From positions 1 through 47,891 of IMG/VR virus record IMGVR_UViG_3300043493_000024: 47,891 nucleotides of DNA; one strand, 5' to 3'. The notes below the pieces were generated by a model. That model was not told where the DNA came from. It saw nothing but the letters and a program-made list of their open reading frames with translations, and searched no databases. This DNA comes from a virus (taxonomy: Duplodnaviria; Caudoviricetes). Numbering within the stretch: position 1 is the first letter of the stretch; each line of letters begins with the position of its first letter. Both the position numbers and the translations under genes were made by a program. Below, piece after piece: positions 1-47,891 of this stretch.

Positions 1-127
1 CAAAATTATTAGCTTCATGCGAGCCAAATAACCATGCAAAAAATTCATCAATTTGTGCTGGCGTTGCCGCCATCCAAGTTGGTACGTTGCTATTGCGCAT
101 TGACAATAAGCCCGGTTCGGTAGCACA
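1..127. repeat. Terminal direct repeat, copy 1 (circular-assembly overlap)
   Basis: 1-127 is identical to 47765-47891 and lies inside a CDS; 127 is a common assembler k-mer size. Confidence 0.95.
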
Positions 128-253
128 TAACACCGGACGCGGAGCGGTATTCATTATCGGAGTTTTGCCGCTACCGGGCGGACCATACACAAGAGACTTG
201 ACGCCAAATTGTCGCGCAAATGCACTAGCGGGAAATAGGTTATTTATGTTCAT
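1..253 (-). CDS. AAA/P-loop ATPase (Sak4/AAA_24-like), 5' part; continues across the join into 47358-47764
   Basis: Manual translation from ATG 253: MNINNLFPASAFARQFGVKSLVYGPPGSGKTPIMNTAPRPVLCATEPGLLSMRNS; Walker A GPPGSGKT; in frame with the 47358..47870 ORF. Confidence 0.88.
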   Translation of the reverse strand, partial: MNINNLFPASAFARQFGVKSLVYGPPGSGKTPIMNTAPRPVLCATEPGLLSMRNSNVPTWMAATPAQIDEFFAWLFGSHEANNF

Positions 254-414
254 TTTTCAATTTTTGGTTTGAATGGTGGAATATTTAATTCTAGCATATT
301 TGAATTGGAAAGAATAATTCTACAAACACATATACCATCAATATTTATCCAAGCTTTAGTTCTATCGGAACTAACAGTAATTTCAGCGCCGTGTTTTGGA
401 TTGTGATCTATCAT
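250..414 (-). CDS. Small hypothetical protein (54 aa), not in the ORF track
   Basis: MIDHNPKHGAEITVSSDRTKAWINIDGICVCRII...; ATGA overlaps with both neighbouring genes. Confidence 0.6.
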   Translation of the reverse strand: MIDHNPKHGAEITVSSDRTKAWINIDGICVCRIILSNSNMLELNIPPFKPKIEK

Positions 415-998
415 TTCTTTTTCTTCGGTTCTTTCAATTCAAGCAATGGTGCTTTGTCGGTTTTCGTTAGCACTCTATCAACAAGTTTTTTCATTTCTGC
501 AACTTCGGGATACGTTGCTGCGTCTTGTTCTAGCACTCGATACTGACTTAGAACAAGATCACATGACCACTTGAAAAGATTTACAGCGACGATAGCGCCA
601 TAGTTACCGATACCAGCTATCGCGCTTTGCACTTCCGACACTTTGTCTACATCGGAATCAAGAGTGTAGGAAAAATTAATTCCAGCTTTCAATTGATAGC
701 CGTTGCCTAGGTCAACCGTATTCATTCCCTCTTTTGGTGTCGGCACAAATACCTTTACAGCCACTTTGCGAAAATTCATTTCCGCTTCTTTTGCTGCGGT
801 AAGACGTTCTTTCAAACGTTGCCATAGCATCAAAATTCCATCGGCTGATACTGGCAGTAATTCATTAGTTAAAGTGTCGCGCATACTTTCAAGCGTTACC
901 GCGTCAATGGTCGCGGTAATAGGTTGCGGCGTTGCCACCACCGGAGCGGGCCATTGTGGCGGTTGCTCCGGTGGCTTCATATTTGACCAGTCAAACAT
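411..998 (-). CDS. Hypothetical protein in the replication/recombination arm
   Basis: 195-aa ORF co-oriented and coupled with the ATPase gene. Confidence 0.75.
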   Translation of the reverse strand: MFDWSNMKPPEQPPQWPAPVVATPQPITATIDAVTLESMRDTLTNELLPVSADGILMLWQRLKERLTAAKEAEMNFRKVAVKVFVPTPKEGMNTVDLGNGYQLKAGINFSYTLDSDVDKVSEVQSAIAGIGNYGAIVAVNLFKWSCDLVLSQYRVLEQDAATYPEVAEMKKLVDRVLTKTDKAPLLELKEPKKKK

Positions 999-1002
999 TG
1001 TA

Positions 1003-1236
1003 TTAAGCCCTGTTTGCCACAGTGGGCCACGGCTTTGTGGTTTCCGCTTGCGCGACTGTCAACGTGACATTATGCGGAAGTGGAATTTTTGTTGCGGGGG
1101 GATCATTGTAAGCAACAATTAAATGTTCAAGCGCATCGCCTAACGCTTGTTTTTCAGTGCGATCTTCGGTTTGTGCCATAACTTCGGAAAGCTTTTGCAT
1201 AACCGTATGCAGTTTGTTTTTTGCGCTAATTTTCAT
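1003..1236 (-). CDS. Hypothetical protein, first gene of the leftward arm
   Basis: ATG 1236 (MKISAKNKLH) preceded by AAGGA RBS. Confidence 0.65.
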   Translation of the reverse strand: MKISAKNKLHTVMQKLSEVMAQTEDRTEKQALGDALEHLIVAYNDPPATKIPLPHNVTLTVAQAETTKPWPTVANRA

Positions 1237-1339
1237 CGGGTGATTCCTTTTGTATGGTAGCAGCACTTCGCTTGAAGCATACTTGCAGTGCGATCATGCT
1301 TACCGTGTGCCCGTCGCCTCTTTCGCCAAGCCGGGCGCT

Positions 1340-1409
1340 AATTTCCCCTTGCCATTTTCCGCAAAGTGTGTCAAGTGCAAAATTGCAAAATTTGCAAAGG
1401 GTTTCCCAC
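1340..1409. promoter_or_regulatory. Divergent promoter/operator region
   Basis: CTTGCCA-N14-TGTCAAG imperfect palindrome (1348-1375) gives a -35-like hexamer on each strand; tandem TGCAAA(A) repeats at 1376-1398; lies between divergent operons. Confidence 0.55.
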
Positions 1410-1586
1410 ATGGCTAGCCTATCCGAGAAATCAGCCGAAACGCAACGAATAAATACCACTATAGAGACAACGCTGTTATTGCGGATTTGCAATCATGTTG
1501 AAAAAAAAGAAGGTAAGCGGCTGCAAATGTCGGAAGTGTTGCGCATTGTTTTAAGTGAGTACGCAACACAAAACACCATTGTTTAG
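1410..1586 (+). CDS. Small ribbon-helix-helix-like DNA-binding protein
   Basis: 58 aa from ATG 1410; strand-helix-helix pattern RINTTIE / TTLLLRICNHVEK / MSEVLRIVLSEY; directly before the primase. Confidence 0.5.
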   Translation: MASLSEKSAETQRINTTIETTLLLRICNHVEKKEGKRLQMSEVLRIVLSEYATQNTIV

Positions 1587-1588
1587 TA

Positions 1589-3904
1589 ATGTCATATTTA
1601 CAAATTCCATATGAGTTGCGCGAGTTGCCGCAATGGATCGTGTGGCGGTATGAAGAAATGGAATCACCTAAACCGACAAAGGTTCCTTATGATGCTAAAG
1701 CGCCATTAGGTGCGCGACACGGGAACGTTATTGACCTTAGTACATGGTCAACGTTTGTCGAAGCTGTAGAAACAAAAACACGATTAGGTTATGATGGCAT
1801 AGGATTTATATTTACTGAAAACGATCCTTACGCCGGAATAGATTTAGACGACCATAAAGGTGATCAACTTATGTATGATCGCCAATATCGGCTGTTCACA
1901 GAATTTAACAGTTACAGCGAAATTTCGCCAAGCGGAAAAGGGTTGCATATAATCTGTAAAGGTTCTGTTCCGAGTGGTCGCAAACGTTTTGGAATAGAGG
2001 TCTATTCAAGTGGCCGGTTTTTTACAATGACCGGCAACGTATATCATAGCGCACCAATACAGGAAAGAAACGATTTGTTAAACCAATTGTTTCAACAATT
2101 GGGCGGAATGACAAAAGCCGGAATATATATTGAAGGTGAGGAAGAAAAATATCCCGATAATGAAATTATTAGACAAGCTACCGCCGCAGTTAACGGTGAC
2201 AAGTTCCAGTTGCTACTTGACGGCAATTGGCAGAATGCCGCTTATAAATCGCAATCGGAAGCTGATTTAGCATTTATTGATATTCTTGCATTTTACACGC
2301 AAAACCGTCCGCAAATACGGCGCATATATGCAGCGTCAAAATTAGGATCAACGCCAAAAGGTCCGTATGCACATAGAAGTGATCGTGTGGATTATGTTGA
2401 ATTTATGATTAACAAGTCATTTGATAATATGACACCACACATTGATATACAATCACTCAAAAATTCTTTGAATGAAGTTCTAGGCAACAAACAAGTTCAG
2501 GTTGAAATGTTTTCGCTAGAAGATGCTCGCAACAGTGAAGTTCCACCTAAAAATGTGGGAACCGTTCCACCGGGTTTGTTAGGCGATATTGCAACATACA
2601 TTTTCAATAGTTCACCTAAACCGATTGTCGAAATATCGTTAGCGGCTGCGATTGGTCTAATGGCTGGAATCTGCGGACGCGGTTGGAATGTTGAAGGCGC
2701 GGGACTAAATCAATATGTGATCGTGTTAGCTGGTACAGGCACAGGGAAAGAAGCAGCGATTATAGGTATTGGAAAGTTAATGGCTGCTATTCATTCTCGC
2801 GTTCCCACATCTACATCATTTATTGGACCATCTAAGATTGCTTCGGAAGCAGGATTGATAAAATACATTGCAAACAAATCACAATGTTTTCTTAGTATTA
2901 TAGGTGAATTTGGTTATTTTATGGAGGATATAGGTTCTAAACATTCTAATAGTGTGTTGCGCGGTATTCGGAAAATGTTGTTAGACATATATATGAAATC
3001 TAGTGCGGGCGGCAATCAATTAGAATCTGCATATTCAGATAGTGAAAAGAGTACAGGCATAATTAAGTCGCCATCGGTTTCAATATTAGGTGAAAGTACA
3101 CAATATAAGTTTTTCAAAGCACTTGATGAAGATATGATTTTAGAAGGTTTGTTGCCGCGATTTTTGATTTTAGAATATGACGGACCAATACTTCCAATAA
3201 ATAAGGATCATCATAAGAAGTTGCCATCATTTGAAATGGTTGATAAGTTAGCTACACTTTGCGCACATGCACATTCATTGATGCATAATGGTAAGGTGCA
3301 AGAGGTTCAACTTAGCGGCGATGCAACGCGCATATTTGATAAGCTAGAAGAATATTGTACGCTACAGGGAAATAGAGCAAAACGCGAAGCGTTGAAAGAA
3401 CTATGGACGCGCGTGCATTTGAAAGCTAAGAAGTTGGCCGCATTGGTGGCAGTTGGTGTTAATCCTTACGCTCCGGTAATTGATCGCACTATTTCGGAAT
3501 GGTCCATTGATCTTGTGCGCGGTGATACGCAATCAATAATTCACCGTTTCGAGACTGGCGAAGTTGGATTAGATACCGAAGAATCAAAGCAGCTTGCGCG
3601 CGTGCAAGAGGCAATGAAACAATATATAAATGATGATGGTATTGTAGAGAAATATGGATTAGATCGCCGCTTGCATAAAGATAGAATCATACCAGCACAA
3701 TATTTGTCGCGGCGGTTGATTGCGGACGCTGCATTTCGTCATGATAGATTAGGTCCGGCAATTGCTATAAAACGCACGTTGCAAGTGTTAGTTGATAATG
3801 GGGATATTTGCGAAGTAGGTAAGCAAGATATGTCGGCAAAGTATGGATTTACAGGGCGGAGTTTTATGGTGTCTAATCTAGCAATCATAGGTGTAAAGAA
3901 ATGA
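1589..3904 (+). CDS. Primase-polymerase (NrS-1/AEP-like) fused to a C-terminal helicase-like P-loop domain (DUF3987-like)
   Basis: Motifs PQWIVWR, GIDLD, SEISPSGKGLHI, IEVYSSGRFFTMTG, SQSEADLA; P-loop AGTGTGKE. Confidence 0.88.
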   Translation: MSYLQIPYELRELPQWIVWRYEEMESPKPTKVPYDAKAPLGARHGNVIDLSTWSTFVEAVETKTRLGYDGIGFIFTENDPYAGIDLDDHKGDQLMYDRQYRLFTEFNSYSEISPSGKGLHIICKGSVPSGRKRFGIEVYSSGRFFTMTGNVYHSAPIQERNDLLNQLFQQLGGMTKAGIYIEGEEEKYPDNEIIRQATAAVNGDKFQLLLDGNWQNAAYKSQSEADLAFIDILAFYTQNRPQIRRIYAASKLGSTPKGPYAHRSDRVDYVEFMINKSFDNMTPHIDIQSLKNSLNEVLGNKQVQVEMFSLEDARNSEVPPKNVGTVPPGLLGDIATYIFNSSPKPIVEISLAAAIGLMAGICGRGWNVEGAGLNQYVIVLAGTGTGKEAAIIGIGKLMAAIHSRVPTSTSFIGPSKIASEAGLIKYIANKSQCFLSIIGEFGYFMEDIGSKHSNSVLRGIRKMLLDIYMKSSAGGNQLESAYSDSEKSTGIIKSPSVSILGESTQYKFFKALDEDMILEGLLPRFLILEYDGPILPINKDHHKKLPSFEMVDKLATLCAHAHSLMHNGKVQEVQLSGDATRIFDKLEEYCTLQGNRAKREALKELWTRVHLKAKKLAALVAVGVNPYAPVIDRTISEWSIDLVRGDTQSIIHRFETGEVGLDTEESKQLARVQEAMKQYINDDGIVEKYGLDRRLHKDRIIPAQYLSRRLIADAAFRHDRLGPAIAIKRTLQVLVDNGDICEVGKQDMSAKYGFTGRSFMVSNLAIIGVKK

Positions 3905-4089
3905 GCAAGAAACAAACAAAACAAATACGCAAAACAGCTAGACGTAAAGCTAAACAAATTGCGGAAAATAGAAAAGGATTAAAAGCAATTAGTGATATTA
4001 GATTTATGGTAAATAGAAATATTTTATACGAAAGTGATTTGTTGTTATTTGGTAGTTTGTTAAGAGGTAGAAAAAATGACCGCATATAG
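3901..4089 (+). CDS. Small basic hypothetical protein
   Basis: ATGA overlap with the primase stop; Lys/Arg-rich. Confidence 0.55.
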   Translation: MSKKQTKQIRKTARRKAKQIAENRKGLKAISDIRFMVNRNILYESDLLLFGSLLRGRKNDRI

Positions 4090-4255
4090 TAACGACTGGT
4101 ACAAGAAAAATAAACTAAATAAACAAAGAGTAGAAAATCGCTACGGTATGGCAGCATTGCCGCCAAAAAATTCAAAAGGTGACTTAAAGAAAATGTTAGA
4201 GGAAGCTGCACAAAATACTGCGCGATTGCCGAAGTTGAATAGGTACGAAAAATGA
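4076..4255 (+). CDS. Small hypothetical protein (59 aa), not in the ORF track
   Basis: MTAYSNDWYKKNK...LKKMLEEAAQNTARLP; GAGG RBS; ATGA overlap with the next ORF. Confidence 0.55.
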   Translation: MTAYSNDWYKKNKLNKQRVENRYGMAALPPKNSKGDLKKMLEEAAQNTARLPKLNRYEK

Positions 4256-4416
4256 ATCAAATGCAACCAGATGAACACGCGGAACGGATGGCGCGTGCTA
4301 TTGAGTTAGCTTCGCCACTGATACGGAAGTTACTTAACACATTTCCATATTTTGTTGATACGTCGGCATTGAAAGAGTTAGAGGAATCGAGTGCAGCTTG
4401 GAGGAAACGAAAATGA
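4252..4416 (+). CDS. Small hypothetical protein (54 aa), not in the ORF track
   Basis: MNQMQPDEHAERMARAIELA...; ATGA overlaps at both ends. Confidence 0.55.
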   Translation: MNQMQPDEHAERMARAIELASPLIRKLLNTFPYFVDTSALKELEESSAAWRKRK

Positions 4417-5078
4417 CTGACAACAATCGAGCCGTGTTTGAACAGCGTGGCACGTCACTAACGGCGCTAGATGATTTCCCCACACCACCATGGGCAACGC
4501 GAGCGTTAATGGAATATGTTCTTAAACCAGTTGGTTATGATCCGTGTGCAAATGTACTTGAACCGGCTTGTGGGCGCGGTCATATGGCGCGGACGTTGCA
4601 AGAATATTTTGATACGGTAACTGTTAGTGATTTAGCAGAATATGGGCAAACTAATATGTTTATTGATTATTTGAATTATGTTTTTAAGCCACATAACTGG
4701 ATCATCACAAATCCACCATTCAAGGCTGCGCATCGGTTTATTGAAAAGGCATTAACTGAAGCAACGCATGGTGTTGCGATGTTTGTTCGCACTGCGTTTC
4801 TTGAAGGTCAAGACAGATATTTGAATTTGTATCAACATAAGAAACCTAACATTATTGCACAGTTTGCGGAACGGGTTGTGTTGCATGAAGGCGTTTGTCG
4901 CGATCCTGATAAAATGTATCAAGACGCGGAAACTGGATTGTGGAAAAAACCTAGCACAGCAACAAGCTACGCTTGGCTAGTGTGGTATGTTAAACAGCCG
5001 GTTAAGGGTTCGTTCTCACAATTTATGTGGATACCGCCGCAACGTGTCGAGCTAACAAGGATTAATGATTATGTGTGA
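4413..5078 (+). CDS. DNA amino-methyltransferase (probably N6-adenine)
   Basis: DDFPTPPWAT, SAM-binding LEPACGRGH, catalytic ITNPPF; GGAGG RBS before ATG 4413. Confidence 0.85.
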   Translation: MTDNNRAVFEQRGTSLTALDDFPTPPWATRALMEYVLKPVGYDPCANVLEPACGRGHMARTLQEYFDTVTVSDLAEYGQTNMFIDYLNYVFKPHNWIITNPPFKAAHRFIEKALTEATHGVAMFVRTAFLEGQDRYLNLYQHKKPNIIAQFAERVVLHEGVCRDPDKMYQDAETGLWKKPSTATSYAWLVWYVKQPVKGSFSQFMWIPPQRVELTRINDYV

Positions 5079-5097
5079 TTTTGCTGGATTTTTACTG

Positions 5098-5160
5098 TAA
5101 CAATTCGTGATGATGGAAAGTGATACGGCTATTGACACTGCTTAGAATGTAGCTATGATG
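5098..5160 (+). promoter_or_regulatory. Early promoter repeat P1
   Basis: TTGACA(5132)-N16-TATGAT; the ~60-bp block is near-identical to 8941-9002. Confidence 0.8.
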
Positions 5161-5182
5161 GTCATATCAGAACGGGAGTTAG

Positions 5183-5368
5183 GGAGCAAGTGACATGATT
5201 ACTCCGAAGCAAGCCGACAAAATTATCGCCGCTGGCAAGCCGGTAACGGTGCGTCACATTCCATCCGGTGACGTGTTCACTAAAACTTTCGTTGCGCGTG
5301 ATCGTCGTTGCATTGAAAGCAGCGATAATGGTAAGTTTGAACGCGACGATTTGGAGCAAGTGACATGA
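5183..5368 (+). repeat. 16-bp direct repeat GGAGCAAGTGACATGA (5183-5198 and 5353-5368)
   Basis: Exact copies; each contains an RBS plus ATG. Confidence 0.85.
5195..5368 (+). CDS. Small early protein (57 aa), not in the ORF track
   Basis: MITPKQADKIIAAGKPVTVRHIPSGDVFTKTF...; GGGAG RBS; first ORF after P1. Confidence 0.7.
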   Translation: MITPKQADKIIAAGKPVTVRHIPSGDVFTKTFVARDRRCIESSDNGKFERDDLEQVT

Positions 5369-5553
5369 CCAAACGTAAAGCCGCGATGATTCGCAAAGCA
5401 GAATGGAAACTGGCGCTTGCAGAGGGCCGCGTTATCCGCGTTGGTTTAGCGATGACTAGCTATCCGACTATTGAAGCGGCAAATACCGCGTTGATTGCTG
5501 GCCGTGAAGCTGGCGCAGAACGTGTTATACTACAACGGGAGCTAACATCATGA
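5365..5553 (+). CDS. Small early hypothetical protein
   Basis: GGAG RBS, ATGA coupling. Confidence 0.65.
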   Translation: MTKRKAAMIRKAEWKLALAEGRVIRVGLAMTSYPTIEAANTALIAGREAGAERVILQRELTS

Positions 5554-5795
5554 TTATTAAAAACGGTGGCGCTATAAAACCTCTTGCGGATAGCAAGATC
5601 GAATCAATAGGCTGGAATGGTGCAAGTGGAACGTCCTATTATACCTTGTCAGTGCAGCGACGTGATGATGGTTCTAAACGAGATGGACCGCGTTATATGC
5701 ACGTCACGTTGACGCAACTTGAAATGGAACGTGTAATGGAAAAGTGGATACAATTTCGTGTATATGATAGCGTGCCGCAAAACTTCAAACCCTAG
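5550..5795 (+). CDS. Small early hypothetical protein
   Basis: GGGAG RBS, ATGA coupling. Confidence 0.65.
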   Translation: MIIKNGGAIKPLADSKIESIGWNGASGTSYYTLSVQRRDDGSKRDGPRYMHVTLTQLEMERVMEKWIQFRVYDSVPQNFKP

Positions 5796-5890
5796 CGGCA
5801 TCGCAATTGTTATGATTTCCATCATTATTGCAGCCGTGTGGCTGTGGCGGTTCGGCGTTGACGGGACACGAAAATGGAGAAAAGCATATT

Positions 5891-6247
5891 ATGACATACG
5901 CTAACAGCAAGCTTATAAATTCATCTTCAAATCCTCTTTGGGATCATCGTTGTAATATGTTGCGAGCGGCGGCAAAGCAAAAAGGAACGTCTTTTGATCT
6001 TAGTCCCTTTGACCTTAGATTTGCGTGGACGGGCGCGTGCGCGTGCTGTAGAGCGCCAATTGATGTGCGGAACAAGGGAACTGACCGCAAAAGATGGTCA
6101 ACGATTGATAGGATCAACAACGAAAAAGGTTATGTTTCTGGCAATGTAGCTTGGTTATGTTTTTCATGTAACCATTTGAAAGGTAATGGTACAGTAACAA
6201 TGTTTGAACGATTGTTAGCGTACATGCGGCGAAAGCCGATAATATAA
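5891..6247 (+). CDS. HNH-family endonuclease
   Basis: CACC...STIDRINNEKGYVSGNVAWLCFSCNHLKG His-Me finger pattern; GGAG RBS before ATG 5891. Confidence 0.8.
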   Translation: MTYANSKLINSSSNPLWDHRCNMLRAAAKQKGTSFDLSPFDLRFAWTGACACCRAPIDVRNKGTDRKRWSTIDRINNEKGYVSGNVAWLCFSCNHLKGNGTVTMFERLLAYMRRKPII

Positions 6248-6500
6248 GGATATAATAAAAATATAAACGGGCCGTTGGAAATTCTCTAATGAAATCAAAC
6301 ACCTATAAGGATATACGAAATATAAGGGGGCAGACCTATATCCCCCTCCCCCTATACCCTATACTACCCGTTCCAGTGCCGTTTACATCTTCTTATTATT
6401 ATATATATTATATTATTATATATTAAGAATAAGAGATTGAAAAGATAGAAGAATTTTGGAGAATTGGAATTGTATATTTCTTAGATTTGTTATAACTTAC
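6243..6500. other. Putative replication origin (AT-rich non-coding region with short iterons)
   Basis: TATAAGGATATA at 6243 and 6304, TATAAGG at 6321, several CCTATA copies, pure A/T run at 6393-6426. Confidence 0.55.
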
Positions 6501-6591
6501 CTACGTTAGGGAACTACGCTAAGAACAACAGTGCTAACTTCTACGGAAAGTGGAATGAGAGACTACAACAGGCAACCGGAGTGTGGGAAAC

Positions 6592-6765
6592 ATGGCTGGA
6601 AAACAGGTTGATTTCAAATGCATTGGCGATCATTGTTGCTCGCGTTTAGCGTGCCATGCATTCGGCTATTGCCGTGAACGTAACTTTGACGGCAAGGGAA
6701 TGAGTAAGCAAGAGTGCGAGCGGCGGAAGCGTGAATCAGATCAGGAAGGGAAAGAACATGGATAA
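6592..6765 (+). CDS. Small Cys-rich hypothetical protein
   Basis: CIGDHCCSRLACHAFGYCRE; GGAG upstream. Confidence 0.55.
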   Translation: MAGKQVDFKCIGDHCCSRLACHAFGYCRERNFDGKGMSKQECERRKRESDQEGKEHG

Positions 6766-6970
6766 CATTATAAGGCTTGACATTGGCCACCGACCACCAA
6801 AGGCAACTCGACTGCTGCATAAAAGTTATGCGGACGGTTATCAATCTGGCATGATCTTTTTTCGTAAATATGGTATTGACATTTGCAACAAGTTTCTGAA
6901 AAAGTTGCAACCGCGTAACGACTTTGATCGTGGCGTTTATGATGCAATCGAAAAAGCGTTAGGTGGCTGA
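6758..6970 (+). CDS. Hypothetical protein
   Basis: ATG 6758 after a purine-rich RBS; overlaps its neighbours. Confidence 0.55.
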   Translation: MDNIIRLDIGHRPPKATRLLHKSYADGYQSGMIFFRKYGIDICNKFLKKLQPRNDFDRGVYDAIEKALGG

Positions 6971-7199
6971 CATTATGTGCTTGCACAATTCATACGTTGA
7001 CGACATGCGGCCGAATCGTCGTAGTGATGTTGTCGAGTTGAATTATTATTACAACTGGCATTTGTTGATATTGAGACATGTTGCTGATACAGGCTTGCCA
7101 AGGCAGCGTGTTGAATTATACAAGATCAAATGTAAGATCATATGGGATGCTGACACTGGCGAAGTGTTCACGGTTGATATGAACGGGGAACGGATATGA
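6963..7199 (+). CDS. Hypothetical protein
   Basis: Tightly packed plus-strand ORF. Confidence 0.5.
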   Translation: MADIMCLHNSYVDDMRPNRRSDVVELNYYYNWHLLILRHVADTGLPRQRVELYKIKCKIIWDADTGEVFTVDMNGERI

Positions 7200-7366
7200 A
7201 AACAGCATATGAAATTGATACATCTGTTGACGGAAAAGAATGGCACCGATTGCCAAGGCGTTGTGAAACATTTTCGGAAATGTCGCAAGTAGCAATAGCG
7301 TTTGTTGATTTGTATTTACCAAGTGCGAGTGAAACTATTGCAATTCGATTTAGGAAGGTTCTTTGA
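7196..7366 (+). CDS. Small hypothetical protein (56 aa), not in the ORF track
   Basis: MKTAYEIDTSVDGKEWHRLPRRCETF...; ATGA overlap. Confidence 0.55.
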   Translation: MKTAYEIDTSVDGKEWHRLPRRCETFSEMSQVAIAFVDLYLPSASETIAIRFRKVL

Positions 7367-7575
7367 TGACACTTACAGAACAATTATTACAGTCAAGGCC
7401 ATATAGACCGCAGCGAACGCCAATGCATTTTGGTCAATATATGTGGAAAGGTAACGCTCCTGAGTTATGGGGTGAATATAAGATGTACAATACGCGGCAT
7501 TTACCGGTAGTGATTCCAGGTCAAGATGTGCAAGACAAGACAACGAAAGGATTGTGGCAATGGCAAAACAATTAA
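7363..7575 (+). CDS. Hypothetical protein
   Basis: Coupled ORF with AGGAAGG RBS. Confidence 0.55.
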   Translation: MMTLTEQLLQSRPYRPQRTPMHFGQYMWKGNAPELWGEYKMYNTRHLPVVIPGQDVQDKTTKGLWQWQNN

Positions 7576-7976
7576 CACCGGAACAGCTTGCGGCTTGTGG
7601 GTCCGAAGATGGGCACCAAATGGCATTGTTTCAATGGGCGTCAATGAATGTGGGTAGGTGGCCGCAACTTGCGCGTATGTTCCATATTCAGAATGCGAGC
7701 ACGAATAAGAGCGCACGGGTAATGGGTGTTAAGGCTGGCGTGCCTGATATTATGTTGCCGTGCATATGCTCGCGCATGATGGGTAATCATCGTGTGGTGT
7801 TGTCGGGATTATTTATTGAGCTAAAGCGACCGGCTGCTAAAGATAAGGCAATAGGCCGAATCAGTGCCGATCAAGACGACTGCCAAACGTATCTTAATAA
7901 TGCCGGTTATCGTGCTGTTACGTGTTATGGCTGGCAAGAAGCTAGGGACGCTATTGTTGCATATTTATCACAATGA
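7560..7976 (+). CDS. VRR-NUC domain nuclease (Holliday-junction resolvase-like)
   Basis: GVKAGVPDIML...GLFIELKR...SADQ...GYRAVTCYG PD-(D/E)xK pattern. Confidence 0.85.
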   Translation: MAKQLTPEQLAACGSEDGHQMALFQWASMNVGRWPQLARMFHIQNASTNKSARVMGVKAGVPDIMLPCICSRMMGNHRVVLSGLFIELKRPAAKDKAIGRISADQDDCQTYLNNAGYRAVTCYGWQEARDAIVAYLSQ

Positions 7977-8006
7977 CGGAAAGTCAAAAATAATTGGAAA
8001 TAGGTG

Positions 8007-8034
8007 TTGACACCGTTTGAAATGTTGCTATTGT
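8007..8034 (+). promoter_or_regulatory. Early promoter repeat P2
   Basis: TTGACA-N16-TATTGT; shares GTTTGAAATGTTGCTAT with P3. Confidence 0.75.
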
Positions 8035-8062
8035 CACGGTTATGCAAACGGGAGCGACGGCA

Positions 8063-8344
8063 ATGGCAACGCAAAAACATTACAACGGCGCAACAGAATT
8101 AAAGGGTGTTTTCTCTAGCGGCAACAAGCTTTTTGGGCAACCAATTGATTTTGTGCCGATATTTGTTCCGGGTGTTGGTTGGGATAGGGGATATGTTCCG
8201 GTTGATCGTACTATCACTTATAAGTCAAATCCTTTGCGACATGATTGTGATGCACGTTGTATGAATGCTACCGGGCGTATAATGCAATGTGAATGCTCTT
8301 GCGGTGGCAAGAATCATGGTCGCGGTGCTTTTAACTGTAGCTAA
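8063..8344 (+). CDS. Early protein with a C-terminal Cys/His metal-binding motif
   Basis: HDCDARCMNATG...CECSCGGKNHG; GGGAG RBS. Confidence 0.7.
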   Translation: MATQKHYNGATELKGVFSSGNKLFGQPIDFVPIFVPGVGWDRGYVPVDRTITYKSNPLRHDCDARCMNATGRIMQCECSCGGKNHGRGAFNCS

Positions 8345-8358
8345 CGGGGGAACGTGAT

Positions 8359-8943
8359 ATGTACGGACGCAGACGCAAACTCACTGCCGAAGAAACCGCT
8401 GCTAACACTGTTAGGCGCGAGGCACGCAAACAAGCTGCTATGACGTGCCAGTGTTGCGCTCGTAAGCATCTTGCTAACGGTGGTGTAATTGCACATCATG
8501 GCTATCAGCGGCCGTATGAAGGCTGGCAAACTGCTTCTTGTATGGGAGCGCGTGAACTGCCGTTTGAAGTTGACCGGGATTGCCTTGCGGTAATGATCGC
8601 TGCATTGAAACGGCAAAAAGAGCGCATGATTGTTGCGCGTGCCGCAATCGAGAATGAGACTGTTGAATTAACGCTAAGTTACGTGGTCCATGCCGGGTAT
8701 GGCAAGCGTGAAGAAAAATCTTTGAAAGTTACTCGCGCGACTTGGGACGCAGTACGGGCGGAAAATCTAATGATCTTTAGTCGGCATTTGTGGAGCAGTT
8801 TCGACACTAGGAAATCGCTTGCACTTATGATCCGCGATAGTAAAATCAGGTTCATTGCCAGCGATATAGCTGCGCAAGAAAAGCGGTATGCTGGATGGAA
8901 ACAGACCCATAAGCGCGAAAATGACCAATGGGTGAAGCTGTAA
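8359..8943 (+). CDS. Early hypothetical protein with a putative Zn-finger
   Basis: TCQCC...IAHHGYQRP...TASCMG. Confidence 0.75.
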   Translation: MYGRRRKLTAEETAANTVRREARKQAAMTCQCCARKHLANGGVIAHHGYQRPYEGWQTASCMGARELPFEVDRDCLAVMIAALKRQKERMIVARAAIENETVELTLSYVVHAGYGKREEKSLKVTRATWDAVRAENLMIFSRHLWSSFDTRKSLALMIRDSKIRFIASDIAAQEKRYAGWKQTHKRENDQWVKL

Positions 8944-9002
8944 CAATTCGTGATAATAGAAAGTGATACGACTGTTGACATTGTTTGAAATGTTGCTATG
9001 GT
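8941..9002 (+). promoter_or_regulatory. Early promoter repeat P3
   Basis: TTGACA(8975)-N16-TATGGT; near-identical to the P1 block. Confidence 0.8.
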
Positions 9003-9045
9003 GATGTTTACGGCAATGACGCCGCAGCAACCGGGAGCTACGCCA

Positions 9046-9273
9046 ATGTTTACTCGCCAGCAAATCGACGCGATCAAAGTAGGCACGATGATTGCGCAAG
9101 GCATTGATGGTCGTTTTGGCGAAGCAACTGCGGTAACTAGCATTCATGCGAAACAAGATGATATTCACGGTAAGTTGTTTGTTTGCGGTTATCGGCAGTA
9201 CGGTGACAATGCGCAGATGAGTTTTTCCGTGAAAGAGGGCGAAGATGGTCGGTTTATTCGGATAGGAGGATAA
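9046..9273 (+). CDS. Small early hypothetical protein
   Basis: ATG 9046 with GGGAG RBS, downstream of P3. Confidence 0.7.
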   Translation: MFTRQQIDAIKVGTMIAQGIDGRFGEATAVTSIHAKQDDIHGKLFVCGYRQYGDNAQMSFSVKEGEDGRFIRIGG

Positions 9274-9278
9274 CGGCA

Positions 9279-9470
9279 ATGAACAGCTTGCCAAGCTATG
9301 TTGCTGCGGTGGTCGAATGGTTACGCGAGCGCGGCCATGTGATTAACTACCGACAAAATCAACACGGGAGCTACCGTTACAAGTTGGACGGTTCGCGCGA
9401 GCCGAAACATTGGACAATGCACAGCGATGGTGCGAACAAGAGGCTAGCGTGTAATGTGGGGCACAATTAA
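9279..9470 (+). CDS. Small hypothetical protein
   Basis: AGGAGG RBS. Confidence 0.6.
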   Translation: MNSLPSYVAAVVEWLRERGHVINYRQNQHGSYRYKLDGSREPKHWTMHSDGANKRLACNVGHN

Positions 9471-9785
9471 ATCATCTTGGCGCGGTTCGCTCTTTCCGCC
9501 TAGACAGCATGACGCGCATGTGCAATGTTGGCGATGGTGGAAAGAGCTACAGCAAGCCGATGCACGCGGGCGTAATGCAAATGAATATGTGCGATATTTG
9601 GAAAAGGTAGTGTAATGGAAAAATTTTTAGGATGGTCTGCTTGTTTAAGACTTATTCAAAATATTCAAGGTGCGTTGAATACGCAAGAATCAGGTGATGC
9701 GCTTATTGAAGTTGCGCGCAATGCACATCGCGCGGAACAAGAGTTAGCAGCATTGAAGGTAAAAGAAAATGACCGCAACAGTTAA
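9454..9785 (+). CDS. Two coupled micro-ORFs (9454-9615, 53 aa; 9615-9785, 56 aa), not in the ORF track
   Basis: Manual translation MWGTIKSSWRGSLF... and MEKFLGWSACLRL...; TAATG coupling; they fill the gap. Confidence 0.45.
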
Positions 9786-9981
9786 GCGCAAATTCGGACG
9801 CACTCGCGACACTGAAAGCAGCGTTATGGCGGAAGGTCACGTTGCGCCGTTTAGCTTCTACGATCCTGCTACCGGCTTGCAGCTTGGCTTTGACGTGGTA
9901 GTGGATCAACCACCTAACAAGTCAATTCGAGTGGTACTCTCGCGCGAAAGTGCTTGCGAGCTAAGTGCAGGCATGGGTTAA
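9769..9981 (+). CDS. Hypothetical protein
   Basis: Plus-strand ORF with an RBS-like sequence. Confidence 0.5.
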   Translation: MTATVKRKFGRTRDTESSVMAEGHVAPFSFYDPATGLQLGFDVVVDQPPNKSIRVVLSRESACELSAGMG

Positions 9982-10039
9982 GATGGAACGTGATAATGAT
10001 TCGTTGCCAACGATGGCAGTTTGAAAGGGAGCTAGGAAC

Positions 10040-10261
10040 ATGGCAAAGCGAACATTACGTGAAAAATTTGAAATTGCATTAAAAGATATGGGGGAAATGT
10101 GGTTAGGTGAAACATCGTGCTATGTGAAATACAGTAGAAAAGAAGGCGGATATTATTATCTTGGGCGTGCAGGTGCATTGCGTTATGGTCCCACAATAGC
10201 GGCAAGCGTTCCATGTTCCACAAGATTTCGCGAGGCACTTTTGCGCTTCATTGGTGATTAA
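10040..10261 (+). CDS. Hypothetical protein
   Basis: GGGAG/AGGA RBS. Confidence 0.65.
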   Translation: MAKRTLREKFEIALKDMGEMWLGETSCYVKYSRKEGGYYYLGRAGALRYGPTIAASVPCSTRFREALLRFIGD

Positions 10262-10288
10262 TCATTTGTTAACGAATCACTGCTAGCG
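10258..10288 (+). promoter_or_regulatory. CtrA-type binding site with adjacent GANTC and a GCTA -10-like element
   Basis: TTAA-tcatttg-TTAAC (10258-10273) matches TTAA-N7-TTAAC; GAATC at 10274-10278; GCTAGCGT follows. Confidence 0.6.
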
Positions 10289-10314
10289 TGTTAGCATCAA
10301 CAATGGGGGATGCA

Positions 10315-10443
10315 ATGAAATATCTAATTGAGCCCGAATGGTTTGCGTTGAATGTTGTTAAAGAAGCTGTAGCAGTAGGCACCATTCTTGAAGCTGTGGT
10401 GATTGCGGTTGTGGTTATTTTAATTGTGCTGATAACGCCATGA
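10315..10443 (+). CDS. Membrane micro-protein (42 aa), not in the ORF track
   Basis: MKYLIEPEWFALNVVKEAVAVGTILEAVVIAVVVILIVLITP; GGGGGA RBS; ATGA overlap with the next gene. Confidence 0.6.
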   Translation: MKYLIEPEWFALNVVKEAVAVGTILEAVVIAVVVILIVLITP

Positions 10444-10862
10444 CTGCTTACCCGATTTCTCATATCGTCGGGTTAGATCGTGCTGGCGTGTTCAAGTCGG
10501 TTGGTATACGAACTACCCTAGGTCTGTTAGATCGTGGCGCGCTAGTGCGAGATCGTGTTGCACTTTATGCGTCAATCTTGGCGCGCACATCTGACTTAAC
10601 GCGGGAAATGATCTTGGATTACATAAACGCGGCTGATATTCTTCGGATTAGATTGCTTGGAATAAAATATATCGGGCTGTTGCGAGCTAGCAAGGTGGCA
10701 ACCGTGCGCGAGTTGAAATACAGGAATGCGGACAATCTTTATGACACAATGGCCGCTTGCAACGCTCGCATGGATATGGTAGATTTTTTGCCACCGTTGC
10801 CGCATGTGCGGCGATGGATTGAACATGCGAAGCAACTACCTATAAGGATAACTTACAGATGA
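10440..10862 (+). CDS. DUF4332-like (helix-hairpin-helix-related) protein
   Basis: YPISHIVG...KSVGIRTT..LL...ADILRI...LLRASKVATVRELKYRNADNL...WIEHAKQLP.RITY matches the family as recalled from Rhizobiales. Confidence 0.75.
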   Translation: MTAYPISHIVGLDRAGVFKSVGIRTTLGLLDRGALVRDRVALYASILARTSDLTREMILDYINAADILRIRLLGIKYIGLLRASKVATVRELKYRNADNLYDTMAACNARMDMVDFLPPLPHVRRWIEHAKQLPIRITYR

Positions 10863-11500
10863 CAACACCTAGACCGGATGCTGATTCGCGCTTTCCCACA
10901 ATGTACTGCAAAACGTGTGGCGGTGGTTGGTTGACCTTCACACGATGCAATAAGGATCAATGGAAAGGCGATGATACCGGACCACATTGCGATTTTACGG
11001 GGGAAGGTAAATTAATAAACGATCCCCATGAACCTAACGTGCCGACAGCGCCGAATGCAGATTGCTTCGCGACGTGTTGGACGAAAGAGGATTGTCGATG
11101 GACGGGATGCAAGAAATTGAAAACGCAACCTAGGCAAATTGCCGATGATACAATTGAACAAGGCTTGGCGGCAGTGCCAGCGGAAAAAATATTAGCGCAA
11201 GCACTATTAGGGGGAATGCCTGACTCTTGTTTGCGCGCGTGTTGGACTAAAGATGACTGTATATTGAACGGCTGTAAAAAGTTGCAAGTGTCAGAGCAAG
11301 ATTGTTCCGGCCATGTGGCATCGGCGCATGATCCTAAAATCTGTGGTAGGTGCGGAGTTCATATAGATAGCTTGCGACCGGATGAACAAATTTGTTTTGA
11401 ATGCGGACGCGGGCCTAGTGAGTGTCGTTGCGTTCCTGCCGGTTATTCCGAGGAAAGTGTGGGTAAACTTGACTGGTCAAAATTGGAACCGCCAAAATGA
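10859..11500 (+). CDS. Cys-rich multi-module protein with an internal repeat
   Basis: Many CxxC pairs; repeat CFATCWTKEDCRWTGCKKL / CLRACWTKDDCILNGCKKL. Confidence 0.7.
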   Translation: MTTPRPDADSRFPTMYCKTCGGGWLTFTRCNKDQWKGDDTGPHCDFTGEGKLINDPHEPNVPTAPNADCFATCWTKEDCRWTGCKKLKTQPRQIADDTIEQGLAAVPAEKILAQALLGGMPDSCLRACWTKDDCILNGCKKLQVSEQDCSGHVASAHDPKICGRCGVHIDSLRPDEQICFECGRGPSECRCVPAGYSEESVGKLDWSKLEPPK

Positions 11501-11685
11501 GCGCGCATAAATTATCAACATATCGTGACGAAAATCAGTGGATAACTTATTGTGCCGTGTGTGCGGCGGAAGGGAATGAGTTGCCTACTGATTGCCCCAA
11601 TGTGGTAATTTCGCCACCTATGCGGAAAAAGATAGCTGAAAATAAATTGAACTTTAAGGATGGAATTTGGTTGACAACTGAATGA
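11497..11685 (+). CDS. Small Cys-containing hypothetical protein
   Basis: YCAVCAAEGNELPTDCP; ATGA overlap. Confidence 0.65.
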   Translation: MSAHKLSTYRDENQWITYCAVCAAEGNELPTDCPNVVISPPMRKKIAENKLNFKDGIWLTTE

Positions 11686-11764
11686 TTGCTGATTAGTTTG
11701 TTTTCAAGTCAATGCCGGTTAGTGAGCTACCGGAATTTAGTTCACAAGTGAAAGGGTTAATCCG

Positions 11765-12529
11765 ATGGCACCGAGAAAGAAAGTTTCACAAGCTGCGGCT
11801 GTGAACATGGCGCTTTTGTCGCAAATCGTCGCGGCAAGTGCTGCAAACTCCTTTATTTATACCTCACCTAGCGATCATGCGTCTTTGATCGCGGCGGGAC
11901 TTGTGGAAATCAATCCGGCTGTGCTCAATCCAAATGGTGACGGAAGCATTGCCACACGCTCAACGGATGCAGGCAATGCGGCGGTTGCACAAATGAACGC
12001 TGGTGCGATTGCGGGTGCTTCGGTGCGCAGTAATGTTCCGTCTGCATTCGTGCTTGAAGATGCTGTGGCGATTCCGGTTGTCAAGCGCGGTTTCGCCAAG
12101 CGCGAAGCTACTTATCCCTTTGATGGGATGGGTGTTGGTCAGTCGTTTTTCATTCCATGCACTCTTGATAGGGATGATCCGGCTACTTCGCTCGCGTCAA
12201 CTGTTGCGGCTGCAACGCGACGGTTTGAAACTCCGGTTAATAACCCGGATGGATCGCCCAAGATGGTCACGGCAAAGCGCGCACAACGTGATGCTGACGG
12301 CCATGTTGTGAAGGGTGCGGATGGCAAGATGGTCAAGGTTTCGACCACTGTGCAGGAAATGGCGCGCACTCGTCATTTCCTCATTCGCTCGCGCACTGTT
12401 GCCGATGAAACGAAACCGGGTGAGACACCGGACGTTGTAGTTGCCCGGTTGAAGGCTGTGCGTGCCCCTGCCGCTGGCGCACTTGATGCCAAGTCGATTG
12501 TGGGTGCGCGCGTGTGGCGCGTTGCGTAA
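11765..12529 (+). CDS. Phage protein, putative DNA-binding
   Basis: AGLVEINPA...ATRST, YPFDGMGVGQSFFIP...SLASTV, GARVWRV; resembles the conserved pre-terminase protein recalled from PA73/KL1-like siphoviruses; has its own terminator. Confidence 0.65.
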   Translation: MAPRKKVSQAAAVNMALLSQIVAASAANSFIYTSPSDHASLIAAGLVEINPAVLNPNGDGSIATRSTDAGNAAVAQMNAGAIAGASVRSNVPSAFVLEDAVAIPVVKRGFAKREATYPFDGMGVGQSFFIPCTLDRDDPATSLASTVAAATRRFETPVNNPDGSPKMVTAKRAQRDADGHVVKGADGKMVKVSTTVQEMARTRHFLIRSRTVADETKPGETPDVVVARLKAVRAPAAGALDAKSIVGARVWRVA

Positions 12530-12560
12530 CAGTTGCGTATCGTAGCATATTAGGCGTATG

Positions 12561-12597
12561 GTGGCCGCAGTGATTCGTCGCTGCGGCCACTGTCTTT
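12561..12597 (+). terminator. Intrinsic terminator
   Basis: GTGGCCGCAGTGA-TTCG-TCGCTGCGGCCAC followed by TGTCTTT. Confidence 0.75.
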
Positions 12598-12610
12598 AAG
12601 GGAAAGTGCT

Positions 12611-12802
12611 ATGAACGTTCAACCGGGCCAACACATTATCACGTCGCAAGGCAATGTTGCCATTGTTGCGATGGTGCAGTCAAATGGTGACGTATGGGCA
12701 CATTTGCCCCTAGGATCGTTGCCCGTGCGCGTGCGCGTGCGGGGGGATGCATGGGGCGGTGAGCACGATTTGACGCATGGGTTGCCGTCGCTGTTGAACT
12801 AG
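12611..12802 (+). CDS. Small hypothetical protein
   Basis: AAGGGA RBS; 63 aa. Confidence 0.5.
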   Translation: MNVQPGQHIITSQGNVAIVAMVQSNGDVWAHLPLGSLPVRVRVRGDAWGGEHDLTHGLPSLLN

Positions 12803-12849
12803 GCCATACGGGCGCGGAGTTCGCCAAGTTCGCTGCGCTTGTGTCTTAT

Positions 12850-12882
12850 GCCCCGACCTTGTGTCGGGGCGTTTGACTTTTA
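12850..12882 (+). terminator. Probable intrinsic terminator before the lysis/late region
   Basis: GCCCCGAC-CTTGT-GTCGGGGC followed by GTTTGACTTTT. Confidence 0.6.
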
Positions 12883-12932
12883 TTAGGTCTTGTATTATGG
12901 CCGATGGCTTCCGAATCCGGGAGCCGTATCAT

Positions 12933-13574
12933 ATGCCAATGGTCTATAAAGATAAGTGGCGGGAATACGCGAAGCAATGTGATCGGATGGTAATAAATCC
13001 GAATCGTGTTGCGGAGTTTGAACGTGCTGCAAAATATGCAATTGCAAACAAAGCAATTTATCAGCGTGTCGAGATTGCTACTGGAACACCGTGGCCACTA
13101 ACAGCTTGCGCACATAAGCGCGAGAGTGACGCGCAAGACAAACAAGGCAATCCACTGTTCACGTCATACGTTGGCAATGGTCAACCCTTATGGATACGCA
13201 CAACGATAGTTCCTGAAGATCGTGGTCCGTTCATTACAAAAGAAAAGGCAATGAATGATCACGAAGCATTACTGCTGGCGTTCATTGCAGGTTGCAAGGA
13301 TGCATATCAGATTGATGGATTGATTAAAGTTGTTCCACCATGGCCGCTTGAAAAGTATTTGTTTCATTTGGAACGTTTGAACGGTATCGGGTATCACAAC
13401 AAAGGAATGCCTGCACCATATATATGGGGCGGAACAAACATTCAACAGCCGGGTAAATATGTGCGCGATCATGTTTTTGATGCGACGGTAATGGATACAC
13501 AACTAGGTTGCGCAGGAATGCTCTACATGATAGCAAAATTCGATACAACTTTTCGCTTCACAAGGGAAACATGA
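12933..13574 (+). CDS. Endolysin, lysozyme-like (COG5526-type)
   Basis: YQRVEIATGTPW...AHKRES...GNGQP...LERLNGIGY...PAPYIWGGTN...GKYVRDHVFD...DTQLGCA; start moved to ATG 12933 with GGGAG RBS. Confidence 0.8.
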   Translation: MPMVYKDKWREYAKQCDRMVINPNRVAEFERAAKYAIANKAIYQRVEIATGTPWPLTACAHKRESDAQDKQGNPLFTSYVGNGQPLWIRTTIVPEDRGPFITKEKAMNDHEALLLAFIAGCKDAYQIDGLIKVVPPWPLEKYLFHLERLNGIGYHNKGMPAPYIWGGTNIQQPGKYVRDHVFDATVMDTQLGCAGMLYMIAKFDTTFRFTRET

Positions 13575-14284
13575 CAATGAAAACAATTCTAGCAGTTGTC
13601 GCTATGATACTTGCTCTTGTTGTTGCTATGCCGGTAGCGGCTGCAAGCAAACATAAGAACATTCCATTGCCGCGTCCGAATCCGCTTGTACTTGCGGCAT
13701 TGGATGCAACGCCAGTGTCAACGGTTTCATATACAAAGCCTATTGAAGTTGCGCAAGTTACAAACCCGGACCCATTCAACGTTAAGCGGGAAGGTAATGC
13801 AGTTGTTGTGCAGCCAAGTCCTAATGCTGCTCCGGTGACTGTTCAAACCTCGCCTGTTGGCGATATTCATGAATGGATTAGGACAACGTTGCTAGGGTTA
13901 CTCGCGGCGCTTGCAGGTGCAATTGGTTTGAAGCTACCGGGTAAATTAAGTGGTAGTGCGGAAGCAGTTAGCGGCAATGATAAGAAGGCACATCTTGAAG
14001 CAGTAGCATTGAAGTTGCTCGAATCAGGTGTGCCTAGTCAAGTTGTCGCGGCTGCATTAGGTTTCATTCCTGGCAATGCGGGCTTTGCGGCAATGGAAGA
14101 AAAGGCGTTGAATCGTGCTGCACTTGCGTTGCTTATGCGCAGCGGCACTATTGCGCCTGGGGTTGCTGGTGAAACTGTATTGCAGCCGTCGCATAGTGAT
14201 CTTTCCGGTATAGTGCAAGATGCGTTGAAAAAAATTGACTTCGGCGCATTAATGAAAGATGCACTAGCAAAGCACAACGCATAG
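13571..14284 (+). CDS. Signal-peptide and membrane protein of the lysis cassette
   Basis: MKTILAVVAMILALVVAMPVAAA signal peptide, IPLPRPNP motif, internal hydrophobic helix TTLLGLLAALAGAIGL. Confidence 0.65.
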   Translation: MTMKTILAVVAMILALVVAMPVAAASKHKNIPLPRPNPLVLAALDATPVSTVSYTKPIEVAQVTNPDPFNVKREGNAVVVQPSPNAAPVTVQTSPVGDIHEWIRTTLLGLLAALAGAIGLKLPGKLSGSAEAVSGNDKKAHLEAVALKLLESGVPSQVVAAALGFIPGNAGFAAMEEKALNRAALALLMRSGTIAPGVAGETVLQPSHSDLSGIVQDALKKIDFGALMKDALAKHNA

Positions 14285-14294
14285 GATTCTTAAA

Positions 14295-14939
14295 ATGGAT
14301 ACGGCAGTATGGGTTGCAGCTATTGGTGCAACTGTATCTGTATTTGCTACCTTGGGAGGTCCGCCTTTATTGTTGTACTTAAAATCTCGTAGTGAATCGA
14401 ATGAACGTCATGAACTTGCCGAAGTTAAACGATTAGAAAAAGAACAAGACAACGCGCGACAAGACTTTTTAGCTGACCGCGCGGAACGTAGTGCAAAAGC
14501 ACTCATTGAACAGTCGGCACAAATTGCTAATCGTGTAGCACGCGAGGCAAAAGAAGTTTCTTTACAAGCTGCAAATGCTGTTGAGGAAACGGCGCGAGTA
14601 TTAGAAGAAAATACAAAGGCTGCTACAATTGTTGCTGTAGAAACAAAAGAAGCATTAAGTAAACTTGATAGGGATCAAAAAATTATTCATTCAATTGTTA
14701 ATTCTGGACAAACTGCTTTAATGACTTTGAATTATGAATCAACAAAACGAGAATTAGTATTATTGCGACACGTTGTTGATTTAGATCGCAAAGCGGGACG
14801 TGAACCGACTGTTGACGCTCTTGCTGAAATTGAGGCGGCTGTGCAAAAGATTGCTGAATTAAATGTGGCATTAACTGATAGATTGCGGCAACAAGCTAAC
14901 GTTGATAAAGAAGCTGGACTAGCAAAAGCAAGTGAGTAA
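14295..14939 (+). CDS. N-terminally membrane-anchored coiled-coil protein (holin/spanin candidate)
   Basis: Hydrophobic N-terminus followed by a long charged helical region; position between endolysin and terminase. Confidence 0.55.
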   Translation: MDTAVWVAAIGATVSVFATLGGPPLLLYLKSRSESNERHELAEVKRLEKEQDNARQDFLADRAERSAKALIEQSAQIANRVAREAKEVSLQAANAVEETARVLEENTKAATIVAVETKEALSKLDRDQKIIHSIVNSGQTALMTLNYESTKRELVLLRHVVDLDRKAGREPTVDALAEIEAAVQKIAELNVALTDRLRQQANVDKEAGLAKASE

Positions 14940-14945
14940 ACAATT

Positions 14946-15449
14946 ATGCCTTGGGTTGGTAAAGCACAGTTAGAAACTGATGCGCCGGTTGATTCATGGA
15001 TACCGCGACCATCACACCCTAGTAAGGTGTATAAACCGGAATTTGTCGAGTATGCACGCCATTATTGCAGTTTAGGTGCGATTGATTCGGAGCTAGCAGA
15101 ATTTTTTGGTGTTGCCGTTCAAACTATTGGACAGTGGAAACTTCATTATGAAGCGTTTGGAACGGCTTGCTATGAAGGTGCCGCCGCGAATATCAAACGC
15201 AAAACGGCGCGTGTGAAAGAGGCATTATATAATCGTGCAGTTGGTTACACTTACGATTCAACAAAGTTTTTCTGTAATGATGGCGAAGTTATTACAACTC
15301 CATATTTAGAGCATGTTCCGCCGGATATTAAAGCGTGTACGCTGTGGCTTATCAATAACGACACATGGAAAGACAAAGCAGTTGAACTTACAGGAAGCAA
15401 CAAAGGACCAATTGGGATTACAATTTCCGAGGATGATGCGAAGTTATAA
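14946..15449 (+). CDS. terS: Terminase small subunit
   Basis: HTH LGAIDSELAEFFGVAVQTIGQWK, ALYNRAVGY, HVPPDIKACTLWL; precedes TerL. Confidence 0.85.
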   Translation: MPWVGKAQLETDAPVDSWIPRPSHPSKVYKPEFVEYARHYCSLGAIDSELAEFFGVAVQTIGQWKLHYEAFGTACYEGAAANIKRKTARVKEALYNRAVGYTYDSTKFFCNDGEVITTPYLEHVPPDIKACTLWLINNDTWKDKAVELTGSNKGPIGITISEDDAKL

Positions 15450-16734
15450 TCCCGGTCCTAAACAAATAGCGGCTAGTCGCATGTTAGGTGGTCCCGCGCG
15501 TCATATATTAGGCCGTGGCGGTTCGCGTTCGGGCAAAACCTTTATATTCTGTAGGGCAATAATTATCCGTGCTGTAAAGGCGGACGAATCAACACATGCG
15601 GTTTTTCGCGAGCATTTTAACCATTTGAAACACTCGATTATCTATGACACCATGCCGCAAGTGAAAAAACTTTGTTTCCCACATATCGAGTGGAACCTAA
15701 ATAAATCAGATTGGTTTCATGAATTAACAAACGGTTCGCGTATTGTATATGGTGGTCTTGACGACAAAGAGCGTACTGAAAAGATTTTGGGGCAAGAGCA
15801 TTCAACAATATACTTAAATGAAATTCCGCAAATTAGCTATAGTGCGCGCAACAAGGCAGTTACGCGACTTGCACAGAATAGCGGGCTTGCATTGAAGGCA
15901 TACTATGATTGTAACCCGCCACCTAAATCACATTGGAGTTACAAACTATTTATCAGGAAAGAGGAACCTACTACTGGAATGCCGCTAGAGCATCCTGAAA
16001 ACTACGATACATTTCGATTGAATCCGCGCGACAACTTAGACAACTTACCTGATAGCGTGATACAGGAATTAGAAGCATTGCCGCCAAAAGATCGCTTGCG
16101 ATTTCTTGATGGTGAGTTTGCGGACGCTGTGGAAAATGCGCTATGGTCGTTAGAGCAATTTCAATATGTGCAAGCGCCGAAGTCGGATCAAGAGCGCGAG
16201 AAACTTTTACGGCGCATGAACCGCGTTGTGATTAGTGTTGACCCTTCCGGCTGTGAAGGTGAGGAAGATGAACGCTCAGATGAAATTGGATTATTGGCAG
16301 TCGGTCTTGAAGGCAACCGAGACAACGGCGTCGGCTATATATTGGATGATCGCACAGGGCACTATTCACCTGAAATGTGGGGAAAAGAAGCTGTTAAGAT
16401 GTATGATTATTGGCAGGCTGATACGGTTTTGGGTGAAGTTAATTATGGCGGCGATATGGTTAGGGCTGTTGTACAGGCTGCAAGAGCTAATGTTCCATTC
16501 AAAAAGATTAGTGTTTCGCGCGGGAAGCATATTAGGGCTGCACCTGTAGCGGCTTTGTACTCGAAAAATCGTGTGAAACATTGCGGACGTATGGTCGATT
16601 TAGAAGATGAATATTGCAATTTTGCTACCGATGAATATAAGGGCGAAAAGTCACCTAATCGTGCGGACGCTGCAATAGTTGGTTTAACTGAATTGATGCT
16701 AGATACAAAAACAGGAAGCGCAGGAGTTTGGTAA
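15436..16734 (+). CDS. terL: Terminase large subunit
   Basis: Walker A GGSRSGKT, Walker B IYLNE, DCNP coupling motif, nuclease ISVDPS...SDE...SPNRADA; start likely ATG 15433 or 15436. Confidence 0.92.
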   Translation: MRSYNPGPKQIAASRMLGGPARHILGRGGSRSGKTFIFCRAIIIRAVKADESTHAVFREHFNHLKHSIIYDTMPQVKKLCFPHIEWNLNKSDWFHELTNGSRIVYGGLDDKERTEKILGQEHSTIYLNEIPQISYSARNKAVTRLAQNSGLALKAYYDCNPPPKSHWSYKLFIRKEEPTTGMPLEHPENYDTFRLNPRDNLDNLPDSVIQELEALPPKDRLRFLDGEFADAVENALWSLEQFQYVQAPKSDQEREKLLRRMNRVVISVDPSGCEGEEDERSDEIGLLAVGLEGNRDNGVGYILDDRTGHYSPEMWGKEAVKMYDYWQADTVLGEVNYGGDMVRAVVQAARANVPFKKISVSRGKHIRAAPVAALYSKNRVKHCGRMVDLEDEYCNFATDEYKGEKSPNRADAAIVGLTELMLDTKTGSAGVW

Positions 16735-18330
16735 ATGAACATACAATCGGACAAAAAACAATTTAGTGTATTGAGTGCTGCAACGTCTGTATTGCGTAAT
16801 GGTTTAGCGGCGTTTATGGGATATTCCCATTTAGGTCAACGTGATTTATTCAAACAATTTGGATATGCGCGCGATTTACAATTTAGAGATTTTGCGGGAT
16901 TGTATCGTCGTAACGCGGTAGCAGCTAGAATTATTCGTGCGTTTCCGAGTGCAACTTGGAAAGATTGCCCTAGTGTATTGGATGATGTTAATAAAGATGT
17001 TGATTCTACATTTGAAGTTGCATGGCAAGATTTTTATGAGCAACACCGGGTTGGATTTTATTTTGAGCGCGCGGATCGACTAGCAGGATTAGGCCATTAC
17101 TCAGTTTTGCTGCTAGGTTTTGCCGATGGTTTGTTAGATAAACCATTACCAGAAGGTTCGCAAGAATTATTATATATGTCGCCATATTCGGAAGATAATG
17201 CAAACATTGATAGTTTTGATTTGAATGTAACAAGCGAACGTTTTGGATTGCCGCTTATGTATACGTTAAAAAAAGGTAATCCGTTTTCAAGTGGGCGACC
17301 AACAAAGCAAACAAAATCAATTCGTGTGCATTATTCGCGCGTGATACATATTGCGGAATTGTTAGACGATGATGAAGTTTATGGGACACCACGTCTTGAA
17401 TGCACGTATAATCATTTGAAGGATTTGGAAAAGGTTGTAGGCGGTAGTGCGGAAACATTTTGGTTAAATGCACGGCAAGGTTTAGCGTTGACAATTGACA
17501 AAGATGCAAATGTTTCTGATGATACTTTAACAGATATGAAGGCGCAAGCGGAAGAATTTGAACACCAATTGCGGCGTATATTGACTATGAAAGGAATTAC
17601 GCCAACGACACTTAATGCTACTGTTGCGGACCCTGAACATAATGTTTCATGCTTGCTAGATTTGATTGCTGGCGGGCAAGGTATGCCGAAACGTATTCTT
17701 ATAGGTTCGGAACGTGGCGAGCTTGCTAGCTCGCAAGATGAATCTAACTGGTCAACACGTATCGAGGAAAGGCGCGGTGCGTTTGCAACGCCTATGGTAT
17801 TGCGGCCGTTTATTGATTGCATGATAGCGACAGGCAACTTGCCGGAACCTATTGATGGCACATATGATGTTGAATGGCCGGAAGTTGCTGCACAGTCACC
17901 AAAAGAAAAATCGGAAATTGCGGAACATAAAGCTAATGCATTGCGTTCTTATACGTCGTCGCCTGGGGCAGAATTAATTATACCGCAGCAAGAGTTTCGC
18001 GAGTGGTTAGGCGAAGCGGCGGACAGTGAATATGCAGATGATACTACAGAGCTAGACCCATTTAACGAGAATGATACTAACGTTACGTCACAATTTGCGA
18101 GCGCATTTGGTGGCAAACCGGCTGATACTGCGATGAATGGGCTGCAAATATCGTCGCTGAAAGATATTGTTATTGCAGTTGGTGCAAAGGAAATGCCACC
18201 GGACGCGGCTGTACAGTTAATTATGGCATGTTTTCCAAATATTGACGAAGTGCAAGCTAGGGCAATTATTGATCCTATGATAGCGTTTACGCCACCTAAA
18301 CCGCCAACGCCGCAAATACCACCGACGTAG
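16735..18330 (+). CDS. Portal protein (DUF1073-like)
   Basis: LYRRNAVAARII, FGLPLMY, RVHYSRVIHIAE, PKRILIGSERGELASSQD; follows TerL. Confidence 0.88.
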   Translation: MNIQSDKKQFSVLSAATSVLRNGLAAFMGYSHLGQRDLFKQFGYARDLQFRDFAGLYRRNAVAARIIRAFPSATWKDCPSVLDDVNKDVDSTFEVAWQDFYEQHRVGFYFERADRLAGLGHYSVLLLGFADGLLDKPLPEGSQELLYMSPYSEDNANIDSFDLNVTSERFGLPLMYTLKKGNPFSSGRPTKQTKSIRVHYSRVIHIAELLDDDEVYGTPRLECTYNHLKDLEKVVGGSAETFWLNARQGLALTIDKDANVSDDTLTDMKAQAEEFEHQLRRILTMKGITPTTLNATVADPEHNVSCLLDLIAGGQGMPKRILIGSERGELASSQDESNWSTRIEERRGAFATPMVLRPFIDCMIATGNLPEPIDGTYDVEWPEVAAQSPKEKSEIAEHKANALRSYTSSPGAELIIPQQEFREWLGEAADSEYADDTTELDPFNENDTNVTSQFASAFGGKPADTAMNGLQISSLKDIVIAVGAKEMPPDAAVQLIMACFPNIDEVQARAIIDPMIAFTPPKPPTPQIPPT

Positions 18331-18486
18331 GAATGAGGATATAATTGCATGGATGGAATCTACTGTGCGTCCTGGTATGGCAAAAGCACATACAATTAAA
18401 TCGCCACTGTGTACGTCAATTGCATGTGATTTAATGATGCCGATAAATGAGGCTGCTAAAGGTATTGGAATGGAAACGGAACACTA

Positions 18487-19371
18487 ATGCTTTTCGTTCG
18501 CCGTCCGCATGTTGTGAAGTTTGTTGCTAACGCTGTTTCGCGTGTTGATCCTACACGCACAATTACCATACGCAAGAAATTTGCGCGAGCTATGCGAGTT
18601 CGGTTCGCTAGATTGAAAAAAGAAATTCATATTGTAATTATAACTGAAAACGGATTCGGATTGATAACCAACAAAGTTGGTAAGTTTGATTTCACGCGCA
18701 CGGCTGATAAACATGGCGCGTTTATGGATTGGTTGCGTGCGGCCGATGAGCGGCATATTCTTAGCATACGTCACGGCACACCATTCCGCACGGCTGCTAG
18801 TACGTCATGGATGAATACCTATATTGATACAGCGTATCAACGCGGCGTAGCGCAAGCCGCTGGCAATCTCATTAAAGAAGGCGCAACGATAAGTAACCGT
18901 TTCATTGATGCTTCATTCGGTCGTCCCATTCATGCGGACGCTGTAGCGTTGCTTTACACGCGCACATATAATGATCTAGTTGGTATTACGGATGCAATGG
19001 ACAAAGCTATAAGCCGTACACTAGCGGAAGGTTTTGCTAATGGCGACGGCATGATTGATATTGCGAGAGCTATTGCAGAAAACGTTGACGGTATCGGGCG
19101 CGCACGGGCGGAAGTGCTCGCGCGTACAGAAGTTATTTCTGCACATGCGGAAGGGTCGTTGAACCTATATCAAGAGGCAGGAATTGAAGGCGTTGCGGTT
19201 GACGCTGAATTTGCCACGGCAGAAGATGACGCTGTATGCCCCGAATGCGAGGGAATGCAAGGCGATGTTATGTCGATTGAAGAAGCACGCGGAATTATTC
19301 CACTGCATCCTAACTGCCGTTGTGCGTGGCTTCCGATAGTGAATGATCCTACCGGGATTGAATTGCAATGA
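18487..19371 (+). CDS. Head morphogenesis protein (MuF/SPP1 gp7-like)
   Basis: DPTRT, RAEVLARTE, DDAVCPEC, IPLHPNCRCAW. Confidence 0.9.
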   Translation: MLFVRRPHVVKFVANAVSRVDPTRTITIRKKFARAMRVRFARLKKEIHIVIITENGFGLITNKVGKFDFTRTADKHGAFMDWLRAADERHILSIRHGTPFRTAASTSWMNTYIDTAYQRGVAQAAGNLIKEGATISNRFIDASFGRPIHADAVALLYTRTYNDLVGITDAMDKAISRTLAEGFANGDGMIDIARAIAENVDGIGRARAEVLARTEVISAHAEGSLNLYQEAGIEGVAVDAEFATAEDDAVCPECEGMQGDVMSIEEARGIIPLHPNCRCAWLPIVNDPTGIELQ

Positions 19372-19517
19372 TAACACAATGGCGCAATTGGTGGAAACTT
19401 TGGCCGCGTTATAGTTGGCATTCTGATATGTCAACTAATTACGGATATAATGATTATGAATCAACATTAAATGAATTTTCTTTTGGCCCATTTCTATATA
19501 CATGGTACTCATTATGA
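19368..19517 (+). CDS. Aromatic-rich micro-ORF (49 aa), not in the ORF track
   Basis: MITQWRNWWKLWPRYSWHSDM...; ATGA overlaps with MuF and with the next gene. Confidence 0.5.
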   Translation: MITQWRNWWKLWPRYSWHSDMSTNYGYNDYESTLNEFSFGPFLYTWYSL

Positions 19518-20152
19518 CGCAAGAATTATGGACCGTTCCGAAAGTGTGGGTAAAAGATCGCGTTTTTATCATTGGCGGTGGTCCGTCATTGTTGCAAACA
19601 CCATATTTGAATCGTGTCGGATTGAGTACGTTGCGATTTATAAAAGGTGTGCGTAGTCGAGTTATTGCAATAAATAATGCATATGAACTTTTTCCGCGTG
19701 CTGATGTGTTATATTTTGGTGACGTTGATTGGACGGACGATAACGCTAGTGAGATTGTACGCCGCTGGCGTGGTGATGAAATCATTACGCGGGTTGCTCA
19801 TAATGAAAGTTGGGGATTCAAGAGCAAGCGTCTTGCACGAGATATGCTCATCGGGTTAAGTCGGAATCCGAGTGCACTTGCAGGATGGGATAGCGGATCG
19901 AATGCAATCAATCTCGCGTACCTATACGGTGCGCGAGAGATTGTGCTTTTGGGTTTTGATATGAAAGGCGATAACTGGCACACAAAACACAAGAGGCCGA
20001 AAAAAGATGATTGTTATAATATTGATTTCATTCCATCACTGCAACGTATGGCACCGGAGCTAGCTAAGGATGGTTGCAAGGTGTGGAATGCGTCACCTGA
20101 TAGTGTGTTAGACTGTTTCGAGCGAAAAGAGCTACAGGAGTTTTTCAGATGA
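19514..20152 (+). CDS. Maf/DUF115 (MptE-like, sialyltransferase-fold) glycosyltransferase-like protein
   Basis: VFIIGGGPSL, VIAINNAY, ADVLYFGD, SGSNAINLAYLYGAREIVLLGFDM, VWNAS. Confidence 0.75.
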   Translation: MTQELWTVPKVWVKDRVFIIGGGPSLLQTPYLNRVGLSTLRFIKGVRSRVIAINNAYELFPRADVLYFGDVDWTDDNASEIVRRWRGDEIITRVAHNESWGFKSKRLARDMLIGLSRNPSALAGWDSGSNAINLAYLYGAREIVLLGFDMKGDNWHTKHKRPKKDDCYNIDFIPSLQRMAPELAKDGCKVWNASPDSVLDCFERKELQEFFR

Positions 20153-21063
20153 TACGATCAATTTATATTTCTGTTCCCGCATGGGGCGATTTATATATAG
20201 AACTTGCTGTGAATTTTACGATACCAGCAATACAAGCATCTTTACTTGAAAGTAAATTTACTGATATTCATTTTATAGTTCATACTGATAAACCAGTCGC
20301 ATTCGAGCAAGTTTTGTTTTCGTGGCAAACTCAATATGTGCCTATATCCCTAGCGCCGTTGCCGAATCGAGGAAGGCTTAACCGTATTCCAGATGTTCAT
20401 TGGGTAGCGTTCAAACAAGCACATAAAGACGTGCTAAATATGACACCAGAAGGTGCAATTGCTGTATTGTTAAATAGTGATGTAGTTGTCTCGCGTGAAA
20501 CGTTTTCGGTTGTTAATAACGCTATCGAGGATGGAAAAAAAGCTGTTGTGTCAGTTGGTATTAGAACGTCCGTTGAACAGAATGACGGCGGACCACCAAT
20601 AGGTGCTAATGCTAATGAATTGTTCAAATGGATTTGGAAACATCGCCATCACATAACGGATCAATGTATTTGGGGCAGTGGTGGTTCACGTCATCCAACA
20701 ATTTTATTTTTTGATGATGGCAAAAACGTATCAATGCACGGATTTCATTTGACGCCTATGTTTGTTTTGAAAGATCGGGAATTTATGTTTAGAGGCACAA
20801 TTGATGATGATTTGTTGCAAAATTATAGCGACGATGAAATACAATATTTGACAAATGGGGAAGCTGCATTTTGTGAAATGTCATCTGACGCAAAAGCTCA
20901 TCCTTTTAGCGAAGTGCCATTAACCGTTGACGCTGTTTTTGATTTTGGTAAGCGTCGATTTAGACCGGCGCACATTCGTAATTTTAAGCAGCGAATGCGA
21001 GTGCTTGGCAATCCAACTGTTAACCATCTTGCGGCGAATGAAATCATAGCAAGGTTTTCGTGA
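20149..21063 (+). CDS. Putative GT-A fold glycosyltransferase
   Basis: IYISVPAWGDLY...IP, FIVHTD, AVLLNSDVVVS (DxD-like position); coupled to the previous gene. Confidence 0.5.
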   Translation: MIRSIYISVPAWGDLYIELAVNFTIPAIQASLLESKFTDIHFIVHTDKPVAFEQVLFSWQTQYVPISLAPLPNRGRLNRIPDVHWVAFKQAHKDVLNMTPEGAIAVLLNSDVVVSRETFSVVNNAIEDGKKAVVSVGIRTSVEQNDGGPPIGANANELFKWIWKHRHHITDQCIWGSGGSRHPTILFFDDGKNVSMHGFHLTPMFVLKDREFMFRGTIDDDLLQNYSDDEIQYLTNGEAAFCEMSSDAKAHPFSEVPLTVDAVFDFGKRRFRPAHIRNFKQRMRVLGNPTVNHLAANEIIARFS

Positions 21064-21128
21064 TGCCTGATGTAATTTTTATATTTGTGGTAGGTTTATT
21101 GTTAGTAGTGTTGTGGAGGAGTTTGTGA
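21063..21128 (+). CDS. Single-TM micro-peptide (21 aa), not in the ORF track
   Basis: MPDVIFIFVVGLLLVVLWRSL; TGATG overlaps at both ends. Confidence 0.55.
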   Translation: MPDVIFIFVVGLLLVVLWRSL

Positions 21129-21982
21129 TGTTGACTTGCTACTATGATTTAGGAAAATGTCCGCCAACTTATGATATAGTTGCGTCACTATGTCATTTCG
21201 AACAAGTGAGAATTGACCGTGGTGAGCAAACTGGAAAGATTATTTTTATAGCAGGGCCTAATCAAGGCTTTCGTTTTGATGAATTTTGGCCGTTTACGAT
21301 TCAAGAGCGGCATAAAATGTTAGCAAATGTTGCTATACCGATGGCGCGAATGTTGCCAAAATTTACAGTTGAATTTCAAGATGGACCATGTAGCGCCGTT
21401 AAGGGATCAATCGGTTACGGACAACGTCGATATGGTTTGAATGTTTTAGTTGCTGCTATGACAAATGGTATAAGACCGCTAGTTTCGCCACGATCTTTAG
21501 AAGATGCTGGAATTTTGAAATATTCAAATATTGTTACTATGACATTGAGAGAATGTGAACACTGGCCAGAACGTAATTGTGATTTAGTTGAATGGAGCGT
21601 TGCTGCAAAAGAATTACAAATAATGGGTTTTGAAGTTATAATAATCCGCGATACATTACACGCAAACGATATTTTTTCTTATATAGAGACTTGCCCAAAT
21701 GCTTCACATAATATTGATTTTCGTGCAAACGTTTATAAACTCGCATATCGCAATTTATTCGTAAATAACGGGCCAGCGTGGTTTGCAATGGCGCTAGATG
21801 CTCCGGTGATTATGTTGAAACCAACTATTGAAGGTTTAATGCGAACGTGCTCGAAAGAATATTTTGCGCAATGTGGAATACCGGAAGGTGAACAAATACC
21901 TAACGCGCCCACATATCAGCAATTAGTGTGGGAAGATGATACAACGGAAAATATTGTGGCGGCATTTAATGCGTCCCGCTAA
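21128..21982 (+). CDS. Putative GT-B fold (GT9-like) glycosyltransferase
   Basis: VTMTLRE...PERNCDLVEWSVAAKEL...GFEVIIIRD...RANVYKLAYRNLFVNNGPAWFAMALDAPVI resembles a GT9 C-terminal domain; GGAGGAG RBS. Confidence 0.55.
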   Translation: MLTCYYDLGKCPPTYDIVASLCHFEQVRIDRGEQTGKIIFIAGPNQGFRFDEFWPFTIQERHKMLANVAIPMARMLPKFTVEFQDGPCSAVKGSIGYGQRRYGLNVLVAAMTNGIRPLVSPRSLEDAGILKYSNIVTMTLRECEHWPERNCDLVEWSVAAKELQIMGFEVIIIRDTLHANDIFSYIETCPNASHNIDFRANVYKLAYRNLFVNNGPAWFAMALDAPVIMLKPTIEGLMRTCSKEYFAQCGIPEGEQIPNAPTYQQLVWEDDTTENIVAAFNASR

Positions 21983-22184
21983 ACGATCAAATGATGAATT
22001 ATTACAATGGGCAACTCGCATACTTGCGCGCGAGCAAGAGGCAATGTTGTACGGTACAGTTTCATTTGAATTTGAAAATGGTGTGATTCGACGTACCGTG
22101 ACAAATAAATCCGAGTTGCCCACACCATCGGAAACGCTTGCAGGGCCTAGGCTTGTGCAGCCTCTTGACAACGCGAGCGGATAA
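21969..22184 (+). CDS. Small protein with a YezD/DUF2292-like helix plus beta-hairpin (candidate RNA-binding regulator)
   Basis: ELLQWATRILAREQEAMLYGTVSFEFENGVIRRTVTNKSE; YG-x-hxhxhxx-G-x-h pattern; family resemblance from memory. Confidence 0.5.
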   Translation: MRPAKRSNDELLQWATRILAREQEAMLYGTVSFEFENGVIRRTVTNKSELPTPSETLAGPRLVQPLDNASG

Positions 22185-22193
22185 GTGTAGGGC
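22165..22193 (+). promoter_or_regulatory. Putative promoter for the capsid-tail operon
   Basis: CTTGACA-N17-TAGGGC. Confidence 0.45.
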
Positions 22194-22221
22194 GGATTTG
22201 CTGCTAGGGTGATACTCTTTT

Positions 22222-22280
22222 GGCTATCGGAACAACCGGGGCCACACTGTCCGCAAGGATCGTGTGGCCTTTGGCTTTTT
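22222..22280 (+). terminator. Leader terminator overlapped by an alternative (antiterminator-like) hairpin
   Basis: Terminator GGCCACAC-TGTCC-GCAA-GGATC-GTGTGGCC-TTTGGCTTTTT (22240-22280); alternative hairpin GGCT-A-TCGG-AACAA-CCGG-GGCC (22222-22243) shares GGCC. Confidence 0.7.
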
Positions 22281-22292
22281 GGTAATTAGCTA

Positions 22293-23624
22293 ATGAAGTT
22301 GATTGTGAATAAATGCGGTTGTGATGATGCTAGCGGCTTTGCTGGCGTTTCAATTATTTCTAATTTTGCGCCGCAAGTACGTCGCACAACTTATCAGAAT
22401 CGCGCGACGTTAATTGTTCCAGTTGTGATGTTGCGGCAAGCTGTGGTTAACGGCGCATTTGTTTCTAAAGATCAATTGCACCCTGAAAGTTGGAACGGTG
22501 TTCCAGTTACTTTGCGGCATCCTTCAAATGACGATGATGAATTTGTTTCCGCAAACGATCCTGTAGCACTTGAAAAGTTTTCAGTTGGCCGCATTTTTAA
22601 TTCACATATTGATGGTGACAAGCTTAAAGGCGAAGCTTGGATTGATATTGAAAAAGCAAATTCTGTATATCCCGGTATTGTTGCTATGCTTGAAAGCGGA
22701 AAGCCGATGGACGTTTCGACCGGATACTTCGCATTGCGTGATAACACGGATGGAACGTATCTAGGTAAGCAATACAAAGTCAAACATCATGATTTGAAAC
22801 CGGACCATCTTGCATTGTTGCCCGATGAATCGGGCGCGTGCTCATGGCTTGATGGTTGCGGCGTGCGGGCAAATATGGAGGTTGATACTATGAACGTTAA
22901 AGAGTTTGTTGCGCTGATTACAAATACAATCGGTGGCAATGAATCGGAAACGATCATTAACGAGTTGATTGGAAATACGGCTGCGCCGTTTGTGGAACCT
23001 GACCGCGAAAGCTTGCGCGCTATGCGGAAAGAAGTGCTTGCAGGATTGAAAACAACGTACCTGAAAGGTGAAACAATGAGCACGAAGCCAAAGCCTTTTG
23101 TTGCGGCCGAATTGAAAGCGGCCGGATATGATGACGCTGCTATTGCTCGCATTATTGCAGCTTCGGCGGAACCGCCAAAGGAAAAGACTGCGGCGGAAAT
23201 TGCGGCCGAAAAAGCGGCTAGTGATGCTGCTATTGCGGCTGGCAAGCAACCGTTGCCAGCTACGGTTGCGGAAATGAATGCGCTTATTGCAAATGGTGTT
23301 GTTGCTGCACTTAAAACAGCAATGCCGCTTGCACTTGCTGAATCGCGGCGGCCGGAATTGCTTGTAAAAGTTATTGCACATACGGCACATACAAAAGAAG
23401 CAGCCGAAAAGATGGATACGGCAACGCTTGAAATTATCGTTGCAGGTTTGAAGCCTGTGGCGGTTGCTGGCGTGCGCAATTTTAGCGGTCGTCAAGTTCC
23501 GAATGCTGGCAAGAGTGGTGACGATGATGCAAAGTTTGCAAAGTCAATGGTGCCGCTTTCAATGGCGGATTACGTAGCTAATCAGAATGCGGCGAAAGTT
23601 GCCGCGAATGCAGGAGTAAAATAA
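22293..23624 (+). CDS. Prohead protease/scaffold (DUF2213-like)
   Basis: WNGVPVTLRHP, MDVSTGY, PDHLALLPDESGACSWLDGCG; Ala-rich scaffold-like C-terminus. Confidence 0.85.
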   Translation: MKLIVNKCGCDDASGFAGVSIISNFAPQVRRTTYQNRATLIVPVVMLRQAVVNGAFVSKDQLHPESWNGVPVTLRHPSNDDDEFVSANDPVALEKFSVGRIFNSHIDGDKLKGEAWIDIEKANSVYPGIVAMLESGKPMDVSTGYFALRDNTDGTYLGKQYKVKHHDLKPDHLALLPDESGACSWLDGCGVRANMEVDTMNVKEFVALITNTIGGNESETIINELIGNTAAPFVEPDRESLRAMRKEVLAGLKTTYLKGETMSTKPKPFVAAELKAAGYDDAAIARIIAASAEPPKEKTAAEIAAEKAASDAAIAAGKQPLPATVAEMNALIANGVVAALKTAMPLALAESRRPELLVKVIAHTAHTKEAAEKMDTATLEIIVAGLKPVAVAGVRNFSGRQVPNAGKSGDDDAKFAKSMVPLSMADYVANQNAAKVAANAGVK

Positions 23625-24071
23625 ATGTCAAGTTCTGACACTCCGAAAACCATTCTGTTAAAAGGTGATCCAATTTCGCTTGAAGGCGCGGCTGCGGCTG
23701 CAAGTGCAATCAAGCCCGGAATGTTGGTTGAACAAATCGCCGCTGGTACATATCGCGCACACGCGAGCGCGGGTGGTAACGCTGCAAAGATTTTTGCGCG
23801 TGAAGCTGATTATGTCGGCGGCGGGATTGATGATGTGTACGATGTTGGCGAAAACGTCGTCATGTGGCATTGTAAGCCGGGTGACTGGATTTATGCATTC
23901 TTGAAAGCCGGTCAAGACGTGACAATCGGTACGTTTCTTGAAAGTGCTGGCGATGGTAGTTTGCGCGATACTGGAACAAGCGGTTATGCTATCGCAAAAG
24001 CGGTAGAAGCGGTTGACAATGCTCCCGGTGTCGGCGGCGCGGCCGTCCGTATTAAAGTGGAGGTCGTGTAA
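23625..24071 (+). CDS. Capsid decoration protein
   Basis: Small Ala/Gly-rich beta protein between protease and MCP (IKPGMLVE, LESAGDGSLR). Confidence 0.7.
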   Translation: MSSSDTPKTILLKGDPISLEGAAAAASAIKPGMLVEQIAAGTYRAHASAGGNAAKIFAREADYVGGGIDDVYDVGENVVMWHCKPGDWIYAFLKAGQDVTIGTFLESAGDGSLRDTGTSGYAIAKAVEAVDNAPGVGGAAVRIKVEVV

Positions 24072-25168
24072 TGTTTAAGAAATATCTTCTTTCCGGTACT
24101 GCTAGCATTGTTGCGCACGCAATCGGTGATGACTTCGGGATTGATAGTGCAGCATCTAGCGGTGCATCTGATTTGCTTAACGTGCTAGCGCGCCGTCCGT
24201 TCATTGATCCAAATGACGGTGAAAGCAAAATTGTCGTAAATCATGGTGGCGGTAATTACGGAACGCTGGTAACGAATGCGCCAGCAACGTTGCAATATCA
24301 GGAATGGCTTGATATTGATCGCACTGTTATCGAAGTTGGTGTGCGCCGTCTTGTCGGTATTGCTGACTTGCAGTCGCGCGGTCTTACACACCCATTAGGA
24401 TCAATCGGCGTTACTGTGTCGCTTTGGGATCGTTCCAGCGATATGACTGGTGCTGACGTTGATATGTCGGGAGTTACTCCGGGTGAGGAAGATACGCCCG
24501 CATATCTGACCGCTAGCGTTCCTGTACCAGTGATTCATAAAGATTTCCGTATTAACTTGCGGCGTCTTGAAGCTTCGCGACGTTTTGGCGAAGCAATTGA
24601 CGTTACTGCGGCCAACATTGCATCGCGTGTTGTTGCGGAAGCTTCCGAGAATATGTTGTTTGCCGGTGATCCTATTGTTGTTGAGGGTGCTACAATTTAC
24701 GGATATACAAACCATCCTGATCGAAATCAGGTTGATATGGCGGTATCTTGGGCGTCGATTGCACAAGCTGACAACGACGACATTGTTGCCGATGCTTCTG
24801 CAATGTTGCAAGCGGCGCGGAATGACCGCCACTATGGTCCGTTTATAATGTATATTCCTGCCGCGTATGAGTTCAAGTTGGATCAAGATTACCGCGCGAG
24901 CGATAACCGCACATTGCGGCAACGCTTGCTTAGTCTTGGCGGTTTGCAAGACATTAAGATTGCCGATTTTATGGCAACTGATAACGTTGTACTTGTCGAG
25001 TTGGATCGCATGACGGTTGATCTTGCTACCGCACAAGATATAACGACAGTTCAATGGTCGCACATGGGCGGAATGCAAGAGCGCTTCAAGGTTATGGCAA
25101 TTTGGGTGCCGCGCCTTAAATCCGATTTTGATGGTCGGTCGGGTATCGTGCATCTGTTGCCGTTGTAA
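24071..25168 (+). CDS. Major capsid protein, encapsulin/Linocin-M18-like HK97 fold
   Basis: EWLDIDRTV...RRLVGIADL, VPVPVIHKDFRINLRRLEASR, IYGYTNHPDR, HYGPF; position in the head module. Confidence 0.88.
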   Translation: MFKKYLLSGTASIVAHAIGDDFGIDSAASSGASDLLNVLARRPFIDPNDGESKIVVNHGGGNYGTLVTNAPATLQYQEWLDIDRTVIEVGVRRLVGIADLQSRGLTHPLGSIGVTVSLWDRSSDMTGADVDMSGVTPGEEDTPAYLTASVPVPVIHKDFRINLRRLEASRRFGEAIDVTAANIASRVVAEASENMLFAGDPIVVEGATIYGYTNHPDRNQVDMAVSWASIAQADNDDIVADASAMLQAARNDRHYGPFIMYIPAAYEFKLDQDYRASDNRTLRQRLLSLGGLQDIKIADFMATDNVVLVELDRMTVDLATAQDITTVQWSHMGGMQERFKVMAIWVPRLKSDFDGRSGIVHLLPL

Positions 25169-25183
25169 AGAAAAGGGTAAAAC

Positions 25184-25648
25184 ATGACAAATACAAGCAC
25201 GCAAGCATGGCCGTCACAAGCTACACAACCTGCCGCACCTAGCACACAAGCTGCATCTGTAACAGCCACGCAACAAAATCCTTTGCCGGGTACGCAAGCT
25301 GCACCCGGTACGCCGCTTTATGCACGTCAGCAAACGCGCCGCAAGTTATCGGCTGCACACCCTGATAACACGGAACCGAAACGGTGCTATCGCATTTTAC
25401 GTGGTCAATATACACGTCGCGAGTATGCCACTGGCGATAAGAAGGGGGCGTTTGTTCATTATGCCGCTGGTACGTCACGCGATACACTTGAAATGACGGA
25501 CGCGGAATCGGAACGTTTCGGCCGCAAGTTTCTTGTCGAGGTAACGAGCGGCGGACTCGAAAAACCTACGCAAGAGCAAGTTGCGTATGTTGAAAGTCAG
25601 AAACGAGTGTCGGCGCGAGTTGGCGCAAAGGGTAAAGAAGTTGCGTAA
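25184..25648 (+). CDS. Hypothetical protein after the MCP (Thr/Gln/Pro/Ala-rich N-terminus)
   Basis: RBS and TAATG coupling. Confidence 0.7.
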   Translation: MTNTSTQAWPSQATQPAAPSTQAASVTATQQNPLPGTQAAPGTPLYARQQTRRKLSAAHPDNTEPKRCYRILRGQYTRREYATGDKKGAFVHYAAGTSRDTLEMTDAESERFGRKFLVEVTSGGLEKPTQEQVAYVESQKRVSARVGAKGKEVA

Positions 25649-26256
25649 TGGCGTTAGATGCAACAGTCGGCGGTGCTAACGCAAATAGCTATTTAACGGT
25701 TACGGAAGCAACCGCATATTTTGCAACGCGATTGTATAGTAGTGTATGGACCGCTGCTAGCAACGGCGATAAGGAAGCCGCGTTGATTTGGGCAACGCGG
25801 CTTATTGATGCAAAAATAAAACCCGAATGGGACCAAAAAGAATTTCCACAAGACGCAACCATTCGCCGCATATCAACGATAACAGCGGATGGTCAATGTT
25901 TCATTTGTTGGAATGGCGCGGCAACTGACAATGTGCAAGCGTTAGCGTGGCCGCGTACTGGAATGAAAAATAAGAACGGATATGACATTTTATCGAATGT
26001 GATTCCACAACAGCTAAAAGATGTGACTTGTGAGCTAGCTTTATTGCTGCTTACAGGTGATCGCACGGCTGAAAATGAAATAGATGTTTTAGGTCTTACC
26101 GGCATTAAAGCGGGTCCGGTTGAATTAAGTTTCAAAAATACAATTGAGCAAGCGAAAATATTGCCAATAGCGGTAATTGATTTGCTTGTACCTAGTTGGT
26201 ATTTTGTTTTCATGTTGGACCCTTCCGCAACTAGAACACTATTCAAGGTGCTATGA
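25648..26256 (+). CDS. Head-tail adaptor (DnaT-like family)
   Basis: GGANANSYLTV, KEAALIWATRLID, QALAWPR, IPQQLKDVTCELAL. Confidence 0.8.
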   Translation: MALDATVGGANANSYLTVTEATAYFATRLYSSVWTAASNGDKEAALIWATRLIDAKIKPEWDQKEFPQDATIRRISTITADGQCFICWNGAATDNVQALAWPRTGMKNKNGYDILSNVIPQQLKDVTCELALLLLTGDRTAENEIDVLGLTGIKAGPVELSFKNTIEQAKILPIAVIDLLVPSWYFVFMLDPSATRTLFKVL

Positions 26257-26426
26257 TGAATGATGATTTTCCCTTAGCTGACGAAAACATCGCGAAGTTG
26301 CGCGCACACTTACAAGCACCGTGCGAAGCAGGGCAACATTTTGATAAGTTGTGCTGTGCTGTAATGTTGCTTGCTGATATGATTTTAGAAGATGTGCAAA
26401 AAGATCGCGCGGAACAAAAAAAATAA
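26253..26426 (+). CDS. Small hypothetical protein (57 aa), not in the ORF track
   Basis: MMNDDFPLADENIAKLRAHL...; overlaps both neighbours. Confidence 0.55.
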   Translation: MMNDDFPLADENIAKLRAHLQAPCEAGQHFDKLCCAVMLLADMILEDVQKDRAEQKK

Positions 26427-26809
26427 TGGGTCTTGCATCCATCATAGCAAATGGAATAGCAAAAGCCGATAGGATTACGGCTGATTTGCAACCGAATGTT
26501 TTACATGAAGCATGGACCGGGCAAGATGAATTTGGTACAGCAACGTATGCCGCTGGCGTGAATCGCGCGGCAATTGTTGAAAAGAAAACAAAGCTAGTTA
26601 CCAACAATGCGGGGATTGAAGTCAAGGCGGAAACGCTCATTTCCATTATTCGCCCCGTGCTCGCCAATGGCGCGGCAGGACGGCAGGAACCTATCGACCC
26701 TAGAGACCGTTTCACGCTACCGGATGGGTCTACAGGGCCGGTAATGGCCATTGAGGGGCTTATCGACCGGACGACCGGAGCGCCCTTCTATTCTCAGGTA
26801 TGGCTTTAA
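26426..26809 (+). CDS. Head closure protein
   Basis: GQDEFGTATY, IDPRDRFTLPDG; synteny. Confidence 0.7.
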   Translation: MGLASIIANGIAKADRITADLQPNVLHEAWTGQDEFGTATYAAGVNRAAIVEKKTKLVTNNAGIEVKAETLISIIRPVLANGAAGRQEPIDPRDRFTLPDGSTGPVMAIEGLIDRTTGAPFYSQVWL

Positions 26810-27222
26810 TGGTGACAACCGCAGAACAACGTCACAAGCGGGATATAAAAGTTGTATTAGACAACTTGAATCATGCTGTGGAAAATATTAAAGGTCAGAC
26901 AGTTGGCGGATTGTTGGCAGGTGGTTTGATCGTGCAACGCGAAGCACAGAAGCATGTACCAGTTGAATACGGAAACTTACGAGGTAGTGCGTACACGCGG
27001 CGCGCAATGGATAACTCACTAGCTGTTGAAATTGGATTCACTGCAAACTATGCAATTTTTGTGCATGAAAATTTGAACATAAAGCACGCTGGCGAACCGC
27101 GTCCTAGCGGATTAGGTGTGTTTTGGGGTCCGCAAGGCGAACCGAAGTTTTTAGAACATGCACTCACTAACAAACATGCAGAAATTCTTGACGCAATAGT
27201 AAAACGGGCAAAGATCGCATAA
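26809..27222 (+). CDS. HK97 gp10-like tail completion protein
   Basis: VPVEYGNLRGSA, IGFTANYAIFVHE, PKFLEHAL. Confidence 0.85.
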   Translation: MVTTAEQRHKRDIKVVLDNLNHAVENIKGQTVGGLLAGGLIVQREAQKHVPVEYGNLRGSAYTRRAMDNSLAVEIGFTANYAIFVHENLNIKHAGEPRPSGLGVFWGPQGEPKFLEHALTNKHAEILDAIVKRAKIA

Positions 27223-27428
27223 TGGCGCGCATATCACATAATGATAAAGCTGCGCGCGGTAAAAATGTTTTTCTTGATGGCATTTTGCAAAAAAATGTAC
27301 GTTGGTTTGATATTGAACGCGGAGAAATTGAAAAAGTAAAAATTGATAGGAATGGAAATATTGTTTTGAATGCGGACAAAAGCGCCGTTGAACTTGAAAT
27401 TGTACGCGGCGTTGTGACGGTGATTTAA
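27222..27428 (+). CDS. Small hypothetical protein
   Basis: TAATG coupling on both sides. Confidence 0.6.
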   Translation: MARISHNDKAARGKNVFLDGILQKNVRWFDIERGEIEKVKIDRNGNIVLNADKSAVELEIVRGVVTVI

Positions 27429-27811
27429 TGGCAACACCTGCCCACACTATTGCAACATTTCTTGCGGCTGCAAGTGTGGGCACACTTGGCGGAACTGCGG
27501 CATGGTCAATATTTGTAGCGCGTGAACCCGTAACACCGGCTGACGTGATTACGCTTTATGATTATGACGGCGGTGAACCTGATACGGACCAATTGGATTT
27601 GTTACCGCGAGTGCAAGTGCGTACACGTAGTGGTGATTACGCAGCATCATATGCAAAGCATGAAACAATCCGCGATTTGTTGATTCTCAATTCTCCGGTT
27701 GCGGGTTTCGTTGACGTGCAACTAATATCCGGTCCTATGGCGATTGGTTATGATGAAAATAATCGCCATTTGATAACTGCAAACTATCGCGCAATCAAAC
27801 AACGGAGTTAA
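27428..27811 (+). CDS. Tail terminator
   Basis: ITLYD, PRVQVRTR, GYDENNRH...ANY; directly precedes the tail tube gene. Confidence 0.78.
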   Translation: MATPAHTIATFLAAASVGTLGGTAAWSIFVAREPVTPADVITLYDYDGGEPDTDQLDLLPRVQVRTRSGDYAASYAKHETIRDLLILNSPVAGFVDVQLISGPMAIGYDENNRHLITANYRAIKQRS

Positions 27812-27815
27812 GGCG

Positions 27816-28208
27816 ATGGCAAACGCAATGGTCGGTCGTAGTATTATTTTGTTGTGGGGCGCTACTGCAATTGCTGGCGTTAGACAAAAAAGCGTTAAGT
27901 GTAACGGAACGCCTGTTGATATTACATCGGATGATGATGCTGGATGGCGCAAATTGTTGACGGTTAGCGGCGAAGATATGATTGACTTGGATTTGTCGGG
28001 AGTTACCAAGTCACAAGCTTTGAAGTCTGATTTTTTTGCTGGCACGCGCACAAAAGCAGTATCGCTTACATATCCTAGCGGTGGTGTGCTTGCCGGAACA
28101 TTCTATATGGGTAGTTATGAAGATACCGGCGAGCATAAGGGGGAAGTTACATTTTCGCTCAAATTGCAATCCTCCGGTGTTGTTACTTGGATTCCGGGCA
28201 GTAGCTAA
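27816..28208 (+). CDS. Major tail tube protein (GTA/TP901-1-like)
   Basis: IAGVRQKS...VDITSDDDAGWRKLL, VTFSLKLQSSG. Confidence 0.85.
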   Translation: MANAMVGRSIILLWGATAIAGVRQKSVKCNGTPVDITSDDDAGWRKLLTVSGEDMIDLDLSGVTKSQALKSDFFAGTRTKAVSLTYPSGGVLAGTFYMGSYEDTGEHKGEVTFSLKLQSSGVVTWIPGSS

Positions 28209-28603
28209 TGGGTAGTATCTTTAAGGAAGTAACCTTAGCTTGGGATGGGAAAGAGTACAAAATTCCAAGTGATAAGGTTATGGGTGCAATTGCGTGTGTA
28301 GAGCAACACGTAACGTTGCATGAATTATATTTAGGTTCGGCTACTGGCGCGGTCAAGTTGTCTAATTTATCTGCCGCATATGCAGCCGTTCTTACATATG
28401 CGGACGCAAAAGGTGCTACGCAAGAGGCTGTATATGCGTCAATGTTCGGGCAAGATACCGGACGCGACATAATTTTTGAGGCAATACGCGGTTTGCTTGT
28501 GATGATGATTCCGCCGCAAGACTTGCAAAAGGAAACTACGGACCCAAAAGCGAACAGACAAATTCGACGGGCCGTTACGAGTTTGTCAAAGAAGCGTACA
28601 TAG
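28208..28603 (+). CDS. Tail assembly chaperone (G)
   Basis: Lies between tube and tape measure genes; contains a slippery heptamer. Confidence 0.8.
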   Translation: MGSIFKEVTLAWDGKEYKIPSDKVMGAIACVEQHVTLHELYLGSATGAVKLSNLSAAYAAVLTYADAKGATQEAVYASMFGQDTGRDIIFEAIRGLLVMMIPPQDLQKETTDPKANRQIRRAVTSLSKKRT

Positions 28604-28773
28604 CGGCCGTATGTGTTTGGAAAATTCAACCTTCGGAATTTTGGAGGATGCATCCAACGGAATTTTGGTGGCAAGCTAGGTTTCATACGCCGGTTAAGAT
28701 GTACGGCGATCTAACGGAAGATGATGTTGACGAGCTATCTAGGGACTTAGAAAAATGGCAGAACAATCCCTAG
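28543..28773 (+). CDS. -1 frameshift extension of the tail assembly chaperone (GT)
   Basis: C-CCA-AAA at 28543-28549 in the correct phase; -1 frame open to TAG 28773, encoding VWKIQPSEFWRMHPTEFWW. Confidence 0.8.
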   Translation, partial: PKSEQTNSTGRYEFVKEAYIAAVCVWKIQPSEFWRMHPTEFWWQARFHTPVKMYGDLTEDDVDELSRDLEKWQNNP

Positions 28774-30854
28774 GTGGCGTAAAAGTTTACATAGGCGGTG
28801 ATGTTTCCGGGCTTGCTGTTGCATCGGCGCAAGCTGGCGGATTATTGCGCGGGTTAGATTCGCGCATTGACGCGACCATGCACAAGTTAGAATTATGGGG
28901 CGCGCTTATTCATGTTGTCGGCATTGCATTGGTCGAAAAATTTGCTGCGGCTGGTAAGCAGCTAGACGACACTGCAAAACAAATAGGAACGACAACAGAT
29001 AGGTTGCAAGCGTATCAATATGGCGCTGCAATTGCCGGTGTTGAAACTGGCGTTTTGACTGTAGCGTTTCAAAAATTCTCGCGCGAGCTTGGCGAATCTA
29101 GTGCGCAGATAACACCATTTCGGCAAGCGTTAGGCCAACTTGGAATCGATTTTCAAAATTTGAAAAAGTTGAAATTTGATGATGCGCTTGCGCTTGTGCA
29201 GGATCGTTTAAGTAAGATTGAAGATGTAACAAAGCGCAATAATATTGCATTTGATATTTTTGGCCGTACAGGTGTAAAGGCTGTGAATTTTCTTTCGTTA
29301 TCCGCCGATGCAATGGGGAAGTTTACAAAAGAAGCTGAAAAGGCTGGCGTGATAATTTCAAAAGATACAATACATAAAGCCGCAGAATTGTCCGATGAAT
29401 TTGACAAAATGGGGATTTCATTAAAGGCAACTAGCATTCGTATGTCTGCGGAATTTTTACCGGCTGCACAAAAGATTCGCGAGTTTTTGACTGACCCAAG
29501 CGTGCAAGCTGGCGCGGCAAATATTGCTAGATATATCGGAGAAATTGTAAAATATTTAGTTGATAATAAAGAAACTGTTTTGACTGTGATCGGTGCGCTT
29601 GGCGGTGCTATGGCTGGCGGTGCTGTGTTAGGTCGTTTAGGATCATACGGTAAATTATTAGGTGTTATTGGTGGCGGTGCCGTTGGTGCGAAGATGGCAC
29701 TTGATGGAATGAAAGATGAAATCACAAAATTAGACGATGAACTTTCAAACGCCGTTGATAAACTGCGGCAATGGCGCGATGCTGCGGAAAGTACAAATCC
29801 AATTGTAAAAAAGATGTTTACACCGGAGGAAATTGCAAAAAATATTAAGATACAAGAGGCATTAATTGATGATCTTACGAAACGATATAACGCCGCACAA
29901 AAAGCGGCAATGGCTGCCAGTAATGCTGCAAAATTAATTGTGCCTGTACATACTGACACACCTAACGGTCCTGCCGCTGTTCCTGTATTTCCTGAGATTT
30001 CAAAAGCTATTGAAGATACACGATTAAAAGGTATGCAATTGCGCAATGAGTTAAAAGGCATTGCAGAAGGTTTCCCGGATTTGCTTAAAGGTATGAATCT
30101 TAAAGACGTTGACGTGCTGAAAATGGTTTCCGATGGTGTGGGAAAAATTAGCGGACAATTCAAACAATTAAATGAGGAAATGGTAAAGAATGTTGAAATT
30201 CCAAATATTCAAAAGGCATTATTGACTGAAACTGAATTAATGCAATTGGAATTAGATAAGAGACTTGGATATTTGAAAACATATGAGGCTATGAAAACGG
30301 TAGAAGTTGGAAAGGCGGAAGCTATCCGAAACAAGCTAGTAGAAAAAAGCAATAACGATATGCGAGTAGCTACCGCAAAACAATATTCGGCACTTGCCAA
30401 CATTGTTGACACTTCATTGTCCCAAATTCGCGATCTAGTAGGTGATCGCGGCGGCGCGGCGTTTGAAATTATGAAGGGCATCAGTATGGCTACCGCCCTT
30501 GTAAAAGGGTACGAAGCGACTGTCAGTGCATACGCACAAGGGTCCGCTATTGGTGGTCCGATGGTCGGTGCTGCATTCGCTGCTATCGCTGCGGCTGGTA
30601 CTGCGGCTGTGATCGCCAAGCTTGCTATGACGCGACCGGGCGGGGCGCAAGAAACGCCTAGCGCGCCACCAACGGGTGGAGCGGAAGCGGCAACAACTAG
30701 TGCGGGCGGGAGCGGTGGCGGGGGAAATGGTGGTCAAACGATTTTCATTCAAGGTGTAAAGTCTGGCATGAATTATAGTGGCGATCAATTGCGCGAGTTG
30801 TTTAAGGCAATTAATTCCCACATTGCAGACGGCGGCAAGATTGTGATGGGATGA
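28755..30854 (+). CDS. Tape measure protein
   Basis: 699 aa, helical and Ala-rich, with hydrophobic Gly-rich segments; synteny. Confidence 0.88.
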   Translation: MAEQSLGGVKVYIGGDVSGLAVASAQAGGLLRGLDSRIDATMHKLELWGALIHVVGIALVEKFAAAGKQLDDTAKQIGTTTDRLQAYQYGAAIAGVETGVLTVAFQKFSRELGESSAQITPFRQALGQLGIDFQNLKKLKFDDALALVQDRLSKIEDVTKRNNIAFDIFGRTGVKAVNFLSLSADAMGKFTKEAEKAGVIISKDTIHKAAELSDEFDKMGISLKATSIRMSAEFLPAAQKIREFLTDPSVQAGAANIARYIGEIVKYLVDNKETVLTVIGALGGAMAGGAVLGRLGSYGKLLGVIGGGAVGAKMALDGMKDEITKLDDELSNAVDKLRQWRDAAESTNPIVKKMFTPEEIAKNIKIQEALIDDLTKRYNAAQKAAMAASNAAKLIVPVHTDTPNGPAAVPVFPEISKAIEDTRLKGMQLRNELKGIAEGFPDLLKGMNLKDVDVLKMVSDGVGKISGQFKQLNEEMVKNVEIPNIQKALLTETELMQLELDKRLGYLKTYEAMKTVEVGKAEAIRNKLVEKSNNDMRVATAKQYSALANIVDTSLSQIRDLVGDRGGAAFEIMKGISMATALVKGYEATVSAYAQGSAIGGPMVGAAFAAIAAAGTAAVIAKLAMTRPGGAQETPSAPPTGGAEAATTSAGGSGGGGNGGQTIFIQGVKSGMNYSGDQLRELFKAINSHIADGGKIVMG

Positions 30855-30855
30855 A

Positions 30856-31671
30856 ATGGCAGTCGTAATATCACGCGATTATGTTTTATCCTCGCCAACG
30901 TCTAGCGGTGACACGGAAACAAATGATAATCCTATTATCGGGTATAGGAACATTATAAATAGCTCAAATATTGTATCTGATTTTGCGAACTCTAGCTTTC
31001 CGGTTAGCAACCTTGTGAATCCTGCTACCAATTTGAAATGGAAATCAACTGTAGCAAGTTTACAATATATTACTATAACACCAACAATCAACGCTATAGA
31101 TTATGTTGCAATAGCTAGACATAATTTAGCAACATCATTTACTCCGATTTCAATAGAAGGTTTCGACGGTGTAACGTGGTCCGAATTAGTTTCTCCGGTT
31201 ATTTTAGCAGATGATCGTCCTGCTATTTTTAGGTTTCCATTGCAAAGCTTGCTGCAAGTGCGAATCAAGTTAGATGTTGGTTTTGACATTCCGTTTATTT
31301 CGGTTGTGTATTGCGGTGAATTATTAGTATTGCAGCGTCGAATTTATGTCGGACATATTCCTATTCCATTCGGGCGTGAAGATAACATTGTAAATGGAAA
31401 AAGTGAAAGTGGCGAGTTTCTAGGACGTATTGTATTAGGTTCTAGTGTATCTAATGCAGTGAGTTTGAAAAACATAACGCCGCTGTGGTATAGGGCATAT
31501 TTGGACCCTTTCATAGTATCGAGTAAAACAATACCATTCTTTTTTGCGTGGCGTCCTATGACATATCCCGAAGAAGTCGGTTATGCTTGGATTACAAATA
31601 ACCCGAAAGCGGTTAATCAGTCTGTAAACGGGTTTATGTCAATTGACTTGCAGTTGTCGGGTGTATCATAA
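30856..31671 (+). CDS. Distal tail-like protein
   Basis: First gene after the TMP; IDYVAIARHNL, PFFFAWRP. Confidence 0.65.
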   Translation: MAVVISRDYVLSSPTSSGDTETNDNPIIGYRNIINSSNIVSDFANSSFPVSNLVNPATNLKWKSTVASLQYITITPTINAIDYVAIARHNLATSFTPISIEGFDGVTWSELVSPVILADDRPAIFRFPLQSLLQVRIKLDVGFDIPFISVVYCGELLVLQRRIYVGHIPIPFGREDNIVNGKSESGEFLGRIVLGSSVSNAVSLKNITPLWYRAYLDPFIVSSKTIPFFFAWRPMTYPEEVGYAWITNNPKAVNQSVNGFMSIDLQLSGVS

Positions 31672-33995
31672 TGACACCTTTCGAGCGAAAATCATTAACG
31701 TATGTTGAAATAGATTTAGACCATTGCTCTTTAACATATGGTGTTGCACCTTGTACGGCTGCAATACCGACTACTGGCGCGATCAAGTGCTTTAACTCGT
31801 TAGGTACTTGTCAAGATCGCGCGAATTTTACAAACGTTCCGGTAATGGTTCGATTCGGAATGCGTGGCGTTAATTATTTGCCAAATACTATTGAGTGTAT
31901 TCCATCAATGATAGGTGTGAATTTTACACCGGCAACAGTGTCATTAGGTGTTGACCTTGGATTGCGCGCAACACTTGATGTTAGTTTCAAGGATCATCCT
32001 AGCAGCGATTTTGATGGCGGAATAGTGTGGGATAAATATTTATCAGAACGTACATATGATCCATTTAAGTTAGGAACATTTTTTGGAAAATTTCGAGCGC
32101 GTAATCCATTCTTACGCGGGCGCGCTATACGTTGGATTACAGGTTATGAAGGTCAAACGTTAGTCGAAATGGAAACGCGGCATTTCATTATTGAAAGTTT
32201 TGACGGACCTAAACCGGATGGTACTTATAGTATAACTGGAAAAGATATTTTCAAACTTGCTGACGGTGATCGCGCGCAGGCACCATTACTAAATCAAGGT
32301 TTTATTGTTGCTGATATAACCAATGTTGCAACGGCTGCAACGTTGTCACCAACTGGAATAGGGAATGCTGAATATCCTGCTAGTGGAACGCTCGCAATAG
32401 GCGGAAAAGAAATTGTAACGTTTACGCGGAGCGGCGATGTTTTGACACTAACTCGCGCACAGCACAACACGGTTGCGGTTGCTCACACTGCACAAGAAAA
32501 ATGTCAAGTTTGTTTGATATATACCGGGCAAAAAGTTTCGGCAATCATTCGAGATTTGTTCGTTACTTATGCCGGTGTTGATTCTGCATTCATTGATTTA
32601 ACGGCATGGGATATAGAAGATACTCGATATTTAGGGATCGTTTACACTGCTATTATTGCAAATCCAACGGCGGTTAGCGATCTTGTGTCAGAATTGATAA
32701 AGCAGGCTGCGCTTGTGCTTTGGTGGAATGATATAGAGGAAAAAATAGGGTTTCAAGTTTTGCGTGGCGTTGTGCCGGATGAAATTATATTTAATGAAAG
32801 CAATATGATTGCATCATCTTTCAATATAGAGGAACAACCTGATAAACGCATATCTCAAGTATGGACATTTTTTGCGCAAATAAATTCATTAACAACGTTG
32901 GACGATGAAGCAAATTACAGATCGGTGGCGTTGACAGTTGATTTGCAAGCGGAAGCGGATTACGGAACGCCAGCAATAGACAAAATATTTTCGCGGTGGA
33001 TTCCGGTTGGTGGTCGTGCTGTTGCATTGCGTTTGAATGATATTCAGTTAGGACGTTACCGCGATCCGCCTAGGGTAGTAAATTTTGAACTAATGCGTTA
33101 CAACGATAGTGGCGTTACATTAGCAAGAGGCTATAACGTCGGTTCATGGTTGCTGCAAGATGAAACGGGAGCATCTATTGATGTTCCAGTACAAGTTACG
33201 CGGTTAAATCCTACTGCAAGTAAAATGCGAATTGAAGCGGAAGAAATTTTATTTATTGTACCTGCTTTTGATTTAGCTAATAGGCAAATTACGATTGATG
33301 CAAATATCAACAATTTCAATTTGCGCACAGCGCATGATTCTATATATCCGCCACCACAGAGCGGCGATGTTGTCACTTGCACTATTGAAAGTGCTGTTAT
33401 CGTCGGTTCGGCTGACGTATTTCTAAATGCTTTTGAAGTTGGTGGTTGGCCTAGCGGTGTTATTATCAATATTGTGTTGCATGGTCGTATGCAGGGTTGC
33501 GGTGGTTATGGTGGTAAGGGTGCATATAACTCCGGTGTTGGATTTATAAACGGGGAAGCTGGTAAATTTGGCGGAACAGCATTTTTCACAACGTACCCAA
33601 TTGTTATGTCGGGAGCGGGTGAAATTTTCGGCGGTGGTGGCGGTGGTGGTGGCGGTGGTCATGGGTCATTAGGCTTTACAGTAAGTATAAGCGGCGGTGG
33701 CGGCGGTGGCGGCCGTGGCCAATTGCCGGGTAATGGTGGATCAATCTATAGTGCAGATTTTGCCGGTATTCCCGGCAGTGCTGGCACATCTGAAAGTGTT
33801 GGCATTGGTGGTAGCGGTGGTGCCGATAGCGGACGCGGCGGCGATGGTGGCGGCGCGGGAGCGGCGGGAGCTAATGGGATCGCGGGCGCGGGCGGGAGCG
33901 GTGGAGTCGGTGGCGCGGCTGGCACAGCTATTGACGGTAATAGCCACATAACGGGCGGCGGAAGTATCACGGTAACAGGTGCAAGGATCAATTAA
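31671..33995 (+). CDS. Tail tip/hub protein with a Gly-rich C-terminus
   Basis: N-terminal CSLTYGVAPCTA..KCFNSLGTCQD; poly-Gly C-terminal region. Confidence 0.75.
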   Translation: MTPFERKSLTYVEIDLDHCSLTYGVAPCTAAIPTTGAIKCFNSLGTCQDRANFTNVPVMVRFGMRGVNYLPNTIECIPSMIGVNFTPATVSLGVDLGLRATLDVSFKDHPSSDFDGGIVWDKYLSERTYDPFKLGTFFGKFRARNPFLRGRAIRWITGYEGQTLVEMETRHFIIESFDGPKPDGTYSITGKDIFKLADGDRAQAPLLNQGFIVADITNVATAATLSPTGIGNAEYPASGTLAIGGKEIVTFTRSGDVLTLTRAQHNTVAVAHTAQEKCQVCLIYTGQKVSAIIRDLFVTYAGVDSAFIDLTAWDIEDTRYLGIVYTAIIANPTAVSDLVSELIKQAALVLWWNDIEEKIGFQVLRGVVPDEIIFNESNMIASSFNIEEQPDKRISQVWTFFAQINSLTTLDDEANYRSVALTVDLQAEADYGTPAIDKIFSRWIPVGGRAVALRLNDIQLGRYRDPPRVVNFELMRYNDSGVTLARGYNVGSWLLQDETGASIDVPVQVTRLNPTASKMRIEAEEILFIVPAFDLANRQITIDANINNFNLRTAHDSIYPPPQSGDVVTCTIESAVIVGSADVFLNAFEVGGWPSGVIINIVLHGRMQGCGGYGGKGAYNSGVGFINGEAGKFGGTAFFTTYPIVMSGAGEIFGGGGGGGGGGHGSLGFTVSISGGGGGGGRGQLPGNGGSIYSADFAGIPGSAGTSESVGIGGSGGADSGRGGDGGGAGAAGANGIAGAGGSGGVGGAAGTAIDGNSHITGGGSITVTGARIN

Positions 33996-36098
33996 ATGTC
34001 AACGCTCGCAAGGTATCAATTCACGGCTGTTGACACACTTGGAAACATTTTACCAAGTGCAAGCGTTGAAGTTAGAAGGGAAAGTGACAACGGCTTGCCA
34101 TTGCTTTATAGTGATCGTGCTGGCACTGTTTCAATTGGTAATCCTTTCACGTCTGACCCTGTTAGTGGTTTCGCGGCATTTCATGTTATAGGTGACTCTT
34201 ATAAAATAGTTGTTACAAAAAATACGTTTTCGCAAACGTTTCGATATGTGGGAATAGGTACAAATTCGGAGTTTGATAGATACCAATATCAGCAACAAGA
34301 AATCGACGTTAGAGATTATGGGGCGGTGTCGGGTGCAGCAGATGTGCGCACACCATTTCAAGCTGCATTAACTGCGGCTGTTGGTGGTCAACGTGTTATT
34401 ATACCAGTTGGAACATGGACATTATTAAGCGATTTAACATATAGCAGCACTTACCCGGTATGGATTGCGCAACCGGGTTTTGTAATGACAACAGCATCAT
34501 TAAATCACATTACCGGACCATATACAGGCACACTTTCAGGTTTCGGTGTGCAATCATTTGAGCTAGCTCGCGCGAAAACAAATACACAAGAATGTTATAA
34601 ATTCATTGGCTTTCAGATTCCGGCAAATACCGGAACGGTAGACCATGAACGCGAAGCCTTTACTGCACTTATTCGCACAAGTGATAATGAATTAGCAACT
34701 GGTCCGTCAGTTTATAAAGCTGCGGTTGGTATGTCGGCACGCGGTTATGTTGCTTCCGGTAATCCTAACGGGCGCGCATTTGGTGCAAATTTATATGGAT
34801 TGATTGAAACAGGCGGTGAAGGTGTTGCGGTTGGTGCGGAAGTTGACGTTTCCCACAATGGGCATGAAAACGCTACACCATTTGCCGGTGATATTAAAGT
34901 TGGTTTGATTGTTGCGAATCAGGGTCCGGTGCCTTGTACGATGGGCATTCAAATTTCCGGTAATCCTTTTTGGTATGGTTTCCTTATCGTGCGCGCGTCG
35001 ATTAAAAATAACGTTGACGCTAGGGCGTTTTTATTACAAGATGTGTTTAGCATTGATCGTGATGGATATACTACGGTTGGTAAACAGGTACATGATAGGC
35101 AAGTGACAGGAATTGAATTTGACCCTACGGGGCAAATATATCAATCGGGTGCAAGTACATTTAATTTTATTCAAACACTTTCGGGCACACCGGGAGCGGG
35201 AACTATTGCACAAAATATTGCGCAACAAAAAAATTCCGCTGGAACATTGAAAACGTTTTTGAATGCTCAATCAATTGTCAGTGTTGCAACAGCGGGAGCA
35301 GAAACGGGTACATATAGTATTGATGGACTTTTGGCCGGTGCTAATGTAAATATTTTTTTAGCTAACGGTTCTAGAATAGGTCCGGGTACTGATAATGCAG
35401 TTACTTGCGGCCATCCATCATTTAGATATTCTACGGTATATGCTGGCACTGGTACAATAAACACATCTGACGTTGTGCTGAAAGATAATGTAACAGATAT
35501 TGAAGATAGGGTTTTGAACGCTTGGGGACGTGTGCGCGGGCGCGCATATCAATGGAAAGATGCAATTGACGCAAAGGGAATCAAAAACGCTCGCGTTCAT
35601 TTTGGATGGATTGCGCAAGATGTTATAAAAGAGTTTGAAGCGGAAAGGTTAGACCCTTGGCGCTATGCTCCATTGTGCAAGGATGAAATAGTTTTGAAAG
35701 TAAAAAGAAAAAAGATTGAGCGTAGGCAAAAGATGGAAAGTCGCGAAGTTACGCACGATGAATTTACAATGGTTAATGGTCGAATGACCATTACAAAAAT
35801 TGTTGAAGTCAAAAACGTACCAGTTATGCAAGATCATTTATTGTATGATGAAAATGGAAAACCTATTTTTGAAAAAGTAAGGATGCGCGACGAAAATCAA
35901 AATGCCATATTTATTGATCGACACCGTGTCTATACGGAACCTGTTTATGAAGATGTTGAAATTGATATTAATGAAGATGTACCAACTGGCGAGTATCGTT
36001 TAGGTTTGCGTTATAGTCAATGCTTAGTTTTGGAAACAGCATGGTTACGTCGCGAAGTTGAAAAATTAACTGCGCTGTTGAAAGGCAAAACGCCATGA
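33996..36098 (+). CDS. Tail fibre/spike 1 with a C-terminal peptidase-S74 intramolecular chaperone
   Basis: IDVRDYGA tailspike entry motif; GTINTSDVVLK...YQWKDAI...RVHFGWIAQDV...LGLRY. Confidence 0.85.
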   Translation: MSTLARYQFTAVDTLGNILPSASVEVRRESDNGLPLLYSDRAGTVSIGNPFTSDPVSGFAAFHVIGDSYKIVVTKNTFSQTFRYVGIGTNSEFDRYQYQQQEIDVRDYGAVSGAADVRTPFQAALTAAVGGQRVIIPVGTWTLLSDLTYSSTYPVWIAQPGFVMTTASLNHITGPYTGTLSGFGVQSFELARAKTNTQECYKFIGFQIPANTGTVDHEREAFTALIRTSDNELATGPSVYKAAVGMSARGYVASGNPNGRAFGANLYGLIETGGEGVAVGAEVDVSHNGHENATPFAGDIKVGLIVANQGPVPCTMGIQISGNPFWYGFLIVRASIKNNVDARAFLLQDVFSIDRDGYTTVGKQVHDRQVTGIEFDPTGQIYQSGASTFNFIQTLSGTPGAGTIAQNIAQQKNSAGTLKTFLNAQSIVSVATAGAETGTYSIDGLLAGANVNIFLANGSRIGPGTDNAVTCGHPSFRYSTVYAGTGTINTSDVVLKDNVTDIEDRVLNAWGRVRGRAYQWKDAIDAKGIKNARVHFGWIAQDVIKEFEAERLDPWRYAPLCKDEIVLKVKRKKIERRQKMESREVTHDEFTMVNGRMTITKIVEVKNVPVMQDHLLYDENGKPIFEKVRMRDENQNAIFIDRHRVYTEPVYEDVEIDINEDVPTGEYRLGLRYSQCLVLETAWLRREVEKLTALLKGKTP

Positions 36099-38488
36099 CA
36101 ACGCTAGCACGCTATCAATTCACGGCTGTTAACGAACAAGGTAATATTCTAACTAGCGCTAGCGTCGAAGTTAGAAATGAAGTCGGCAACGCTTTAGCTG
36201 CACTTTTTTCCGACCGCGCAGGAACGGTAGCTATTGGAAATCCTTTTATAGCGGACGCAATAACCGCGTTTGCGGCATTTCATGTAACAGGTGGCGCTTA
36301 CAAAATTATTGTAACGAAAGGGGGGTTTACGCAAACATATAGATACGTTGGAATAGGTACAGCGTCGGAAAATGATGCAAGCCATTTTTTTGTTCTCGGT
36401 ACTCCGATTGCAACTACACCTAACACTCTTAACCAAGGATTAAATATAACAAATATTGGCCCTGTTAGTGGTTCTAATGCTGGACCATTTGCTTTCAATG
36501 AAATAAACGTAACTTATACGTCAGATACTAACGGAACAGGAATAGATGGTACTGGAAACGCAAACACATGCGCTAATGCGTTTCGAGTTAATATGTTTAT
36601 TGGTGGTACTGATTTAGGCGGACAAGCTATAGGCGCGGGAGCGTTTTGCATTGCTCATACCGTTTCGGATTCTGTTAACGCAGACGACAGAATAGGACTT
36701 GTCGGCACAGCTTACAGTAACAAAATTGATCTTGGCATACATGGTTTATTTGCATCATGCTTTTATGCTGCGCTTGCAGCTACGGGTAAAGTTGGTTTTC
36801 TTGTCGGTTCTGAGATTGATATGCAAATAGATACGGGTGGAATAACACCATATCGTTTTGGCCAAATTATTCAACAGCAAGGTTCTACAAGAGGATCAAC
36901 GTTAGACGCTGCTATTATGATGAGTAATGGTGGTGCGGCTGGCGGAGCGTTTCAAAATCTTTTCTTGTTTTCAGGTTTTTACGGGGGTTCTCCGGTTCAC
37001 ACAACCGGCAACATATTTTATAATAGCTTACCTTTAACAGTAGCAAACGTTTTCAATTGCTCCGATATGACGGTTACAGGAAAAATTTTAGATTTTCCTT
37101 TTGTTAGCATTAGTGGCGATGGACTTGCAGGTTTTGGCACGCGCACACCGCAGACGATCTTGCACCTTAATAACAATTCAAAGCGCGATATATCTGCTAC
37201 CGGAAACCACGAACAACTTTTAATTAGTGGTACAGATTCTAACAATACTGGTATCGCCATTAAAAGCTTCGGTACTGGTAACGGTCAATTCTCGCAAATT
37301 GAGTTTCTTCAAGCGGCAGGTACGGCAACAAGTCGAACAGCGGTGCAGTCGGGAAATATTCTTAGTATTATTGGAACATCGCCTTTTAATGGTTTGGTAT
37401 ATTTAGGTTTCAGAACGCAAATTAGGTCTTTTACGACAGACACCGTAGGCACCGGAGTTACGCCTAGCGGCGTTAGCGGTATGGGTATATCGTTAATTAT
37501 GACGCCGAAAGGGACGAACTCAGTCATCGAGTCCTGTCGCACCGCAGACGCAGGCGGATGGGACGTAGGGCTGACGGCGGACACCGCTGCGGGCGTGGTC
37601 AACGCCCTAATTGGTTATCAAATCAATAGCGCCGCGATTAGCGGTCGTTTCCTTGTCGGTAATGGGTCCGCCCATATTTCCGTTGCAATGAGTGGCGACG
37701 CTACGCTAGCAAGTAGCGGAGCATTAACGCTCGCGACTGTTAACGGAAATGTGGGAACGTTCGGAAGTGCTACACAAGTTGCACAAGTAACCTTTAACGC
37801 GAAAGGTTTAGCTACTGCGGCTGCTAACGTTACAATAACTCCCGCAGTTGGGAGCATAACCGGACTTGGAACGGGTGTAGCTACTGCACTTGGAGTTAGC
37901 ATAGGTTCAGCCGGAGCATTCACAACATTTAATGGTGCGCATGGTACACCATCTTCATTAGTTGGTACTAACATAACTGGTACTGCGGCGGGATTGACGG
38001 CTGGTAATGTTACCACAAATGCGAATCTTACTGGCGATGTAACAAGCGTAGGTAATGTAGCAACAATTACTGCATTAAGTCGGTTTTCAGCGACTAAAGG
38101 CGGAACGAATCAAACTGGCATAGTTGATAGTACAATTACACAAGTAACATTTTCGACAGAAGATTACGACATAGGTAGTCGTTTTGCATCGGACGCATGG
38201 ACTCCTCCCGCTGGTCCTATTGTTATGTCGGCAGGATATTTAGCAGTTGGCACAATTACCGTTGGTAATGCTGCTGTAATTGTTATTCGTAAAAATGGAT
38301 CAGATTTTAGGAAAAGTACATTTTCGGCTAGTACCGATCTAGTTGGTTGTCAAATTTGTGGTATTGAAGATGTTGCAAATGGAACAGATGTTTATACTAT
38401 ATGGTGTAATATTGATGTAACATCGGGTACAGGAACAATAGCTGGTCAGACGACTAATACATGGTTTAATGGGCACAGTTACAAGTAG
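36095..38488 (+). CDS. Tail fibre 2 (shares the N-terminal anchor of fibre 1; C1q-like C-terminus)
   Basis: First ~95 aa align with fibre 1; Gly/Thr/Ala-rich shaft; FSATK...VTFSTEDYDIG...TWFNG. Confidence 0.82.
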   Translation: MTTLARYQFTAVNEQGNILTSASVEVRNEVGNALAALFSDRAGTVAIGNPFIADAITAFAAFHVTGGAYKIIVTKGGFTQTYRYVGIGTASENDASHFFVLGTPIATTPNTLNQGLNITNIGPVSGSNAGPFAFNEINVTYTSDTNGTGIDGTGNANTCANAFRVNMFIGGTDLGGQAIGAGAFCIAHTVSDSVNADDRIGLVGTAYSNKIDLGIHGLFASCFYAALAATGKVGFLVGSEIDMQIDTGGITPYRFGQIIQQQGSTRGSTLDAAIMMSNGGAAGGAFQNLFLFSGFYGGSPVHTTGNIFYNSLPLTVANVFNCSDMTVTGKILDFPFVSISGDGLAGFGTRTPQTILHLNNNSKRDISATGNHEQLLISGTDSNNTGIAIKSFGTGNGQFSQIEFLQAAGTATSRTAVQSGNILSIIGTSPFNGLVYLGFRTQIRSFTTDTVGTGVTPSGVSGMGISLIMTPKGTNSVIESCRTADAGGWDVGLTADTAAGVVNALIGYQINSAAISGRFLVGNGSAHISVAMSGDATLASSGALTLATVNGNVGTFGSATQVAQVTFNAKGLATAAANVTITPAVGSITGLGTGVATALGVSIGSAGAFTTFNGAHGTPSSLVGTNITGTAAGLTAGNVTTNANLTGDVTSVGNVATITALSRFSATKGGTNQTGIVDSTITQVTFSTEDYDIGSRFASDAWTPPAGPIVMSAGYLAVGTITVGNAAVIVIRKNGSDFRKSTFSASTDLVGCQICGIEDVANGTDVYTIWCNIDVTSGTGTIAGQTTNTWFNGHSYK

Positions 38489-38507
38489 CAACAGAAGGGA
38501 AAGCAAA

Positions 38508-38834
38508 ATGGCACTAGGACAAAAGAACAACGGAATGCCACGGGGAGCGCCAACTGACGCGGAAGCACTCACAAACGCGCAAGAAGGTTTCAAAAAACAA
38601 CAAGAGCATTATGAAGCGAAGTTAGAAAAGCAGCAAACCGAATCGAGTGAATTACTGGCGAATGAGCGCCTTGCACATGATGGTCAGTTAAAAGAAATGG
38701 AAAAGCGGTTAACGGCACAGTTGCAGGATCGTGAGAATCAAATTGCAACCTTGACCGCTGCAAAAGACGCATTGCAACGCGAACATGACGCTATAGCTGC
38801 AAAGCGGCTTGCTGCTAAAACTGCTTTAGAGTGA
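38508..38834 (+). CDS. Coiled-coil protein, last gene of the late operon
   Basis: ATG 38508 after GAAGGGA; charged heptad-like sequence. Confidence 0.65.
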   Translation: MALGQKNNGMPRGAPTDAEALTNAQEGFKKQQEHYEAKLEKQQTESSELLANERLAHDGQLKEMEKRLTAQLQDRENQIATLTAAKDALQREHDAIAAKRLAAKTALE

Positions 38835-38926
38835 CCTAGCGCGCCTTGTCTGTAACGTGGCGCGAATTGACCTAGCCTTGGGTAGCTCGCGCGAGCATGA
38901 CGCACTGGTAAGCCTCGCAAGCGGCC

Positions 38927-38956
38927 AAAAGAACAAAGCCGGATCAAAACCGGCTT
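38927..38956 (-). terminator. Intrinsic terminator for leftward transcription
   Basis: Minus strand AAGCCGG-TTTTGAT-CCGGCTT-TGTTCTTTT. Confidence 0.7.
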
Positions 38957-38977
38957 AGCAGGTTGTCAAAATTTTTC

Positions 38978-38986
38978 TGTGGATAA
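38978..38986 (-). promoter_or_regulatory. Perfect DnaA box
   Basis: TGTGGATAA on plus = TTATCCACA on minus; intergenic. Confidence 0.5.
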
Positions 38987-39082
38987 CTTGCGAGAGATCG
39001 CGCGAGTACGTCCGATTATGACGTACCGATCGGTACGATAGCATACGGTAACTACATTGTCAAACGTTATGATACTACGTTG

Positions 39083-39670
39083 TTACTGTTCTAAATAAAT
39101 TTTTGCCTTTTCTAACCATCCTTTTTGTTCTAACTTACCTAAAGCTGCGTTACATAACGCGCATAATAATCCTCTAACTTTTCCAGTTTTATGGTCATGG
39201 TCGATGTGCAATCTATGTGTTTGTAATTCGCAAATCGTGCATGCACCAACACTTTTTTGAAGTAACAATAAATACTCTTGTCTATTTAAGCTGTATTTAT
39301 ATTTTATGGTATTATTGAAATCAGTCAATTTTCTATTAGCGTGTTTTGTGGGATTTGTTTTCAATTTTTCATGATAATAATTTGTCATATATAATCTGTG
39401 ATTTTCTGCTTTTTCTTCGCGAGTGCGAGGGCGCCAACCCTTTTCACGTTTTGCATATTGATCCCGCCATTTTTTATTTGCCGCATATGCTTTAGCTTTA
39501 TAATTTGGGTCTAACATCAATTGCCGTTTACGAGCGGCATCTTTCATACGCAAAAGTTCTAAATTTTTATCTCTATATGTTTTGTCCCAAATTTTTTGTT
39601 GCTGCTTACGTTTTTCTTTAGTTGTTTGATTTTCTAAAGGTGTATCTATATCATTATCTAATTCAAACAT
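39083..39670 (-). CDS. Endonuclease VII-family (homing-type) endonuclease
   Basis: KYSLNRQEY...GACTIC...LHIDHDHKTGKVRGLLCALCNAALG; basic N-terminus; AT-rich. Confidence 0.88.
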   Translation of the reverse strand: MFELDNDIDTPLENQTTKEKRKQQQKIWDKTYRDKNLELLRMKDAARKRQLMLDPNYKAKAYAANKKWRDQYAKREKGWRPRTREEKAENHRLYMTNYYHEKLKTNPTKHANRKLTDFNNTIKYKYSLNRQEYLLLLQKSVGACTICELQTHRLHIDHDHKTGKVRGLLCALCNAALGKLEQKGWLEKAKIYLEQ

Positions 39671-39682
39671 AAAGTGCTTCCT

Positions 39683-41611
39683 TCAAGTAAACAGCAAATG
39701 TTGCCGTTGGTAATATCCTAAATCTTCTAGCAGTCGCAACGTTCGCATTCGATACCAATTATAATCAATATCATTAGGGAACATGTCAGGAAGGTCCATA
39801 CACGGTTTACCGCCTTCCGATTCTGGAACAAGGTTTCCATTCTCGATTTTGTTGATTGTTCGATACTGACCAGTTGCATAGTACCAACGAACTACCTTCC
39901 CTAAATATTCACCATTTTGGTGTGCGCCGCCAGTTACATTTTTGACCGCAACAAACTCGCGAATGTCGCGGCACTCTGAAATGGTTTTTTCAATTGGAAC
40001 GTCGCGCGCAATTAACTCGACTATTGCGCGCGTGCATATCGTGGTCATTGGGTTTTTGTGAAAGCGGAAGATCGCTAACTTGGGATCGTTCCAAGGATTG
40101 AGAAAAACACCCTTACCTTTCACACTGCCGTCTTTTTTGAACGCTAGATAGTTGTTAACGTCGCGAGCGTAATAACCTACATATTCGTTTTCTTCAATTT
40201 CAAAATCTGTTTTCTTTTCCCATGCTTTCAAAATCTCTTGCATGGCGGCAATTTGAGAGTGTGGGCAATAGCTAACTGCGCCATCGGTGTTACCACTGAT
40301 AACACTTATACCGTTTAATTCAAATTTTTCAATCAACATCAATAGAGCTAGTTGGCCGGTTAGTGTTGTTTGCAGCATTAAGTTAGGTGCATACAAGATG
40401 GAATAAGGATTTCCCATTTTACCAAAACAACCATTGATCGCAATTTTTAGACCTTCTGACACTGCATAGTTTTTTTCGCTTTTAGCAATTAATCGACGTT
40501 CATAAAGACTTCGGTAAACTTTTATGAAATTTTTACCTAGATGTTTCGGAAAAAGATTTTGATTTAGAATGATTTTTGGGTAATAACTGCTTACGTCAAC
40601 ATCTTTTATTGAATGTGTTTCTGTAGTTTTATAGGCCATAGTTTTTTCGCAACTATGCAAGCCACCAATACCCATACGGTAAACAGTTTTTCCGATTTGA
40701 AATTGTAATTTTCGCATTTCGTGCGGAGCTAATACAGCGCCACTTTCGAGCACTTCAAAGTCAGAGTTGCAAACAACTTCATACATTTTTTGCAGTGTCG
40801 GCGTTTGATAGCTAATGAATGAAGGCGGAACATATTTATGAGTGCCGCCCATTGTGATTGTTGGTCGTTTTGGCCGCGTGCCAGTTTGCCGCTGTAGTTC
40901 GGTTGATATAACTGATTCGGCAACTTGTGGGTCAGACTTGCTAAAAAGATCGACATTATATTGCATTCCTAATTCATAGCGAAGTGTTAATTGATCTTTC
41001 AAATTGAGTGCAATTAGCGCGGTGTTGTCTAGGTCATTTATGCAGTAGTGTTTTACAATTTCCGCTTGCTCGCGTGTAATCGGTTTATGTGGCGAGAATG
41101 GCAAGTCTTGTATGCGTTCCGAGTGCAATCGTGCACCATATGTTTTTAGGCTTCCGCGTATTGGGCAAACTTCTATCAGATCAATGTGCGTGGTTTTGTG
41201 TTTGATGAAACCGTATTCTTTTTCTAGTTTGCGGTCATAGTCGAAACCGCGTATTAGTTCCATTGATAGGGCGTATAGCTGTGCAATATTTTGATGTGCA
41301 TATGCTAACCATATCAACGGAAGGTCATATGGTATCGAGTTGAATCCTATTGTTGTAAACGTGTGCATTGCGTGACTTAATTGCTGCTTATTAAAAACGG
41401 AATCGGGTGTTATCTCAAACGTTATTACTTTGTGAGTATCGAGACACTTGAACGCGCATAGCCAATAATTCGGAAATGTTTCGGTATCAGCTACAAAATT
41501 GCCGCTAGTGCGTGACGCAAAGTCGTCGTATGTCATATAATCAATAGGTTTGAACTCTCGCAGCTTATATGGTGCGAGTTCAACGCTTGATCCTTTAGGC
41601 TGAAATTTCAT
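39683..41611 (-). CDS. DNA polymerase, family B-like
   Basis: Exonuclease ADTE, GFNSIPYD, YCIND; polymerase DVDVSSYYP, KIAINGCFGK, NTDG. Confidence 0.9.
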   Translation of the reverse strand: MKFQPKGSSVELAPYKLREFKPIDYMTYDDFASRTSGNFVADTETFPNYWLCAFKCLDTHKVITFEITPDSVFNKQQLSHAMHTFTTIGFNSIPYDLPLIWLAYAHQNIAQLYALSMELIRGFDYDRKLEKEYGFIKHKTTHIDLIEVCPIRGSLKTYGARLHSERIQDLPFSPHKPITREQAEIVKHYCINDLDNTALIALNLKDQLTLRYELGMQYNVDLFSKSDPQVAESVISTELQRQTGTRPKRPTITMGGTHKYVPPSFISYQTPTLQKMYEVVCNSDFEVLESGAVLAPHEMRKLQFQIGKTVYRMGIGGLHSCEKTMAYKTTETHSIKDVDVSSYYPKIILNQNLFPKHLGKNFIKVYRSLYERRLIAKSEKNYAVSEGLKIAINGCFGKMGNPYSILYAPNLMLQTTLTGQLALLMLIEKFELNGISVISGNTDGAVSYCPHSQIAAMQEILKAWEKKTDFEIEENEYVGYYARDVNNYLAFKKDGSVKGKGVFLNPWNDPKLAIFRFHKNPMTTICTRAIVELIARDVPIEKTISECRDIREFVAVKNVTGGAHQNGEYLGKVVRWYYATGQYRTINKIENGNLVPESEGGKPCMDLPDMFPNDIDYNWYRMRTLRLLEDLGYYQRQHLLFT

Positions 41612-42600
41612 CGTCCCATTCCACATAAAATTCCGCGTACATTATTACCGCAGAAAATCATTTTACGGTCAACAAAAAAATCCGCGAATTGACAGTGTGG
41701 AGCAATGATTTTTAGACGCTTGGCGCTAAAGCGTGGTCCCGGTTGCAAGCCTACTACTTCATAACTGGCACTAACGCCACCGTCTGCGCCTTGCGCGCAC
41801 AAGAGGTTTTCTTGAAAGGAAAGAACGTCATTATGTGCAAACGCTTCTATTGCGTCAACGCCAGCGAAAAAATCTTTCGGTATCGGTTGCATGTTACAAG
41901 GTAAATCTAACAGATGATGCAAGTCGGGCCAATTGTCAGAATATCGACTAGAACGCAGCCATGCACGATTTTCAAAATAAAAAGTTATTGTATTATTAGA
42001 GAATCCGAATGTGGTTAGTTTATCAACGCTCTTGCACAATGCAGTTACAGTAGCTTTTGGCAAAACAATTCCAGGCGGCAAATCAATCCCGTGCCAAGCT
42101 TCTAATAATAATGCGCGGTCGGTAGCTATAACAGAATGTTCTTTCATCAAAATTGAAGCTTCAATAACGTTATCGCTAGAATCTTTTGCTAAGAATGCAA
42201 CAGTTTCAAGTGCTAGTTTTAAGGCGTTACTAACGAGTGCTATAGGTGGATCAGGTGCGACCATTGAAAGAAAATTGGAATCGAGACAAGGTACAATAGC
42301 GCGAAACTTATCTGATTTGATTGAAATTCGATTAGCATCAAGTTGCGTTACTGAAAGATTTTGCCCACACTTGGAAAGTGCGGAAAGCAACAAACTAGTA
42401 TGTGGGATTGCTGTAATGTTTTCTTGAATTGGTATCGACGCAGCTATAACACCGTCATAAGCTTGCGCCCAATTGTTTGTTAGAATGCAATGTGTTTCGT
42501 TTGGTGTGCCTTTATCGTGATCGGCAAGACTAATGAATTTTAGAGCGTTGACAAGCTGATTTGCAATGGTGGTTGTTTTTTGTTTCGGAGCGCGTGGCAT
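41608..42600 (-). CDS. Sliding clamp-like protein
   Basis: IATDRALL beta-clamp-like motif, YSDNWPD, ~330 aa, coupled to the polymerase. Confidence 0.7.
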   Translation of the reverse strand: MPRAPKQKTTTIANQLVNALKFISLADHDKGTPNETHCILTNNWAQAYDGVIAASIPIQENITAIPHTSLLLSALSKCGQNLSVTQLDANRISIKSDKFRAIVPCLDSNFLSMVAPDPPIALVSNALKLALETVAFLAKDSSDNVIEASILMKEHSVIATDRALLLEAWHGIDLPPGIVLPKATVTALCKSVDKLTTFGFSNNTITFYFENRAWLRSSRYSDNWPDLHHLLDLPCNMQPIPKDFFAGVDAIEAFAHNDVLSFQENLLCAQGADGGVSASYEVVGLQPGPRFSAKRLKIIAPHCQFADFFVDRKMIFCGNNVRGILCGMGR

Positions 42601-42866
42601 TATGGACCTTGCGTATAACCTAATGCTGCAAGAGCATAACATACTAGATTCCATACGTGCAAGCGTTCACTAGGCCAATTTTCTAAAGTTTGTTGACGTT
42701 GGATCGTATAATTATCTAGCTCGCGTTTAGAACGTCCGCGAAAAGTTTGCAAAAGGTAATTTCGTTTATCAGTTGTTCCGGTGCCAGTATTGCTAATGTG
42801 CATTCGCGCAAGTTCCGTGACTTCGCGAGTGATTGCAGAATGAAGTTCAACGCGAATAATTATCAT
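42600..42866 (-). CDS. Hypothetical protein
   Basis: MIIIRVELHSAITREVTELARMHISNTG...; coupled. Confidence 0.7.
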   Translation of the reverse strand: MIIIRVELHSAITREVTELARMHISNTGTGTTDKRNYLLQTFRGRSKRELDNYTIQRQQTLENWPSERLHVWNLVCYALAALGYTQGP

Positions 42867-43054
42867 TTTCGCTTCCCACATTGTTCGCAATAGTGTTCAA
42901 ATTTTGCGCCGGTCATAGTGTTTATTGCTTTTGCTTTCCATCCTGCTATATTTAATTTCTCTTGTGCATCAATAAATGCCCTTTCCTCGGTTTCGAGTGT
43001 ATCGCCGCAACCGTCACACTCGAAAACTATCTTGTCATATATGCGCGTTAGCAT
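42863..43054 (-). CDS. Small Zn-ribbon protein
   Basis: FECDGC...GWK...HYCEQC; GAGGAAGG RBS. Confidence 0.7.
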   Translation of the reverse strand: MLTRIYDKIVFECDGCGDTLETEERAFIDAQEKLNIAGWKAKAINTMTGAKFEHYCEQCGKRK

Positions 43055-43070
43055 GATGTAGTTTCCTTCC

Positions 43071-43325
43071 TCAAAATGGTATATCGTCATTATCAGCATA
43101 TGCAGGGCAACCGAATGCTATTACTTTTGCAGGTGGTCGCATTGTTGGTGGTCCCGATATGCCGCAATGCTCATTTTCAGGATTGAAGTTCTTACACGTT
43201 ACGCAGCTAGCGACTAGCTCGCGTGGGTCTAAGTGTGCTTGCAGAATATTTCGCAAGTCAATTAGACCAGTGTAACGGTAGTTGAATTGTGGTACAGATG
43301 CTTTTGGCATTGGTTTACCTTTCAA
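43071..43325 (-). CDS. Small Cys-containing protein
   Basis: SCVTCKNF...C...RPPAKVIAFGCPAY..DDIPF. Confidence 0.7.
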   Translation of the reverse strand: MKGKPMPKASVPQFNYRYTGLIDLRNILQAHLDPRELVASCVTCKNFNPENEHCGISGPPTMRPPAKVIAFGCPAYADNDDIPF

Positions 43326-44920
43326 AATTCCGCGTCTAGAACTTCGGGAAGTGATTTATTAACCCATACTCGAATGCGTCTAGGTGCGCGAAGCTGACTT
43401 ATCTTTTGCAACGCGGCTGCATTCGTGTCTGGAGGTTCCGCAATTATTTCTTGCGGGAGTTTGACGTAACGTTGCCGCCACCATTCGCGCGATTTTTTAC
43501 GCCAGAATCCTATAGCTTCAAATGATAACCATTCATTGAATTGTTGTAAGCCACAAAAGTATGCAACGCGGATGGATTGTGAACCGTTAGCTTTTTTTTC
43601 GTGTGACGTATACATTACCTTGTCAACATTAAAATATTCAGTCTGTGGAAAATCACTTTTCAATAGTTCTTCGGTGCCTGCCGTTTTTGTAATGTTGACT
43701 TTGAATTGAAATTCATTTCCACAAAATGCACAGAATCTTACTCGCGCGTGATTATACATATCGCAAGCGTCACAAATTTTAACTGGAACTTCGCCGCTAG
43801 TTTTGCCTTTTGGCTGTGGTATTATAGGATCGTTTATCGGACCTAGGCGACGAGTGTTGCTAGCGAAATCGGCAACTAGGCAATTGGCTTTTCTCTCACT
43901 AGGTCGCGTGCCCCGTCCGATCATTTGGACCCACAAACCGGGTGACATAGTAGGACGCAACATCGGGATAAAATCAATCGGCGGGTGATCAAATCCGGTG
44001 GTTAAAACATTGTTGTTTGAAAGACAACGTAGCTCGCCACGTTTGAATGCGGAGATACGTTCATTGCGTTGTTCTTTTGTGATCTTGGAATGCACGGCTG
44101 CACTTGAAATACCGAATGAATTGAGAATTTCCGATATATGTTCGGCATGTTCAACACCACTCGCAAACGCAAGCCAAGAGCGGCGATTATAGCCTATCGC
44201 GTAAGCCTCTTGTAATGCAGCGTGTGTTATTTCATATTTATCAACTGCGGCTTGTAATTGCGCTTGCACAAACTCGCCATTTTGCATTCCCACATTGCTA
44301 ACGTCTAATGTGGTTTTAGTCCGTTTCGGTATCGGTGGCGATAACCAACCTTCTGCTAGTAGTCGATCAAATCCTTTCATATCACACATATTATAGCAAA
44401 CGTCAGTGAACACGCCGCCTTTCGTTATCATACCAACACCGGGGCGAAATGGTGTGGCTGACAAGCCAATAACCTTTAAGTATTGGTTTTGTGCTCGAAA
44501 TGTGGTTATTATCTTTTGGTAAGTTGTTTCTGCTTTTGGTGAAAGCAAATGGCATTCATCTATGAACAGTAAATCAGGTGTTGGAAAGGAATCTATAGAG
44601 TTAACTACACTTTTACAACCGCCGAATATAATCGGCATCATTGTGTCACGTCGCGATAATCCTGCACTGTAAATACCTAGCGGTGCGTGCGGCCACATTT
44701 CTAGCAGCTTCGCGGCGTTTTGTTCAATTAGCTCTTTAACGTGTGTTAAACACATTACGCGAGTTGTCGGATAGTGCTGTAAAGCACGCTGCACAAATCC
44801 ACCTATAACGTGTGATTTGCCTGTGCCAGTTGGGAGCGCAATAACCGGATTGCCGCGCGCAACAGTAAAGTATGCGAAAATGGAATCAATTGCTTCTTGC
44901 TGATACCAACGTAAAGTCAT
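43322..44920 (-). CDS. Superfamily 2 DNA helicase (RadD/UvsW-like) with a Zn finger
   Basis: LRWYQ, LPTGTGKS, DECH, SAT, LTTGFDHP, QMIGRGTR, CDAC..CAFC. Confidence 0.93.
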   Translation of the reverse strand: MTLRWYQQEAIDSIFAYFTVARGNPVIALPTGTGKSHVIGGFVQRALQHYPTTRVMCLTHVKELIEQNAAKLLEMWPHAPLGIYSAGLSRRDTMMPIIFGGCKSVVNSIDSFPTPDLLFIDECHLLSPKAETTYQKIITTFRAQNQYLKVIGLSATPFRPGVGMITKGGVFTDVCYNMCDMKGFDRLLAEGWLSPPIPKRTKTTLDVSNVGMQNGEFVQAQLQAAVDKYEITHAALQEAYAIGYNRRSWLAFASGVEHAEHISEILNSFGISSAAVHSKITKEQRNERISAFKRGELRCLSNNNVLTTGFDHPPIDFIPMLRPTMSPGLWVQMIGRGTRPSERKANCLVADFASNTRRLGPINDPIIPQPKGKTSGEVPVKICDACDMYNHARVRFCAFCGNEFQFKVNITKTAGTEELLKSDFPQTEYFNVDKVMYTSHEKKANGSQSIRVAYFCGLQQFNEWLSFEAIGFWRKKSREWWRQRYVKLPQEIIAEPPDTNAAALQKISQLRAPRRIRVWVNKSLPEVLDAEF

Positions 44921-44921
44921 A

Positions 44922-45005
44922 TTACATTGTCCGAAACAAGTATATCAACATGCATACATTAACGGTAATGCCGATTGCTGCAAGTACCAATATAATATCT
45001 AGCAT
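44922..45005 (-). CDS. Single-TM micro-peptide (27 aa), not in the ORF track
   Basis: MLDIILVLAAIGITVNVCMLIYLFRTM; AGGTG RBS; fills the gap exactly. Confidence 0.55.
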   Translation of the reverse strand: MLDIILVLAAIGITVNVCMLIYLFRTM

Positions 45006-45015
45006 CGTATTTCAC

Positions 45016-45279
45016 CTATTTCTTAATCGTCTTAAATTGGTCTGTTGCGTCCGGGTGTTCTGCATAATATAACCTGTAACATTCTTCAATTGCATGTTCT
45101 AAATCATGTAGCTCTAAAAATAAATCGCGTACATTATCATATTTAATTTGTGTTTTTGGGTCTGTAGCTTGCGGGCCATGCATTTGAATTTTTGCAATAA
45201 CGCGATTAACTTCAGAACTTTCCTCAATGAGTTTTGATAACGATCCGGCAAAAGTTGTCGGGAGTAAATCTATGCGCAT
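45016..45279 (-). CDS. MazG-like nucleotide pyrophosphohydrolase
   Basis: KLIEESSEV...IAK...LFLELHDL (EExxE...ExxD). Confidence 0.65.
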   Translation of the reverse strand: MRIDLLPTTFAGSLSKLIEESSEVNRVIAKIQMHGPQATDPKTQIKYDNVRDLFLELHDLEHAIEECYRLYYAEHPDATDQFKTIKK

Positions 45280-45282
45280 GTA

Positions 45283-45585
45283 TCACCTATCTTTTTTCAT
45301 TACTAAACGCACTATACCAAGAGCTAACCGCATGTTAAAATCATTGTATTCAGTACCATCAATAATATTTAATTTCAATTTTTCACTTATTTTTAATGCT
45401 TCTTGTTCAACTTTTGAAGCATCGCCTTCAATATTTCCTTGTTCATCTATTGCAATATAATGTTCATTGCATTGAATTACTATACTATAAGATTTTCCTT
45501 TCAAATCATTTAGGAAATGATCAGTGTTGTCGTCCTTAAAAATTAACATATAAGCTATTTGTAAGGGTGACATTATCTGTTCCAT
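45283..45585 (-). CDS. Hypothetical protein (AT-rich)
   Basis: 100-aa ORF within the operon. Confidence 0.6.
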   Translation of the reverse strand: MEQIMSPLQIAYMLIFKDDNTDHFLNDLKGKSYSIVIQCNEHYIAIDEQGNIEGDASKVEQEALKISEKLKLNIIDGTEYNDFNMRLALGIVRLVMKKDR

Positions 45586-45597
45586 GATCTTAAACCT

Positions 45598-46458
45598 TCA
45601 TGTTATCGGCAAGTGATGTGAACAACCTTGTATTATTGTTTCTTTATCTAGGATTTTACTGAACAAGCCGCAATGCCATTGTGCGCCGTCAACTGGCGTT
45701 GCGTGCTTGCATGATCGACAATTGTGGGCAACAGGTTCGCCAGTGTGGCAGATAGGGAAAAAGTCGCAATATTTGCATTTGTAGTATGTTGGTGATTCAG
45801 AAAGTTTCGATGGTGGTTCGCGAGCGGTGATAATTTGATTAGCTTTGATAATTGTATTATCTGCTAATGACCAGTCTAGTTTAACTATTTCGACGTGCAA
45901 ATCATCATCGTTTTTATTGGTATTCAAATAGAGTGCATATTGTAATTGCTGAAAGCGTCCATAAATTGACATTTGAATAAAGTGTTTTGGTTCTTCAAAC
46001 GCGACACCCTTTTCCATTAAATTAACCCAATGGCTTCCGGTGTTGTGTGTCTTAAATTCTAATAGCAGTGGTTCGGCTACATCATAAGCCGGTGGTGTAC
46101 GTGTTGCGCCGTCTTGTGATCCGCCAAAATGTCCGCCACAAGATGCTAATCGAAATTGATTGCCATTATCGTCGCGCGTCCATACTTTGAAACCGATTCC
46201 TTCAAGGTATAAAACATAATGAGGTTCTTCCCAATGGCCGCGTTGAAATAGACGATACATTCGACCACTGTATTGAACGTTCTTACACCAACGGAAAGTG
46301 TACCATAGATAGCGGCTGCAATCATGCCCTATTAGTGATGTACCTAAGTGTGATCGGTGTCCATCATCAAATGTGCGGATGCAATAATCATCAATATCAT
46401 TTTTTATGCGTTGCGCTAGCTCTTTGCGCACGTAAGGTAATGAAAGGTCAAGAGGCAT
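45598..46458 (-). CDS. PD-(D/E)xK exonuclease (RecB/Cas4-like)
   Basis: RSHLGTSLIGHDC, FQRGHWEE, GSQDG, LLEFKT, QMSIY, CKYCDF..IC. Confidence 0.85.
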   Translation of the reverse strand: MPLDLSLPYVRKELAQRIKNDIDDYCIRTFDDGHRSHLGTSLIGHDCSRYLWYTFRWCKNVQYSGRMYRLFQRGHWEEPHYVLYLEGIGFKVWTRDDNGNQFRLASCGGHFGGSQDGATRTPPAYDVAEPLLLEFKTHNTGSHWVNLMEKGVAFEEPKHFIQMSIYGRFQQLQYALYLNTNKNDDDLHVEIVKLDWSLADNTIIKANQIITAREPPSKLSESPTYYKCKYCDFFPICHTGEPVAHNCRSCKHATPVDGAQWHCGLFSKILDKETIIQGCSHHLPIT

Positions 46459-46460
46459 TA

Positions 46461-46499
46461 AATGAAAAACACGGCTAGGCGGATACCATAGCCGTGTTT
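46461..46499 (-). terminator. Intrinsic terminator/attenuator after the SSB gene
   Basis: 11-bp perfect stem AAACACGGCTA/TAGCCGTGTTT with a minus-strand U-rich tail. Confidence 0.7.
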
Positions 46500-46610
46500 C
46501 CTTTCATATTGTGATGTGCGGCTCATAAGCTGGCATTCCATCATCATTCATACGGTGCGCACCATTTATGCCAGCCATCATTTTAACGAGTTGCGCACAT
46601 TCTCGTTAAA

Positions 46611-47336
46611 TTACGTTCCCGGAGTGCGCCACGGTGCATTCGGCGGGGCGGCATTTGGGTTTTGCGTCCATTTATCGGGCGCGGACGCGGAGGCATTTGG
46701 CGCGGGCTGATAAGGCTGTGGTGCAGGATTTGGCGGGGCGTAGGGCTGCGGCTGTGTGTTCGGGGCAGGCCATACCGTGCCTTGTGGTTGCGGCTGTGGT
46801 ACATTGGGACCGGGAGCGGCATAGGGTTGCGGCTGTGGTTGTGGTGCGCCCCAATTTTGTGGCGCAGGCTGGTACTGTTGCGGCTGTTGCTGTGGCGCGG
46901 CATTGACCTTGCCCGGTTCATTGCCTGCCATATCTTTGAACGCTACAAAGTTGTTACCTTCTTGTCCGGTTTCCTTATTCTTTTGTACTACACATCGTGC
47001 AAGAAATGGCCGGTTGTGCAACATCGGTACGCATGTATCAACACCCGGCATTTCTTGCACGTCATAAACTCCGATAACATGGCAAATTGCCGACAATGTG
47101 CGGTGCGCAATATCAACAGCTTGTTGACTTGGATTTTGCAAATTCAATCGAATAAAATTGCTTTTTCCTTTATTGGGTCCGTCAATTGCTTCAATTTGCA
47201 ATTCAAGATAACCCGCATTGGCGTTATCTTTCACAGGACGCATATTTGACTTTGTGATAACAAGCGGATTCCAACCTTCCGGCCACGGTTCAAAACCTGT
47301 TGCTGGTTGGACGTTACGAGCGTTGAATTGAAACAT
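46611..47336 (-). CDS. DUF669-family ssDNA-binding protein with a Pro/Gln-rich tail
   Basis: FEPWPEGW, GYLELQIEAIDGPNKG..FIRLNL, AVDIAHRTLSAICHVIGV; tail ends PPW. Confidence 0.8.
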   Translation of the reverse strand: MFQFNARNVQPATGFEPWPEGWNPLVITKSNMRPVKDNANAGYLELQIEAIDGPNKGKSNFIRLNLQNPSQQAVDIAHRTLSAICHVIGVYDVQEMPGVDTCVPMLHNRPFLARCVVQKNKETGQEGNNFVAFKDMAGNEPGKVNAAPQQQPQQYQPAPQNWGAPQPQPQPYAAPGPNVPQPQPQGTVWPAPNTQPQPYAPPNPAPQPYQPAPNASASAPDKWTQNPNAAPPNAPWRTPGT

Positions 47337-47357
47337 TGTGAGTATCCTTCTGTTGTC

Positions 47358-47891
47358 CTAACGCATGGCTTTAGTGAACAGTGCCGTTAGGTCGCACGGT
47401 TCAAACTCGTTTAAGTTTCCACTGCGGTCACGCGCAAGTGTGTCGAATGTGCCGCGTGCTCGAAACGCTTTGAATTGACCTTGTGGGGAATCGAAAGTGT
47501 CACAATATAAAACAGCATCATAACGGTGTGGCACCCATGCATTAAGGTCTTGACCGGGAAATAATGGTCGTTTTTTTCCTAATTCAACATTTTGTTTTGC
47601 AATTAAATAAACATGCTTATTAGGTAAAAAATACAAACCTTCTAGATGTTTTCGAGTGCTACGCGCCATTTCACCATAAGCTGCTTTTCCATGTTTCAAA
47701 CGTGATAATGCATCATCTAAAAATGTCTCTGCCATTTGAGAACTACTATCAATACCTACAGTGTCAAAATTATTAGCTTCATGCGAGCCAAATAACCATG
47801 CAAAAAATTCATCAATTTGTGCTGGCGTTGCCGCCATCCAAGTTGGTACGTTGCTATTGCGCATTGACAATAAGCCCGGTTCGGTAGCACA
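47358..47891 (-). CDS. AAA/P-loop ATPase, 3' part (start at 253 across the join)
   Basis: Walker B FDTVGIDS, AAYGEM, ARDRSGNLNEFEPCDL. Confidence 0.88.
   Translation of the reverse strand, partial: CATEPGLLSMRNSNVPTWMAATPAQIDEFFAWLFGSHEANNFDTVGIDSSSQMAETFLDDALSRLKHGKAAYGEMARSTRKHLEGLYFLPNKHVYLIAKQNVELGKKRPLFPGQDLNAWVPHRYDAVLYCDTFDSPQGQFKAFRARGTFDTLARDRSGNLNEFEPCDLTALFTKAMR
47765..47891. repeat. Terminal direct repeat, copy 2
   Basis: Identical to 1-127. Confidence 0.95.

Follow-up and report, generated by a model that had tools for sequence, protein, structure and literature searches.

We identified, in the leader of the head-tail operon of a soil phage genome, a 22-nt bulged-A hairpin whose 3' arm overlaps a stronger predicted intrinsic terminator and which lies shortly downstream of a gene for a 71-amino acid protein. 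Comparison with other loci established, at the level of sequence, two competing structures, covariation, a fixed overlap between hairpin and terminator, and co-occurrence of the RNA with a family of small proteins; the mini-protein probably acts on the hairpin in trans. We propose that the leader is probably controlled by LicT-like antitermination at this single terminator, carried out by a mini-protein unrelated to LicT.

The window, by which we mean the whole stretch of 47,891 nucleotides that was analyzed, is flanked by direct terminal repeats and represents a complete virus genome of 47.9 kb. The family-B polymerase of this phage was approximately 45-48% identical to the polymerases of RcTitan-like and PaMx25-like phages, and the sole match of its lysozyme-like protein among cultured phages was to a Bradyrhizobium phage (37%), which suggests a host in the Alphaproteobacteria. 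Pfam and PHROG annotation placed lysis, terminase, portal and Mu-F genes upstream of the hairpin element and, downstream of it, a putatively gated head-tail operon of 16.5 kb (22293..38834, + strand) encoding a DUF2213-type protease, decoration, major capsid, connector, major tail and tape measure proteins, and tail fibers/spike. The gene for the 71-amino acid protein is the last of the packaging/portal block; it overlaps the preceding gene by 14 nt and ends 38 nt before the hairpin. An earlier first-pass annotation of this DNA, made from its sequence alone, had located this ORF, a promoter-like TTGACA, the hairpin, a GCAA-loop terminator and a 12-nt gap between the terminator tail and the protease ATG (22293), and all of these coordinates proved correct. 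Contigs of runs X3 and X4, neither of which was flagged as a possible source, covered the element with identical letters, and it is therefore not an assembly artefact; no sequence variants were found in it among contigs from four runs. Chance or artefact as the origin of the element was ruled out by these independent contigs together with the covariation described below.

Other features of the window were noted in passing. Between Mu-F and the small gene, three genes (19502-21982, + strand) gave weak sugar-transferase-like matches (phrog_4603; TIGR04414, E 0.035) and possibly form a block of virion or DNA modification genes; transferase-looking genes also lie directly before the protease gene in locus L003. 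A long, near-perfect, GC-rich hairpin with an imperfect U tail follows the DUF7303 gene (~12558-12595, + strand), and a very AT-rich gap with purine/pyrimidine runs (6240-6580) is a candidate replication origin. Within the convergent gap, a 10-of-12 promoter-like site with TG (39063-39035, - strand) faces a terminator-like hairpin (38956-38936); the region 39063-38926 on this strand is possibly a small RNA of ~100 nt, or merely the end of the replication operon.

The leader hairpin, its predicted terminator and a candidate promoter

The antiterminator-like hairpin (22222..22243, + strand), which is supported by covariation, consists of a lower stem of 4 bp with a U.G wobble as its closing pair, a bulged A at 22226, a 4-bp upper stem and an AACAA loop. 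The predicted terminator (22240..22280, + strand) has a stem at 22240-22269 with a GCAA loop, followed by an imperfect U-tract at 22270-22280, and its first four nucleotides also form the 3' side of the lower stem in the hairpin, so that four bases are common to both structures. Directly 5' of the hairpin, folding predicted a weak 5-bp stem followed by a short U run (22206..22218, + strand), which may be a pause site.

The terminator folded with -23.5 kcal/mol (z -4.7), as good as none of 200 shuffled sequences, and the hairpin alone with -10.4 kcal/mol (z -3.3; 1 of 200 shuffles as good). Within the 51-nt context of 22200-22250 the hairpin was ordinary (z -0.26; 73 of 200 shuffles), and its significance therefore rests on conservation, not on energy. 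When growing transcripts were folded from an assumed start at 22200, the whole hairpin was predicted to stay until base 22265 emerges, after which the terminator took the lower stem and was favored over the antiterminator state by 4.9-8.2 kcal/mol. The first-pass annotation had described the two structures as mutually exclusive; this is true of the lower stem of the hairpin, but the upper stem and loop remained folded beside the terminator with a pair probability of 0.99. The U-tract in the window is weak, having 5 T in its first 8 nt (5 or fewer were found in 9 of 106 family terminators), which suggests some basal leak through the gate. The hairpin occurs only once in the window, and the upstream lysis, terminase and portal genes are therefore not gated by it. 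Rfam gave no match in the window at the gathering score, and two matches within 21900-22400 were at chance level (E 6-8).

The 3' end of the small gene contains a candidate sigma-70 promoter (TTGACA-17 nt-TAGGGC, without a -7T; 22165..22193, + strand), whose TTGACA (22165-22170) falls within the last codons of the 71-amino acid ORF and which would place the start site near 22200. Consensus promoter scans were at chance level (22 versus 20.5, and 39 versus 33.2), and the first of them did not list the 22165 site. When the ortholog P0094 was compared at the protein level, the residues P-[LI]-D-N-A were kept over the -35 codons after a seven-residue gap, and its stop fell 17 nt beyond the TTGACA-equivalent codons, where the -10 TA would be; these residues and the position of the stop favor a promoter at 22165. 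Similar sites (TTGACA-17/18-TAG) stand 41-42 nt before the hairpin in loci L088 and L365, and of 104 terminator sites only 6 had TTGAC-16/18-TA in the 150 nt upstream. A -7T is absent from most sigma-70 promoters of Alphaproteobacteria (PMC8407463), and TTGACA-17-TAGGGC would be plausible as such a promoter, given a host placement that is itself only suggested. A second site of this type, TTGACA-17 nt-TA without a -7T, was seen at 11671, before the DUF7303 gene. Three other promoter-like sites in the window (5132-5159, 8007-8034 and 8975-9002, + strand), in gaps between small early genes, resemble each other in having the form TTGACA-16 nt-TAT(G/T)(A/G)T, and two of them share most of the spacer.

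We searched for the hairpin at other loci with four pattern scans that were blind to the terminator, one of which covered 120 of ~220 stretches. Among the matches listed (247 matches in 193 distinct contexts, 192 of these with enough downstream DNA), a terminator started inside the 3' arm of the hairpin in 60 of the 192 sites, and in 51 of the 67 that were non-coding, while of 557 random positions taken from these loci 1 passed the overlapping-terminator test. Two further scans, one covering 120 of ~150 stretches, placed no constraint on the lower or the upper stem but required a T-tail, so that only the pairing is informative there. Among the matches listed, all four pairs of the free upper stem were present in 34 of 38 terminator sites versus 2 of 58 others (16 of 20 versus 1 of 54 as distinct sequences), and three pairs of the free lower stem in 39 of 43 versus 0 of 9. 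Slid controls gave 32 of 80 and 27 of 60 for the upper stem versus 70 of 80 observed, and 40 and 25 of 63 for the lower stem versus 58 of 63 observed. Neither observed pairing total was reached in 2000 column shuffles, these pairing statistics being calculated without a tree on sites of which many are related Bacillaceae prophages.

Compensatory swaps included C-G/U-A, G-C/A-U and C-G/G-C. The U.G beneath the bulge was retained in 40 of 43 sites, as would be expected of a protein site that is read by its shape. An AACAA loop was found in 54 of the 60 terminator sites (other loops were allowed in part of the scans only). The overlap between hairpin and terminator was 3-6 nt, and the terminator was favored in 97 of 99 intact sites, by a median of 6.5 kcal/mol; the default state is therefore predicted to be OFF. 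Two loci, L154 and L122, contained the identical 22-nt hairpin. Thus the covarying bulged hairpin and terminator that the first-pass annotation had suggested seeking at other loci were found, and we conclude from these alignments that the hairpin is a widespread conserved RNA element. A pattern whose 3' arm was one base longer yielded a single match, which was repeat-derived. A repeated 25-nt sequence in L106, L113, L135 and L174, occurring twice 66 nt apart in L113, also fits the hairpin pattern, without a terminator, and may be a CRISPR-like repeat.

The 71-amino acid protein and its family

The 71-amino acid protein (21969..22184, + strand) appears, from its ortholog P0094, its family profile and its AlphaFold2 model, to be a distant relative of DUF2292/YezD and DUF3954 and is a candidate trans-acting antiterminator. 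AlphaFold2 (pLDDT 92 for residues 1-52) predicted a helix at residues 8-24 followed by strands at 29-36 and 39-47, which form a beta-hairpin (29-47). The ORF had no direct match in Pfam, PHROG or NCBIfam; it did not match PF10055 (DUF2292/YezD) even at E values up to 1 or 10 (the Pfam cut-off is 22 bits), and it matched DUF3954 neither through the Pfam model (PF13128) nor through a profile of hairpin-linked DUF3954 proteins. A single-sequence search recovered only the protein itself, and tblastn in cultured phages gave one match, with E 2. P0094 was 55% identical to the ORF and had the same start Met; a viral DNA scan with the alignment of these two sequences confirmed no locus.

The hairpin scans exposed two types of neighboring gene, DUF3954 in Bacillaceae prophages and, at other loci, an unnamed type with a helix and a beta-hairpin. 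With the 71-amino acid ORF and seven hairpin-neighbor proteins as its seed, a profile search recruited a family of 449 representative proteins at E 0.001 or better. A profile of 151 family proteins, from which the ORF, P0094, P0003 and P0025 were left out but whose members had been recruited with the ORF in the seed, gave the ORF a score of 22.6 bits, with an E of 1.9e-6 among the 594 ORFs of the window, and none of 2000 shuffles scored as high. When only locus-derived proteins entered the profiles, the ORF received just 8-10 bits (E 0.02-0.09 among the 594 ORFs), and it still ranked first, above all shuffles. On these profile comparisons, the window ORF is an outlier of the mini-protein family.

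This family shares with DUF2292/YezD (PF10055) the pattern [FY]G...E.G.I and may share its helix plus beta-hairpin, and 55 of its 143 aligned members matched PF10055 with an E value of 0.05 at most (1.3e-6 in the best case). The resemblance of the ORF to YezD/DUF2292 proteins, as proposed in the first-pass annotation, thus stands as transitive homology through the family only, but not as a direct Pfam match. The C-terminal hairpin of DUF3954 aligned to a YezD-like profile with an hhalign E of 2e-4 and a probability of 44%, which is a weak profile-profile link. The fold and residues of the family are conserved, and its consensus contains no arginine-rich motif; net charge was above zero in 86% of the 151 members (median +2), and the core of the window protein was near neutral, with 8 basic and 7 acidic residues.

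Comparison of the model with known structures gave Atlas rows with DUF2292 at TM 0.56-0.64, below the bar of that tool for a match, no Foldseek match at E 0.001, and no VIA match at Z 5 or more (best 4.2); no sequence relative was found among solved structures. This absence of a known-fold match is no proof of a new fold. Neither DUF2292 nor the family profile was found in 301 sampled alphaproteobacterial genomes, the family-profile search being run without a positive control.

Co-occurrence of the protein family with the hairpin

All six scans together gave 303 distinct sites, which were counted where 600 nt or more lay upstream. A family gene was nearby at 75 of 93 terminator sites versus 1 of 141 others, with profiles partly trained on the same loci; the sole control site with a family gene, L016, has a stem resembling a terminator but no U-tract. 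A profile built only on database proteins, some of whose members were identical to locus proteins, gave 29 of 93 versus 0 of 141, and in an iterative search of 4572 ORFs all 31 gathered proteins came from terminator sites. The co-occurrence of the hairpin with homologs of the protein, on which the first-pass annotation had staked its reading, was thus borne out by counts that are partly in-sample and that include, without tree correction, many related Bacillaceae prophages.

The base above the bulge tracked the protein subfamily, being U in 31 of 34 YezD-like sites and C in 43 of 45 DUF3954 sites (essentially two clades), and it is U in the window. Of 30 downstream proteins that were scanned, 21 had a PHROG match; their functions are often late ones, among them protease, scaffold, small or large terminase and sigma-like regulator. 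Locus L154 repeats the layout of the window, with a family gene, the identical hairpin, a terminator and a protease that is 45% identical, and a strict hairpin or family gene was present in 0 of 14 of the remaining comparisons (the protease relatives L001-L013 and Bradyrhizobium phage ppBjS10J-1, in the DNA examined). As the module is present in L154 and absent from 13 of 13 other protease relatives in the DNA examined, it is a patchy, portable part. DUF3954 genes (PF13128) precede the same hairpin-terminator in the Bacillaceae prophages L049-L105 and L226-L276 and in the cultured Anoxybacillus phage A403 (L033). They differ in having another N-terminus, and since the genes downstream of them are often sigma-like or other regulators, the Bacillaceae prophage switch may gate the late activator itself.

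We ranked four other explanations of the locus: a passive or host-controlled attenuator before a post-transcriptional or negative role, then processive antitermination, and last ribosome coupling. The first, which we consider unlikely, is that the attenuator is real but leaky by design or controlled by a host factor, with the small protein as a linked passenger or a helper with another job. The weak U-tract in the window and the weak fit of the window protein to the locus-derived profiles agree with this explanation, as do the 18 of 93 terminator sites at which no family gene was detected; L088 and L365, for example, have a promoter-like site, the hairpin and a terminator that is very strong, but the flank examined showed no family gene. 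Nevertheless, family genes stand at 75 of 93 terminator sites versus 1 of 141 others across differing downstream genes, and a default state predicted to be OFF at 97 of 99 sites would call for an opener where essential genes are concerned. L088 and L365 are possible remote targets of a trans factor.

Loci with bona fide DUF2292 genes bear on the second explanation. By eye, six of the nine that we viewed had a related hairpin within ~100 nt, and the cellular DUF2292 hairpins mostly had a different bulge and loop. The association of DUF2292 genes with such hairpins, which the first-pass annotation had mentioned, was therefore seen in these 6 of 9, but an overlap of the hairpin with a terminator was seen in only 1 of 9 (L465). 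In L464, L466 and L467, cellular DUF2292 genes are followed by two related hairpins, without a terminator, directly before an outer-membrane-like gene, which suggests a translation- or stability-level variant. Several hairpins placed in this way, directly before a start codon and without an overlapping terminator, would suit a protein that binds the hairpin in the phage leader but acts on RNA stability or on translation of the protease, or favors termination as negative feedback. The same could be said of the upper stem and loop that persist beside the terminator, so that binding need not block it, and of a folding prediction in which the full leader can pair the 5' arm of the hairpin with the bases just ahead of the ATG. 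However, conservation extends to the lower stem that competes with the terminator, with its U.G pair (39 of 43), and the overlap is held at 3-6 nt, and we regard such a role as rather improbable.

Known antitermination systems and a model for the leader

In the LicT/RAT system, the antiterminator is the first structure to form and has to be captured before folding of the terminator is complete (PMC5393181). The anatomy of the leader matches this kinetic competition, and LicT/RAT thus serves as a mechanistic precedent. As with BglG/SacY/LicT and RAT, the 3' arm of a leader hairpin overlaps a stronger intrinsic terminator and termination is the default, which is predicted here, and by analogy a small protein domain would catch the hairpin ahead of terminator formation (PMC5393181). 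The RAT has two conserved internal loops, a variable apical loop and 6-10 nt shared with the terminator (PMC5393181), whereas the window hairpin has one bulged A, a conserved AACAA loop and an overlap of 3-6 nt. Unlike BglG/SacY/LicT, the 71-amino acid protein matched neither CAT nor PRD, has no sensor domain and no room for PRDs, and its targets would be phage late genes. As to a CAT-like fold, Foldseek gave no match at E 0.001 and VIA a best Z of 4.2, with none at 5 or more. Membership of the BglG/LicT family was rejected on the absence of a CAT and two PRD domains and of the RAT internal-loop pattern.

Antitermination is also the switch for the long operon of a mobile element in lambda N, Q and conAn of pLS20, and HutP and ANTAR exemplify protein-RNA control of a single terminator. 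Q exerts its effect through DNA close to the promoter; ANTAR proteins rely on twin hairpins. N and conAn differ from the leader studied here in being processive and needing no terminator overlap (PMC8632103, PMC8191782). Nonetheless, a small phage protein and a short stem-loop before a long operon recall N/nut (PMC8632103) and conAn (PMC8191782), and the hairpin might be a boxB-like loading site from which the protein alters RNA polymerase so that antitermination is processive along the whole 16.5-kb operon, the terminator being its first checkpoint. We find this quite improbable: local mutual exclusion accounts for the anatomy, terminator-like sites across 22290-39200 were at chance level (22 versus 18.9 +/- 3.8 in shuffles), and the family consensus lacks an arginine-rich motif. 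Lambda N is an unstructured protein of ~110 amino acids that carries an arginine-rich motif at its N terminus (PMC8632103); membership of this group was rejected for the window protein, which has a folded 45-residue core without a conserved Arg-rich stretch. Membership of the conAn group was likewise rejected, there being no Pfam match to ConAn1 (PF17362) and a conserved RNA of only 22 nt, whereas the conAn2 RNA spans ~260-600 bp (PMC8191782). The system is not N, Q or conAn, and a LicT-like action is likely by analogy, in spite of the absence of the features that define the LicT protein and RNA.

The distance from the end of the family gene to the hairpin varied from 0 to 785 nt across loci, ORFs intervene in L023, L029 and L047, and in L122 the family gene lies on the opposite strand from the hairpin, all of which speaks for a diffusible factor rather than a leader peptide. 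Ribosome-coupled attenuation, in which translation of the small ORF and not its product would set the RNA fold, is very improbable in view of these arrangements and of the conserved protein fold and residues, even though in 24 of 34 YezD-like sites no more than 51 nt separate the end of the gene from the hairpin (38 nt in the window).

In our preferred model of LicT-like antitermination, transcription would start from the candidate promoter at 22165, and the bulged-A hairpin would fold first in the leader transcript. By default, the stronger terminator is predicted to take the lower stem of the hairpin, leaving the operon OFF. The 71-amino acid protein would bind the hairpin in trans, through contacts that may include the bulged A, the U.G and the loop, and would hold the lower stem shut, and RNA polymerase would then read into the capsid and tail genes. 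Because the small gene ends the packaging/portal block, its product would accumulate before the head-tail genes open, and these genes would wait until it does so, which would give the protein a role in timing. An additional argument of the first-pass annotation, that no other late activator is evident in the genome, is weak, as the genome contains DUF7303 and DUF4332 genes, many unassigned ORFs, and a ribbon-helix-helix-like ORF (1254-1586, + strand; Atlas features 0.93, TM 0.55-0.63, a lead only); this ORF and the DUF7303 and DUF4332 genes are candidates for other control. The ribbon-helix-helix-like ORF adjoins the 5' side of the primase gene at the divergent early region, and its true start is probably internal.

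We found no description of a protein-hairpin switch in literature listings on DUF2292, DUF3954, YezD, oscA, XtrA/PBSX and phage antitermination, for the most part outside subscription papers. A term search of a 2025 review of attenuating antiterminators showed no occurrence of DUF, YezD, XtrA, OscA or phage (PMC12591593), and no function for DUF2292/YezD was found at the level of literature listings. The element is real, widespread and protein-linked, and it is a putative RNA switch that is apparently undescribed. We lean towards the broader view that DUF2292, DUF3954 and the unnamed phage mini-protein family of at least 449 members constitute an unrecognized superfamily of ~45-residue RNA-binding antiterminators with a cognate bulged-A/AACAA hairpin. 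Protein and hairpin together would time late genes as a portable module without a sensor, one that differs from N, Q, sigma factors and promoter activators and that unrelated phages insert before head, packaging or late-regulator genes, with subfamily-specific recognition of the RNA.

The cultured Anoxybacillus phage A403 carries the DUF3954 version, which opens this idea to direct test. If the idea is true, a new protein-RNA pair would join the short list of attenuating antiterminators, and synthetic biology would gain a very compact orthogonal switch, made up of a protein of 45 residues and its 22-nt site. A testable function would likewise be assigned to two Pfam domains of unknown function and to a large family without a name. 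Many phages have no recognizable late-gene regulator, and the module, if it acts as we propose, would explain the timing of late gene expression in a wide set of them.
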